Source: Flavitalea sp. (lineage in GTDB: Bacteria > Bacteroidota > Bacteroidia > Chitinophagales > Chitinophagaceae). Taken from it: a DNA stretch of 48,080 nt. The stretch is from NCBI GenBank assembly GCA_035526135.1, contig DATLDA010000057.1, forward strand, positions 1 through 48,080. The letters are read 5' to 3'. The stretch's first letter is position 1; every line of letters begins with the position of its first letter. Made by a program: the position numbers and the translations under genes. Below, piece after piece: positions 1-48,080 of the stretch. The notes beneath the pieces were generated by a model. The model was given only the letters and a program-made list of their open reading frames with translations. It searched no databases and was not told the origin of the DNA.

Positions 1-1818
1 TTCCGGGAAATATCTTTCAACATAGAAGAAGGCGATAAAATTGCGCTCATCGCTCGCAATGGCAGTGGAAAATCCACTCTCCTTAAAATTCTTGCCGGTA
101 AAGAAACTGTCGATTCGGGGAAGGTCTGGATTCACAAAGATGTAACGGTTGCGCTCTTCGAACAAGACCCGGTGTTCGATGACAACAAAACTGTTTTGGA
201 AAATATCTTTAACCATGCGCATCCCGTGTTGGATGCCATCAAATCCTACGAAGCAGCCACCGAGCTGGAAGACGGGGAAGCAATGGGTGAAGCGATCATT
301 AAAATGGATGAATTGAATGCGTGGGATTTTGATTCAAAAGTGAAACAGATACTCGGGAAATTGAACGTCCACCATTTACAGCAAACAGCTGGAAAACTAT
401 CAGGAGGGCAGCGAAAAAGAGTTGCCCTTGCGAAAACCCTGATCGATATCGGGTTCGAGCATAAGCATGTTTTATTGATCATGGATGAACCCACCAATCA
501 CCTTGACGTGTCAATGGTGGAGTGGCTAGAAAATTATCTGAATCAGGAAAGAGTTACGCTGATCCTCGTGACACATGACCGGTATTTTTTGGAAACTGTC
601 TGTGAAGAAATCTGGGAACTGGACAGCAGTAATCTATACACTTATCACGGTGACTATGAAAATTATCTGGAAAAAAAAGCAGCCCGTACCGAAAGTGAAA
701 TAGCGAGTATTGACAAAGCCAAAAACCTGTATCGCAAAGAACTGGAATGGATAAGAAAGCAACCGAAAGCACGTACCACCAAAAGTAAAAGCCGGGTGGA
801 TGCATTCACAGCTGTCGAATCCAAAGCCAAAGAAAAAGTGGAAGATTCCAGAATGGAATTGCAGGTTAAAATGTCGCGGTTAGGAGGAAAGGTTGTTGAA
901 CTGAAGAAAATCAATAAGTCTTATGGCGAGCATAAGATTCTAAAAAGTTTCGATTATACTTTCAAGAAAGGCGAACGTATCGGAGTGGTGGGAAAGAATG
1001 GAGTCGGTAAATCGACATTCCTGAATATTTTACAGGGACTCGAATCCCCCGATAGTGGAAAAGTAAATATTGGTGAAACTGTGGTCTTTGGAAATTATTC
1101 GCAGCAGGGACTCGTGATCAAAGATGATGTGCGGGTAATTGAATTCGTTAAGAACATCGCCGAACATTTTCCACTGGCAGATGGGAGTACCATGAGTGCG
1201 TCGCAATTCCTGAACCTGTTTTTATTTCCACCTGAACAACAATACACTTTCATTTCCAAACTAAGCGGTGGAGAAAAAAGGCGATTGCATCTTTTATCTA
1301 TCCTATTCCGCAATCCGAATTTTCTGATTCTCGATGAGCCCACCAATGATCTCGACCTGCCAACACTGGGTGTGGTTGAAAATTTTCTGAGTGATTATCC
1401 GGGATGCCTTTTGATCGTATCACACGACAGGTATTTCATGGATCGGCTGGTAGATCACCTCTTCGTATTTGAAGGAGACGGTAACATTAAAGATTTTCCC
1501 GGCAATTACTCGCAATATCGAATCTGGCTGAAAGAACAGGAATCAGAAGTGCAGGATATCGTGCCGGTGATTAGAGCTACTTCGGAACCAAACGAGAAAA
1601 GAAAGTGGTCGTTCAAGGAAAAACGTGAATTTGAATTATTGCATGCCGAAATTATAAAACTGAATACCGAAAAAGAAAACATTCACAGGCAATTGTCAGA
1701 AGGAAAGATCTCTTATGAGCAATCACAGGAAATTTATAACAGGATCGGTGAGATCACGCGATTGCTGGATGAAAAAGAATTGAGATGGCTCGAGCTCAGC
1801 GAAATGACGGAACAATAA
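1..1818 (+). CDS. ABC-F family ATPase (Uup/YheS-like), 5' end truncated by the window edge
   Basis: The frame is open from base 1, so the track start at 172 is an internal GTG. Two ABC cassettes are present: Walker A ARNGSGKST and GKNGVGKST, signatures LSGGQRKRVALA and LSGGEKRRLHLL, Walker B LLIMDEPTNHLD and FLILDEPTNDLD. There are no TM segments and the C-terminus is a charged coiled coil. Confidence 0.9.
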   Translation, partial: FREISFNIEEGDKIALIARNGSGKSTLLKILAGKETVDSGKVWIHKDVTVALFEQDPVFDDNKTVLENIFNHAHPVLDAIKSYEAATELEDGEAMGEAIIKMDELNAWDFDSKVKQILGKLNVHHLQQTAGKLSGGQRKRVALAKTLIDIGFEHKHVLLIMDEPTNHLDVSMVEWLENYLNQERVTLILVTHDRYFLETVCEEIWELDSSNLYTYHGDYENYLEKKAARTESEIASIDKAKNLYRKELEWIRKQPKARTTKSKSRVDAFTAVESKAKEKVEDSRMELQVKMSRLGGKVVELKKINKSYGEHKILKSFDYTFKKGERIGVVGKNGVGKSTFLNILQGLESPDSGKVNIGETVVFGNYSQQGLVIKDDVRVIEFVKNIAEHFPLADGSTMSASQFLNLFLFPPEQQYTFISKLSGGEKRRLHLLSILFRNPNFLILDEPTNDLDLPTLGVVENFLSDYPGCLLIVSHDRYFMDRLVDHLFVFEGDGNIKDFPGNYSQYRIWLKEQESEVQDIVPVIRATSEPNEKRKWSFKEKREFELLHAEIIKLNTEKENIHRQLSEGKISYEQSQEIYNRIGEITRLLDEKELRWLELSEMTEQ

Positions 1819-1883
1819 TTCAGGTAATTGCAGGTAGTGTACCGTTACTCCCGTATTTTTATCAAACAAACAAAGGATAACAC

Positions 1884-3404
1884 ATGAGAAAATTGTTAGT
1901 GATATTAACTATACTGGTATTTGCAAAAGGTTATGCGCAAAAAATTCCTAACCCCGTACCGTATGCGAAAACGATTACTGCAGACGATCTCAAAAAACAT
2001 CTGTATATCATTGCAGGAAAAGATATGGAAGGCCGGGAAACGGCAACCGAGGGTCAGCGGAAAGCGGCAGCGTACATTGAAAATCATTTCCGGAGCATCG
2101 GACTTAAGGCAGGCAATAACAATAGTTTTCAAATGATGTATCCTGTATTTCAGGATTCATTGACAAAAGCAACGCTTGAGATCAATGACAAATCGTTTGC
2201 ATTGGATAAGGACTTTGCTGTAGGGGGCACCGGCTATAATTTTAGTCTGATGGGCAGTGAGGTAGCATTTGCCGGTTATGGAATAAGTGACTCTTTGCGC
2301 GATGATTATAAAGGGATCAATGCACGGGGACGCATCGTTTTGATTTTTGGCGGCACTCCTCCAGTTACAGGCAATAATCAACGCCGGCCGTCCTCCCAGG
2401 CTTCCATCATCGAGGCTGCCCAGAGAAACGGTGCTGCGGCGATCCTTCTTGTACAACCGGGCTTTCCACGCCGTCCGGGAAATGTCCGAGGCAACCAATA
2501 CCTGAATGCCTTCAGGCGTACCAATAATCCCAACACTTTTTTTATATCCGAAGATGTGGCAAAGACCATACTGGGTACTGATTTTTCAGCTGCTTCAGAA
2601 GGGATAAAAAATGGAAATGCGCAATCAAAGATCTACACGGCAAACGTTAAGTTAGAGTTGAACCGGATCAGCACTTCTGTAGAAAGCAGTAACGTGTTGG
2701 GGTTTTTGGAAGGAACAGATAAAAAAGATGAGTGGGTTGTATTGACAGCCCATTATGATCACCTCGGAAAAAGAGGTGATAGTATCGTTTATTTTGGTGC
2801 AGATGATGACGGTTCAGGAACGGTAAGCATTCTGGAATTGGCGGAAGCATTTGCGAAGGCAAAAGAAGCGGGAAAGGGACCACGAAGAAGCATGTTGTTT
2901 ATGACAGTTTCAGGAGAGGAAAAAGGCTTATGGGGTTCTGCCTATTATGGAGATCACCCGGCTTTTCCGCTGGATAAAACAACAGTAAATCTCAACATCG
3001 ATATGATCGGAAGGATCGACCCGAAAAGAAAAATCGGTGACTCGCTGAACTATGTATATGTTGTTGGCGATGATAAACTGAGCACCGATCTGCGGCCAAT
3101 CAGCGAGGCGATGAATAAAAAATATACAAAACTGGAGCTTGATTACAAGTACAATGATCCGAAGGATATGGAAAGAATTTATTTCCGCAGCGACCATTAT
3201 AATTTTGCGCGTAAGGGAGTTCCCATCATATTTTACTTTAACGGAACGCATAACGACTACCATCGACCTACCGATACTCCGGATAAGATCAATTATCCAC
3301 TGATGGCAAAAAGAGCGCAACTTGTATTCTACACCGCCTGGGAAATGGCTAACCGAAATGATATGTTGAAACGTGATTTAAGTTTAGATGTAGGAAACAG
3401 GTAA
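1884..3404 (+). CDS. M28 family zinc aminopeptidase with PA domain, secreted
   Basis: Signal peptide MRKLLVILTILVFAKGYAQ. M28 metal-ligand blocks are present: TAHYDHLG, GADDDGSGT, SGEEKGLWGS, and HNDYHRPTD near the C-terminus. Confidence 0.85.
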   Translation: MRKLLVILTILVFAKGYAQKIPNPVPYAKTITADDLKKHLYIIAGKDMEGRETATEGQRKAAAYIENHFRSIGLKAGNNNSFQMMYPVFQDSLTKATLEINDKSFALDKDFAVGGTGYNFSLMGSEVAFAGYGISDSLRDDYKGINARGRIVLIFGGTPPVTGNNQRRPSSQASIIEAAQRNGAAAILLVQPGFPRRPGNVRGNQYLNAFRRTNNPNTFFISEDVAKTILGTDFSAASEGIKNGNAQSKIYTANVKLELNRISTSVESSNVLGFLEGTDKKDEWVVLTAHYDHLGKRGDSIVYFGADDDGSGTVSILELAEAFAKAKEAGKGPRRSMLFMTVSGEEKGLWGSAYYGDHPAFPLDKTTVNLNIDMIGRIDPKRKIGDSLNYVYVVGDDKLSTDLRPISEAMNKKYTKLELDYKYNDPKDMERIYFRSDHYNFARKGVPIIFYFNGTHNDYHRPTDTPDKINYPLMAKRAQLVFYTAWEMANRNDMLKRDLSLDVGNR

Positions 3405-3438
3405 AATTTTAGATTTTAGATTTGCGATTTTAGACTTG
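3404..3438. repeat. Heptad-periodic tandem array: aaatttt agatttt agatttg cgatttt agacttg
   Basis: Five consecutive 7-nt units start at the stop codon of the M28 gene. I found no complementary partner array in this spacer. Confidence 0.7.
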
Positions 3439-3559
3439 TCCTGAGTGAGGCGAAGGATCTGTTTGCAATCAAAGAATTTCACGCAAAGACGCAAATTAAG
3501 CAAAGACGCAATGTTTATAAAGCCTGGAAATTAATGGATCCAGAGATTCGGTTTAAAGG

Positions 3560-3587
3560 GATAGCTGACAGCTGATTGCTGATAGCC
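3560..3587. repeat. Heptad-periodic tandem array: gatagct gacagct gattgct gatagcc
   Basis: Four 7-nt units of the GCTGAT/CAGCTG word family lie just downstream of the MFS gene stop. The same word family recurs at 13196-13234, 14566-14666 and 28424-28591. Confidence 0.7.
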
Positions 3588-3594
3588 ATTTTCT

Positions 3595-4782
3595 TCAGGA
3601 CCGGTTCAGTAACAAAAAGCCACCTCCCGCGATCATACATACAGCGGCAACGATCCACCACAACACGGAAAAACCGGCGGTCTGCGCGATCTGCGAACCG
3701 AAAAGCGGACCACACGTTTGTGCGATGGACCATGCAATCGTATAAAGGCCTGCATATTGACCGCGGTTATGTTCTGCTGTTCTTGAAATCCAGAAAGAAT
3801 TCATGAACGGCATAGACAGCATTTCTCCAAACGTAATCAGTACCATCATCAGGATTGCCATTTGGTGATTCATCGGAAAAATATTCAACATCAGAAACGC
3901 CAGCCCGCAAAGAAAAACACCACGGCCGATATACCAGGTCGTTGTTCGTTTCCCTTCCAGGTGAAATATCAATATCATTTCCACCAAAACGATGATGATA
4001 CCATTGACTGCTCCCAGCAAACCGATAAATCGTTCGGTAAATCCGAGCTCTATTTTGTAATAAGCATTTATATTATTGAACATCTGGAAAAAACATCCTG
4101 CAAATAAAATAGTGAGGAATATGAAGAGAAGAAACTTTTTATCACGATAGGCACTTGTGGAAGTAGCAACAATTCTTTTCGGTTGATTTAAGTTCAGGCG
4201 TTTCGCTGCAGGCAGTACAACAAGCATCAGCAGGGCAGCCATTATATTGGTAATGCCATCCACCCAAAACAGCAATTCATAATTTATTGAGGCAAGAAAA
4301 CCTCCCACCGCACTTCCGACTGCCCATCCGAGATTAATGGCGAGCCTGTTGAGCGCATAGGAACGCGTACGGTTGTTGTCGGCGCTGTAATAAACAATTG
4401 CTGTTGAATTTGCAGGTCGGAAGGCTTCGTTTACGAGGCTCAGTAAAAATGTAAAAACACAAATCGAATTGTAGGATTTCATCTGACCGAGCAGGATGAA
4501 TAATAATCCTCCACCCGTTAGGGTAATAAACTGCACCGGATAAAATCCGATCCTGTCAGTAAGCTTTCCACCGAGAAATCCGCCTGCAATCGCTCCCAAT
4601 CCGAAAAATGCGATCACGAGTCCGGCCTCTCCGATTGTGAAACCCATTTCGGGCCGGATCAGGTAGATCATCATAAATGGCACCACCATCGTACCACTCC
4701 TGTTGATCAACATGATCAGAGATAACCACCAGGTGGAAGACGAGAGCCCTGAATATGCATTGCGGTAAAGGGTGAAAATCAA
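3595..4782 (-). CDS. MFS transporter
   Basis: About 12 hydrophobic segments, with an N-terminal YRNAYSGLSSSTWWLSLIMLINRSGTMVVPFMMIYL block typical of MFS_1 proteins. The start codon appears to be TTG, so the start is less certain. Confidence 0.8.
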   Translation of the reverse strand: MIFTLYRNAYSGLSSSTWWLSLIMLINRSGTMVVPFMMIYLIRPEMGFTIGEAGLVIAFFGLGAIAGGFLGGKLTDRIGFYPVQFITLTGGGLLFILLGQMKSYNSICVFTFLLSLVNEAFRPANSTAIVYYSADNNRTRSYALNRLAINLGWAVGSAVGGFLASINYELLFWVDGITNIMAALLMLVVLPAAKRLNLNQPKRIVATSTSAYRDKKFLLFIFLTILFAGCFFQMFNNINAYYKIELGFTERFIGLLGAVNGIIIVLVEMILIFHLEGKRTTTWYIGRGVFLCGLAFLMLNIFPMNHQMAILMMVLITFGEMLSMPFMNSFWISRTAEHNRGQYAGLYTIAWSIAQTCGPLFGSQIAQTAGFSVLWWIVAAVCMIAGGGFLLLNRS

Positions 4783-4860
4783 ATTAAAAATTAGAAATGA
4801 AAAATGAAAACCGATTCTTCATCAATTTTACATTTTACATTTTACATTTTTGATTTTTCC
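4774..4860. repeat. AT-rich heptad arrays in an imperfect inverted pair, between the DUF4197 stop and the MFS start
   Basis: The right arm is attttac x3 followed by atttttg and atttttcc (4825-4860). The left arm gaaaatcaaattaaaaattagaaatgaaaaatgaaaa is its imperfect reverse complement; the outer segments gaaaatcaaa and tttgatttttc pair. Confidence 0.65.
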
Positions 4861-5595
4861 TCAGTTCGCGAAAACTTTCCGGAGAATGTCTGTTACCCGG
4901 GCTGCTGGGTCTTTACGTATTTTTTGTTCTTCAAGAGCAACCTGATAAAAAAGTCCGCTCAGCGCTCTCTCCGTAACATAAGCCGGTAAATCGGTATTTA
5001 CTTTTTTGAAAGTCGTCGGGAGTTTATTGTACGTATCAAATACATCTTTCCAGTATCTGGTCGCATTCGTTTGTTGTAGTGCGTCCTCAATCACGGGACG
5101 AAATGCTGAAGTGAGGGCAGGTTGGGTTTTACCTTTCAGATAAACGGTTGCAGCAGAATCATGTCCTTTTAATATTCCGAATGCATCCTGAAAACTCATT
5201 TGTTTTACAGCATCAATAAAGATCGGCGCAGCAGATTTGGACGCCTGTTCTGCGGCGCGGTTCATGGAAAGGATTGCTTTGTCTACCATTTGTCCCATAC
5301 CCGCTGCACGTAAAGTTTTTTCCACTTTCCTTGCTTCTTCGGGCATAAGTACTTTGATCACGGCATTGGCAAAAAATCCATCAGTAGCTGAAAGTTTTGA
5401 GGCGCTGTTCTGCGCTCCTACCGATAAGGCTTCTTTCAGGCCGGCAACAATATCTTCGTTCGAAAGTGCACCCGATTTCCCACCTTTCACTTTATTGATG
5501 AGCCCACCGGCTTTTTTAAACAAACCGTCACCCGATGATTGGGCGATTGAAAAAACAGACTGGAATATTAGGGCCGCGAGGAGAAATAATTTCAT
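4861..5595 (-). CDS. DUF4197 domain protein, secreted
   Basis: Signal peptide MKLFLLAALIFQSVFSIAQ. It carries the blocks I recognise from DUF4197 proteins (IVAGLKEALSVG, DGFF.NA.IKVLMPEE, YLK..T...L...F.P). Confidence 0.7.
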   Translation of the reverse strand: MKLFLLAALIFQSVFSIAQSSGDGLFKKAGGLINKVKGGKSGALSNEDIVAGLKEALSVGAQNSASKLSATDGFFANAVIKVLMPEEARKVEKTLRAAGMGQMVDKAILSMNRAAEQASKSAAPIFIDAVKQMSFQDAFGILKGHDSAATVYLKGKTQPALTSAFRPVIEDALQQTNATRYWKDVFDTYNKLPTTFKKVNTDLPAYVTERALSGLFYQVALEEQKIRKDPAARVTDILRKVFAN

Positions 5596-5655
5596 AGATC
5601 AGATTTGAAACAAGATAACGCACGAATGCTGAAAAAATTTGTTAAGGGTTCGATC

Positions 5656-6129
5656 TTATTGCCATACAAATGCAGAATCCCTTGGCATAGAAGCGAATAC
5701 TGATTGGGCATGAGCGGTTGGAATTGTTAATTTTCGAAGGGATGTATCGATCCATGAACCATCAATGGTAAGAACGGCAGCGAGCGTATCAGCATTCTTG
5801 TAAATGTGATGCCGGATAGACCAACGGCTATAATCCTTACGCGCTGTTATGGCAGCCAAATCAATGGTCACAGCGTCGCCAAATTGTAATTCTTTTCTGA
5901 ACACACATTCCTCACGAAAAATAATTGGCCCGAACTTATGTTCCTGAAGATAGAATGGCGTGAGGCCGGCCTGTGTAAGAAATTGAATACGGGCATAAGC
6001 GCCAAAGTCATAATACACGGAATGACGAAGATGAAAATTCGGATCAAGGTCAGACCACCTGATCTCAACGGGCAAAATGAATTTTTCCATGCCTGAAAAG
6101 TACGTAAAGATGACATTCAGCTGATTCAT
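5656..6129 (-). CDS. Acyl-CoA thioesterase, hotdog fold (4HBT-like)
   Basis: About 150 aa with VEIRWSDLDPNFHLRHSVYYDF at the N-terminus, typical of YbgC/4HBT thioesterases. An alternative start is the MEKF ATG at 6090. Confidence 0.65.
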   Translation of the reverse strand: MNQLNVIFTYFSGMEKFILPVEIRWSDLDPNFHLRHSVYYDFGAYARIQFLTQAGLTPFYLQEHKFGPIIFREECVFRKELQFGDAVTIDLAAITARKDYSRWSIRHHIYKNADTLAAVLTIDGSWIDTSLRKLTIPTAHAQSVFASMPRDSAFVWQ

Positions 6130-6167
6130 TTAACGAATCCCGAACAGTGAAAAATAAATAATTTCTA

Positions 6168-6175
6168 TACTTTTG
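6168..6175 (+). promoter_or_regulatory. Bacteroidota -7 promoter box TAnnTTTG (TACTTTTG)
   Basis: Exact match to TAnnTTTG, 17 nt upstream of the FKBP gene ATG at 6193. Confidence 0.45.
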
Positions 6176-6192
6176 CGGCTCAAAATATTTAA

Positions 6193-6915
6193 ATGAAAAA
6201 ACTTCTTTTTTCCGTACTTCTTTCAGGTTTTTTTATGGGCCTGATTGCCCAGACATCTAAAAAGGCAAATCCTACGCGTGTTATAAAAACAGCAGGAACA
6301 AGTGCTCCTGCGAGAATGAAAAATTCCCTCGATTCTTTCAGTTATGCACTCGGGTTGAGCATTGCCAATTTTTATAAAGAACAGGGCGTAAAAAATATCA
6401 ATAATGCACTCGTATTAAAAGCGCTGGATGATCTGAAGGCAGGAAAGCCTTTGCTGAATGAAGCGCAAATCAATAATTGCATTGTGGGCTATATGCAAAC
6501 CATGAGCAGTGGGAAAGCGGCCGGTAATAAAAAAGCCGGGGAAGCATTTCTTGCAGAAAATAAAACGAAACAAGGAGTTGTAGCCCTTGCCAGTGGATTG
6601 CAATACCAGGTGATCAAAGCGGGGACAGGTGCAATACCTACTGTGAATGACAAGGTCAAAGTACATTATCATGGAACCCTGCTTGATGGAACCGTATTCG
6701 ACAGTTCTGTTGAAAGAGGAGAGCCGATTGAACTTTCTGTGAGTGGTGTGATCCCCGGATGGACTGAAGCTTTGCAATTGATGCCGGTCGGAAGCAAATG
6801 GAAACTTTTCATTCCGTCTTCACTTGCTTATGGAGATAATCAGGCAGGTCCCGCAATCAAACCAGGATCAACACTGATCTTTGAAGTGGAGTTGCTTGAT
6901 ATTGTAAAACAATGA
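6193..6915 (+). CDS. FKBP-type peptidyl-prolyl cis-trans isomerase (Mip/FklB-like), secreted
   Basis: Signal peptide, then an FKBP_N-like helical region. The C-terminal FKBP domain reads VKVHYHGTLLDGTVFDSSVERGEPIELSVSGVIPGWTEALQLMPVGSKWKLFIPSSLAYGD. Confidence 0.9.
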   Translation: MKKLLFSVLLSGFFMGLIAQTSKKANPTRVIKTAGTSAPARMKNSLDSFSYALGLSIANFYKEQGVKNINNALVLKALDDLKAGKPLLNEAQINNCIVGYMQTMSSGKAAGNKKAGEAFLAENKTKQGVVALASGLQYQVIKAGTGAIPTVNDKVKVHYHGTLLDGTVFDSSVERGEPIELSVSGVIPGWTEALQLMPVGSKWKLFIPSSLAYGDNQAGPAIKPGSTLIFEVELLDIVKQ

Positions 6916-7016
6916 AAAATTAAAAATTAAAAATTAAATGCAGTTGATAAATCCATTAGTAAAGAAATTTTCAATTTCCTTTTGAATTGCATTTTGAATT
7001 TTTAATTTTTAATTTC
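6915..7016. repeat. Inverted pair of AAAAATT heptad arrays spanning the whole convergent spacer
   Basis: The left arm aaaaatt x3 (6915-6938) has a 19-nt perfect complement in the right arm gaatttttaatttttaatttc (6996-7016). Pairing extends imperfectly inward (aaatgcagttga versus tgaattgcattt). Confidence 0.75.
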
Positions 7017-8669
7017 TTACTTGTACAGCAGATCATAGTACTCAGCCGCCATTCTTCCTGATTCAAACTGAAAGCGTACATCACGCATTCCGTTTTTAGC
7101 GACCTGTCTCCAGGTATCATATTTATCATAGTAAAGTGGTAGGATCTCATTTTCAAGAATTTCATAGATCCGGTCCAGGTCATATTGATCCTGCTGCTGA
7201 ACCGTCATGTTGTTATAATCAGCCATGGGTACCACGAAACCGTTGTTACCATGATGTATAAATTCCGGAATCCATCCATCGTTGGTAGAAAAATTTACTG
7301 ATCCGTTCATGGCAGCAGTCATTCCGCTCGTTCCGGATGCTTCCCTGGGAACGCGCGGGTTGTTCAACCAGAGGTCTGAAGCCTGCTTCATGCGCTTGGA
7401 GAGCGTCAGTTCATATCCGATCAGCACGGCCACATTTTTATAATTTTTACTCAGATGCACCAGGTTATTAAAATCATTGATGGCGGGATAATCCATTGGA
7501 TAAGGTTTTCCTGCCCACACAATCTGCACGGGATACTTTGTATTGGAAAGTAATTTTTCGAATCTCGCCTTATCACGCGTGATCAACTCCGCACGCTTAT
7601 AGCCGGCAAATCTTCTTGCCCAGACGATGGTAAAAATATTCGGATCATATAATTTGCCTGTCTGGTCGGCAACGATTTCAAAAGCCCTACGCTTAAGATA
7701 TTTTTTTCTGTCATCCCACCAACTGTCATTGGTCTCATCAAAGGCTTTTGACAATTGTTTATCGGCCCAATACCGCCAATTTTGCGAATTGGTAATTGAA
7801 ATGATCGGACAAATATTTTCATATTTACTCCACATGGCGCGGGAAACTTCACCATGGAGTTTCGATACTCCATTTGCAAGGTGTGCAAACCGTAAGGCCA
7901 CAAGCGAGTGATTGAACTGATCATCCTGAAGTCCGGTAAGTTTACGTACTTCATCAATACCCAGTCCGCAGAAATAACTCATTTTTTCACACAGGTGAAT
8001 ATCATGTTTTTCATTGCCGGCTTCTTCGGGTGTATGTGTAGTGAATACTAATCGTTTTTTTACATCTTCGAAGTTTCCGAATTTTTTATAGAGATAAAAT
8101 ACAGCCGAAACGCCATGCGCTTCATTCAGATGATATAATTCGGGATTGAAGCCGATCTCATCCATCAGCTTGGCACCACCTACTCCCAGTAAGATAAATT
8201 GCGCCACTTTCGTAGCAACATTTGCATCATACAATCGGTGTGTGATCGTTTGAGAAACATAATCATTTTCCGGAAGGTCTGTACTCAGCAGAAAAAGAGG
8301 TGCACTGTGAAATGTATCCGGATGCAGGTAAAAAACTTTTACCCAGACAGGGTGATCATGAATATTGATCTGGTATTTAATTCCGGTATCCTGCAGAAAA
8401 CTATATTGCTTTTCCATCCAGGTTACCTGCAATGTCTGATCCTGATTTCTTGCCTGGTCATAATATCCGTATTTCCATAAAATGCCCACCCCTACCAGGT
8501 TCTGTCGCAAATCAAATGCGCTGCGCAGGTGCGATCCCGAAAGAAAGCCAAGTCCGCCGCTGTAAATTTTCAAAGGCTGATGCACTGCAAATTCCATCGA
8601 GAAATAGGCTACTCTTTTTGCATACCGATCATCAACCTGATACGGAACTTTGAAATTGATAAAACTCAT
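7017..8669 (-). CDS. Alpha-glucan phosphorylase family (GT35) homologue with a non-canonical PLP site
   Basis: YFSMEFAVHQPLKIYSGGLGFLSGSH at the N-terminus. The motif EASGTSGMTAAMN matches the phosphorylase PLP-attachment pattern except that Lys is replaced by Thr (see findings). Confidence 0.8.
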   Translation of the reverse strand: MSFINFKVPYQVDDRYAKRVAYFSMEFAVHQPLKIYSGGLGFLSGSHLRSAFDLRQNLVGVGILWKYGYYDQARNQDQTLQVTWMEKQYSFLQDTGIKYQINIHDHPVWVKVFYLHPDTFHSAPLFLLSTDLPENDYVSQTITHRLYDANVATKVAQFILLGVGGAKLMDEIGFNPELYHLNEAHGVSAVFYLYKKFGNFEDVKKRLVFTTHTPEEAGNEKHDIHLCEKMSYFCGLGIDEVRKLTGLQDDQFNHSLVALRFAHLANGVSKLHGEVSRAMWSKYENICPIISITNSQNWRYWADKQLSKAFDETNDSWWDDRKKYLKRRAFEIVADQTGKLYDPNIFTIVWARRFAGYKRAELITRDKARFEKLLSNTKYPVQIVWAGKPYPMDYPAINDFNNLVHLSKNYKNVAVLIGYELTLSKRMKQASDLWLNNPRVPREASGTSGMTAAMNGSVNFSTNDGWIPEFIHHGNNGFVVPMADYNNMTVQQQDQYDLDRIYEILENEILPLYYDKYDTWRQVAKNGMRDVRFQFESGRMAAEYYDLLYK

Positions 8670-8789
8670 AAATCCTGGAAAAATTTAAGGCAGGTACGAA
8701 TTCAAAAAATATTTTGTGTACTTTCTACGCAAACCGGGCTGCAATATAATGGTTAAACTTCATACCTCATAGGGTAACAGCCACTGTAA

Positions 8790-9752
8790 TTATTGTGTGT
8801 TGTTCGGTTTCAAAGCTTTCGGTTTCACCACTTTTTTTCGTGGAAATGTTCCTTCAAAAAAACATTTAATATCACGGTAAGATCCGCAACCTGCGGTTTC
8901 TTTCAGGGTTACGGAAGTGGATGCAAACGAAAATTCCAGTGTACACGGATTTCCATTGGCGTGATATTCGGCGCGGTTGGCAGCGGTTATCCGGGCAGTT
9001 CCTCTGAGTTCTCCGATACAGCTCCCTTTGTCTTTTTCAAAATGTATAAAGAACAGTAGTTCTCCAGCTTTCTTTGCATCGCGGAATGAAACAATGTTTT
9101 CACTGTTGCGAATATAATCACCAGTGAATTTATTTTTTCTGGGAAAAGTATCAATCGGGTTGAATACTTTCTCGATCATTTCTTCATTTGGTTCGGTCAA
9201 TATCAAATTGAAAACGTTTCCTCCACTATTATAGACATAGACGTTCCGTTTGAAACTGGTTTCCCCATTAGGCAATTTCCGGTCGCGGTATGTGGTGATT
9301 TGAAATTTACGGTCAACGCTGCCATAGGCGCGTCCATATTTTTCCGGCCCTATCCGTACCAGAACAAGCGAATTTTGAAAATTTAATTTCTTATCCAGAC
9401 AAAGGACGTAACCAACTTTTTTTGCACCCTGCACAGCTTTGATGAAAAGATAAGTTTCATGATTCTTCTCTACGGCTCTGGCGAGCGGATAGATGAGCGG
9501 AGTGGATGTTTTTCCGAAATCAGCAGAAAACACCGTATCCGGAATAAATTGAGTGAGGAGGGAATAGGCAATTGCGGCAGAATCATTTTCTTTCCGCTGT
9601 AATCTATTATCGGATAATTCGTAGGGTAAATCCGCCTCGGGAAAAAACTGCAGAAAATCGTTTATCCCCACTTCACCCTCTTTCCGGGAGGTGGTATCCC
9701 CACCACATCCGGCGATCAATAAAACCAGTACATAACAGAATGCTATTCTCAT
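8790..9752 (-). CDS. Hypothetical lipoprotein
   Basis: Long ORF. I prefer the internal start MRIAFCYVLVLLIAGC (ATG at 9752) because it gives a signal peptide plus lipobox Cys. No family was recognised. Confidence 0.55.
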   Translation of the reverse strand: MRIAFCYVLVLLIAGCGGDTTSRKEGEVGINDFLQFFPEADLPYELSDNRLQRKENDSAAIAYSLLTQFIPDTVFSADFGKTSTPLIYPLARAVEKNHETYLFIKAVQGAKKVGYVLCLDKKLNFQNSLVLVRIGPEKYGRAYGSVDRKFQITTYRDRKLPNGETSFKRNVYVYNSGGNVFNLILTEPNEEMIEKVFNPIDTFPRKNKFTGDYIRNSENIVSFRDAKKAGELLFFIHFEKDKGSCIGELRGTARITAANRAEYHANGNPCTLEFSFASTSVTLKETAGCGSYRDIKCFFEGTFPRKKVVKPKALKPNNTQ

Positions 9753-9828
9753 AACGATACCTGATTGATAAAAATACCGATTCAATGCCACTCGTTTGAA
9801 AATATCTTTTGCTGAACAATAAATAATT

Positions 9829-9844
9829 TTTAGATTCGCCTAAA
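9829..9844. promoter_or_regulatory. Candidate DtxR/MntR-type operator TTTAG-N6-CTAAA
   Basis: TTAGATTCGCCTAAATTTT matches 13 of 19 positions of the DtxR consensus TTAGGTTAGCCTAACCTAA as I remember it. It lies about 55 nt upstream of the regulator gene. Caveat: it also resembles the ATTTTAG heptad word family seen at 3404-3438. Confidence 0.3.
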
Positions 9845-9898
9845 TTTTATTTTAGATATCCATAATTGTAAGATCTCGTTATTTTTATACCTGTTTTC

Positions 9899-10561
9899 AT
9901 GAAATATTCTTCCAGCAGGGAAAACTATATCAAAGCGATCTTCCACCTTCAGCAGGCGGATGGAATAGTCACCACGAACGACCTGGCGCGGGTTCTCGAA
10001 ACAAAACCTGCTTCTGTCACGGATATGCTCAAAAAGCTGAAAGCCCAGAAATTATTATTGTATGAGAAATACCAGGGATTTAAACTGAGCACTGATGGCC
10101 GCAGAGTCGCATTGCAGGTTGTCAGGAAACACAGATTATGGGAATTTTTTCTTGTTGAGAAGTTGCATTTTGGCTGGGAAGAAGTACATGAGATCGCAGA
10201 GGAACTGGAACACGTCAGCAGCCGCAAACTGATCGATCGTTTGGATGAATTCCTCGGCTATCCAAAGGCAGACCCTCATGGTGATCCTATCCCTGATACA
10301 CATGGCAAATTTGCTACAAAACAATTTCTGCCACTTGCCGAACTACCGGCCAATACTCCCGCATTAGTAAGCAATATCGGCGATCAGTCTGTTGAAATGC
10401 TCGAACTCCTGAAACATAAACACATTTCGATCGGTACTAGACTGGAAGTACGAAAAAAATTCAGCTTTGACCGTTCCATTGAATTGAAAATAAAAAATCA
10501 AACGACGATAACGGTCAGTGAAGAAGTTGCAAAAAATGTATTTGTACAATATGATGAATAA
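9899..10561 (+). CDS. mntR: DtxR/MntR family metal-dependent transcriptional regulator with C-terminal FeoA/SH3-like domain
   Basis: N-terminal wHTH (ENYIKAIFHLQ...VTTNDLARVLETKPASVTDMLKKL) and a metal-binding/dimerisation block (HRLWEFFLVEKLHFGWEEVHEIAEELEHV...DPHGDPIP). It is directly coupled to an Nramp gene. Confidence 0.85.
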   Translation: MKYSSSRENYIKAIFHLQQADGIVTTNDLARVLETKPASVTDMLKKLKAQKLLLYEKYQGFKLSTDGRRVALQVVRKHRLWEFFLVEKLHFGWEEVHEIAEELEHVSSRKLIDRLDEFLGYPKADPHGDPIPDTHGKFATKQFLPLAELPANTPALVSNIGDQSVEMLELLKHKHISIGTRLEVRKKFSFDRSIELKIKNQTTITVSEEVAKNVFVQYDE

Positions 10562-12431
10562 AAACCAACAGGACACATCGCTAAGTGAAGTCCATGAAAC
10601 GGTGGACATCGATGCAAAGCCACTGGGGATAAGAAAAATACTTGCATTTTTCGGTCCGGCCTACCTAGTCAGTGTAGGTTATATGGATCCGGGAAACTGG
10701 GCTACTGACCTTGCGGGCGGAAGTAAATTCGGGTATACGCTGATCTGGGTGCTCCTCATGAGTAATATCATGGCTTTGCTATTACAAAGTCTTTCCGCGC
10801 GACTGGGTATTGTCAGGCGACGGGACCTTGCACAGGCTAACAGGGAAACCTATCCGAGATTCGTAAACTTTTTATTGTATATCCTGGCAGAAGTTGCTAT
10901 TGCCGCATGCGATCTGGCTGAAGTTCTCGGGATGGCCATTGGAATTCATTTGCTGACCGGCCTTCCGCTTATATGGGGTGTATCGATTACTGTGCTCGAT
11001 ACTTTCCTGCTTCTCTACCTGCAAAAACTGGGAATGCGGAAAATGGAAGCTTTCATCATAGCGTTGGTGGCAATCGTTGCGATCTGTTTTCTGATTGAAA
11101 TTATTATGGTAAAGCCTGCAGCCGGTGATGTGGCGCGAGGCCTTATTCCCTATTTTGAAAATGAAGAAGCGCTGTATATCGCCATCGGGATCATCGGAGC
11201 TACCGTGATGCCGCACAATCTTTACCTGCATTCAGCGCTGGTGCAAACCCGAAAAATACATCCCACAAAAACCGGGATCCGGCAAGCCTTGAAATGGAAT
11301 TTTATAGATTCAACCATTGCACTCAATATTGCGTTCCTGGTGAATGCGTCCATCCTGATTCTGGCAGCTACCGCGTTTTTTAAGAAAGGCCTGCCGGTAG
11401 TGGAAATTAAAGAAGCCCATACCCTTCTTGCTCCCTTATTAGGATCGGGGATTGCACCCGTATTGTTCGCAGTGGCACTCATTGCCGCCGGACAAAGTTC
11501 CACGATCACCGGAACGCTGGCAGGTCAGATCGTGATGGAGGGATATTTGAGCTTGCGCATCAACCCACTGATCCGCCGATTACTTACACGACTTCTGGCG
11601 ATTGTACCTGCTGTATTCGTGATCTATATTTTTGGTGAACAGGAAGTTGATAAATTACTTGTCTTCAGCCAGGTTATCCTCAGCATGCAATTGGGCTTCG
11701 CAATCATTCCACTTATCCATTTTGTAAGCGACAAAAATACCATGGGCACTTTTGCCATCAAACCTGTGGTTCAGTTTTTTTCGTGGCTCGTTGCTTCCGT
11801 ACTTGTATACCTGAATGTTCGTATGGTGGCCAACGAAGCCACTTCGTTCTTTCAAACTTCGGATAGTATTTTTTGGAAAGTTGTGATTGTTGCCGGCGGA
11901 ATAATTTTCGCCATCCTATTACTCTACACTGTTTTGTTTCCGTTGTTTTCGAAAAAAAGAAAACCGGTATCAATACAAATGCACCCCGATGTTGCAGGAC
12001 TGGAAAACCTTGCGATACCCGATTATAAGAAAATTGCCGTAGCGCTCGACTTCAGTGAAAACGATCAGAAGTTGCTTGGCTCTGCACTGGGACAAGGAAA
12101 CCAATCGACCGTTTTTCTTTTGATTCATGTGGTAGAAAGCCCTACAGCACGTCTTCATGGTTCGCAAAGTGATGACAATGAAACCAGGGCTGATGAAGAA
12201 AGATTATCGTATTACATCCGTCAACTGACAGAAAGAGGATTCAATGTAGAATCCAAACTCGGTTTTCGTAACCGTACGAAAGAAATTGTACGGATAGTAA
12301 AAGATGAAAAAGCGGATATGCTTGTGATTGGGGCGCATGGACATAGTGGGGTGAAGGACTGGCTTTATGGAGAGACGATAAACACCGTTCGACATGATTT
12401 AAAAATACCTGTGCTGGTGGTGAACCTCTGA
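10551..12431 (+). CDS. mntH: Nramp family divalent metal (Mn2+/Fe2+) transporter fused to a C-terminal universal stress protein (USP) domain
   Basis: Nramp motifs VGYMDPGNWATDL and MPHNLYLHS with about 11 TM segments. The last roughly 145 aa (YKKIAVALDFSEND...MLVIGAHGHSGVKDWLYGETINTVRHDLKIPVLVV) form a USP fold. The start is uncertain: GTG 10518, or ATG 10536, 10551 or 10554. The ATGs at 10551 and 10554 overlap the mntR stop. Confidence 0.85.
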   Translation: MMNKNQQDTSLSEVHETVDIDAKPLGIRKILAFFGPAYLVSVGYMDPGNWATDLAGGSKFGYTLIWVLLMSNIMALLLQSLSARLGIVRRRDLAQANRETYPRFVNFLLYILAEVAIAACDLAEVLGMAIGIHLLTGLPLIWGVSITVLDTFLLLYLQKLGMRKMEAFIIALVAIVAICFLIEIIMVKPAAGDVARGLIPYFENEEALYIAIGIIGATVMPHNLYLHSALVQTRKIHPTKTGIRQALKWNFIDSTIALNIAFLVNASILILAATAFFKKGLPVVEIKEAHTLLAPLLGSGIAPVLFAVALIAAGQSSTITGTLAGQIVMEGYLSLRINPLIRRLLTRLLAIVPAVFVIYIFGEQEVDKLLVFSQVILSMQLGFAIIPLIHFVSDKNTMGTFAIKPVVQFFSWLVASVLVYLNVRMVANEATSFFQTSDSIFWKVVIVAGGIIFAILLLYTVLFPLFSKKRKPVSIQMHPDVAGLENLAIPDYKKIAVALDFSENDQKLLGSALGQGNQSTVFLLIHVVESPTARLHGSQSDDNETRADEERLSYYIRQLTERGFNVESKLGFRNRTKEIVRIVKDEKADMLVIGAHGHSGVKDWLYGETINTVRHDLKIPVLVVNL

Positions 12432-12446
12432 GAAGATTTGATAGGA

Positions 12447-13025
12447 TTACTGGTGATGGTGCAACAGATGTTTAAGGCGACTAAAAGTTTCCGGCTGAAT
12501 CTGGAGGTAGGAAGCTAGAAATTTTTGTGGTACACGAATGAGAAATTCAGGATTTTCTTCGACAAATTTCAGGAAACGTTCCCGGGTTGTATAACGGATC
12601 TGGTCAAGATCACGTTGTTCGTTCTGCAGGTAAAGATCAGTAATGATCAGTCGGCCGAGGCGTTCCCATTTGGCGTCCTTGCGGTATAATTCTTCAATCT
12701 GTTCGAAAGTAAAGGAAAATAAAATGGTAGGTTCGATGGTTTCAATAATGTAACCTGAAGGAGATTCCGTAAGAAAAGAAACGGAGGAACTTACCAGTTC
12801 ACCTTCACGTGCAATCTGTGTAATGATTTCTTCCTCGCCGCGGATGATGTATTTTCTTACCAGTCCTTTGATAACCAGGTTCAGATGACTGTCAATATCA
12901 CCCACATCAACCAACCGGATCTTCTTATTGAAGCTGCGGCATTCACCCAGAGAGGCCAGCAGCAAATAGTCCTTTTCATCCAATACCGCAAACCTGCTGA
13001 GAAATTGTTTCAGCGCCTTAACCAT
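12447..13025 (-). CDS. Crp/Fnr family transcriptional regulator (cNMP-binding domain plus HTH)
   Basis: cNMP-binding-like core and a C-terminal HTH (ERFLKFVEENPEFLIRVPQKFLASYLQIQPETFSRL). The track ORF runs to 13184, but residues 1-53 ([14 protein letters not shown]) translate the heptamer array, so I trimmed to MVKALKQF. Confidence 0.75.
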   Translation of the reverse strand: MVKALKQFLSRFAVLDEKDYLLLASLGECRSFNKKIRLVDVGDIDSHLNLVIKGLVRKYIIRGEEEIITQIAREGELVSSSVSFLTESPSGYIIETIEPTILFSFTFEQIEELYRKDAKWERLGRLIITDLYLQNEQRDLDQIRYTTRERFLKFVEENPEFLIRVPQKFLASYLQIQPETFSRLKHLLHHHQ

Positions 13026-13067
13026 ACCTGCAATATAACTTATTAAGGCAATAGAAGCAAGGAAGGC

Positions 13068-13279
13068 GGGGTATGGGGTATGAGGTATGGGGTATGAGGT
13101 ATGAGGTATGAGGTATGAAAAAATAAATGTCAGTTTTTCTAATCCGTTACGAAATAAAAAAATTCGAACTGTCATAACATGCAACTAAGGAATATCTGAT
13201 AGCTGAAAGCTGATAGCCGATTGCCGATTGCTGATACCCCATCCCCCATACCTCATACCTCATACCCCATACCTCATAC
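13068..13279. repeat. Inverted pair of GGTATGR / YCTCATA-type heptad arrays, with a nested CTGATAG array, in a divergent spacer
   Basis: The left arm gggg tatgggg tatgagg tatgggg tatgagg x3 tatg is at 13068-13117 and the right arm at 13234-13279. By my reading, catacctcatacctcataccccatacctcata (32 nt) is perfectly complementary between the arms. The spacer also holds ctgatag ctgaaag ctgatag ccgattg ccgattg ctgatac (13196-13237). Confidence 0.85.
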
Positions 13280-13303
13280 ACTTCTCCACACCCACAAAAT
13301 CCC

Positions 13304-13311
13304 TACTTTTG
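13304..13311 (+). promoter_or_regulatory. Bacteroidota -7 promoter box TAnnTTTG (TACTTTTG)
   Basis: Exact motif 21 nt upstream of the icd ATG at 13333. Confidence 0.45.
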
Positions 13312-13332
13312 CTGCCCTTATATATTTTATTC

Positions 13333-14565
13333 ATGGCACAGAAAATAAAAGTCAAAAATCCCGTAGTAGAACTTGATGGTGATGAAATGACCAGGATCAT
13401 TTGGAAATTTATCAAGGATAAATTGATCCTGCCTTATCTCGATATAGATATTAAATATTATGATCTTGGGATTGAATACCGCGACCAGACATCGGACCAG
13501 GTAACGGTGGATGCGGCGAATGCTATCCGGCAATACGGTGTAGGCATTAAGTGCGCCACCATCACACCAGACGAGGTGCGTGTGAAAGAATTCAATCTGA
13601 AACAAATGTGGAAAAGCCCCAATGGAACCATACGGAATATTCTCGATGGAACCGTTTTCAGGGAACCGATCGTTATCAAAAATATTCCACGCCTGGTAAC
13701 CAATTGGACGGCTCCGATCATTGTAGGCAGACATGCATTCGGTGATCAGTACCGCGCGACTGATACGGTGATCAAAGGGAAAGGAAAACTCACGATGACT
13801 TTTACTCCTGAGGATGGTGGTCCTGTACAAACGTTTGAAGTTTTTAATTTTAAGGGAGACGGCGTGGCGTTAAGCATGTATAATACCGATGAAAGCATTC
13901 AGGGTTTCGCCAGGAGTTGTTTCAATATTGCATTGACAAAAAAATGGCCTTTATATCTTTCAACAAAAAATACCATCCTAAAGAAATATGATGGCAGGTT
14001 CAAAGATATTTTTGAAGATATCTACCAGAAAGAATTCAAAAAACAATTTGAAGCGGCCGGAATAGTTTACGAGCACCGTCTCATTGATGATATGGTGGCG
14101 AGTGCCCTGAAGTGGAATGGAAATTTTGTATGGGCCTGCAAAAATTATGACGGTGATGTGCAAAGTGATTCGGTAGCCCAGGGATTCGGATCATTGGGTC
14201 TGATGACTTCAGTATTGATAACTCCGGACGGTAATACAATGGAAGCAGAAGCAGCTCATGGAACCGTTACGCGCCATTTCAGAGATCACCAGGCAGGGAA
14301 GCCTACATCCACGAACCCAATTGCATCCATTTTTGCGTGGACGCGTGGTCTTGCATTCCGTGGAAAGCTGGATAATAACCAGGCTCTAATTGATTTTAGT
14401 CTTGCTCTGGAAAAAGTCTGTATTGAAACCGTAGAGAGCGGCAAAATGACTAAAGACCTTGCTGTATGTATCCACGGAAATAAAGTAAATCACGGCGCGC
14501 ATTATCTGTACACCGAGGAGTTTTTGGAAGCGATTGACTCGAATTTGAAACGGAAGGTCGGATAG
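13333..14565 (+). CDS. icd: NADP-dependent isocitrate dehydrogenase, eukaryote-like (type II homodimeric) class
   Basis: [24 protein letters not shown]...DIKYYDLG...[13 protein letters not shown]...RHAFGDQY...DGDVQSD is the IDH1/2-like family pattern. The track ORF start at 13228 translates the heptamer array, so I trimmed to 13333. Confidence 0.92.
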
Positions 14566-14666
14566 AGAGCAATCGGCTATCAGCAGTCAGCTGTCCCAGT
14601 TTGATCAAATTCCAGAGCATAATAATTTAATCAGGTGGGACTGCTGACCGCTGATAGCTGATACCC
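14566..14666. repeat. Inverted pair of heptad arrays (atcggct atcagca gtcagct / ctgaccg ctgatag ctgatac) immediately 3' of icd
   Basis: ctatcagcagtcagctgtccc (left) versus the reverse complement of gggactgctgaccgctgatag (right) matches at 19 of 21 positions. The loop is about 40 nt. Confidence 0.8.
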
Positions 14667-14696
14667 GAATTATATGGTTTAGGCTGTCAGGTCCGC

Positions 14697-14726
14697 AAAA
14701 AAAAGCCATCCTGAGATCAGGACGGC
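14697..14726 (-). terminator. Intrinsic terminator for the small lipoprotein gene
   Basis: On the minus strand the sequence is gccgtcctga..tcaggatggc (about 9 bp including one G-U pair) followed by a run of 8 U. It lies 33 nt downstream of the stop at 14759. Confidence 0.6.
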
Positions 14727-14758
14727 CTCTAACGATTGCTTGCCATATAAAAAAAAGC

Positions 14759-14950
14759 TTACTTCCTAAGAGTAGTATCTGCTGCTCTTGCAGAATCTGC
14801 TGCTCTGCCTGTTGTATCAAGCGGAGTTACAGTAGATGAATCAACAGTAATGGGTGCTGCAGATGAATCTGCTTTTGTGCTATCGCCTGTTCCATCATCG
14901 TTGCAGGCAACGAATGCGCCGAGAGCCAGAATTAACAAGAACTTTTTCAT
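14759..14950 (-). CDS. Small Ser/Thr/Asp/Ala-rich lipoprotein (63 aa)
   Basis: MKKFLLILALGAFVAC has a signal peptide plus lipobox. The tail is low-complexity. A terminator hairpin follows immediately downstream. Confidence 0.55.
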   Translation of the reverse strand: MKKFLLILALGAFVACNDDGTGDSTKADSSAAPITVDSSTVTPLDTTGRAADSARAADTTLRK

Positions 14951-15124
14951 TGTACCGTGTTTTGTTTATTAATGAATGATTTGGTGTTTATACCGGAACC
15001 AGAAAAAGGTAACCCCGACGGATGAAACTATTTTTTTAGACCGATACCCGGTTCAAGGGCGACTGTTTCTCCCTCTGTTTGGGTTACTTCTGCTTATTTT
15101 GGGTATTAATTCAAGGATATTATT

Positions 15125-15691
15125 GTGAAAACCGATGTTCAGGAATTGGCTTTGCTGGAAGGTCTGGCGAAGAACGACAGGAAGGCAGTTGAAACCATTT
15201 ATGCACAGCAGTACAAAATGGTACAGTCCCTGATCCTTAATAATAACGGGTCATACGATGATGCGCGGGATATTTTTCAGGAAGCCATGATTGTTTTATA
15301 TGAAAATGCGCGTTCCGGTACGTTTGAACTCAATTGCAGATTAAAAACATACTTGTATTCTGTTTCGCGACGTTTATGGCTGAAGCGTTTGCAACAACGC
15401 CAACGATTTCAGGCTGAGATCAACGGATTGGAAGATACTATACCCGTAGAACAGGATCTTGAAACACATGAGCAGAAAACAGCGGCTTTCCTTATAATGG
15501 AAAAAGCAATGTTGGGTTTGGGTGAGCCGTGTCGCAGTTTATTGGAAGCATTTTATCTGCATAAAAAAAACATGACGGACATCGCAAATGGATTTGGATA
15601 TACCAATCCTGAGAATGCCAAAAACCAGAAATATAAATGTCTGATGAGATTGAAGAAATTGTTTTTTGCAGATTACAAAAATAGCAAGTGA
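15125..15691 (+). CDS. ECF-type RNA polymerase sigma-70 family factor
   Basis: Region 2 (DDARDIFQEAMIVLYENARSG...YLYSVSRRLWLKRL) and region 4 HTH (CRSLLEAFYLHKKNMTDIANGFGYTNPENAKNQKYKCLMRLKKL). GTG start. Confidence 0.85.
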   Translation: MKTDVQELALLEGLAKNDRKAVETIYAQQYKMVQSLILNNNGSYDDARDIFQEAMIVLYENARSGTFELNCRLKTYLYSVSRRLWLKRLQQRQRFQAEINGLEDTIPVEQDLETHEQKTAAFLIMEKAMLGLGEPCRSLLEAFYLHKKNMTDIANGFGYTNPENAKNQKYKCLMRLKKLFFADYKNSK

Positions 15692-16794
15692 TGGAAGACA
15701 TACAATTATTGGACGCAGTAGAACGCTACATCCGGAATGAAATGGAAGCAGAAGAAAAGATCCGTTTCGAACAATTGAGGAAAAGCACCCCCGAGATAGA
15801 TCAGTTGGTTGTGGAACATACCCTGTTTCTTCAACAAATGAACCAGTATGCCGACCAGAAGAATTTCAAATCTTCACTACAGGAAGTTCATCACGACCTG
15901 GTTGCTTCAGGAGTTGTAGCTCCTGAACATGCCAAACCTGTTGTAATACAACTTTGGAAAAGATACAAACGTGTTATGGCCGTTGCGGCCTCTATCGCCG
16001 GGGTTACCACCATGCTGATTGCTGGTATGGTTTCCTATTATTCGAGAAAAGCCAATACCGCTGAACTCGAAATGCTAAATCGCAAATTCGAGAATACCAA
16101 AAGGACAGTAGATGCACTGAAACAAAAAGTTGAAAATTCTACTCCTGTCATTGTTCCAAAAGCACCGATCAATGCACCCGTTATTTCCGGTGGTACCGGA
16201 TTTCTGATCGATGGCAAAGGATACCTTGTCACGAATGCACACGTTGTAAAAGGATCCACTTCTATTGTAGTTCAAAACAATAAAGGGCAGGAATTCCGTG
16301 CAAGGATCATTCATAATAATCCTGCAAATGATATTGCTTTCCTGAAAATCGAAGATGATGATTTTAAACCGGTAGGTTCACTCCCCTATGGTTTCCGAAA
16401 AACAGGAGCAGACCTGGGTGAAACATTATTCACGCTTGGATATCCCCGTGAGGAAATCGTATACAATGAAGGATATATGAGTGCAAAAACAGGCTTTAAT
16501 GGAGACACTATGACATGTCAGATCGGTGTGTCTGCGAATCCCGGAAATAGCGGCGGGCCTGTTTTTAACAAAAACGGAGAAGTGATTGGGATCATCAACA
16601 CAAGACATATCGCCTCACAGGGTGTTGTATTTGCTATTACAGCAAAAAATATTTACCGATCGCTCGACGAAATAAAACAAGATACTTCACTGTCTGCAAT
16701 CAAACTTTCCTCTTTCTCATCCGTCCGCAATTTCGATCGTGTACAACAGATCAAAAAAATTGAAGATTGTGTGTATATGGTGAAAAGCTATTGA
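15691..16794 (+). CDS. Single-pass membrane protein: N-terminal cytoplasmic helical domain, TM, coiled coil and trypsin-like (S1) serine protease domain; putative anti-sigma or signal-processing partner
   Basis: The ATG overlaps the sigma gene TGA (tgATG); the track start is GTG 15688. TM segment VMAVAASIAGVTTMLIAGMVSYY. The catalytic triad context is TNAHVV, NDIAFLK, GNSGGPV. I recognised no PDZ domain. Confidence 0.75.
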   Translation: MEDIQLLDAVERYIRNEMEAEEKIRFEQLRKSTPEIDQLVVEHTLFLQQMNQYADQKNFKSSLQEVHHDLVASGVVAPEHAKPVVIQLWKRYKRVMAVAASIAGVTTMLIAGMVSYYSRKANTAELEMLNRKFENTKRTVDALKQKVENSTPVIVPKAPINAPVISGGTGFLIDGKGYLVTNAHVVKGSTSIVVQNNKGQEFRARIIHNNPANDIAFLKIEDDDFKPVGSLPYGFRKTGADLGETLFTLGYPREEIVYNEGYMSAKTGFNGDTMTCQIGVSANPGNSGGPVFNKNGEVIGIINTRHIASQGVVFAITAKNIYRSLDEIKQDTSLSAIKLSSFSSVRNFDRVQQIKKIEDCVYMVKSY

Positions 16795-16795
16795 T

Positions 16796-16873
16796 AGTTC
16801 AGAGTTCAGAGTTCTTAGTTCTTAGTTCTCAGTGCCGGAATTGCCTAACTAAGAACCAGGAACTAAGAACTAA
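16796..16873. repeat. Inverted pair of AGTTCNN heptad arrays across a convergent spacer
   Basis: Left arm: agttcag x2, agttctt x2, agttctc (16796-16830). The right arm ctaactaagaaccaggaactaagaactaac contains a 12-nt perfect complement (gaactaagaact). It overlaps the last codons and stop of the minus-strand gene. Confidence 0.8.
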
Positions 16874-17780
16874 CTTGCGACTTCTCCCACAATTTCTCCG
16901 GGTATTCGCCTTTTTGTACCAATTCATTCAGTTCGCGCCTGACTTCGGGAGCATCTTCTTTATAGGTTACACCAAACCATTGTGCACTGGTCGGGATCAC
17001 TTTAATAGTTCCCGCATCGTCAGCAATAAACCGGTCGCCAACAATGGGAATAAAAAATTCTGCTTTCGGGTTTGCACGATTGTCTTCCAGAAAACTTTTA
17101 AACAATTGTTGCGAGTATTCGAATATGGAGGGTTCGAAACACCAGAAATTCATCGATACCTGCGCATTCAGTGGAAGCTCTTTGGGTTGCTGGTTATCAT
17201 CGCAAACAATCTTACCGTCTTTCTTTGCAATATTCAATCTCTCTTTAATCGCAGTAAGATCACCCTTCTTATCTACTTCACAAACGCCCCTGTTCACTGT
17301 TCCATTTTCAGATAAGGTTTTGAGCAGTTCATAGCCTATGATCGAGTACGTCTCCGGATTACATTCTTTTGTGAGAAAATTGAATGCTTTTTTGAATGCA
17401 TCTCTTCCGTAAAAATCATCTGCATTGATAACTGCAAAAGGTTCCCTCACTTTATCTTTAGCACAGAGCACGGCATGTGCCGTTCCCCACGGCTTCGTCC
17501 TTCCTTCCGGTACCTGGAATCCATTCAGAAATGAAGTCAGTTCCTGAAATACATAATCTATTTCAATTCGACCTTTGAGTTTCGGTTCGAATATCCTTCG
17601 GAAATTAGGGGCAAACTCTTCCCGGATAATAAAGACAACCTTACCAAATCCGGCGCGGATTGCATCGAAAATCGAATAATCCATAATCGTTTCACCCCCC
17701 GGGCCAAAAGATTCAACCTGTTTCATGCTTCCATAACGTGATGCCATACCAGCCGCCAGAATCAAAAGAGTTGGTTTCAT
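16863..17780 (-). CDS. Sugar-phosphate nucleotidyltransferase family protein
   Basis: The N-terminal LILAAGMASRYG loop is of the G-x-G-T/S-R type, with an NTP_transferase-like fold pattern. The substrate cannot be assigned. Confidence 0.7.
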   Translation of the reverse strand: MKPTLLILAAGMASRYGSMKQVESFGPGGETIMDYSIFDAIRAGFGKVVFIIREEFAPNFRRIFEPKLKGRIEIDYVFQELTSFLNGFQVPEGRTKPWGTAHAVLCAKDKVREPFAVINADDFYGRDAFKKAFNFLTKECNPETYSIIGYELLKTLSENGTVNRGVCEVDKKGDLTAIKERLNIAKKDGKIVCDDNQQPKELPLNAQVSMNFWCFEPSIFEYSQQLFKSFLEDNRANPKAEFFIPIVGDRFIADDAGTIKVIPTSAQWFGVTYKEDAPEVRRELNELVQKGEYPEKLWEKSQVSS

Positions 17781-17827
17781 TAATGTATTTTTAATCGCAC
17801 GAAATTAAAAAAATTACGTTCCCGGTT

Positions 17828-18757
17828 ATGAAGTTTCCTCTGTCCCCGGTTATAGATGTACACCAAGCCTGTTTGCAAAAATTAAACCACGAAACATTCA
17901 ACCATCGTCGATTGAGCGCAAGCGTTCTGCGCCTCGACCTGATCCATCCGGTGATCAGTGGAAACAAATGGTTCAAATTGAAAAATTATATAAGCATGGC
18001 GCAGCATGCGAATAAAAAAGGAGTCCTGACTTTCGGCGGCGCCTATTCGAATCATCTGCACGCAACAGCCGCAATCTGTCATCTTGAGGGAATATCAGCA
18101 GTGGGTGTTATTCGTGGTGAGCGCCCTCGTGAACTTTCCCCAACGCTCATAGATTGTGAAAACCTTGGGATGCAATTAATATTTATTTCCAGGAATGCAT
18201 ATCGGCATCCGGAGGAACTGCAGAAAACTTTTTCACACCAGTACCCGGATCTTTTATTGGTTGCTGAGGGCGGACAAGGTGATCCCGGCATTACCGGAGC
18301 GGCGGAAATTATGGAACTGCATGATTTTTCCGGCTTCACACATGTCCTTTGTGCAGTCGGTACAGGCACCATGTGTGCAGGTATTTTGCGGAAATTGAAG
18401 AACGGCCAGCAATTGTTGGGAGTAAATGTGATAAAGATACCGTCGGGAGAAAATAATCTATCCTCATTTATTGCTAATCAATCCAGTCGGGCTACTGCAA
18501 CGTTGTACTACGATTATCATTTCGGCGGATACGCAAAATATTCCACCCGCCTGCTCACTTTTATGAATGAATGGTATTCCCGGTTTGACATGGAAAGCGA
18601 TTTCGTGTACACGGGAAAATTATTTTTTGCGTTTGACGACCTGTTGAAAAAAGAATATTTTCAACAGGGTGACAATATTCTTCTGATTCACAGCGGGGGG
18701 CTTCAGGGGAACCGATCATTACCTACTGGGTCATTGACATTTGAAACGCACAATTAG
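17828..18757 (+). CDS. PLP-dependent ACC deaminase / D-cysteine desulfhydrase family protein
   Basis: ISGNKWFKLK (the PLP-lysine motif GNKxRKL type), TFGGAYSNH, and a C-terminal LIHSGG block. Confidence 0.75.
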   Translation: MKFPLSPVIDVHQACLQKLNHETFNHRRLSASVLRLDLIHPVISGNKWFKLKNYISMAQHANKKGVLTFGGAYSNHLHATAAICHLEGISAVGVIRGERPRELSPTLIDCENLGMQLIFISRNAYRHPEELQKTFSHQYPDLLLVAEGGQGDPGITGAAEIMELHDFSGFTHVLCAVGTGTMCAGILRKLKNGQQLLGVNVIKIPSGENNLSSFIANQSSRATATLYYDYHFGGYAKYSTRLLTFMNEWYSRFDMESDFVYTGKLFFAFDDLLKKEYFQQGDNILLIHSGGLQGNRSLPTGSLTFETHN

Positions 18758-19674
18758 AATTCTTTAGGAATATACAATCTATGCTTCTCTTTGAGTTTAC
18801 CCTCTTCATACAATTCAAACCGGAACCATCCCGCATGAAGAAAATTTGCTTTGTCAAGCGTAAGCAGCGGTTCCTTTACCTGTTGTATTTCAAAAAGGGG
18901 TGAATTATTTTCTTCAAAAAATCTGACCGAATAGAGTTTGCTTTTAGCTTCAGGAAGTACAATCATTACATTTCCTTCCTTTTCCGTGAACACATACTGT
19001 GATGGCTTATAAACTACTTTGGGTACAAAGGGTTTTATAACAATGGTATCTGCAGTCCGAAAAACGAGCGTATCGCGTGTTTTGTTGACAATGGAGTCCC
19101 GGAATTGCCGAAAGTTGCTTTCAGGGAATTCTGTAACGATCGAATCAAGCCTTTTTACAATAAAAATCTTTTCTGGTTTTTTTTCTTCTGGTGCAATTGA
19201 GTCAGGAACTTTGAGATTAGACAATTTCTCCCTTATTTTTTCAGCCTCTTTTTCATTCAGGCTATCTGAAACAATTACTCTTTTATTGCCAGGCAAATTA
19301 TTTTTTTCAACAGGGGGCCGTACTACTTTGGCAGTATCCCAAAATGCCCGCTTCGAGCGGGTGAATAAGTATTTTCCGCTGTCAAGCACAATAAATAAGC
19401 GGTAGAACATATACGGTGTCGTTGCTTTGGTATCAACAAATCCGTTCTGGGGAATGTGTGGATCAGGAACCGCAAGAATCGTTTGAAAATTCCGTGTGCT
19501 GTCGAGTGATCGTTGAATATTGATTTGAGTTACGACTGGATACAAATTCGTCCAGCTGATAATCACTCTGTTATTTCCACGTGTTTTGGCAGTAAACTTC
19601 GGAAGTGTATCCTGCGCTGCAACGGAAACACTCATGATCGTCAACAATAAAACCAGCCGGTATTTCCTTGCCAT
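18754..19674 (-). CDS. Hypothetical secreted protein
   Basis: Signal peptide MARKYRLVLLLTIMSVSVAAQD, a possible FN3-like N-terminal beta domain, and a Lys/Glu-rich linker. No family was recognised. Confidence 0.55.
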   Translation of the reverse strand: MARKYRLVLLLTIMSVSVAAQDTLPKFTAKTRGNNRVIISWTNLYPVVTQINIQRSLDSTRNFQTILAVPDPHIPQNGFVDTKATTPYMFYRLFIVLDSGKYLFTRSKRAFWDTAKVVRPPVEKNNLPGNKRVIVSDSLNEKEAEKIREKLSNLKVPDSIAPEEKKPEKIFIVKRLDSIVTEFPESNFRQFRDSIVNKTRDTLVFRTADTIVIKPFVPKVVYKPSQYVFTEKEGNVMIVLPEAKSKLYSVRFFEENNSPLFEIQQVKEPLLTLDKANFLHAGWFRFELYEEGKLKEKHRLYIPKEF

Positions 19675-19779
19675 GTATTTCTAACGTATGAACAACAAGT
19701 GTATTTTACACTTTGTAAAGATAGTTGAAACGAAAGGGAGAATGAGATAGTTGAGTGTATCGATCCGGATATAAATTTC

Positions 19780-20520
19780 CTATAGTTCAATGGGTTGTTG
19801 AGATGCGTGAATAATTTCCGATTCGAAAACATCCCCGAAATGACCCACTAATCTTTTTTTCACAACGTCCATTGACACTTCTCTCCCTAATTCCTTTTTT
19901 AGTGAAGTAACTTGTTTGTCAGGTATGCCACACGGAATTATCTGATTGAAGTAATCCAGATCAGTGTTTACATTTAAAGCAAATCCATGCATGGTAATCC
20001 ATCTGCTGCAACGGACCCCGATCGCACAGATCTTCCGTTGTTTACCTGGCACGAGGGGATCTATCCATACACCCGTTTCGCCTTTACTTCTTTCACCTTG
20101 TAACCCGAAATCTGCCATCACGCGGATAACAACTTCCTCCAGGTTGCGGAGATACCTGCCTATATCGCGATAAAATTTTTCGAGGTCGAGAATCGGATAA
20201 CCTACCAGTTGGCCAGGACCGTGAAAGGTGATGTCACCACCACGGTTCGTTTTGAAAAATTCTATTCCTGTTTTTTGTAATTGCGGCATCGTAACAAGAA
20301 CATGCTCCATCAATCCGCTTTTTCCCAGTGTATAAACGGGTGGATGTTCTACAAACAATAAATGGTGGGTGGTTTCTTCTTCTGCAATTAAAGCTTCAGG
20401 TCCTATTCCAGTCTTTGTGGCCGACTTCCTTAATGCATTCTCCTTTAATAAAAGTTCCTGCAGATTCCAGGCAGTCTGGTAATCGATCATTCCGAGGTCC
20501 TTAAATAGTATTGTTTGCAT
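19780..20520 (-). CDS. lipB: Lipoyl(octanoyl) transferase
   Basis: RGGDITFHGPGQLVGYPILDL and KICAIGVRCSRWITMHGFALNV motifs. The track start at 20769 adds 83 residues of non-homologous sequence. The start at 20520 (MQTILFKDLGMIDY) has a -7 box 9 nt upstream. Confidence 0.9.
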   Translation of the reverse strand: MQTILFKDLGMIDYQTAWNLQELLLKENALRKSATKTGIGPEALIAEEETTHHLLFVEHPPVYTLGKSGLMEHVLVTMPQLQKTGIEFFKTNRGGDITFHGPGQLVGYPILDLEKFYRDIGRYLRNLEEVVIRVMADFGLQGERSKGETGVWIDPLVPGKQRKICAIGVRCSRWITMHGFALNVNTDLDYFNQIIPCGIPDKQVTSLKKELGREVSMDVVKKRLVGHFGDVFESEIIHASQQPIEL

Positions 20521-20529
20521 ATGCAGGTA

Positions 20530-20537
20530 CAAAGATA
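20530..20537 (-). promoter_or_regulatory. Bacteroidota -7 promoter box TAnnTTTG (TATCTTTG on the minus strand)
   Basis: Exact motif 9 nt upstream of the lipB ATG. Confidence 0.45.
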
Positions 20538-20614
20538 CAAGCCATATGGTTAATTGATAACACGGGTAAATCGCTGATTGAAATCGTCGTGCTATCATAT
20601 AAAGTATGCCCTCG

Positions 20615-20622
20615 TACATTTG
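20615..20622 (+). promoter_or_regulatory. Bacteroidota -7 promoter box TAnnTTTG (TACATTTG)
   Basis: Exact motif 4 nt upstream of the ATG at 20627 and downstream of the track start at 20606. This argues for the 20627 start and a near-leaderless mRNA. Confidence 0.45.
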
Positions 20623-20626
20623 CAGA

Positions 20627-21691
20627 ATGGATAAGAATAGTTTGTATGAAGAGCCAGGTGAAGCTTCGGAAGAATTATACGAGCGGCTCAATCTGATCGT
20701 TGACAAAGGACAGGAGCCCATGCGTCTGGATAAATTTCTCACTGCAAGGATTGAAGGTGCTTCCCGCAATAAAATTCAACAGGCCATTGAATCAGGCAGG
20801 GTATTGATCAATGGCCAGACAGTGCAGGCAAATCACCGAATCAAACCAGGAGAGGAAATTGTTTTGTATTCGGATAAAGAAGTGCATGGCGAAAAGATCA
20901 TACCGGAAAAAATGGACCTCGATATTGTTTTCGAAGATGAAGAAATTCTCATTATCAATAAACCAGTAGGCCTGGTTGTACATCCTGCTTCCGGCAATCC
21001 TTCTGGAACTCTGATCAATGGTGTAGCTTATTATTTGTTACAGGAGGACAACAGTCGCTCCGAAGAAAATCTTCCCCGCTTTGGGTTGGTACACAGGATC
21101 GACAAGAATACCAGCGGACTGATGGTTTTGGCTAAAACAGAGAAAGCTGTTGCGAGTTTGGCGAAAGAATTTTTCGAGCATACTATTCACCGTTACTACG
21201 TGGCTGTTGTTTGGGGAGATGTGCGCAACGATGAAGGAACGATCAGGGCACATATCGGCAGACATAAAAGATTTCGTAAAATCTTTGATGCCTATCCTGA
21301 AGGAGACTCCGGCAAGGAAGCTGTCACGCATTACAAAGTCTTGGAACGATTCGGTTATGTGACTTTAATACAATGTGAGTTGGAAACTGGCCGTACACAT
21401 CAGATCCGTGTTCATATGAAACATATCGGTCACCCACTTTTCAATGATGAATTATATGGTGGAGATAAAATTGTAAAAGGAACGGTATTCAGCAAATACA
21501 AGCAGTTCGTTCATAATTGTTTTGAGATTTGCCCCCGGCACGCACTGCATGCAAAATCTATCGGGTTCATACATCCGAAAAGCCGTAAAGAAGTACGATT
21601 TGATAGTGAAATACCAAAAGACATGTCACAATTGATTGAAAAATGGCGTGGGTACAGTCAGAGCAGAATAACAAAAGGTGAAACAAATTAA
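20627..21691 (+). CDS. rluD: RluA-family 23S rRNA pseudouridine synthase (RluD-like) with S4 domain
   Basis: S4 domain RLDKFLTARIEGASRNKIQQAIESGRVLINGQ, catalytic HRIDKNTSGLMVLAK, and TGRTHQIRVH. Confidence 0.88.
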   Translation: MDKNSLYEEPGEASEELYERLNLIVDKGQEPMRLDKFLTARIEGASRNKIQQAIESGRVLINGQTVQANHRIKPGEEIVLYSDKEVHGEKIIPEKMDLDIVFEDEEILIINKPVGLVVHPASGNPSGTLINGVAYYLLQEDNSRSEENLPRFGLVHRIDKNTSGLMVLAKTEKAVASLAKEFFEHTIHRYYVAVVWGDVRNDEGTIRAHIGRHKRFRKIFDAYPEGDSGKEAVTHYKVLERFGYVTLIQCELETGRTHQIRVHMKHIGHPLFNDELYGGDKIVKGTVFSKYKQFVHNCFEICPRHALHAKSIGFIHPKSRKEVRFDSEIPKDMSQLIEKWRGYSQSRITKGETN

Positions 21692-21783
21692 AAATTAAAA
21701 ATTTAAAATTAAAAATGAAAAAGAATAAGAATGACAAACCGAATGAACAAATGAAGTAGTTTTTTAATTTTTAATTTTTAATT
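21688..21783. repeat. Inverted pair of AAAAATT/AAAAATG heptad arrays across a convergent spacer
   Basis: The left arm aaaaatt aaaaatt taaaatt aaaaatg begins at the rluD stop. The right arm ttttaat x3 (21761-21783) overlaps the stop of the minus-strand gene. Confidence 0.75.
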
Positions 21784-22722
21784 GGCTTCAAAATCGAAGA
21801 GCGTTGCTGTAAAAACGCTGTGTTCTCTTTTCTTTAATACGGCATCCCAGTTTCCGTTGTATCGAAGCACTTTTGGTACTAGAAAGTTTTTGAATTTAGT
21901 CATCTCCACTTCCACATGAACATCGAAATCGTATACGCCGGCGCCGTAACTCAGGTCGTAATTACGGGCCACGATCTCCCAGGAATCCGTACGAAACCAT
22001 GTCGTCATCTCATTAATTACGATATCATTTTTTTCACTTCGGGTTAGATCGGCGCGCGGAGAAATTTTAAAGACATAACAGTTCTCGCCATTCAGCGGCT
22101 GGATGTCGATCACGAAATCATACTTCGGTGAAACCTCATCATCAAACAATGCGACTTTGTTTCCAATGAAAGGTATGCCGGGTATTTTGGTGCCGGGATT
22201 AAAAAAAAGCATTTTCAACTGTTCCTTGTGTTTTGCCATTCCACTTTTTCCTTTCAGCCGCAATTCTGAATTCCCAACGATATTCGTTTCTCCGCAGATG
22301 GTGTCTAATGCAAAAAACAGCCCTGCATACATTTCAAGCGTATAATAATTAAATTCCTTTTTTGCATTATAAATGTCACCCTTAACCTGTTCGGATTGAA
22401 CACTCATCCATCTGCATCTGTTACCCACATGTTGCCGCGTCCGGCTGCGAAGTGATGCTTTCACTTTCCCTTTCTTGTCAAGCATCTGCACATCATTCAA
22501 AGCTGTATATCCCAATATTTTCAAATTCTTGAAGGCCTTGTAGAATGTCGTGTCGTTTTTCACTCTGTCGATGAAGGCTGGAACGTTGAGATTGCTCCGG
22601 ACCACGACTTCTTTCAGCGTAAGTACTTTTTTTTCAAGCGTGATGGTTGAATCCTGAGCGAGCAGGGCGCAACCCGGCAGGATCATCATCATCAGAATTA
22701 TGCACCGCCACATGAACACCAT
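21778..22722 (-). CDS. Hypothetical secreted protein
   Basis: Hydrophobic N-terminus (ILMMMILPGCALLAQD). The gene lies just downstream of def on the same strand. No family was recognised. Confidence 0.55.
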   Translation of the reverse strand: MVFMWRCIILMMMILPGCALLAQDSTITLEKKVLTLKEVVVRSNLNVPAFIDRVKNDTTFYKAFKNLKILGYTALNDVQMLDKKGKVKASLRSRTRQHVGNRCRWMSVQSEQVKGDIYNAKKEFNYYTLEMYAGLFFALDTICGETNIVGNSELRLKGKSGMAKHKEQLKMLFFNPGTKIPGIPFIGNKVALFDDEVSPKYDFVIDIQPLNGENCYVFKISPRADLTRSEKNDIVINEMTTWFRTDSWEIVARNYDLSYGAGVYDFDVHVEVEMTKFKNFLVPKVLRYNGNWDAVLKKREHSVFTATLFDFEAN

Positions 22723-22742
22723 ATCACCTCCCCCGTTTTATT

Positions 22743-23321
22743 TTATTTGGGAAAAGCCATCTTGTAATCCACTTTTATTTTCCCTTTTGTGATATCATCC
22801 AATTTCCCTCTGAGAAGTTTTCTTTTGAGAGGTTTGAGATAATCAATAAATAGTTTCCCCTCTATATGATCATATTCATGGAGAATGACTCTTGCGGTAA
22901 GTCCGTTGAATGTCTGAACCTGCGGCATGAATTGTTCATCCAGAAAAGAGACGGTCACTTCCGCCGGGCGATATACATCTTCCCGTATTTTTGGAATGCT
23001 CAGGCATCCTTCATTATAAGACCACTCCTCCCCGCTTACTTCACGGATACTTGCGTTGATAAAAACCTGTTTCATTCCCGGATTATCGGGATATTTCAAT
23101 TTATCCGATTCATCTAAACCTTCAAATATTTGTGTACTATCGACAACAAATAACCTGATGTCTTTATTGACCTGTGGTGCTGCAAGTCCTACCCCATTGC
23201 TGGAATACATCGTTTCCCACATGTCTTCAATAAGTTTTTGAAGTCCCGGATACGATGCGTCCAATTCCCTGCAGACGGTTCGTAACACGGGAGCTCCATA
23301 TGCGATGATGGGTAAAATCAT
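22743..23321 (-). CDS. def: Peptide deformylase
   Basis: GVGLAAPQV, EGCLSIP and HEYDHIEG motifs. Confidence 0.95.
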   Translation of the reverse strand: MILPIIAYGAPVLRTVCRELDASYPGLQKLIEDMWETMYSSNGVGLAAPQVNKDIRLFVVDSTQIFEGLDESDKLKYPDNPGMKQVFINASIREVSGEEWSYNEGCLSIPKIREDVYRPAEVTVSFLDEQFMPQVQTFNGLTARVILHEYDHIEGKLFIDYLKPLKRKLLRGKLDDITKGKIKVDYKMAFPK

Positions 23322-23360
23322 ATTACTTCAAAAAAGAGGTGCAAAGATGAGGAGAAATGA

Positions 23361-23490
23361 AATAATTAATAATTAATAATTAATAATTGTAATCAGTAAT
23401 TAGGAGTACTGTTAGAGTTGGTATCGGCTTTTGATGGTTTCAGGGCATGCTATTCATTCGGCAACCCCTTTAATTATTAATTGTTAATTC
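23361..23490. repeat. Inverted pair of AATAATT / TTAATTN heptad arrays between ruvX and def
   Basis: Left arm: aataatt x4, gtaatca, gtaatta (23361-23402). Right arm: ttaatta ttaattg ttaattc (23470-23490). The spacer is about 67 nt. Confidence 0.75.
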
Positions 23491-23499
23491 CCCATTGCA

Positions 23500-23913
23500 T
23501 TACTGCCTGTCCCGAATGTATTCCTGCAGCAGTATGGTGGCGGCAATCTCATCAACAAGCGCTTTATTCCGTCTTTGTTTTTTTTTCATTCCCATATCGA
23601 TCATCGCACGGGTGGCCAGTTTTGATGTGAATCGTTCATCGACCTTTTTAACAGGAATCAACGGAAATTCTTTTTGAAGTCTGGCAAAGGCCTTTTCAAC
23701 GAGGGGTGTTGCATGGGTGTCCGTATCATCCCAGTTTTTTGGTTCTCCGATCAAAATGAGCTCTACCTGTTCCTTCAAAAAATATTCTTTCAGCCAGTTA
23801 AAAAGTCGGGGTGTTTCAAGCGTGGTAAGACCGGTGGCAATAATCTGCAGCGGGTCTGTAACGGCAATGCCTGTACGCTTTAATCCGTAATCAATAGCAA
23901 GTATCCGTGCCAC
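23500..23913 (-). CDS. ruvX: Holliday junction resolvase-like protein RuvX (YqgF)
   Basis: ILAIDYGLKRTGIAVTD N-terminus, about 137 aa, YqgF pattern. Confidence 0.9.
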   Translation of the reverse strand: MARILAIDYGLKRTGIAVTDPLQIIATGLTTLETPRLFNWLKEYFLKEQVELILIGEPKNWDDTDTHATPLVEKAFARLQKEFPLIPVKKVDERFTSKLATRAMIDMGMKKKQRRNKALVDEIAATILLQEYIRDRQ

Positions 23914-23953
23914 GTTGATTTTTTATACAGGAATTTTCTAATCCATTGGTTCA

Positions 23954-24877
23954 TTAAACAACCGCAAACATATCCACGATAACAAAAACGGCAAAAACAA
24001 GGCTTGCGATTCCGTTTGCTGTCATAAATGCAAGATTCACCCGGCTCAGGTTATCGTGTTGAATAATAGTATGCTGGTACAGTAACATTCCGGAAAAAGC
24101 CGCCGTTCCGAGCCAGTAGAGGAACCTGAACTGACCATACAAGCCAGCCAAAATAACAAATGCAACAGAAAAGAGATGCAGCCATTCTGATATACGCATG
24201 GCTTTTTTCCGGCCAACCGAAGCAGGAATCGAGTGTAACCGTTGTGAGCGATCAAATTCCTCGTCCTGCAAAGCATAAATTATATCAAAACCACTCACCC
24301 AGAACAATACAACCGCAGAAAACAGAAGGGGCAGTATACCGAATGCACCGGTGACAGCAATATAAGCGCCAATCGGAGCTAAGGCGAGGCCCGCTCCCAG
24401 TACAAGATGACACAACGCAGTAAATCTTTTCGTATAACTGTAAAAGAGAATGATAAACAATGCCACGGGCGCGAGAATGAAACACATTACATTTATGAAC
24501 CAGGTGCAAATCAGAAATGCAACGCAGTTGAATACAACAAAACGAATGGCGCTGTCTCTTGATATCAATCCCGCCGGAATTTCCCTGATGGAAGTACGGG
24601 GGTTTAAGGAATCAAATTTTGCATCCAGCCACCGATTGAAGGCCATTGCAGCACTTCGAGCAAAAACCATACACAACAATACAAGTACAAAACGGATGAT
24701 TACAGTCTTCCATCCCAGCAGAGATAAATTGGAGCTCCATCCATTGGAATGGTTCAAACTCCAACCACCAATATTCGTTTTCAATAATGCGAGAAAAAAA
24801 CCAATCATTGCGAAGGGCATCGCAAATATGGTATGTGAAAATTTTACCAGGCTTAAATAACGTTTGACCAGTTCCAT
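23954..24877 (-). CDS. UbiA family aromatic prenyltransferase
   Basis: Eight to nine TM segments. Asp-rich motifs NRWLDAKFD and YALQDEEFD. Confidence 0.8.
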   Translation of the reverse strand: MELVKRYLSLVKFSHTIFAMPFAMIGFFLALLKTNIGGWSLNHSNGWSSNLSLLGWKTVIIRFVLVLLCMVFARSAAMAFNRWLDAKFDSLNPRTSIREIPAGLISRDSAIRFVVFNCVAFLICTWFINVMCFILAPVALFIILFYSYTKRFTALCHLVLGAGLALAPIGAYIAVTGAFGILPLLFSAVVLFWVSGFDIIYALQDEEFDRSQRLHSIPASVGRKKAMRISEWLHLFSVAFVILAGLYGQFRFLYWLGTAAFSGMLLYQHTIIQHDNLSRVNLAFMTANGIASLVFAVFVIVDMFAVV

Positions 24878-25423
24878 TCACAAAAAATTTCTTTGTTTAT
24901 TCATTGTAGTCCGTACCAGTTCCCACAACACAATTCCTGCGGCGACTGAGATGTTGAGTGAATGTTTCATACCAGTCTGGGGAATTTCAATACTACCATC
25001 ACAAAGATTAAGGACTTCCTGTTGAACGCCGTGCACTTCATTGCCAAAGATCAATGCCACCGGTTGGCCTCCCGAGGTAAATCGATCGAGTTGCACACTT
25101 TCTGACGTTTGCTCCACTGCGAAAACGGTATAATGCTGCAATCTGAGTTCTGCAATTGCTTCTACAGTAGTTGTGCAGTATTTCCAGTGAACGGTGTCTG
25201 TAGCGCCAAGAGCTGTTTTCTCAATATCACGATGAGGAGGCCGCGGTGTGTAGCCACATAAAATAAGCTGTTGGATAAGAAAGGCATCCGCCGTTCTGAA
25301 AACACTACCCACATTATGCATGCTGCGGATATTGTCAAGCACCACCACGATGGGATTTTTCTCAGCTGCACGAAATCCCTGCACACTTTTCCGGTTCAAT
25401 TCATCCATGCTGAGCTTGTGCAT
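24878..25423 (-). CDS. SpoU/TrmH family RNA 2'-O-methyltransferase
   Basis: VVLDNIRSMHNVGSVFRTADAF, ALIFGNEVHGV and IEIPQTGMKHSLNISVAAGIVLWE. The track start at 25534 translates repeat sequence. The ATG at 25423 has a -7 box 5 nt upstream. Confidence 0.85.
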   Translation of the reverse strand: MHKLSMDELNRKSVQGFRAAEKNPIVVVLDNIRSMHNVGSVFRTADAFLIQQLILCGYTPRPPHRDIEKTALGATDTVHWKYCTTTVEAIAELRLQHYTVFAVEQTSESVQLDRFTSGGQPVALIFGNEVHGVQQEVLNLCDGSIEIPQTGMKHSLNISVAAGIVLWELVRTTMNKQRNFL

Positions 25424-25428
25424 GGGCG

Positions 25429-25436
25429 CAAAGGTA
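25429..25436 (-). promoter_or_regulatory. Bacteroidota -7 promoter box TAnnTTTG (TACCTTTG on the minus strand)
   Basis: Exact motif 5 nt upstream of the methyltransferase ATG at 25423. Confidence 0.45.
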
Positions 25437-25447
25437 GGGGGACTTCG

Positions 25448-25720
25448 TAGTTCACAGTTCACAGTTCTCAGTTGCTTGTCACTGGTTGCTGGTTCCTCAA
25501 ATACAACAGCGTATTTTCCATTCCCATTCCCCATACCTCAATCACAGACAATCGACTACAGTTGGACCAACGACCATAGACCATTGACGACGGACATTAA
25601 TCATTGTATATACTGTGAAACTCTTTCTTTATTCATTTCTATTGTCGGTCGTCTATCGTCGGATGTCCATCGTACTCGTCTATTGTCGATCGTCTATGGT
25701 CGGTGGTCTATATTCGGTGA
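25448..25720. repeat. Composite of several heptad-periodic arrays filling the divergent spacer
   Basis: tagttca cagttca cagttct cagttgc ttgtcac tggttgc tggttcc (25448-25496); cattcc/ccatacc words (25516-25545); gaccaac gaccata gaccatt gacgacg gacatta (about 25565-25599). An imperfectly complementary array ggtcgtctatcgtcggatgtccatcgtactcgtctattgtcgatcgtctatggtcggtggtctat lies at about 25647-25711. Confidence 0.75.
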
Positions 25721-25806
25721 TCCAAGGTTAAAAACAGCGTTTCACCGTTTTCTTCCCAACTTCTCCACAATATTTCCTCCCATGTTTACAGCGGGATCAA
25801 AGCCGC

Positions 25807-25814
25807 TATTTTTG
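25807..25814 (+). promoter_or_regulatory. Bacteroidota -7 promoter box TAnnTTTG (TATTTTTG)
   Basis: Exact motif 5 nt upstream of the mutS ATG at 25820. Confidence 0.4.
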
Positions 25815-25819
25815 TTTTC

Positions 25820-28417
25820 ATGGCCGTTACTACTTCAGAAACACCGCTGATGCAACAGCATAAGGCAATCAAGCAAAAATATCCTGATGCCATTTTGTTG
25901 TTCAGGGTAGGTGATTTTTATGAGACTTTTGGCCAGGATGCGATCCTGGCATCCCAGGTGTTAGGTATCACGCTCACCAAACGTAACAACGGCTCTCCGT
26001 CTTCGAGTGAATTAGCCGGATTTCCGCACCATTCATTAGATACTTACCTGCATAAACTTGTAAAAGCAGGATACAGGGTGGCTATATGTGATCAGTTGGA
26101 AGATCCAAAGCTGGCAAAGGGAATTGTCAAACGGGGTGTTACTGAACTGGTAACACCGGGAGTGGCCGTTCATGATAAAATGCTGGAACATACCAGCAAT
26201 AATTTTCTCGCAGCAGTTCATTTCAATGAAGCAAAGATGGGAATTTCATTCCTTGATATTTCTACCGGTGAATTTTTTGTTGCTGAAGGAAACCAGGAAT
26301 ATATAGATAAACTATTGCAGACATTAAAACCTGCAGAAGTAATTTTTCAACGCAATTTTCAAAAACATTTCAAGGAAACATTCGGCACTCGTTTCTATAC
26401 TTATACCCTTGAAAGCTGGATCTTCGAAAAAAATTATGCAGTCGAAAACCTTTTAAGACAATTCCAGACGCATTCATTGAAAGGATTTGGTGTGGAAGAA
26501 ATGCAGGAGGGACTCGTCGCAGCAGGTGCCATTTTACATTACCTGAAAGATACCGAGCATCCGCATCTTCAACATATTACCCGTCTCCAACAAATCGAAA
26601 AGGAAGAATACCTGTGGATGGATAAGTTCACCATACGGAATCTTGAATTACTCGGTGGCCCTTCAGAGCATTGCCAGAGTCTTCTGAAAACAATCGATAG
26701 CACCATTTCACCGATGGGATCACGTTTATTGAAACGATGGATCGTTATGCCGTTGAAGGATAAAGATAAAATCAATGAAAGATTAGACCTGGTGGAATAT
26801 TTTATCCGCGAGGTGGAGTTACGGAACAAACTTTCTCAGCATATCAGGCAATGCGGCGATGTTGAAAGACTGGTAAGTAAGATTCCACTCAAAAAAATTA
26901 ATCCGCGTGAGGTGCTGCAAATTGCACGGGGGCTGCATCATATCGATGAGATCAAAAAATTGTGCAGTCAGACCGATGTTGATCTGTTGAAAAGACTGGC
27001 AGATGCGCTCAACCCATGCCGTTATATTTTTGAAAGGATCATACGTGAAATTGCCGAAAATCCACCGGCGCTGGTAATGAAAGGAAGTGTTATCAGGATG
27101 GGGGTAGATGAGGAACTGGACCGGTTGAGAAGGATCGCCTCCGGCGGAAAGGAATATCTCGTATCAATTCAGCAAAAAGAAACAGAACTCACTGGGATCG
27201 CTTCTTTGAAGATTGGTTTCAACAATGTTTTCGGATATTATCTTGAAGTAACCAATTCTCATAAGCAGAAAGTTCCTGCCCAATGGATCCGGAAACAAAC
27301 GCTCACCAATGCAGAAAGATATATTACACAGGAACTGAAAGAATATGAAGAGCAGATCATGGGTGCAGAGGAGAAAATCCTTGCCATCGAGACTGCCGTT
27401 TATGAAAAACTACTCCTCGCCCTTCAGGACTATATCGCTCCCATGCAGGTGAATGGAAACATTTTAGCTATTATGGATTGCCTCCTATGCTTCGCGGGGA
27501 ATGCGCTGCAATCCAATTACAAAAAACCTCTCCTTCATGAAGGTCTGGCACTTTTTTTACAGGAAAGCCGGCATCCTGTTATTGAAAAAAATCTTGTGCC
27601 CGGTGAACAGTACGTCTCCAATGATATTAGCCTTGATCCGCTCTCGCAGCAGATCATTATCCTGACCGGCCCCAATATGAGTGGTAAAAGTGCTTTATTG
27701 AGGCAGACTGCACTCATTACATTGATGGCGCATATGGGAAGCTTTGTGCCCGCATCACATGCATCTATTCCGGTGACGGATAAAATTTTTACACGTGTAG
27801 GCGCTTCAGATAACCTGAGTGGTGGTGAGTCAACCTTCATGGTGGAAATGAATGAAACGGCAAGCATCATTAACAATATCACACCGCGAAGCCTTATCCT
27901 GCTAGATGAAATCGGGCGGGGCACATCGACTTATGACGGGATCTCTATCGCCTGGAGTATCGCTGAATATTTACACGAATCGCCACATAAGCCCAAAACA
28001 CTGTTCGCCACGCATTATCACGAACTCAACGAACTCGAAAACAAACTTTCACGCATCCGGAATTTTCATATCACTAATAAAGAAATTGCCAATAAAATTA
28101 TTTTCCTGCGAAAGCTGGCACCCGGAGGTAGTACTCACAGTTTTGGAATTCATGTAGCGAAAATGGCAGGAATGCCTCCGTCCCTACTGGAAAGGGCAAA
28201 TGAAATCCTGGGGCAACTGGAAGAAAAGCATGTCGAAGATCACTCGGGAGAGAATATAAAAAAACTTACCGTACCAAAAATGCAACTTTCTATTTTTGAT
28301 GCACACAGCGAAACATTCGACCAAATCCGCAGTTTACTCGAAGGCATGGATATCAATCGCCTGACTCCAGTCGAAGCGTTGTTGAAGTTGCAGGAAATAA
28401 AGGGGATGTTGAAGTAG
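25820..28417 (+). CDS. mutS: DNA mismatch repair protein MutS
   Basis: TPLMQQHKAIKQKYPDAILLFRVGDFYE at the N-terminus, Walker A TGPNMSGKS, LLDEIGRGTSTYDG and ATHYHEL. Confidence 0.97.
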   Translation: MAVTTSETPLMQQHKAIKQKYPDAILLFRVGDFYETFGQDAILASQVLGITLTKRNNGSPSSSELAGFPHHSLDTYLHKLVKAGYRVAICDQLEDPKLAKGIVKRGVTELVTPGVAVHDKMLEHTSNNFLAAVHFNEAKMGISFLDISTGEFFVAEGNQEYIDKLLQTLKPAEVIFQRNFQKHFKETFGTRFYTYTLESWIFEKNYAVENLLRQFQTHSLKGFGVEEMQEGLVAAGAILHYLKDTEHPHLQHITRLQQIEKEEYLWMDKFTIRNLELLGGPSEHCQSLLKTIDSTISPMGSRLLKRWIVMPLKDKDKINERLDLVEYFIREVELRNKLSQHIRQCGDVERLVSKIPLKKINPREVLQIARGLHHIDEIKKLCSQTDVDLLKRLADALNPCRYIFERIIREIAENPPALVMKGSVIRMGVDEELDRLRRIASGGKEYLVSIQQKETELTGIASLKIGFNNVFGYYLEVTNSHKQKVPAQWIRKQTLTNAERYITQELKEYEEQIMGAEEKILAIETAVYEKLLLALQDYIAPMQVNGNILAIMDCLLCFAGNALQSNYKKPLLHEGLALFLQESRHPVIEKNLVPGEQYVSNDISLDPLSQQIIILTGPNMSGKSALLRQTALITLMAHMGSFVPASHASIPVTDKIFTRVGASDNLSGGESTFMVEMNETASIINNITPRSLILLDEIGRGTSTYDGISIAWSIAEYLHESPHKPKTLFATHYHELNELENKLSRIRNFHITNKEIANKIIFLRKLAPGGSTHSFGIHVAKMAGMPPSLLERANEILGQLEEKHVEDHSGENIKKLTVPKMQLSIFDAHSETFDQIRSLLEGMDINRLTPVEALLKLQEIKGMLK

Positions 28418-28423
28418 TAGTAA

Positions 28424-28591
28424 GGTATGAGCTGTCAGCGGTCAGCAGTCAGCTGTCAGCGGTCAGCGGTCAGCAGTCAGCTGTCAGTAATCAGATATCA
28501 CCGTAAAAAATTTATTGTCAGTGACGTGTAATTGTTCATGTTAGAAATTCACGAGGTGGGACAGCTGATAGCTGATTGCTGAGAGCCGTAC
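28424..28591. repeat. Eleven-unit GNNNTCA heptad array plus complementary GCTGANN array across a convergent spacer
   Basis: ggtatga gctgtca gcggtca gcagtca gctgtca gcggtca gcggtca gcagtca gctgtca gtaatca gatatca (28424-28500). The partner gctgata gctgatt gctgaga gccgtac is at 28564-28591. Confidence 0.85.
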
Positions 28592-28599
28592 ATACAGCA

Positions 28600-29793
28600 C
28601 TACAAATAACTCAACCACCACTTCCTGTTCCGTTGCTTATATAAATCATATCGCTTCACCAGCGGATACAAGACGGCGATCACAAAAATCCAGACGGCAT
28701 ACACGACGGCAAGATTGAAGCCGAATGTCGGTGGCCGGAAGAGAAAAGGAAATTGCGGCGTAACGATCTGATTGGTGGTATGGCCGGTAAGGAAGAAAGC
28801 GATCACGCACAAGAAGTGTATCAGATAAAAGTGGAGTATGTAATAGAAAAACGGTACTCGCCCATAGATAGCAAAAAAAGAAGTAACCCTGTTTTGTATT
28901 TTTTCAAGGAATGCGAGTACAATGAGTGCCGGTCCAAGTGTCATGCAGGTGAATAGAAGACTTGGTGGATATTTCTGCACATTCAAAAAAGCAAGCACCG
29001 TTCTCCACCATTGTGACTGCGGCGCCCATTGCAATGGATTACCGTACGCATTGATCAGGCGCAAAACAATGAATAAAACTATTGCAGTTGTTCCAATTCT
29101 CAACAACCACTTCCTGCGTATAACAGGATCCACTTCTCTGCGATACAGCGCGCCGAAGCAATACCCTAATGCCATAACTCCCACCCATGGCAGAAAAGGG
29201 TACAAAATTGCAAGCACATGATTATCGGTAATGGGATAGATTGCGAAACTTCCTCGGTGCAGCAGATCCCACCAAAATCCGACTTTGCCATTTCTTGCAG
29301 CTTCGGGGTAATCAAGCAAATTATGACATAGTAAAATCACAAATCCGATCGTGAGAATAGCTTTGTACGGAAGCCATATCAGCAAAGAAAGCAGGATCAT
29401 GCTGATGCCGATGGCCCAAATTACCTGCAGGAAGATAATGTTGTATAAAGGATCAAATGATATTCCCAGTGAAACGATTACCACTTCAATGATCACCAGC
29501 CATAAACCTCTTTTAAAAAGAAATGAACTGAGTTCTTTTTTTGTTTTCTTTTGACCAGACAGATATGCAGAGGTTCCGGCCAGGAATACAAATACCGGTG
29601 CACAGAAATGTGTGATCCAGCGGGTGAAATACAATAATGGATATGTAGTGGCGGCATCAAGGGGATCTCTGGTAAAAGCTTCGTTGTGAAAAAAATCACG
29701 GGTATGGTCAAGCGCCATGATGACCATTACAATACCGCGAAGAATATCAATAGAATTAACTCTGTACCGGTTGGTGGCACCCTCCTGGATCAT
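28600..29793 (-). CDS. DUF1624 / HGSNAT-like acyltransferase family membrane protein
   Basis: IDILRGIVMVIMALDHTRDFF at the N-terminus and about 10 TM segments. Confidence 0.7.
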   Translation of the reverse strand: MIQEGATNRYRVNSIDILRGIVMVIMALDHTRDFFHNEAFTRDPLDAATTYPLLYFTRWITHFCAPVFVFLAGTSAYLSGQKKTKKELSSFLFKRGLWLVIIEVVIVSLGISFDPLYNIIFLQVIWAIGISMILLSLLIWLPYKAILTIGFVILLCHNLLDYPEAARNGKVGFWWDLLHRGSFAIYPITDNHVLAILYPFLPWVGVMALGYCFGALYRREVDPVIRRKWLLRIGTTAIVLFIVLRLINAYGNPLQWAPQSQWWRTVLAFLNVQKYPPSLLFTCMTLGPALIVLAFLEKIQNRVTSFFAIYGRVPFFYYILHFYLIHFLCVIAFFLTGHTTNQIVTPQFPFLFRPPTFGFNLAVVYAVWIFVIAVLYPLVKRYDLYKQRNRKWWLSYL

Positions 29794-29967
29794 AAGCAGT
29801 GAATTGAGGTTGCCTTAAAATACAAAAAGATCCGTTCACGATGTAAATAAATATATAATCGGTGGATGCTACACGGGAAAAACACCAATAGTTTAGTGTT
29901 TAAAAGCATAAAGTGAATGAGTAAAAAGGCAGGTAAGAAAGCGGAAAATATTTTTTTCGCCTCATAG

Positions 29968-30005
29968 AAAAAAGGCTTCGCCTCTTAAGAGGCGAAGCCT
30001 TTTTT
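29968..30005. terminator. Bidirectional intrinsic terminator
   Basis: Perfect 12-bp GC-rich stem aggcttcgcctc / gaggcgaagcct with loop ttaa, flanked by an A-run upstream and a T-run downstream. It lies 12 nt beyond the stop of the minus-strand OMP gene. Confidence 0.85.
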
Positions 30006-30016
30006 ATTTCACACCA

Positions 30017-30685
30017 TTAAAACTCAAACCCGACGCCCACCTTAATTACACGGTTATAGGATTTGAAATTTGAATTTTTATCAAGCCGCGACAATCCATG
30101 ATCATAGCCTGCAGTAATAGAAAAGCCATTATCGAATTTATATCCGGCACCGCCAACCACCGCAAAATCGAATGGATTGAACTGGTCTGTGATATCCATA
30201 TTCCTGTTGATCAATGAAAAACCCAGGATGCCCGCGTCCACATGCATGTTATTCTTAACAAGATAGGAAACCTGAGGACCTGCATACAACTGGAGTCCTT
30301 TTACCGGCATAACTTTCAACAGTAAGGGCACATCAATATAATGCGACTGTACCTGCAGTCTTGCATTGGCACCAAGAAACTCCAGCTTATTGACTTCTAA
30401 GTTCCCCTGAAGTGCATACCCTTTTTGCGAGTAGTATAAGCCGGGCTCAATTGAAACCATGTCTGAAACAGGTATTGCGGCAAAGCCACCGGCGAAAAAA
30501 CCTGTTCGCCCGCGTGTATCAACATACCCATTGGTAATAGTTACGAGGTTATTCAGGCTCTGCACAGCATCACCTTTCCAGCTTGCACTGCTCAAACCAG
30601 CACGGATTCCAAATTTCGTTTGTGCCTCCGCGTTAAAAATAAATAGAAATGAAATAAAGACGGACAGGGTAAAAATCTTTTTCAT
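30017..30685 (-). CDS. Outer-membrane beta-barrel protein (PorT/OmpW-like small porin family)
   Basis: Signal peptide, alternating amphipathic beta-strands, and a C-terminal aromatic ending VGVGFEF. Confidence 0.75.
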   Translation of the reverse strand: MKKIFTLSVFISFLFIFNAEAQTKFGIRAGLSSASWKGDAVQSLNNLVTITNGYVDTRGRTGFFAGGFAAIPVSDMVSIEPGLYYSQKGYALQGNLEVNKLEFLGANARLQVQSHYIDVPLLLKVMPVKGLQLYAGPQVSYLVKNNMHVDAGILGFSLINRNMDITDQFNPFDFAVVGGAGYKFDNGFSITAGYDHGLSRLDKNSNFKSYNRVIKVGVGFEF

Positions 30686-30857
30686 AGTAGTGTAAACAGG
30701 TTTTGTAACTGTTCACTATTTACAAATGGAAAAGTATGCCAGTTAGGAACCGGTTAACAAAAGAATTCGTTAAACATACCAGAGTATTCATACAAGTTGT
30801 TAAATTGTTTTTGTATGATCTTCTTGATTAAACTTTCAAAACATGTAAAAATAAATT

Positions 30858-32363
30858 TCAAAGAGTCTCCGGCAGGTGCAATGAATTCATGGTTGCAAAA
30901 TGCGACTTGACGGAATCGTACAAGCCGGTATATACCGGAAAAATTTTTTCATACACTGAATGCGCCTTTTCATCAGGGGAATAAACACGTTCTTCATCAA
31001 TGCTGAAAGCTGAAAACAATTTACCGTCCAAAACCTTAGCTGCCACCATAGCGGCTCCGGATGCGGAAGCATCTGCGTTGATTGAAACAGTGATTTCTTT
31101 CCCCATTACATCTGATAATAACTGAAGCCATTCGGGTGAAGATGTAAACCCACCACTGCAGAAAATCTTTTCGGCTGGACAAATACTTTCCTCCAGCATT
31201 TGCAAAACCTGAAATAAGGCAAAAGAGATTCCTTCCAACAACGCACGCATAAAATGGCGGTGATTATGTGAAGCATTTATTCCGAAAATAACACCGCGTG
31301 CAGCTGCATCCCACACAGGAGCACGTTCGCCTAACAAATAAGGAAGAAACAAAAGTCCGCCGGATCCGGGCGCTATTGTTGACGCATCTTTAGCGAAAAA
31401 AGTAAGGTCTGCATCAGAATCTATCTTTTTATTCAAAAAATTTTCAGCATACCATTTAACAGCAATTCCCCCATTGTTGATGGGTCCCCCTGCTACATAA
31501 TATTCTTCATCTAAAATATAATTGAACAGCGACGGATGCGTATGCCGGGCTTTTTTTGTCAACATCCTTACAGCACCACTAGTGCCAATCGTAAGCGCGC
31601 AATCCCCTACATTAACTGCATGGGATCCGATGGTAGCAAGACATCCATCAGTTGCTCCGATGATAAAGGGAGTTGATTCAGCCAGGCCCGTTTTGATTGC
31701 ATATGATTTATCCATCCCGGTCATAATATGTGAGACCGGAACCGGTTGAGAAAGTTGTCCGACTTCTACACCTGCCAGACGCAGCGCTTCCTTATCCCAT
31801 ATTTTTTGACGTATATCAAACAACCCGGTCGACGATGCCATGGAATGATCAATCACATATTCCCGAAACAGGTTGAAGAAAATATACTCCTTAATTGATA
31901 TGAATTTTGATGCCGTTTGAAAAATCTCAGGTTGTTCTTCCCGTAGCCATATCAATTTAAAAAGTGGTGACATCGGGTGAATAGGAGTACCAGTTGCCAG
32001 GGCAAGGCGGTTCCCGATTTCTGTATGCTGAAATCGGGAAGATTGTAAAGCACTTCGGTTATCCGCCCACGTGATGAGATTGGTCAACGGGTGATGATTC
32101 TTGTCCACCGCCATCAAGCTGTGCATGGCGGAACTGCAGCAAACAGCTTTTATTTCTGAATTGAACTTATATGCTACCTGTCTCAATGCAGAGATGAATG
32201 CTTCCAGCAGAATGTCTGATTGTTGTTCATGAATGCCTTCCGCGGATGGTAATGTTGCATACGAAACCGATGCCTTGTTGACCAGCTTTCCTTCCAGTGT
32301 ATACAATAATGCTTTTGTATTGGAAGTGCCTATATCAATCCCCAGATAATATTTCAGGCTCAA
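30858..32363 (-). CDS. FGGY family carbohydrate kinase (gluconokinase-like)
   Basis: YYLGIDIGTSNTKALLY is the FGGY N-terminal ATPase motif, with a C-terminal FGGY_C-like block (CSGGFTSSPEWLQLLSDVMG). The start appears to be TTG. Confidence 0.8.
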   Translation of the reverse strand: MSLKYYLGIDIGTSNTKALLYTLEGKLVNKASVSYATLPSAEGIHEQQSDILLEAFISALRQVAYKFNSEIKAVCCSSAMHSLMAVDKNHHPLTNLITWADNRSALQSSRFQHTEIGNRLALATGTPIHPMSPLFKLIWLREEQPEIFQTASKFISIKEYIFFNLFREYVIDHSMASSTGLFDIRQKIWDKEALRLAGVEVGQLSQPVPVSHIMTGMDKSYAIKTGLAESTPFIIGATDGCLATIGSHAVNVGDCALTIGTSGAVRMLTKKARHTHPSLFNYILDEEYYVAGGPINNGGIAVKWYAENFLNKKIDSDADLTFFAKDASTIAPGSGGLLFLPYLLGERAPVWDAAARGVIFGINASHNHRHFMRALLEGISFALFQVLQMLEESICPAEKIFCSGGFTSSPEWLQLLSDVMGKEITVSINADASASGAAMVAAKVLDGKLFSAFSIDEERVYSPDEKAHSVYEKIFPVYTGLYDSVKSHFATMNSLHLPETL

Positions 32364-32464
32364 TGATTGGTAAATTTATCCTTACACCCTCACATGGTAA
32401 TACCACATTGGAGATGGCAAACTCGATTTTGAAATGCCCCGACTAATTTTTGATACCTGTAGTT

Positions 32465-33847
32465 CTATTTATATACACACACCACGTATCCCCAAGGTTC
32501 AATGCCGAAATGATGATTTAGTGTAAATGGCTCTTTCACACCAAGGAATAAATTCATCGGTTCTCCCTTCAGACGCTCGTCAAGAATTTTGATCTCCTGT
32601 TTCTTTGCCGATAAATTAAGGATGACGGCAATTTTATTCTCTCCTTTTTCCCTGACATATGCATAGAGTGCTGAATCCGATCCCACCTTCACGCGGGTGA
32701 ATGACGCATCAGCTGCCAATGCCGGATTTTGACGCCGTAATTGCAACAATACTTTATAAAATTTTTCCCGCCGGTAATTACGGAAATTCATATTGTCTTT
32801 TTCAAAAAATGAAATGGCCCGCAGAACCGGTTCTTCCTGTCCGCTATAAATCAGTGGTACGCTTCGCGGAAGCGTTTGTGTCAACACTGCAAATGCAGCA
32901 TGTTTTAATCCAGGGAAAGTGCCAAAGTCACTCTTGTTCCAGCTATTCTCATCATGATTGCTGGTAAAGAATAATCTGTAAGCATTAGATGGAAATGTGC
33001 TGTCCTGTCTCATCATAAATGAATCGAGCGCGAGTGCATTCGTTTGTCCGGCTGCGATTTTTTTAATGGTTTGAAAAAAGTCCCATGGATAGCTGGCATC
33101 GAATCCCGCCAGGTGTACTTCGGCTTTATCCGCTTCGGCAAGTAGAAAAATTTCTTTCATCGCCCGCAGTTTGGGTATGCACTCTTTCCAGAAATTTACG
33201 GGCACTTCACCGGCTACATCCACCCGAAAGCCGTCGATACCGGTTTCTCTTATCCAGAATTGCATCGCGGAGATCATGCTGTCGCGCAATGCCATATTAT
33301 CATAATTCAATTCGCGGGTATCACTCCAGTCGAATGCATATTTTGCTTTACCGGAACTGTCTAAGTAATAAAAATTCGGATTTGTTTGTAGCCATTTGTG
33401 ATCGGCCCCCGAATGATTCGGCACCCAGTCGGTGATCACTTTAAATCCGAGATCATGCGCTTTCCTCACGAGCGATTTAAAATCCTCCATAGTCCCGAAC
33501 TCAGGATTTACGGTTTTGTAGTCGGAGACGGCATAATAACTTCCCAGTGTTCCTTTTCTGTCAATTTTACTTATCGGTGTAACCGGCATGAACCAGAGTG
33601 TTTCGACACCCATCGCTCGGAGTCTTGGAAGGTGCTTCTCAAAAGCTTTGAACGTTCCTTCCCGGGTATATTGTCTGACATTCACTTCATAAATATTCGA
33701 CTGGGCAACCCATGGCGCATGCTTCACCGTAACAATTGTGTCGGATTTTAGTTCCTGTACGGGTGGCTTCTCCTGCTGTACTGATTGACAAGCAAAGGTT
33801 GCAAGCAGAAGTAGAATCGGACACGAATGAAATGTGCGAAATGGCAT
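32465..33847 (-). CDS. GH13 alpha-amylase family glycoside hydrolase, secreted
   Basis: GH13 regions DWVPNHSG, GFRVDVAGEVP, FLLAEAD and FTSNHDEN are all present, so the catalytic Asp/Glu/Asp are intact. Confidence 0.88.
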   Translation of the reverse strand: MPFRTFHSCPILLLLATFACQSVQQEKPPVQELKSDTIVTVKHAPWVAQSNIYEVNVRQYTREGTFKAFEKHLPRLRAMGVETLWFMPVTPISKIDRKGTLGSYYAVSDYKTVNPEFGTMEDFKSLVRKAHDLGFKVITDWVPNHSGADHKWLQTNPNFYYLDSSGKAKYAFDWSDTRELNYDNMALRDSMISAMQFWIRETGIDGFRVDVAGEVPVNFWKECIPKLRAMKEIFLLAEADKAEVHLAGFDASYPWDFFQTIKKIAAGQTNALALDSFMMRQDSTFPSNAYRLFFTSNHDENSWNKSDFGTFPGLKHAAFAVLTQTLPRSVPLIYSGQEEPVLRAISFFEKDNMNFRNYRREKFYKVLLQLRRQNPALAADASFTRVKVGSDSALYAYVREKGENKIAVILNLSAKKQEIKILDERLKGEPMNLFLGVKEPFTLNHHFGIEPWGYVVCVYK

Positions 33848-33963
33848 GAAGAATTTTGGCGGAAGGTAAATGTTTTTTTTGCCGGGATCGCAGATTTGCG
33901 AATTTGGCCTTCTATCGTTATTTATGCATATTTGTAAAATAATTTTTCAAAATATTATCGATT

Positions 33964-34413
33964 ATGAGATTGTTGAAGCCGTTTTCCATGCTCACGTTGG
34001 TCATCACGTTACTGGCAGCCTGTAAGGAAGATCTCCCTACGATTATAAGCCGCAGAAACCTTCCTATGAGCGGGGCAAATGAAATACCTGCAAAAACAGG
34101 TTCCGGTAACGGCTCTATAAATATTGATTACAACCAAAGTACACGTATCCTCACTTACACCGTAACCTGGAATTCCTTAAGCGGACCTGTAACAGGAATG
34201 CATATTCACGGGTCCGCAGATAAATTCACGAATGCACCGATCCTGCAGAATTTCAGTGGCTACCCTACAACCCAATCCGGCACGTATACCGGGACTGTTC
34301 TCGTTGATGGTGTTGTGATCAAGGAAGAGGATCTTTTCCGGGGAGGTTTTTACATTAACATCCATACTGCTTTAAACCCGGGTGGCGAGATCCGTGGACA
34401 GATAGAATTTTAG
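33964..34413 (+). CDS. CHRD domain lipoprotein
   Basis: Lipobox LLAAC. CHRD pattern: L.G..E.P...GSG......Y......L.Y.V.W..L.G......HIHG, and YINIHT...PGGEIRGQI. Confidence 0.75.
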   Translation: MRLLKPFSMLTLVITLLAACKEDLPTIISRRNLPMSGANEIPAKTGSGNGSINIDYNQSTRILTYTVTWNSLSGPVTGMHIHGSADKFTNAPILQNFSGYPTTQSGTYTGTVLVDGVVIKEEDLFRGGFYINIHTALNPGGEIRGQIEF

Positions 34414-34446
34414 AAAACCGGAAAGTCTCTCGGACGGTGTTTATGT

Positions 34447-35574
34447 TTATATCATTTGCTGTAGCTTCCCGACAACATAATCTACTTCTTCTTTTGTATT
34501 TTCTTTGCTAAAGGAAAACCTGACTGTCACTTTGTTCGGGTCATTATTTACTGACCGGATTACATGGGAACCCTGGTCTGCCCCGCTTGTACATGCACTG
34601 CCGCCACTTGCGCAAATGTGATTGATATCGAGGTTGAAAAGTAACATTTCTGATTTTTCTGATTTCGGGAAAGCAACGCTCAACACTGTATATAGAGAGC
34701 GACCACACGGATCGCCATTGAATGCAACCTGAGGAATTTTCGTCTTCAACAAATCCATCATATAGTGTTTGATGCCCGTAATGTGTTCACGGTCTGCTTC
34801 AAAATTTTCTGTTGCCAGTTCCAATGCTTTTGCAAAACCAACAATACCATATAAATTTTCAGTTCCGGCACGCATATTCCGTTCCTGAGCGCCCCCGTGC
34901 ATATAAGGTTTGATCTTTACATTTTCGTTAATGTATAATAATCCGACACCTTTCGGACCATGAAACTTATGTCCTGCACCCGTAATAAAATGCACAGGAG
35001 TATTCCTTAGGTCAAGCGGAAAATGTCCGACAGTCTGAACGGTATCTGAATGAAAAATGGCACTGTACTGTTTGCATAGTTCACCGGTTTCATGCAGATC
35101 GATCATATTTCCAATCTCATTATTAGCATGCATAAGTGTTACCAGGCATTTCTCACGGATGGAAGAAAGCAGTTGTCTCAAATGGTTTAGATCGATATGT
35201 CCGTCGGGAAGTAATTTCAAAAAACTCAGCGCTGCCTCTCCACGGTGGTGAAGCATTTCAACGGTGTGTAACGTCGCATGATGTTCTATGGGAGAGGAGA
35301 TAATATGCCGGCACCCGAGGTCACGAACAGCCGCGTAAATAGCCGTGTTGGAACTTTCGGTTCCGCCGGATGTAAAAAAAATCTCAGCCGGGTGCGCATT
35401 CAGGATCTGCGCTACAGTTTTCCGGGCAGTTTCAATGGCAAGTCTGGTTTCACGTCCATAAGAATAAATCGAAGATGGATTCCCGAACTTTTCTGTCAGG
35501 TAAGGCATCATTGCTTCTAACACAGCAGGGTGAAGAGAAGTGGTAGCTGCATTGTCGAAATAGAAGCGTTTCAT
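34447..35574 (-). CDS. Cysteine desulfurase (class V aminotransferase, NifS/IscS-like)
   Basis: FTSGGTESSN, the PLP-lysine context GAGHKFHGPKGVG, and the catalytic Cys loop ASGGSACTSG. Confidence 0.88.
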   Translation of the reverse strand: MKRFYFDNAATTSLHPAVLEAMMPYLTEKFGNPSSIYSYGRETRLAIETARKTVAQILNAHPAEIFFTSGGTESSNTAIYAAVRDLGCRHIISSPIEHHATLHTVEMLHHRGEAALSFLKLLPDGHIDLNHLRQLLSSIREKCLVTLMHANNEIGNMIDLHETGELCKQYSAIFHSDTVQTVGHFPLDLRNTPVHFITGAGHKFHGPKGVGLLYINENVKIKPYMHGGAQERNMRAGTENLYGIVGFAKALELATENFEADREHITGIKHYMMDLLKTKIPQVAFNGDPCGRSLYTVLSVAFPKSEKSEMLLFNLDINHICASGGSACTSGADQGSHVIRSVNNDPNKVTVRFSFSKENTKEEVDYVVGKLQQMI

Positions 35575-35581
35575 GAGCGCG

Positions 35582-35589
35582 CAAAATTA
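35582..35589 (-). promoter_or_regulatory. Bacteroidota -7 promoter box TAnnTTTG (TAATTTTG on the minus strand)
   Basis: Exact motif 7 nt upstream of the cysteine desulfurase ATG at 35574. Confidence 0.45.
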
Positions 35590-35619
35590 AGCAGAAATGG
35601 GGGATGGACAATGCGCATT

Positions 35620-35784
35620 GGGCTATGAGTTATGGCTATGAGGCAAACTTTGGAATTCGCAGTTTGCGAATTTGGGGAGTTTTGGAAGTTTGGACAGTCT
35701 GGATGTTTGGGGAGTTGATAATTTTTACAGGGAGGGATACCTGATACCTAAAGCCCTCTGCTCATTGCTCACGGCTCATGGCCC
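35620..35784. repeat. Inverted pair of CTATGAG / CTCATNG heptad arrays with a nested TTTGG-word array
   Basis: Left arm gggctatgagttatggctatgagg (35620-35643); right arm cctctgctcattgctcacggctcatggccc (35755-35784). The spacer holds tttggaa..tttgcga atttggg gagtttt ggaagtt tggacag tctggat gtttggg. Confidence 0.7.
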
Positions 35785-35788
35785 AAGG

Positions 35789-37168
35789 CTAAATAAACTC
35801 CTTAATATCCTGCATCAACCTGAGCGCAATATTATTGGCAGTGGTTTCGAAACTGCTTTCCGCATAGATGCGGATGATCGGTTCGGTATTCGACGTGCGA
35901 AGGTGAACCCAGTCTGTATCAAATTCAATCTTTAACCCGTCTTCGGTATTGACTGGTTGCTTCTTGTATTTCTTTTTTATTTTTTCAAAAATAGCTTTGA
36001 CATCAATTCCGTTCTCCAGTTCGATCTTGTTCTTTGAAATAAAATAATCAGGATATTTCGTCCGGAATGACCGCATACCATTGCGGTGTTTGGAGAGGGA
36101 ACTGAGAAATAAGGCAATTCCAATCAATGCGTCCCTGCCATAATGCAGATCGGGAACTATAATTCCGCCATTTCCTTCTCCGCCAATGACTGCATTCACC
36201 TCTTTCATTTTCGAAACAACATTCACTTCGCCGACTGCAGAAGGAAAATATTCACCTCCATGTCTTTCAGTGATTTCTTTCAGCGCTTTTGTACTGCTCA
36301 TGTTGCTCACTGTGTTACCTACCTTTCTGCTCAATACATAATCGGCAACTGCTACCAGCGTGTACTCTTCCCCAAACATGCTTCCGTCTTCACATACGAA
36401 ACATAGCCTGTCAACATCCGGATCAACGGCAATACCGAAATCTGCTTTATTCTTTTTTACGGCGAGACTCAACTCTCCCAGGTTTTCAGGCAATGGCTCG
36501 GGGTTGTGAGCAAATCTTCCATTTACTTCTCCATTCAATACAATGATGTCTTCAACTCCAAGTGCCCGAAGCAGATCAGGGATAATAAGCGCCCCGGTAG
36601 AATTGATCACATCGACGACCGCCTTATATTTTTTTTGTGCGATGGATGGTATATCAACCAGAGGATATTCAATCACCAATTCAATATGTTTTCTGAAGTA
36701 GGTATGATTCGGCCTGCAAGTGCCTAATTTGTCCACCGGTGCAAACCGGAACGATTCTGCGTCTGCTTTTTTCAATACGATTTCTCCATCTGCTGCATCA
36801 ATAAATTCTCCCGAGCTGTTGAGCAACTTCAATGCATTCCACTCTTTTCCATTATGACTTGCCGTGATGATAATACCGCCCGCCGCTTTTTCAGAAGTGA
36901 CCGCAATTTCTACCGTGGGTGTCGTTGAATAGCCTAGATCAATGACATCCATTCCAAGGCTGGTCAGGGTATTCATGACAAGGTTTTGAATCATTTCACC
37001 ACTGATTCTTCCGTCACGTCCCACAACGATTGTCCGGTTGCTATTTTTTTCCAACAGCCAGCTGGCAAAAGCTGCTGTGAATTTTACTATGTCTGTGGGA
37101 GTTAGATTTTCGCCGGAACTTCCCCCAATCGTTCCACGTATACCCGAAATGCTTTTGATCAATGCCAC
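35789..37168 (-). CDS. glmM: Phosphoglucosamine mutase
   Basis: Alpha-D-phosphohexomutase family. The phosphoserine loop is ITASHNGKEWNALK, the Mg loop is GIAVDPDVDR, and there is a GEGNGG block. GTG start. Confidence 0.88.
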   Translation of the reverse strand: MALIKSISGIRGTIGGSSGENLTPTDIVKFTAAFASWLLEKNSNRTIVVGRDGRISGEMIQNLVMNTLTSLGMDVIDLGYSTTPTVEIAVTSEKAAGGIIITASHNGKEWNALKLLNSSGEFIDAADGEIVLKKADAESFRFAPVDKLGTCRPNHTYFRKHIELVIEYPLVDIPSIAQKKYKAVVDVINSTGALIIPDLLRALGVEDIIVLNGEVNGRFAHNPEPLPENLGELSLAVKKNKADFGIAVDPDVDRLCFVCEDGSMFGEEYTLVAVADYVLSRKVGNTVSNMSSTKALKEITERHGGEYFPSAVGEVNVVSKMKEVNAVIGGEGNGGIIVPDLHYGRDALIGIALFLSSLSKHRNGMRSFRTKYPDYFISKNKIELENGIDVKAIFEKIKKKYKKQPVNTEDGLKIEFDTDWVHLRTSNTEPIIRIYAESSFETTANNIALRLMQDIKEFI

Positions 37169-37188
37169 GATTGCTGGTTTACGAAAGT

Positions 37189-37196
37189 CAAAAATA
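37189..37196 (-). promoter_or_regulatory. Bacteroidota -7 promoter box TAnnTTTG (TATTTTTG on the minus strand)
   Basis: Exact motif 20 nt upstream of the glmM GTG at 37168. Confidence 0.45.
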
Positions 37197-37375
37197 ACTG
37201 TTTGCTGATGGGGGATACGACGAACGATGGGAATTTTCAGGATGGGGATTCGGAGAAACCGGCATTACCGGAGAATGAAGATAAAAAATAGGGCTGTTAA
37301 ATGGAAATGAAAATTTCAGGTACTCAGCCATATTTATACACATTGCATATTTCATCCTGATAACCCCGTCTGGCA

Positions 37376-37383
37376 TAAATTTG
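37376..37383 (+). promoter_or_regulatory. Bacteroidota -7 promoter box TAnnTTTG (TAAATTTG)
   Basis: The exact motif overlaps the TTG used as the track start (37381) and lies 6 nt upstream of the ATG at 37390. Confidence 0.4.
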
Positions 37384-37389
37384 TTGCTG

Positions 37390-38160
37390 ATGTACGGCCG
37401 AAACGAAAGACACGTGTTGAAAGATACCTGGTTCAGGGAATGGTTTGATTCCCCTTTTTATCATAAACTGTATTTTCAAAGAGATGAAGCCGAAGCGGCT
37501 GCATTCCTGGAACGATTAGTAGGGTTGCTGCGTCCCCCTCCTGGTTCGAGCATGCTCGATGTCGCCTGTGGCAGGGGCCGACATTCCATGATCCTCGCTT
37601 CAAAAGGATTTGATATTACCGGAATCGATCTTTCCATGGCCAGTATACAGGAAGCAAAATCAGCAGAGCACGATAAGCTTCATTTCTACCAGCACGACAT
37701 GCGCCTTCCTTTCTGGATCAATTATTTTGACTATGCCTTTAATTTCTTCACCAGTTTTGGTTATTTCAAAAGTGAGAGGGAGCATTATAATGTGATCCGG
37801 ACGATCGCAGATTCTCTGAAGCAGGACGGCACACTCCTACTCGATTACCTCAATGTTCATTATGCCGAAGAACATCTCCTTCCAAATGAAAAAAAAGAAA
37901 TGGATGGAACCATCTTTTATCTAACACGATGGTTTGATGAAACACATTTCTACAAAAAAATAGAAATTGAGGATGACTCACTGGAGGCACCCCTCATATT
38001 CATGGAGAAAGTTGCCAAATTCAATCTTGGAGATTTCAATGATATGTTTTCCTACCACCACCTGCAGGTACAGGAAATATTCGGCAATTACAATTTTCAT
38101 AACTACCACCTGTATGATTCTCCCCGGTTAATAATTGTGGCAAAAAAAATGCATTTTTAA
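37390..38160 (+). CDS. Class I SAM-dependent methyltransferase
   Basis: Motif I MLDVACGRGRHS, motif II FDYAFNFFTSFGYF, and post-I GIDLS. The start was moved from TTG 37381 to ATG 37390 because of the -7 box. Confidence 0.8.
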   Translation: MYGRNERHVLKDTWFREWFDSPFYHKLYFQRDEAEAAAFLERLVGLLRPPPGSSMLDVACGRGRHSMILASKGFDITGIDLSMASIQEAKSAEHDKLHFYQHDMRLPFWINYFDYAFNFFTSFGYFKSEREHYNVIRTIADSLKQDGTLLLDYLNVHYAEEHLLPNEKKEMDGTIFYLTRWFDETHFYKKIEIEDDSLEAPLIFMEKVAKFNLGDFNDMFSYHHLQVQEIFGNYNFHNYHLYDSPRLIIVAKKMHF

Positions 38161-38166
38161 TAACGA

Positions 38167-40263
38167 CTATTCTCTTACAAAAATTATTGAAGGATTTTCT
38201 GTTACGTTGACCCGAATTACACCATTTTTCACAACTATCATTTCTTCTTTCCCCTGTAATTGCTTATCCTGAAATGTAACTTTCCTGGCCTCTCCTCTTA
38301 AAGACCGCGTGTTGAAAGTAAAATCCTTTACTGTTGTGCCATTATGTGTTGGACAATACATAAAATAAGCAACCGAATCGCGTGATTTACTGTTGCGGTA
38401 TTGATAAATCCAAACTTTACCTTTTTCGCTGATGACTTTTTCAGGAACATAATCACCGAGATGATTTACGAGCGTATTGATATAATACCAACCGGGATAT
38501 GGAGTATAATTCTGGTTGGGGTCCTGATACAATACACCACTGGTAAGATAAACACCGTCATGGTTTTCATTTTCCGTGTCTTTTATCCAGTATAGAATAA
38601 AGCGATCGAATCCTGAAAAGGCCGTTGCATTGATCGCGCGGAGAATCATGATCCCCTGACTTTCTGATTGCGAATAACCAGGAACCAAAGGAGCTGAAAC
38701 TTTACTTTTCCTGCTCTTGTCGTAACCATATTCCCCAAGAATACATTCAACGCCGGGTTGAATGCGGTAAGTTCGGTCCCGTATGGCGGTGAGTTTTTGA
38801 CGTAAAGAATCTTCTTCCGGCGTTATGCCACCTGTGGAATTTCCAAATCTTTCCAACGGAGTTTTCCCCTTGCCGTTTGTTGAGTAATGATGATATTGGA
38901 TACCTCCCTTCCAGAGGAATGTGCTGTCAGATCTAAGATTATTACAAAGAAATTTCAGGATCCGAAGGCGATTTGAATTCAGCGAAGCAAATCCACTCAG
39001 CATAAGGGAACTGCCGGGATCAGCATTTTTTATTCCATTCCGCTTTCCCAATAAACCTTCATGCCCATCGTAATCCGCAGAGCTCATTGCGAAATATTCC
39101 ATCGGTGTCCAGAATTTATCGCCCACCCAATACGCATCATTTTCATTTCCGTTTTCAAATGTCGTCATTACATTTCTTCCGGAAAATTTCGGATTGGTAC
39201 TATTGCTTGCAATTAGTGCAGTATCCACTTTTGTGGCTCCGTAGCTGGCTGCCAGATTCCACATCATGGAAGCATGACGCGCATAACTGGAAGGATCCTC
39301 TGTATTCATGCCGGGTTTTGTTACCGGTTTATCATGAACAGAATATCCTTTTATTTCCATCCATTTAGGAATGCCTAACAGACTGTACCACAATTTGGTT
39401 TTATTGAAACGCACAATGGAATCAGGATACAAAGCATAGTCTTTTACTCCGGTATGATACCAACCGTGAGGAGTAAGATGAAATGATATATCGGGATATT
39501 GATTTGTCGTATCTGTATCAATCTGATTAATATAAGTATATACTCGCGAATAATAGAAAGGTTTCATGAATTCGATCGGTGTTGCCTGATATCCGTTCAC
39601 TCCGATGAATTCACGAATTTTTTTAGCAGGGAGACGAACTCCCGTATAATTTTCTTCTTTTTTTTCAGGGGGCACCGGTGCGAGCGCACAACCATATAAA
39701 ACCATTTCACGAATATCTGCCGCTACACTGGCAAATCGGATCATTAGAAACCGCGTGCTGTCTTCTACTATCGCCTTTCGCCAGCCAAAATCGCCATCGC
39801 TCGTTCTGAATGCAGCTTTCAGTTTCCATTCCTTCATGGTTCCTGTATAGATCCAAACACTGTCCTGTTTCTGCGACCGGTCGTACAGGTAAATTTCCTT
39901 CAGTTGGTACGGGATCTTCAGATCGATCACAATACGGCTTCCTATATTTTTTGGAAAATAAATCTCGGGATCCCGAAAGGGGTGAGGAGATGTAACTGCA
40001 TCTTTTCCTTTTCCAATCGCAGGATCACTGGATCCGTTTTCATCAAAAAGATTAAAGGCAGAATTGCCGCCAACACTTTCATAAGCGCTTAAATCGTAAA
40101 CATCTTCCGGATGAATTCCGGTGATCTTCCGGGGTGTGGTACAATTAGCTGTTGCTGTTGCCGTGTTACCCGCTATCAATTGATACTGCAGGTCACCTGA
40201 TCGTCCTGCGCAGGAAAAGAAAAGCAGGATTCCATAATAAGTAATTTGACGGGAACGCATCAT
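38167..40263 (-). CDS. Lipoprotein with an N-terminal discoidin (F5/8 type C)-like domain and a clan GH-A-like TIM-barrel region
   Basis: Lipobox LLFFSCAG. Residues about 40-190 look like a galactose-binding/discoidin fold (IVIDLKIPYQLKEIYLYD...MIRFASV...REMVLYGC). A later TFENGNENDAYW block resembles the acid/base NE motif of clan A glycosidases. The family assignment is tentative. Confidence 0.55.
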   Translation of the reverse strand: MMRSRQITYYGILLFFSCAGRSGDLQYQLIAGNTATATANCTTPRKITGIHPEDVYDLSAYESVGGNSAFNLFDENGSSDPAIGKGKDAVTSPHPFRDPEIYFPKNIGSRIVIDLKIPYQLKEIYLYDRSQKQDSVWIYTGTMKEWKLKAAFRTSDGDFGWRKAIVEDSTRFLMIRFASVAADIREMVLYGCALAPVPPEKKEENYTGVRLPAKKIREFIGVNGYQATPIEFMKPFYYSRVYTYINQIDTDTTNQYPDISFHLTPHGWYHTGVKDYALYPDSIVRFNKTKLWYSLLGIPKWMEIKGYSVHDKPVTKPGMNTEDPSSYARHASMMWNLAASYGATKVDTALIASNSTNPKFSGRNVMTTFENGNENDAYWVGDKFWTPMEYFAMSSADYDGHEGLLGKRNGIKNADPGSSLMLSGFASLNSNRLRILKFLCNNLRSDSTFLWKGGIQYHHYSTNGKGKTPLERFGNSTGGITPEEDSLRQKLTAIRDRTYRIQPGVECILGEYGYDKSRKSKVSAPLVPGYSQSESQGIMILRAINATAFSGFDRFILYWIKDTENENHDGVYLTSGVLYQDPNQNYTPYPGWYYINTLVNHLGDYVPEKVISEKGKVWIYQYRNSKSRDSVAYFMYCPTHNGTTVKDFTFNTRSLRGEARKVTFQDKQLQGKEEMIVVKNGVIRVNVTENPSIIFVRE

Positions 40264-42269
40264 GGCCGTTGAACTTTTTGTTTGTTATTATGGAGAATTA
40301 AAAAACCGGAAGACAGATATAATGCATCCGACAATTCTTTCATTTCAGCTATCATTTGTTTTTGCGTATCGTCAGACAAATGCACAGGATTTTTTATTAC
40401 AGGTACCATTTCAGTCATTTTTGTTTCCATATTGATTCGCAACAAATGGTCGTTTTTCACAACACCGTATTGTTTCATGTCCGGATCAAATATGAATGCA
40501 AAATCCTGACCGGCATCCTGATTAAGAACATCTCTGCCGAGCGTGCTATTCGTATAAGCAATGCCTGTTAATCCTGCAATGGTTGGTAACAGGTCTATCT
40601 GAGAAACTATTTTCGTAATTCTTCTTGTACTATCTAGCATTCTTCCGAAAAACAACAACGGAACATGCAACGCACTCAATCGTTGACCGGTCCAAGCGGA
40701 AGGAAACATTTCCTGAGCGTTACCGGGAATTCCATGATCTCCGATAAATACGAAAAGCGTTTCATTAAAGTAAGGCTGGGCGGCAGCTACCTCCATAAAT
40801 TTTCGAAAGGAAAAATCGGTATAGCGGAACGCATTCATTTCTGCGAGACTTTCAAATCCGTATTTTGTTAATGTATCTTCCGCTACACGCACTTTTTGAA
40901 ATTCATCAAGGTCTTCATCGGGGATCGAATAAGGCCGATGATTATCGGCTGTCTGGATCACCGCAAAAAAAGGAGCACGCTCTTTCCCCAGGATCGATGC
41001 TGCTTCCATTAAAAGATTTTTATCACTGATTCCCCAGACATCGAGTTTCGGTGCTTTAAAATCTTGCTGTTCATACAAGTGGAGATCCTGAATATTATTT
41101 GTGAGCAATCCGCGTATGTTTGCCCAGCTCGAACTTCCTCCCAGGAAGTAATATTTTTCATACCCCGAAAAATCATTGATGATGGTGTGCTGGTCAACTG
41201 CAGCCGGGTTGCGGCTCGCCGTGCTTTTTTGAACAACATCCGGTATGCCTGTTACAATGGCCCAGATCCCTCTTGCTGTTCCGTAAGTAGGAGTAAAACA
41301 ATGGTCAAAAAAAATTCCTTTTCTGCTGAGGCTGTCAAAAAAAGGCGTGGTGTTCAATGGATTCCCCCACATTGAACTTTTGTATGCACTGAAGGATTCA
41401 CAAATAATTACTACCACATTAGGTGAACGCTTAGTTTTATTTGCAACTGCTCCTGTTTTTCTGTAAAATGAAATGGAGTCAGCAATAGTGAAAGGATAAT
41501 ATTTTCCGAGTACCGGAAAGTAAGGATGCAATTCCTTTGCAGTGACAGGTTTCTCACGGAATCGGAGTGTATTGAAAAATGATTCAAACGGATTCAGCGC
41601 GAGATTAGCTACGTAATCATTCCCGAGAGAAAAAGCGTCGCTCCATCGTAGGGGATACTGGCCTGCCTTTCCAAAAATGAACATCGCGAGCAAAAGGAAA
41701 GTGACTGCAAATGCAATCGTTTTTTTCTTCTTTGAGTGAATAGCCTGTTGACCCCTGATCCTTTTGTAAACTGATCTGAAGAGAAAGAAAAATGCGATCA
41801 TCGCGGCGAAAATCCCGAGCAAGATCCAAATGACGGGATAGGATTGCCACACCATATTCACTGATATGCCGAAGTCCTGCAGATAATTCAGTACGCTCGC
41901 ATTGAGTCGTTGGCTCAGGTAACTGTAGTGCGTAAAATCAAACGTATAAAAAAATAATATGAAGAGGACGGCAATGGTTAGAAAGATGATCCAGAATATC
42001 CCTGTTTTGTTTGAACGGAAAGGATGAACGGGCGGAATGCTTCCAAAGACCAGCACCAGCAGCAGGATGATTGCTATTGCACGCAGATCAAAACGAAATC
42101 CCAGAAAAAAAGCTTTTCCGACAGCTGTTGTACTGGTTCCATGCTTGTCAAAAAAAAGGAAAAATCCGATGCGTAAGACTGTGAGTAGTATCAGAAGCAC
42201 GATCCCGTTGAAAAAGATATAACTGATCAATCTGGGTACGGGAAAAACGCGCCTCATAACAGGAATCAT
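40260..42269 (-). CDS. LTA synthase / phosphoglycerol-transferase family protein (alkaline-phosphatase superfamily, membrane anchored)
   Basis: Five N-terminal TM segments, then a sulfatase-type domain (NVVVIICESFSAY, DVWGISD, ADNHRPY, FIGDHG). Its stop overlaps the downstream start in ATGATG. Confidence 0.8.
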   Translation of the reverse strand: MIPVMRRVFPVPRLISYIFFNGIVLLILLTVLRIGFFLFFDKHGTSTTAVGKAFFLGFRFDLRAIAIILLLVLVFGSIPPVHPFRSNKTGIFWIIFLTIAVLFILFFYTFDFTHYSYLSQRLNASVLNYLQDFGISVNMVWQSYPVIWILLGIFAAMIAFFFLFRSVYKRIRGQQAIHSKKKKTIAFAVTFLLLAMFIFGKAGQYPLRWSDAFSLGNDYVANLALNPFESFFNTLRFREKPVTAKELHPYFPVLGKYYPFTIADSISFYRKTGAVANKTKRSPNVVVIICESFSAYKSSMWGNPLNTTPFFDSLSRKGIFFDHCFTPTYGTARGIWAIVTGIPDVVQKSTASRNPAAVDQHTIINDFSGYEKYYFLGGSSSWANIRGLLTNNIQDLHLYEQQDFKAPKLDVWGISDKNLLMEAASILGKERAPFFAVIQTADNHRPYSIPDEDLDEFQKVRVAEDTLTKYGFESLAEMNAFRYTDFSFRKFMEVAAAQPYFNETLFVFIGDHGIPGNAQEMFPSAWTGQRLSALHVPLLFFGRMLDSTRRITKIVSQIDLLPTIAGLTGIAYTNSTLGRDVLNQDAGQDFAFIFDPDMKQYGVVKNDHLLRINMETKMTEMVPVIKNPVHLSDDTQKQMIAEMKELSDALYLSSGFLILHNNKQKVQRP

Positions 42270-42304
42270 AAGGTGCTAAAATTATTGTATTTATTTTTAG
42301 GCCT

Positions 42305-42907
42305 ATGGTTTTACTGGCAGACAGCTGGCTGAATGAATTTTGGGATTGGATCCGGCCAGCTGATAGTTGGCTGCTGTATCGCATCAACCAGGATCTGCAG
42401 CTTCCCTTATTGGATTACCTCGCCCTGTTTTTCAGGGAGACCATCTTCTGGACCCCCCTGTATTTGTTTCTTTTGGTTTTTATCCTGTGGAATTTCGGTT
42501 CAAAAGGATGGTGGTGGGTGCTCGCTGTAATTCTTGTTGTCGCCCTTTCCGACCTTATTAGCAGCCAGCTTATTAAGGAACTATGCTGGCGATTAAGACC
42601 CTGCCGCGATCCGGACATAGCCGGGACGCTGCGTTTTATTATTAATTATTGCCCCGCCAGCTCCAGCTTTACTTCGTCTCATACCACCACTCATTTTGCC
42701 CAGGCTACTTTTTTCTATTTAACTTTACGGCATACCTCTTCCTGGTGGAAGCTGGCGTTTCTGTGGGCTTTCCTGATCGGTTTTTCACAAATCTATGTCG
42801 GAGTGCATTATCCGTTCGACGTTCTTTGCGGGGGATTGTTGGGATGGCTGATAGGCTGGGCGGTCTACAAATTGTATTACAGGCAATTTGGATTGCTTCT
42901 CCTATAA
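42305..42907 (+). CDS. PAP2 family phosphatase (membrane)
   Basis: PAP2 motifs KELCWRLRP, TSSH (a PSGH variant) and SQIYVGVHYPFDV. About 5 TM segments. Confidence 0.8.
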   Translation: MVLLADSWLNEFWDWIRPADSWLLYRINQDLQLPLLDYLALFFRETIFWTPLYLFLLVFILWNFGSKGWWWVLAVILVVALSDLISSQLIKELCWRLRPCRDPDIAGTLRFIINYCPASSSFTSSHTTTHFAQATFFYLTLRHTSSWWKLAFLWAFLIGFSQIYVGVHYPFDVLCGGLLGWLIGWAVYKLYYRQFGLLLL

Positions 42908-42925
42908 TCTAACTAGAACCAATAC

Positions 42926-44221
42926 ATGCAAGAGATTCTATTGATTTTGGGTCTGATCTTACTCAATGGTCTGTTTTCAATGGCTGAAATTGCATTGGTG
43001 TCGTCCAGGAAAACCAGGCTGGAATCGCAGGCAGCAAAGGGCGACAAAAGGGCAAAGGAAGCATTGGACCTTTCTAACCATCCTGACACTTTTCTATCAA
43101 CAGTTCAGATTGGCATTACGCTCATTGGAATTCTTACAGGTATCCTTTCCGGCGAACGGCTCAAATCAAATTTTGTAGCCTGGCTGAATCAGTTTGACAT
43201 GATACGCAATTACAGCAGCGGAATTGCAACTGCTATCATCGTAATAATCATTACCTATTTTTCCCTGGTCCTGGGAGAACTGGTTCCTAAACGAATCGGG
43301 CTCGCCAAACCGGAGCCTGTTGCAAAATTACTGGCCGCACCGATGCGACTTCTCAGTAAGGTCACTCACCCTTTCATATGGCTTCTCAGTAAATCAACCA
43401 ACGTGATCGTCAGGCTTTTCAATCTCAGATCCAAAGATAATCACATGACGGAAGATGAGATCAAGGCCATTATTAATGAAGGAACGGAGCAGGGGACCAT
43501 TGATGAAGCAGAACAGGAAATCATTGAAAGAGTTTTTCATCTGGGTGATCGCAGCATTACTTCCCTTATGACACATCGCAGTGATATTCTTTGGTTCGAT
43601 CTATACGATAATGAGGCGACCATCAAACAAAAAATTCTTTCCCAACCTCATTCTGTATACCCGATCTGTGAAGGTCAGATCGATGATATCCGTGGTGTTG
43701 TTTCCATCAAAGATCTTTATGTCGCTGACGACCTCACACTTTTTAAGGATCTCATGCAACCTGCTTTGTATGTTCCGGAAAATAATACTGCCTACCAGGT
43801 ATTGGAAAAATTTAAAGAATCGAAGATCCATTCGTGCTTTATTATTGATGAATATGGAAGTCTTCTTGGGATGATCACGCTCAATGATATTCTTGAAGCA
43901 ATCGTCGGGGATCTTCCGGCACAAAATGTAGATGATTACAATATTTTTGAAAGGGATGACGGGTCGTACCTGGTTGATGCGCAAATTCCATTCTATGATT
44001 TTTTGAGCAGATTTGAAAAAACAGAATGGATGAATGAAGGAGAACAGGATTTTGATACACTTGCGGGGTTCATCCTGCATAAGCTCGAACGAATTCCCCA
44101 TATTGGTGACAAACTTGATTGGGAAGGTTTCCAGATTGAGATCATGGATATGGATGCGCAGCGCATCGATAAAGTGCTGGTGAAAATATCAGAAGAGATC
44201 AAGGAGAATATGGAGGAGTAA
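42926..44221 (+). CDS. CNNM/TlyC-type hemolysin family protein (DUF21, CBS pair, CorC_HlyC)
   Basis: The DUF21 N-terminus has 4 TM segments (FSMAEIALVSSRK...GELVPKR), followed by a CBS pair and a C-terminal CorC_HlyC block (TLAGFILHKLERIPHIGD..DWEGFQIEIMDMDAQRIDKV). Confidence 0.88.
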   Translation: MQEILLILGLILLNGLFSMAEIALVSSRKTRLESQAAKGDKRAKEALDLSNHPDTFLSTVQIGITLIGILTGILSGERLKSNFVAWLNQFDMIRNYSSGIATAIIVIIITYFSLVLGELVPKRIGLAKPEPVAKLLAAPMRLLSKVTHPFIWLLSKSTNVIVRLFNLRSKDNHMTEDEIKAIINEGTEQGTIDEAEQEIIERVFHLGDRSITSLMTHRSDILWFDLYDNEATIKQKILSQPHSVYPICEGQIDDIRGVVSIKDLYVADDLTLFKDLMQPALYVPENNTAYQVLEKFKESKIHSCFIIDEYGSLLGMITLNDILEAIVGDLPAQNVDDYNIFERDDGSYLVDAQIPFYDFLSRFEKTEWMNEGEQDFDTLAGFILHKLERIPHIGDKLDWEGFQIEIMDMDAQRIDKVLVKISEEIKENMEE

Positions 44222-44231
44222 TTGTGGCGGT

Positions 44232-44313
44232 GAGCTATGAGATACGTCGTGTATCGCGAATGTTCAATTTAATTATAACACAATAGAACCGATTATTCCT
44301 CATTGCTCATTAC
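44232..44313. repeat. Weak inverted pair of the CTATGAG / CTCATTG word family in a convergent spacer
   Basis: tgagctatgaga (left) versus the reverse complement of cctcattgctca (right) matches at about 10 of 12 positions. The spacer is about 55 nt. The word family is the same as at 35620-35784. Confidence 0.45.
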
Positions 44314-44340
44314 TGTAGGCGCATTGCCCAAAGCCTTACC

Positions 44341-44862
44341 TTAAAACTCGAATTTCGCATTCACTTCCGGATAACTGAGTCTTGTACTTTTCCGCACACC
44401 ATTGACGGACATATGCATGATATTGATCTGCTGGTTGAATGCATCATACAAAATATTATTCGTGATCTCTATTTTATGCGGAGCACTCGTATTGCTCACC
44501 TGGAAATAGCTCCACACTGATTCCTGTTCTCTTTCGAAACCCACATATTCCAGCGTTACTATTTTTCCGTCAAGCTTTACCTGGATGTGCTTTTTAATAT
44601 AGTCCGCAATGATTTTATCTATTGCTTCCTTATTTGCCGGTTTCACCAGGTCTACTTTGGTATGATAAGCTTTTACAAGCGTGGTTTCGAAATCTTCTGT
44701 AAAAATCCGACAACTGATCTCCAGGTTCTTATCGGCCGCATTATGATTTAATTCGGTAACACTCACAAAGAAAGGATGCATGAAATCCGGAGCTGTGGAC
44801 TCAACCGTTCCAGGTAAAAAACCGGCAATAACAAATAACCATTTAAATAACAAAGTGGCCAT
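44341..44862 (-). CDS. DUF6702 family protein
   Basis: HPFFVSVTELNHNAADKNLEISCRIFTEDFE is the N-terminal block I associate with DUF6702. About 170 aa with a hydrophobic leader. Confidence 0.6.
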   Translation of the reverse strand: MATLLFKWLFVIAGFLPGTVESTAPDFMHPFFVSVTELNHNAADKNLEISCRIFTEDFETTLVKAYHTKVDLVKPANKEAIDKIIADYIKKHIQVKLDGKIVTLEYVGFEREQESVWSYFQVSNTSAPHKIEITNNILYDAFNQQINIMHMSVNGVRKSTRLSYPEVNAKFEF

Positions 44863-44971
44863 TAAACATTAAATTTTTTCTGTTACAAATCTCTGCTTTA
44901 TTTTGAAGACCTTTTCATTGAAAGCGTTAAAAATTTGAGAGGTAATTTCCGGCCCGGGTACAGCGAAAATT

Positions 44972-45550
44972 ATGCAGGATTTCAATGATTATTTTGCCGA
45001 AGGGTGGAAGCACATTATGAGCTGGGATGCGTTGGATCATCTTCTGTTTATAGCTGTTCTGAGTGCGATTTATGTGATAAAAGACTGGAAACAAGTGCTT
45101 GTACTGGTAACCGCATTCACCATTGGACATTCACTTACATTGGCATTGAGCGTTTTGGATATTATCCGTTTTCCCATCCCCATTGTAGAATTCCTGATTC
45201 CCTGTACCATCGTGTTCACTGCCATATCAAATCTTTTCCAGGAAACTTTTTCACAACGCAGTGCCCGAACGAATTATTTTTTAGCCCTGTTTTTCGGCCT
45301 TGTTCACGGGATGGGATTTGCAAATGTTATCCGCTTCATGCTGGCCCGTGATCAATCGTTGGGTACAGCGCTATTCGGATTTAATGTTGGGTTAGAAGCT
45401 GGTCAGATCACCGTTGTGACAATTCTTTTATCACTCTCCTGGTTATTCGTAAACAAATTACTCGTACCCCGCAGGCAGTGGGTGATTTTTTTATCGGCAG
45501 GTGTATTTAGTTTAGCTTTGAAAATGGTTTTTGAACGCATCCCTTCATAA
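44972..45550 (+). CDS. HupE/UreJ family membrane protein (putative Ni/Co/metal transporter)
   Basis: GWKHIMSWDALDHLLFIAVL (the H-x-x-x-G.DH type N-terminal motif), six TM segments, and FGLVHGMGFA. Confidence 0.75.
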   Translation: MQDFNDYFAEGWKHIMSWDALDHLLFIAVLSAIYVIKDWKQVLVLVTAFTIGHSLTLALSVLDIIRFPIPIVEFLIPCTIVFTAISNLFQETFSQRSARTNYFLALFFGLVHGMGFANVIRFMLARDQSLGTALFGFNVGLEAGQITVVTILLSLSWLFVNKLLVPRRQWVIFLSAGVFSLALKMVFERIPS

Positions 45551-45571
45551 AAAATAAAAATAAGCATACAC

Positions 45572-47956
45572 ATGAAAAAAGTTCTTTCATTACTAATTCT
45601 GATTGGAGGATGGATAAGCTTTGCTTCCGCACAGGATATCCGGAACAATCCAAATTCCAATCATGGAAATAAATTTGAGCAGCTGGGTGTAATTCTTCCA
45701 ACACCCAATGAATACCGTACTGCCAGTGGTGCCCCCGGGCCCAAATACTGGCAGCAAAGAGTTGATTATGACATCAAATGTGAATTGGATGAAAACATCA
45801 ATAAGCTTACCGGTTCGGAAATTATCACCTATTTCAACAACTCTCCAGATGTGCTGACTTATTTGTGGTTTCAAATGGATGAGAACCAACACAGCTCAAA
45901 AGACAATGCCGACTACCAGAATAGCTCAACTATGCCGCGTCAGCTAAATGCGGATATGGTGACCCGTATGGAAGAAACAAAGAACGATAATGGCTATGGT
46001 TTTAAAATTTCGAAGCTGACCGATGTGACCGGAAAATCGTTGAAGTACACATTGAATAAAACAATGATGCGCGTTGATCTGCCTACTCCCTTAAAACCCG
46101 GGCAAAAAATTGTATTGAATATCAACTGGAATTACAATATTGTCGACCGGAATAAATTCGGCGGTGCACGTGGCGGATTGGAGAATTTTCCTGAAGATGG
46201 AAATAATCTTTACACCATGGCCCAATGGTATCCCCGTCTTTGTGTTTACAGCGATTTTCAGGGCTGGCAGAATCATCAGTTCACCGGCCGGGGAGAATTT
46301 GCGCTCACTTTTGGAAATTTCAAGGTACAAATGACTGTCCCTGCCGATCATGTGGTAGGTTCTACCGGAGAATGTTTGAACTATGCAGCTAACTTGTCTC
46401 CTTCCCAGTTGGCACGGTGGACAAAAGCTCAAACTTCTAAAGAACCTGTAGAGATCGTTACGTTGGAGGAAGCCAAAGCAGCAGAAAAAAAGAAAAGCAC
46501 ACAAAAAAAGACTTGGATTTTCAAGGCCGATAACGTTCGGGATTTTGCATGGACTACTTCGAGAAAATTTATCTGGGATGCAATGCCGGCTACTATTGAA
46601 GGGAAGAAGATCATGTGTATGAGTTTTTATGGAAAGGAAGCTTATGGTTTGTATCGTCCATTTTCTACAAAAGCGGTCGCACATACGATCAAAACCTACT
46701 CGAAATTCACCATTCCCTATCCATATCCGGTCGCACAAAGTATTGAAGCTTCCAACGGAATGGAATACCCGATGATCTGTTTCAATTTCGGACGCACAGA
46801 AAAAGACGGCACATACAGTGAGTCCACGAAATACGGAATGCTCGGTGTAATCATCCATGAAGTCGGTCACAACTTCTTCCCGATGATCATCAACAGCGAT
46901 GAACGTCAATGGAGCTGGATGGATGAAGGCCTTAATACTTTCGTTGAATATCTGACGGAAGAATTGTGGGACAATAAATTCCCTTCGCGCCGCGGACCTG
47001 CGTTTACGATCACGGATTATATGAAACTTCCGAAAGATCAACTCGAACCGATCATGACCAACTCAGAAAATATAATCGGGTTCGGTCCCAATGCCTATTC
47101 CAAACCTGCTACCGGGTTGAATATGCTGCGGGAAACTATCATGGGTCGTGAACTGTTCGATTATTCTTTCCGCGAATATGCACGCCGCTGGGCATTCAAA
47201 CATCCAACTCCTGCCGATTTATTCAGAACAATGGAGGATGCTTCCGGAGAGGATTTGGACTGGTTCTGGAGAGGCTGGTTCTATAGTACGGATGCTACAG
47301 ATATGGCGATCGATACAGTAAAATATTTCCGTGCGGATATGGAAAACAATCCAACCACACAACGCGATACTGTGGTTTTAAGAAGGGTTGACAGGCCACA
47401 GGTAAATGCATTCGAAGACGTCTCAAAGATCCGTAACCGGGAAGATAAAAACATCCAGTTCCGTACGGATGCAGATACTACCCTCCGCGACTTCTATTGG
47501 AGATACGACAGAGGACTGGAGCCCGTTGATACAACGCGTTATGCGGTGCCGCAAAGCGGATTCACTGAACCCGTTGATGACGCTGCAAAACAAAAGATCA
47601 ATGAAAAACATTTCTATGAATTGACTTTTAGCAATAAAGGCGGGCTGGTTATGCCGATCATTGTTGAATTTACTTTTACTGACGGAACCAAAGAAGTGGA
47701 TCGCATTCCTGCCCAGGTATGGAGATTAAATGAAGGGAAAGTGACGAAAGTGTTTATGAAGAATAAAGAAGTTGCTTCTATCAAATTGGATCCCATGCGC
47801 GAAACAGCGGATATCAATGAAACGAATAATACGTGGGGCACAATAGCACCTGCTTCTAAATTCCAGGTTTTCAAAGTGAAACAGCAGGCTGCCCGTGGAC
47901 AATCCACTGGAATCAACCCGATGCAGAAGGCAAAAGAAAAACAGAAAGCGTTTTAA
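45572..47956 (+). CDS. M1 family zinc metallopeptidase (aminopeptidase N-like), secreted
   Basis: Signal peptide, GMEYPMICF (a GAMEN-equivalent), HEVGHNFF followed 18 residues later by WMDEGLNTF (the HExxH-x18-E zinc site). Confidence 0.9.
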   Translation: MKKVLSLLILIGGWISFASAQDIRNNPNSNHGNKFEQLGVILPTPNEYRTASGAPGPKYWQQRVDYDIKCELDENINKLTGSEIITYFNNSPDVLTYLWFQMDENQHSSKDNADYQNSSTMPRQLNADMVTRMEETKNDNGYGFKISKLTDVTGKSLKYTLNKTMMRVDLPTPLKPGQKIVLNINWNYNIVDRNKFGGARGGLENFPEDGNNLYTMAQWYPRLCVYSDFQGWQNHQFTGRGEFALTFGNFKVQMTVPADHVVGSTGECLNYAANLSPSQLARWTKAQTSKEPVEIVTLEEAKAAEKKKSTQKKTWIFKADNVRDFAWTTSRKFIWDAMPATIEGKKIMCMSFYGKEAYGLYRPFSTKAVAHTIKTYSKFTIPYPYPVAQSIEASNGMEYPMICFNFGRTEKDGTYSESTKYGMLGVIIHEVGHNFFPMIINSDERQWSWMDEGLNTFVEYLTEELWDNKFPSRRGPAFTITDYMKLPKDQLEPIMTNSENIIGFGPNAYSKPATGLNMLRETIMGRELFDYSFREYARRWAFKHPTPADLFRTMEDASGEDLDWFWRGWFYSTDATDMAIDTVKYFRADMENNPTTQRDTVVLRRVDRPQVNAFEDVSKIRNREDKNIQFRTDADTTLRDFYWRYDRGLEPVDTTRYAVPQSGFTEPVDDAAKQKINEKHFYELTFSNKGGLVMPIIVEFTFTDGTKEVDRIPAQVWRLNEGKVTKVFMKNKEVASIKLDPMRETADINETNNTWGTIAPASKFQVFKVKQQAARGQSTGINPMQKAKEKQKAF

Positions 47957-48041
47957 ATGAAAAATTAAAAATGAAAATTTAAAAAGGCCTCTGATTACAG
48001 GGGCCTTTTTTTGCATCTTTAATTTTGCATTTTAAATTTCC
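47955..48041. repeat. AT-rich heptad arrays flanking a GC-rich terminator hairpin
   Basis: Left arm aaatgaa aaattaa aaatgaa aatttaa; right arm taatttt gcatttt aaatttc. The arms are roughly complementary and bracket the hairpin at 47985-48012. Confidence 0.7.
47985..48012 (+). terminator. Intrinsic terminator of the M1 peptidase gene
   Basis: Stem aggcctctg / caggggcct (9 bp including one G-U pair), loop atta, followed by a T-run of at least 6. Confidence 0.8.
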
Positions 48042-48080
48042 CTTGTGGATAACCTGGTGCACAACTCGTGAATATCAAAA

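Follow-up and report, generated by a model that had tools for sequence, protein, structure and literature searches.

Between the divergently oriented genes for a Crp-like regulator and isocitrate dehydrogenase of Flavitalea sp., two tandem arrays of seven-nucleotide units face each other as reverse complements. This arrangement raises the question of what generates such arrays, and whether the hairpins that they could form are of any use to the cell. The original prediction listed 13 spacers with such arrays in the window, i.e. the whole stretch of 48,080 nt that was analyzed, and it ascribed the same architecture to all of them.

The period of seven was quantified in the intergenic DNA of the window, which comprises 4.4 kb. 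Positions seven nucleotides apart were identical with a frequency of 0.367, and the signal continued at lag 14 (0.340) and lag 21 (0.325). All other lags of at least 2 yielded values of 0.26-0.29 (about 0.28), and lag 1 yielded 0.33. In contrast, the coding DNA of the window was flat at 0.25, without a peak at lag 7. Arrays were then defined as regions of at least 21 nt with at least 12 of 14 matches at a lag p. For p = 7, 19 arrays with a total length of 663 nt were detected, compared with 0-1 arrays for each other period between 4 and 12. The expectation by chance is about 0.2 arrays per 48-kb window, and mononucleotide-shuffled Bacteroidota DNA contained 11 arrays per 2.54 Mb. The same arrays were recovered independently with TRF, and they were present in 12 of the 27 spacers of at least 40 nt. 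Among the 161 sequences examined, only 10% of the arrays were embedded in long open frames, compared with 66% of random segments. The arrays are not an assembly artefact because each has unique flanks and because the same architecture is found in isolate genomes, e.g. that of Chitinophaga rupis DSM 21039. The predicted strict periodicity was thus borne out by the lag-7 peak, the detector and TRF, and in the window the period of seven is restricted to intergenic DNA.

The repeated word differs from locus to locus, as had been claimed. The window alone contains at least 8 unrelated words, most of which are rich in A/T or belong to the GCTGAYA or GGTATGR type, and 88 canonical words were found for the 146 arrays of all sequences examined, with a mean G+C content of the units of 28%. 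The proposed number of 4-5 conserved positions per unit is only approximate, as several words have 6 of 7 positions fixed. A stop codon was present on at least one strand in 124 of the 146 units, a number that is uninformative without a composition-matched null.

At the focal locus, the left arm (GGTATGR)x7 extends from 13068 to 13118 (+ strand; TRF period 7, 7.0 copies, 92% matches), starts 42 nt beyond the start codon of the Crp-like regulator, and forms the 5'-side of the stem in RNA as well as DNA folds. It is followed by an A/T-rich, non-repeated loop (13119-13191), which is either unpaired or weakly folded according to the centroid structures and does not resemble other loops. The right arm (CYCATAC)x6.6 (13234-13279, + strand, found with TRF) is the reverse complement of the left arm and stops 53 nt before the ATG of isocitrate dehydrogenase. 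The two arms are complementary over 40 nt at 95%, and their longest perfect Watson-Crick match comprises 33 nt (13078-13110 versus 13247-13279), very close to the 32 nt that had been estimated. The predicted nested array was also found to be real: it lies at 13192-13236 (+ strand; TRF period 7, 6.4 copies, 81%), is unrelated to the arms, remains unpaired and consists of units of the CTGATAG/CCGATTG type, a rotation of TAGCTGA. Its word family recurs at 3560-3586, 14569-14666 and 28430-28591. The RNA fold of the locus has a free energy of -89.4 kcal/mol (z -7.2); for the DNA fold, a z-score of -7.3 was obtained.

The DNA fold and the 33-bp perfect stem would be compatible with a role at the level of DNA, i.e. 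cruciforms or slipped structures that absorb supercoils, make replication pause or serve as hotspots of recombination, and so would the existence of pairs flanked by divergent promoters, the two arms of which are not covered by any single transcript. However, loops of 40-140 nt, as they are present here, disfavor cruciform extrusion, and the AT-only and mismatched stems are weak. Such a role therefore seems very improbable to us.

The original prediction had also proposed that gain or loss of units could change promoter geometry. A candidate Bacteroidetes-type -7 box for isocitrate dehydrogenase, TACTTTTG (13304-13311, + strand), which is based on a pattern match to the consensus only, lies downstream of the arrays. 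In array-free syntenic relatives, the similar box TAGGTTTG within GTAGGTTTGCTATCC is found about 20-26 nt upstream of the ATG, at the same relative position. A change in unit number would thus leave the spacing of the core promoter unchanged, and the proposal is unsupported for isocitrate dehydrogenase. The second large divergent locus, the spacer between the genes for a SpoU methylase and mutS (25449-25725), has the same arrangement, and the candidate -7 box of mutS at 25807 is downstream of the arrays. This locus was found with TRF and the arm-pair search and its spacer fold has z-scores of -3.2/-3.5. It contains an unpaired (AGTTCAC)3.6 array (25449-25473) and a GACCANN array (25562-25595), which pairs with a TCTATCGTCGGTCG array with a period of 14 nt (25638-25725). 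The two loci are among the largest in the window, lie between divergent genes and are situated upstream of candidate core promoters.

These results bear on the possibility that the arrays are phase-variable spacers that tune promoters, or multivalent sites for a protein that reads heptads, e.g. an OB-fold protein of the cold-shock or S1 type on RNA, or a regulator that binds DNA. There are precedents for both, as CspB binds heptamer repeats with one protein per unit (discussed in PMC4679880) and deletion of heptamer repeats alters the behavior of the recO promoter in Nostoc (bioRxiv 10.1101/2022.06.06.494920), and the focal array is close to the start codon of the Crp-like regulator. However, such a number of different words speaks against a reader with sequence specificity, the genes next to the arrays are housekeeping genes, the spacing of the candidate core promoters is independent of unit number, and most arrays are found at stop codons and not at start codons. 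We therefore attach hardly any probability to either version.

Inverted pairing of the arrays is not confined to the focal locus. For 15 of the 19 arrays, a reverse-complement partner with a score of at least 12 was found within 300 nt, so that 79% of the arrays in the window are paired, compared with 24% elsewhere. The complementarity of the arms exceeded that of mononucleotide shuffles, and in 9 of 12 pairs none of 300 shuffles reached the observed score. The spacers with paired arrays each fold as a single long hairpin, with z-scores of -3 to -9.8 for words that contain G+C. The hairpins of these words lack a U-tract. The arms of AT-only hairpins are complementary, but thermodynamically weak and barely stable. 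Of the uniform architecture that had been claimed for all 13 loci, 10 true inverted pairs remained; the arrays at 3404-3587 are unpaired, and the loci at 35620 and 44232 are marginal.

Many of the loci are convergent spacers. At 6911-7016, an (AAAAATT)n/(AATTTTT)n hairpin extends between the stop codons of the two genes (84% complementarity over 32 nt, z -4.2). The hairpin at 16795-16873 is formed by (AGTTCNN)5.6 and (AACTAAG)3.9 (TRF, arm-pair search; z -4.1), and the 3'-terminal codons of the gene at 16863-17780 (- strand) overlap with its right arm. The AT-only pair (AAATTAA)n/(TTTTTAA)n at 21685-21785 is complementary over 23 nt at 96% and contains the stop codons of both genes inside the arrays; its fold is weak, with a z-score of -0.1 for the bare spacer (21692-21777) and -15.5 kcal/mol and a z-score of -2.2 for 21678-21792. 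The spacer 3' of mutS (28424-28591) contains (AGCNGTC)8-9 on the left and (GCTGAYA)3.4 as right arm (TRF score 81-95; 27 nt at 81%) and folds with z-scores of -7.5/-6.2. Two convergent spacers deviate from this pattern. At 3406-3586, the two arrays, ATTTTAG x4 (3406-3434) and GATAGCT x3.9 (3560-3586), are unrelated and unpaired (inverted score 7, fold z +0.8/-0.5), and an 8-nt repeat, ACGCAAAG, is also present. At 44232-44313, about two units per side, GAGCTATGAG and CTCATTGCTCATT, form a marginal locus (z -0.5/-1.8), in which neither TRF nor the period-7 detector found an array.

The hairpin directly 3' of isocitrate dehydrogenase (14569-14666) has CTATCAG/CAGTCAG and CTGACNG/CTGATAG arms, which are complementary over 27 nt at 89% (-49.5 kcal/mol, z -7.5). 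The spacers between tandem genes harbor a partial inverted pair of an AAATGAA-type and an ATTTTAC array (4775-4858; -20.8 kcal/mol, z -3.0), an (AATAATT)4/(TTAATTA)2.9 pair (23361-23490; 20 nt at 95%, z -2.0), and the marginal CTATGAG/CTCATNG arms at 35620-35790 (arm score 7, z -2.2/-2.5), between which an 8-9-nt repeat, AGTTTGGA, is situated. For the latter locus, the 2-3 degenerate units per side at 35620-35784 were not detected as an array by the period-7 detector, and the fold is weak. Last, at the gene 3'-end at 47951-48041 (+ strand), AAATGAA/AAATTAA arrays and their complementary arrays (27 nt at 85%; -30.6 kcal/mol, z -4.5) lie outside of a canonical terminator core, a GC-rich 13-bp stem with U7 (about 47981-48012), which is thus nested in the heptad stem.

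The order of variant units was compared between the arms. It was not mirrored in the permutation test (P 0.03-1.0), and only the pair at 25562 was marginal (P=0.03). A recent inverted duplication of whole arrays was therefore dropped as an explanation for the window, and the non-mirrored order fits independent growth of each arm from a shared seed. At 28424-28591 the consensus of the two arms has diverged, and this drift suggests that selection on pairing is weak.

The distribution of the arrays in the window points to the 3'-ends of genes. All 7 convergent spacers of at least 60 nt carry arrays, in contrast to 5 of the 20 other spacers (Fisher p=0.0009), and the arrays adjoin or contain stop codons. 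In the array-bearing spacers between 12000 and 30500, the stretch covered by the scan, canonical terminator-like sites were not predicted, and a canonical GC stem-loop with a U-tract was found solely in the core of 47951-48041. The high occupancy of convergent spacers makes a role as hairpins at transcript 3'-ends plausible for this genome. The arrays are not simply terminators, as had been argued from the start: two loci are in divergent spacers, and most hairpins are devoid of a U-tract. The two large loci between divergent genes also argue against a 3'-end role, because no transcript is known that would need a 3'-end there. Moreover, in 18 other array-rich loci of Bacteroidota, arrays occurred with equal frequency in convergent (16 of 47), tandem (32 of 102) and divergent spacers (12 of 44), and no 3'-end bias of paired arrays was observed. 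This lowers our confidence in a terminator function, and a terminator role is therefore not general across Bacteroidota.

The comparison with relatives was restricted to the distance of genera or families, because the highest identity among MutS relatives was only 75-77%, in genome and metagenome collections alike. The best MutS relatives belong to the Chitinophagaceae (Agriterribacter, Parasediminibacterium and Ferruginibacter, 72-77% identity). At this distance, and with crude ORF calls in the relatives, the arrays were not conserved in orthologous spacers. Syntenic relatives have no arrays; instead, a terminator with a GC stem and a T-tract follows isocitrate dehydrogenase. Downstream of mutS, Chitinophaga species without arrays have bidirectional terminators, and the same position is occupied by arrays of different words or periods in the window and in L003, L040, L045 and L061. 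The distribution among related genera is patchy, and arrays found in one species may be lacking in others of its genus. In Chitinophaga rupis, a heptad hairpin of about 190 nt with 30-nt perfect arms lies between two back-to-back promoter boxes, which directly neighbor each other in congeners. The unit has 7 nt in the genome under study and in C. rupis; units of 8 nt are found in C. terrae and in some Bacteroidales. The arrays arose in place and have replaced canonical terminators at orthologous positions.

The C. rupis hairpin resembles an insertion, and together with the arm-loop-arm layout and the word families shared by several loci it might indicate a MITE-like or other non-autonomous mobile element with terminal inverted repeats built from heptads. 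We regard this as highly unlikely. An all-versus-all BLAST of the spacers yielded matches of at most 31 nt, which were confined to the arrays, and two GGTCCAT loci of C. rupis are also alike in their arrays only. A single element is also hard to reconcile with at least 8 unrelated words in 48 kb. Target-site duplications were not seen by eye at the focal locus and the C. rupis insertion, and no transposase or RAYT was found among the 20 window proteins scanned with Pfam. The MITE reading was rejected because the loops are unrelated between loci. The high diversity of words and the restriction of similarities between spacers to the arrays point to a word-agnostic process, and they argue against a specific element as well as against a specific binding site.

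With guarded confidence, we favor the explanation that heptad repeats arise in place by slippage and are most likely used as hairpins at transcript 3'-ends. Replication slippage with a preferred step of 7 nt would generate lineage-specific repeats in non-coding DNA, possibly seeded by pre-existing stem arms or A/U tracts, and these arrays would turn over fast. Two arms of the same word in opposite orientation would form one long imperfect hairpin in RNA or extruded DNA, typically from stop codon to stop codon. The hairpins may then serve as bidirectional terminators and/or as barriers to 3'-exonucleases, and would stand in for the GC-stem/U-tract terminators that are found at the same positions in relatives. 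The same mutational process would yield the arrays in divergent spacers and the unpaired arrays as by-products.

An origin by slippage that is largely neutral stays a strong rival because the convergent bias is absent in the 18 other array-rich loci. In that case, a slippage bias of the lineage or template switching would produce arrays and their inverted copies wherever selection permits, the hairpins would be without function, and the enrichment in convergent spacers would reflect only the absence of promoters there. We consider this possible rather than probable. It agrees with the absence of arrays from orthologous spacers of congeners and syntenic relatives, with the patchy spread among related genera, with the non-mirrored unit order and the drifted consensus of the arms, and with the existence of unpaired arrays (3404-3587, 13192-13236, 25449-25473). 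It is also in line with a general tendency of 5-11-nt repeats to expand, to which Mrazek (2007) ascribed such repeats according to the account in PMC4679880. Against neutrality stand the arrays in all convergent spacers of the window, the much higher fraction of paired arrays than elsewhere, and the absence of canonical terminators exactly at the heptad hairpins, at positions where relatives have them. In addition, the identical word of the two arms is not accounted for by slippage alone.

Another possibility is that some switchable, word-agnostic "molecular ruler" extends the arms in fixed steps of 7 or 8 nt, and that its products displaced the ordinary terminators in this lineage. Instead of generic slippage, a dedicated enzyme or a specific factor of replication or repair would set the step, as might be suspected from a trait that is on in one species and off in its congeners. 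We consider this reading unlikely.

Heptanucleotide arrays have long been noted in some bacterial genomes and have remained unexplained there, and the window represents an unusually dense and clean case, in which most of the array-bearing spacers form stop-to-stop hairpins. Even species of one genus differ in whether they have the arrays, and the unit sometimes has 8 nt instead of 7 nt, which makes the trait a tractable comparative system. Comparison of the array-rich Chitinophaga rupis and Parasediminibacterium with array-free congeners could reveal what fixes the length of the unit and whether hairpins replace intrinsic terminators in Bacteroidota. The arrays are also relevant for annotation, as open frames that cross them lead to spurious N-terminal extensions.

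By functional analogy, the hairpins are similar to the REP/BIME extragenic palindromes of enterobacteria and to bidirectional terminators, which can halt transcription from either side or shield the 3'-ends of mRNA, and which are also spacer hairpins at gene 3'-ends, often between convergent genes. REPs share a conserved consensus and are mobilized by RAYT transposases, whereas the loci of the window have no common consensus. The short GC stem with a U-tract that characterizes intrinsic terminators is present solely in the core at 47951-48041. A known RNA family was rejected, as Rfam covariance models yielded 0 matches at the gathering score in the whole window, and tRNA and tmRNA were also absent from it.

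The STRRs of cyanobacteria had been named as the class for comparison, and this choice was well founded. Simple-sequence repeats of this kind are known best from cyanobacteria and from Xanthomonas. Both groups have tandem 7-nt units, several words per genome, many intergenic loci and frequently a hairpin layout; the host here is a member of the Chitinophagaceae (Bacteroidota) and not a filamentous or heterocystous cyanobacterium. The classical words STRR1-3 are CCCCAGT, TTGGTCA and CAACAGT, as reportedly described by Mazel and coworkers in 1990, and tandem dimers of these words do not occur in the window even if 2 mismatches are allowed. Hairpin-forming STRRs are "not unusual" in filamentous cyanobacteria, e.g. 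at hupS-hupL and hoxW, and a role in transcript stabilization has been proposed (PMC2670836). Inverted pairs of heptamer arrays are also known from Xanthomonas, with 70-75 pairs per genome (Rehm et al. 2015, PMC4692102); the type of the pair is kept between species, the length varies, and a stem-loop is possible. The view that the paired inverted layout had not been described was thus too strong. The likeness comprises intergenic heptamers with frequent close pairs on opposite strands. The units of Xanthomonas and Nostoc, GGGAATC and GGGGAYT, have G-quadruplex potential, and Xanthomonas uses a single G-rich word (PMC4692102), whereas the words here are several and mostly not G-rich; neither GGGAATC nor GGGGAYT is present in tandem in the window.

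The claim that heptad arrays had not been described in Bacteroidota also went too far. MacGregor (2015, PMC4679880) reported TAACTGA repeats in Beggiatoaceae, cyanobacteria and five Bacteroidetes; the intergenic regions of Gramella forsetii, Aequorivita sublithincola, Elizabethkingia, Flexibacter and Paludibacter contain TAACTGA as well as "other heptamer direct repeats", and the other heptamers of Gramella, Aequorivita and Elizabethkingia are missing in close relatives that share the gene neighborhood. Intergenic location and patchy phylogenetic distribution are thus common features. However, the TAACTGA sets are short and forward and directly precede start codons, and essentially a single inverted case was reported (PMC4679880), whereas the arrays here adjoin stop codons and mostly form inverted pairs. 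TAACTGA dimers do not occur in the window; the nearest words are TAGCTGA and TATCTGA, and the recurrent TAGCTGA is one base from TAACTGA. The most general precedent is the survey of 5-11-nt long simple sequence repeats (LSSR) by Mrazek (2007). As relayed in PMC4679880 and PMC4692102, heptamers were the over-represented class of long repeats in this survey, the repeats occurred in free-living bacteria with large genomes, and polymerase slippage was proposed. The arrays of the window are likewise over-long tandem repeats with heptads as the commonest class, and the 19 arrays by far exceed the expectation from shuffles. The LSSR are a statistical class, and the survey is not known to address inverted-pair hairpins or Chitinophagaceae. 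In summary, the arrays of this genome are real and largely of an already described kind, the heptanucleotide STRR/LSSR class.

Arrays were sought across the whole window with a detector requiring at least 12 of 14 matches at lag p over at least 21 nt. For period 7, 19 arrays covering 663 nt were found, and each other period from 4 to 12 yielded no array or one. All 19 were located in spacers. Over the intergenic DNA (4.4 kb), lag-7 identity was 0.367, with harmonics at lag 14 (0.340) and lag 21 (0.325); the other lags of at least 2 gave 0.26-0.29, and lag 1 gave 0.33. Coding DNA was flat at about 0.25, without a lag-7 peak. Because this peak is confined to intergenic DNA, and the detector's yield from shuffled Bacteroidota DNA was only about 0.2 arrays per 48 kb, the predicted period-7 arrays are confirmed. 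Words recurring between loci included GCTGAYA/CAGC and AAAAATT (four loci each). The most recurrent G+C-containing word was TAGCTGA/CAGCTGA, written CTGATAG (13192-13236, 3560-3586, 14636-14666 and 28556-28591), and GAGCTAT/GAGTTAT and CTGACCA were seen again in distant Bacteroidales MAGs (L049, L061). Array-bearing spacers also contained an 8-nt repeat, ACGCAAAG (3.8 copies, 3481-3511), and an 8-9-nt repeat with indels, AGTTTGGA-like (5.9 copies, 35661-35710). Rfam and tRNA scans of the window gave no matches.

The arrays of this genome are predominantly hairpin arms. A reverse-complement partner lay at most 300 nt away for 15 of the 19 arrays, and arm complementarity was far above that of mononucleotide shuffles. 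The inverted-pair layout, originally predicted for 13 spacers, held for the 10 in which an inverted-repeat search found arm pairs; the arms at 3405-3594 were unrelated (z near zero), and 35620-35784 and 44232-44313 were marginal, with two to three degenerate units per side. The AT-only spacer 21692-21777 also folded with z near zero. The pairs each formed one long hairpin with the arrays as arms; at the level of the spacer, z was -7 to -9.8 for 13026-13332, 14566-14758 and 28418-28599, about -4 to -5 for 6916-7016 and 16788-16880, and -2 to -3.5 for 4783-4860, 23322-23499, 25535-25819 and 35575-35788. The order of variant units was not mirrored between the arms of the window pairs; therefore, the arms seem to share a word but to have expanded independently. 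Stem arms and A/U tracts that were already present are one possible seed of the common word. Membership of a MITE or REP-like family was ruled out, because in an all-against-all BLAST of the window spacers the matches were at most 31 nt long and confined to the arrays, and the loops were unrelated.

In the divergent spacer between the Crp-like gene and isocitrate dehydrogenase (IDH), the left arm (GGTATGR)x7 (13068-13118) is followed by an A/T-rich stretch (between 13118 and 13192), a second array of CTGATAG/CCGATTG units (13192-13236) and the right arm (CYCATAC)x6.6 (13234-13279). The stem comprises 33 nt of perfect Watson-Crick pairing, with a fold energy of -89.4 kcal/mol for RNA (z -7.2; DNA fold z -7.3). 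The arrays are upstream of the candidate -7 boxes of IDH (13304) and, in the second array-bearing divergent spacer, of mutS (25807). Therefore, the two hairpins are not obviously within any transcript, and unit gain or loss would not alter core promoter spacing; the suggested effect on promoter geometry was not supported for IDH. Two mechanical ORFs with TTG starts, 12447-13184 (-) and 13228-14565 (+), traverse the arrays and have spurious N-terminal extensions of heptad-derived peptides; gene callers could thus mis-annotate start codons adjoining such arrays. The two longest ORFs, 19780-20769 (-) and 20606-21691 (+), share 164 nt at the 5' end, an overlap that probably stems from over-extended start codons rather than being real.

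The window is a housekeeping stretch encoding M28 and M1 peptidases, an MFS transporter, FKBP, an Nramp-Usp protein, the Crp-like protein, IDH, MutS, RuvX, peptide deformylase and others. Its best MutS identity in genome and metagenome collections was 75-77%, and no close relative of this Chitinophagaceae bacterium was found. Arrays occupied 7 of 7 convergent spacers of at least 60 nt; the share was 3 of 11 for tandem spacers and 2 of 9 for divergent ones (Fisher p=0.0009). They start at stop codons or a few nt away, and several first units include the stop codon. Stop codons lie in array units at 6913-6915, 21689-21691, 3402-3404 and 44219-44221, and also at 16863-16873 and 21778-21785, where the last few codons are included as well; through their growth, arrays may have altered C-termini or provided the stop codon. 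A scan of 12-30.5 kb predicted no canonical terminator-like site in array-bearing spacers. The window's one ordinary, non-heptad bidirectional terminator (29951-30022, AAAAAAGGCTTCGCCTCTT/AAGAGGCGAAGCCTTTTTT) is perfect, with a spacer fold z of about -5. The heptad stem at 47951-48041 encloses a canonical terminator core (13-bp GC stem, U7 tail), as though the A and U tracts beside this core had expanded.

Three syntenic metagenomic relatives (IDH 89-90% identical) contained no arrays within 12-13 kb. Their Crp-IDH spacers measure 101-146 nt and have a -7 box at a similar position; IDH is followed by a canonical GC-stem/T-tract terminator where the window has the heptad hairpin 14569-14666. 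Upstream of IDH, relatives carry two tandem cNMP-binding (Crp-like) genes (L161:3939-5171, L164:3912-5149); the window has one (12447-13025). The spacer 3' of mutS has arrays of differing words or periods in the window and four comparison loci (L003, L040, L045, L061), and ordinary bidirectional terminators in array-free Chitinophaga species. The convergent spacers, the stop-to-stop geometry, the relatives' orthologous terminators and the embedded canonical core make it the best-supported functional reading that gene-end heptad hairpins would act as 3'-end hairpins replacing ordinary terminators.

Four syntenic Chitinophaga species were compared. Only in C. rupis does a [GGTCCAT array]-loop-[ATGGACC array] of about 190 nt (L020:9755-9975), with 30-nt perfect arms, separate two divergent promoter -7 boxes. 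In C. terrae (L051:9955-10010) the two boxes directly abut, and in Chitinophaga sp. sic0106 (L015:9935-10010) about 20 nt lie between them; the spacer of the fourth species (L019) is 178 nt long and free of arrays. The hairpin looks like an insertion. Its loop was not found at the other C. rupis GGTCCAT locus (L020:17420-17600). In a complex higher-order repeat at L020:19940-20400, units of about 100 nt each contain AGCAGAAAGGATAAAGC-type heptads and precede complementary GCTTTNT arrays.

In 160 Bacteroidota loci centred on mutS, taken from genomes and metagenomes and totalling 2.54 Mb, we found 127 period-7 arrays versus 11 in shuffles, and 31 period-8 arrays versus 1. The distribution was patchy: 18 loci had at least three heptad arrays, Agriterribacter, the closest MutS relative, had none, and Parasediminibacterium, Chitinophagaceae 26-R-25, Ferruginibacter, C. 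rupis, Daejeonella and several Bacteroidales MAGs were array-rich. Words were very diverse, with 88 canonical words among 146 arrays (mean unit G+C 28%). Outside the window, 31 of 127 arrays had inverted partners versus 13 direct partners, and 1 in the far control. Some Bacteroidota have 8-nt units in the same layout (L051:183-297; L130:56-267; L061:590-3520, 12621-12735; L003:7360-7501, 12601-12625), for example CAAAGAAG/CTTCTTTG in C. terrae, TTATTTGG/CCAATAAC and GATTACAG/CTGTAATC; therefore, the preferred unit length varies by genome, even inside one genus. By crude ORF-based gene calls, arrays in the 18 other array-rich loci were equally frequent in convergent (16/47), tandem (32/102) and divergent (12/44) spacers, and paired arrays showed no spacer-type bias either, which counts against a general terminator role. 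A largely neutral origin is therefore a strong rival, also favored by the arrays in divergent spacers, the arms drifting apart and the weak AT stems. Overall, the original interpretation was supported in part.

These arrays belong to the STRR/LSSR type of heptanucleotide repeat; they originate in situ and their turnover is rapid. We found no literature description of their multi-word inverted-pair form in Chitinophagaceae, and STRR1-3, TAACTGA, GGGAATC and GGGGAYT did not occur in tandem in the window. As cited in PMC4679880 and PMC4692102, Mrazek 2007 reported that long repeats are most commonly heptanucleotides and suggested that they result from polymerase slippage. In Xanthomonas, GGGAATC arrays form 70-75 inverted pairs per genome, with conserved pair type and variable length (Rehm et al. 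2015, PMC4692102). TAACTGA arrays occur in Beggiatoaceae, cyanobacteria and five Bacteroidetes, and spacers of Gramella, Aequorivita and Elizabethkingia carry other heptamer direct repeats that are missing in close relatives (MacGregor 2015, PMC4679880). The TAGCTGA word of the window is one base off this TAACTGA repeat.
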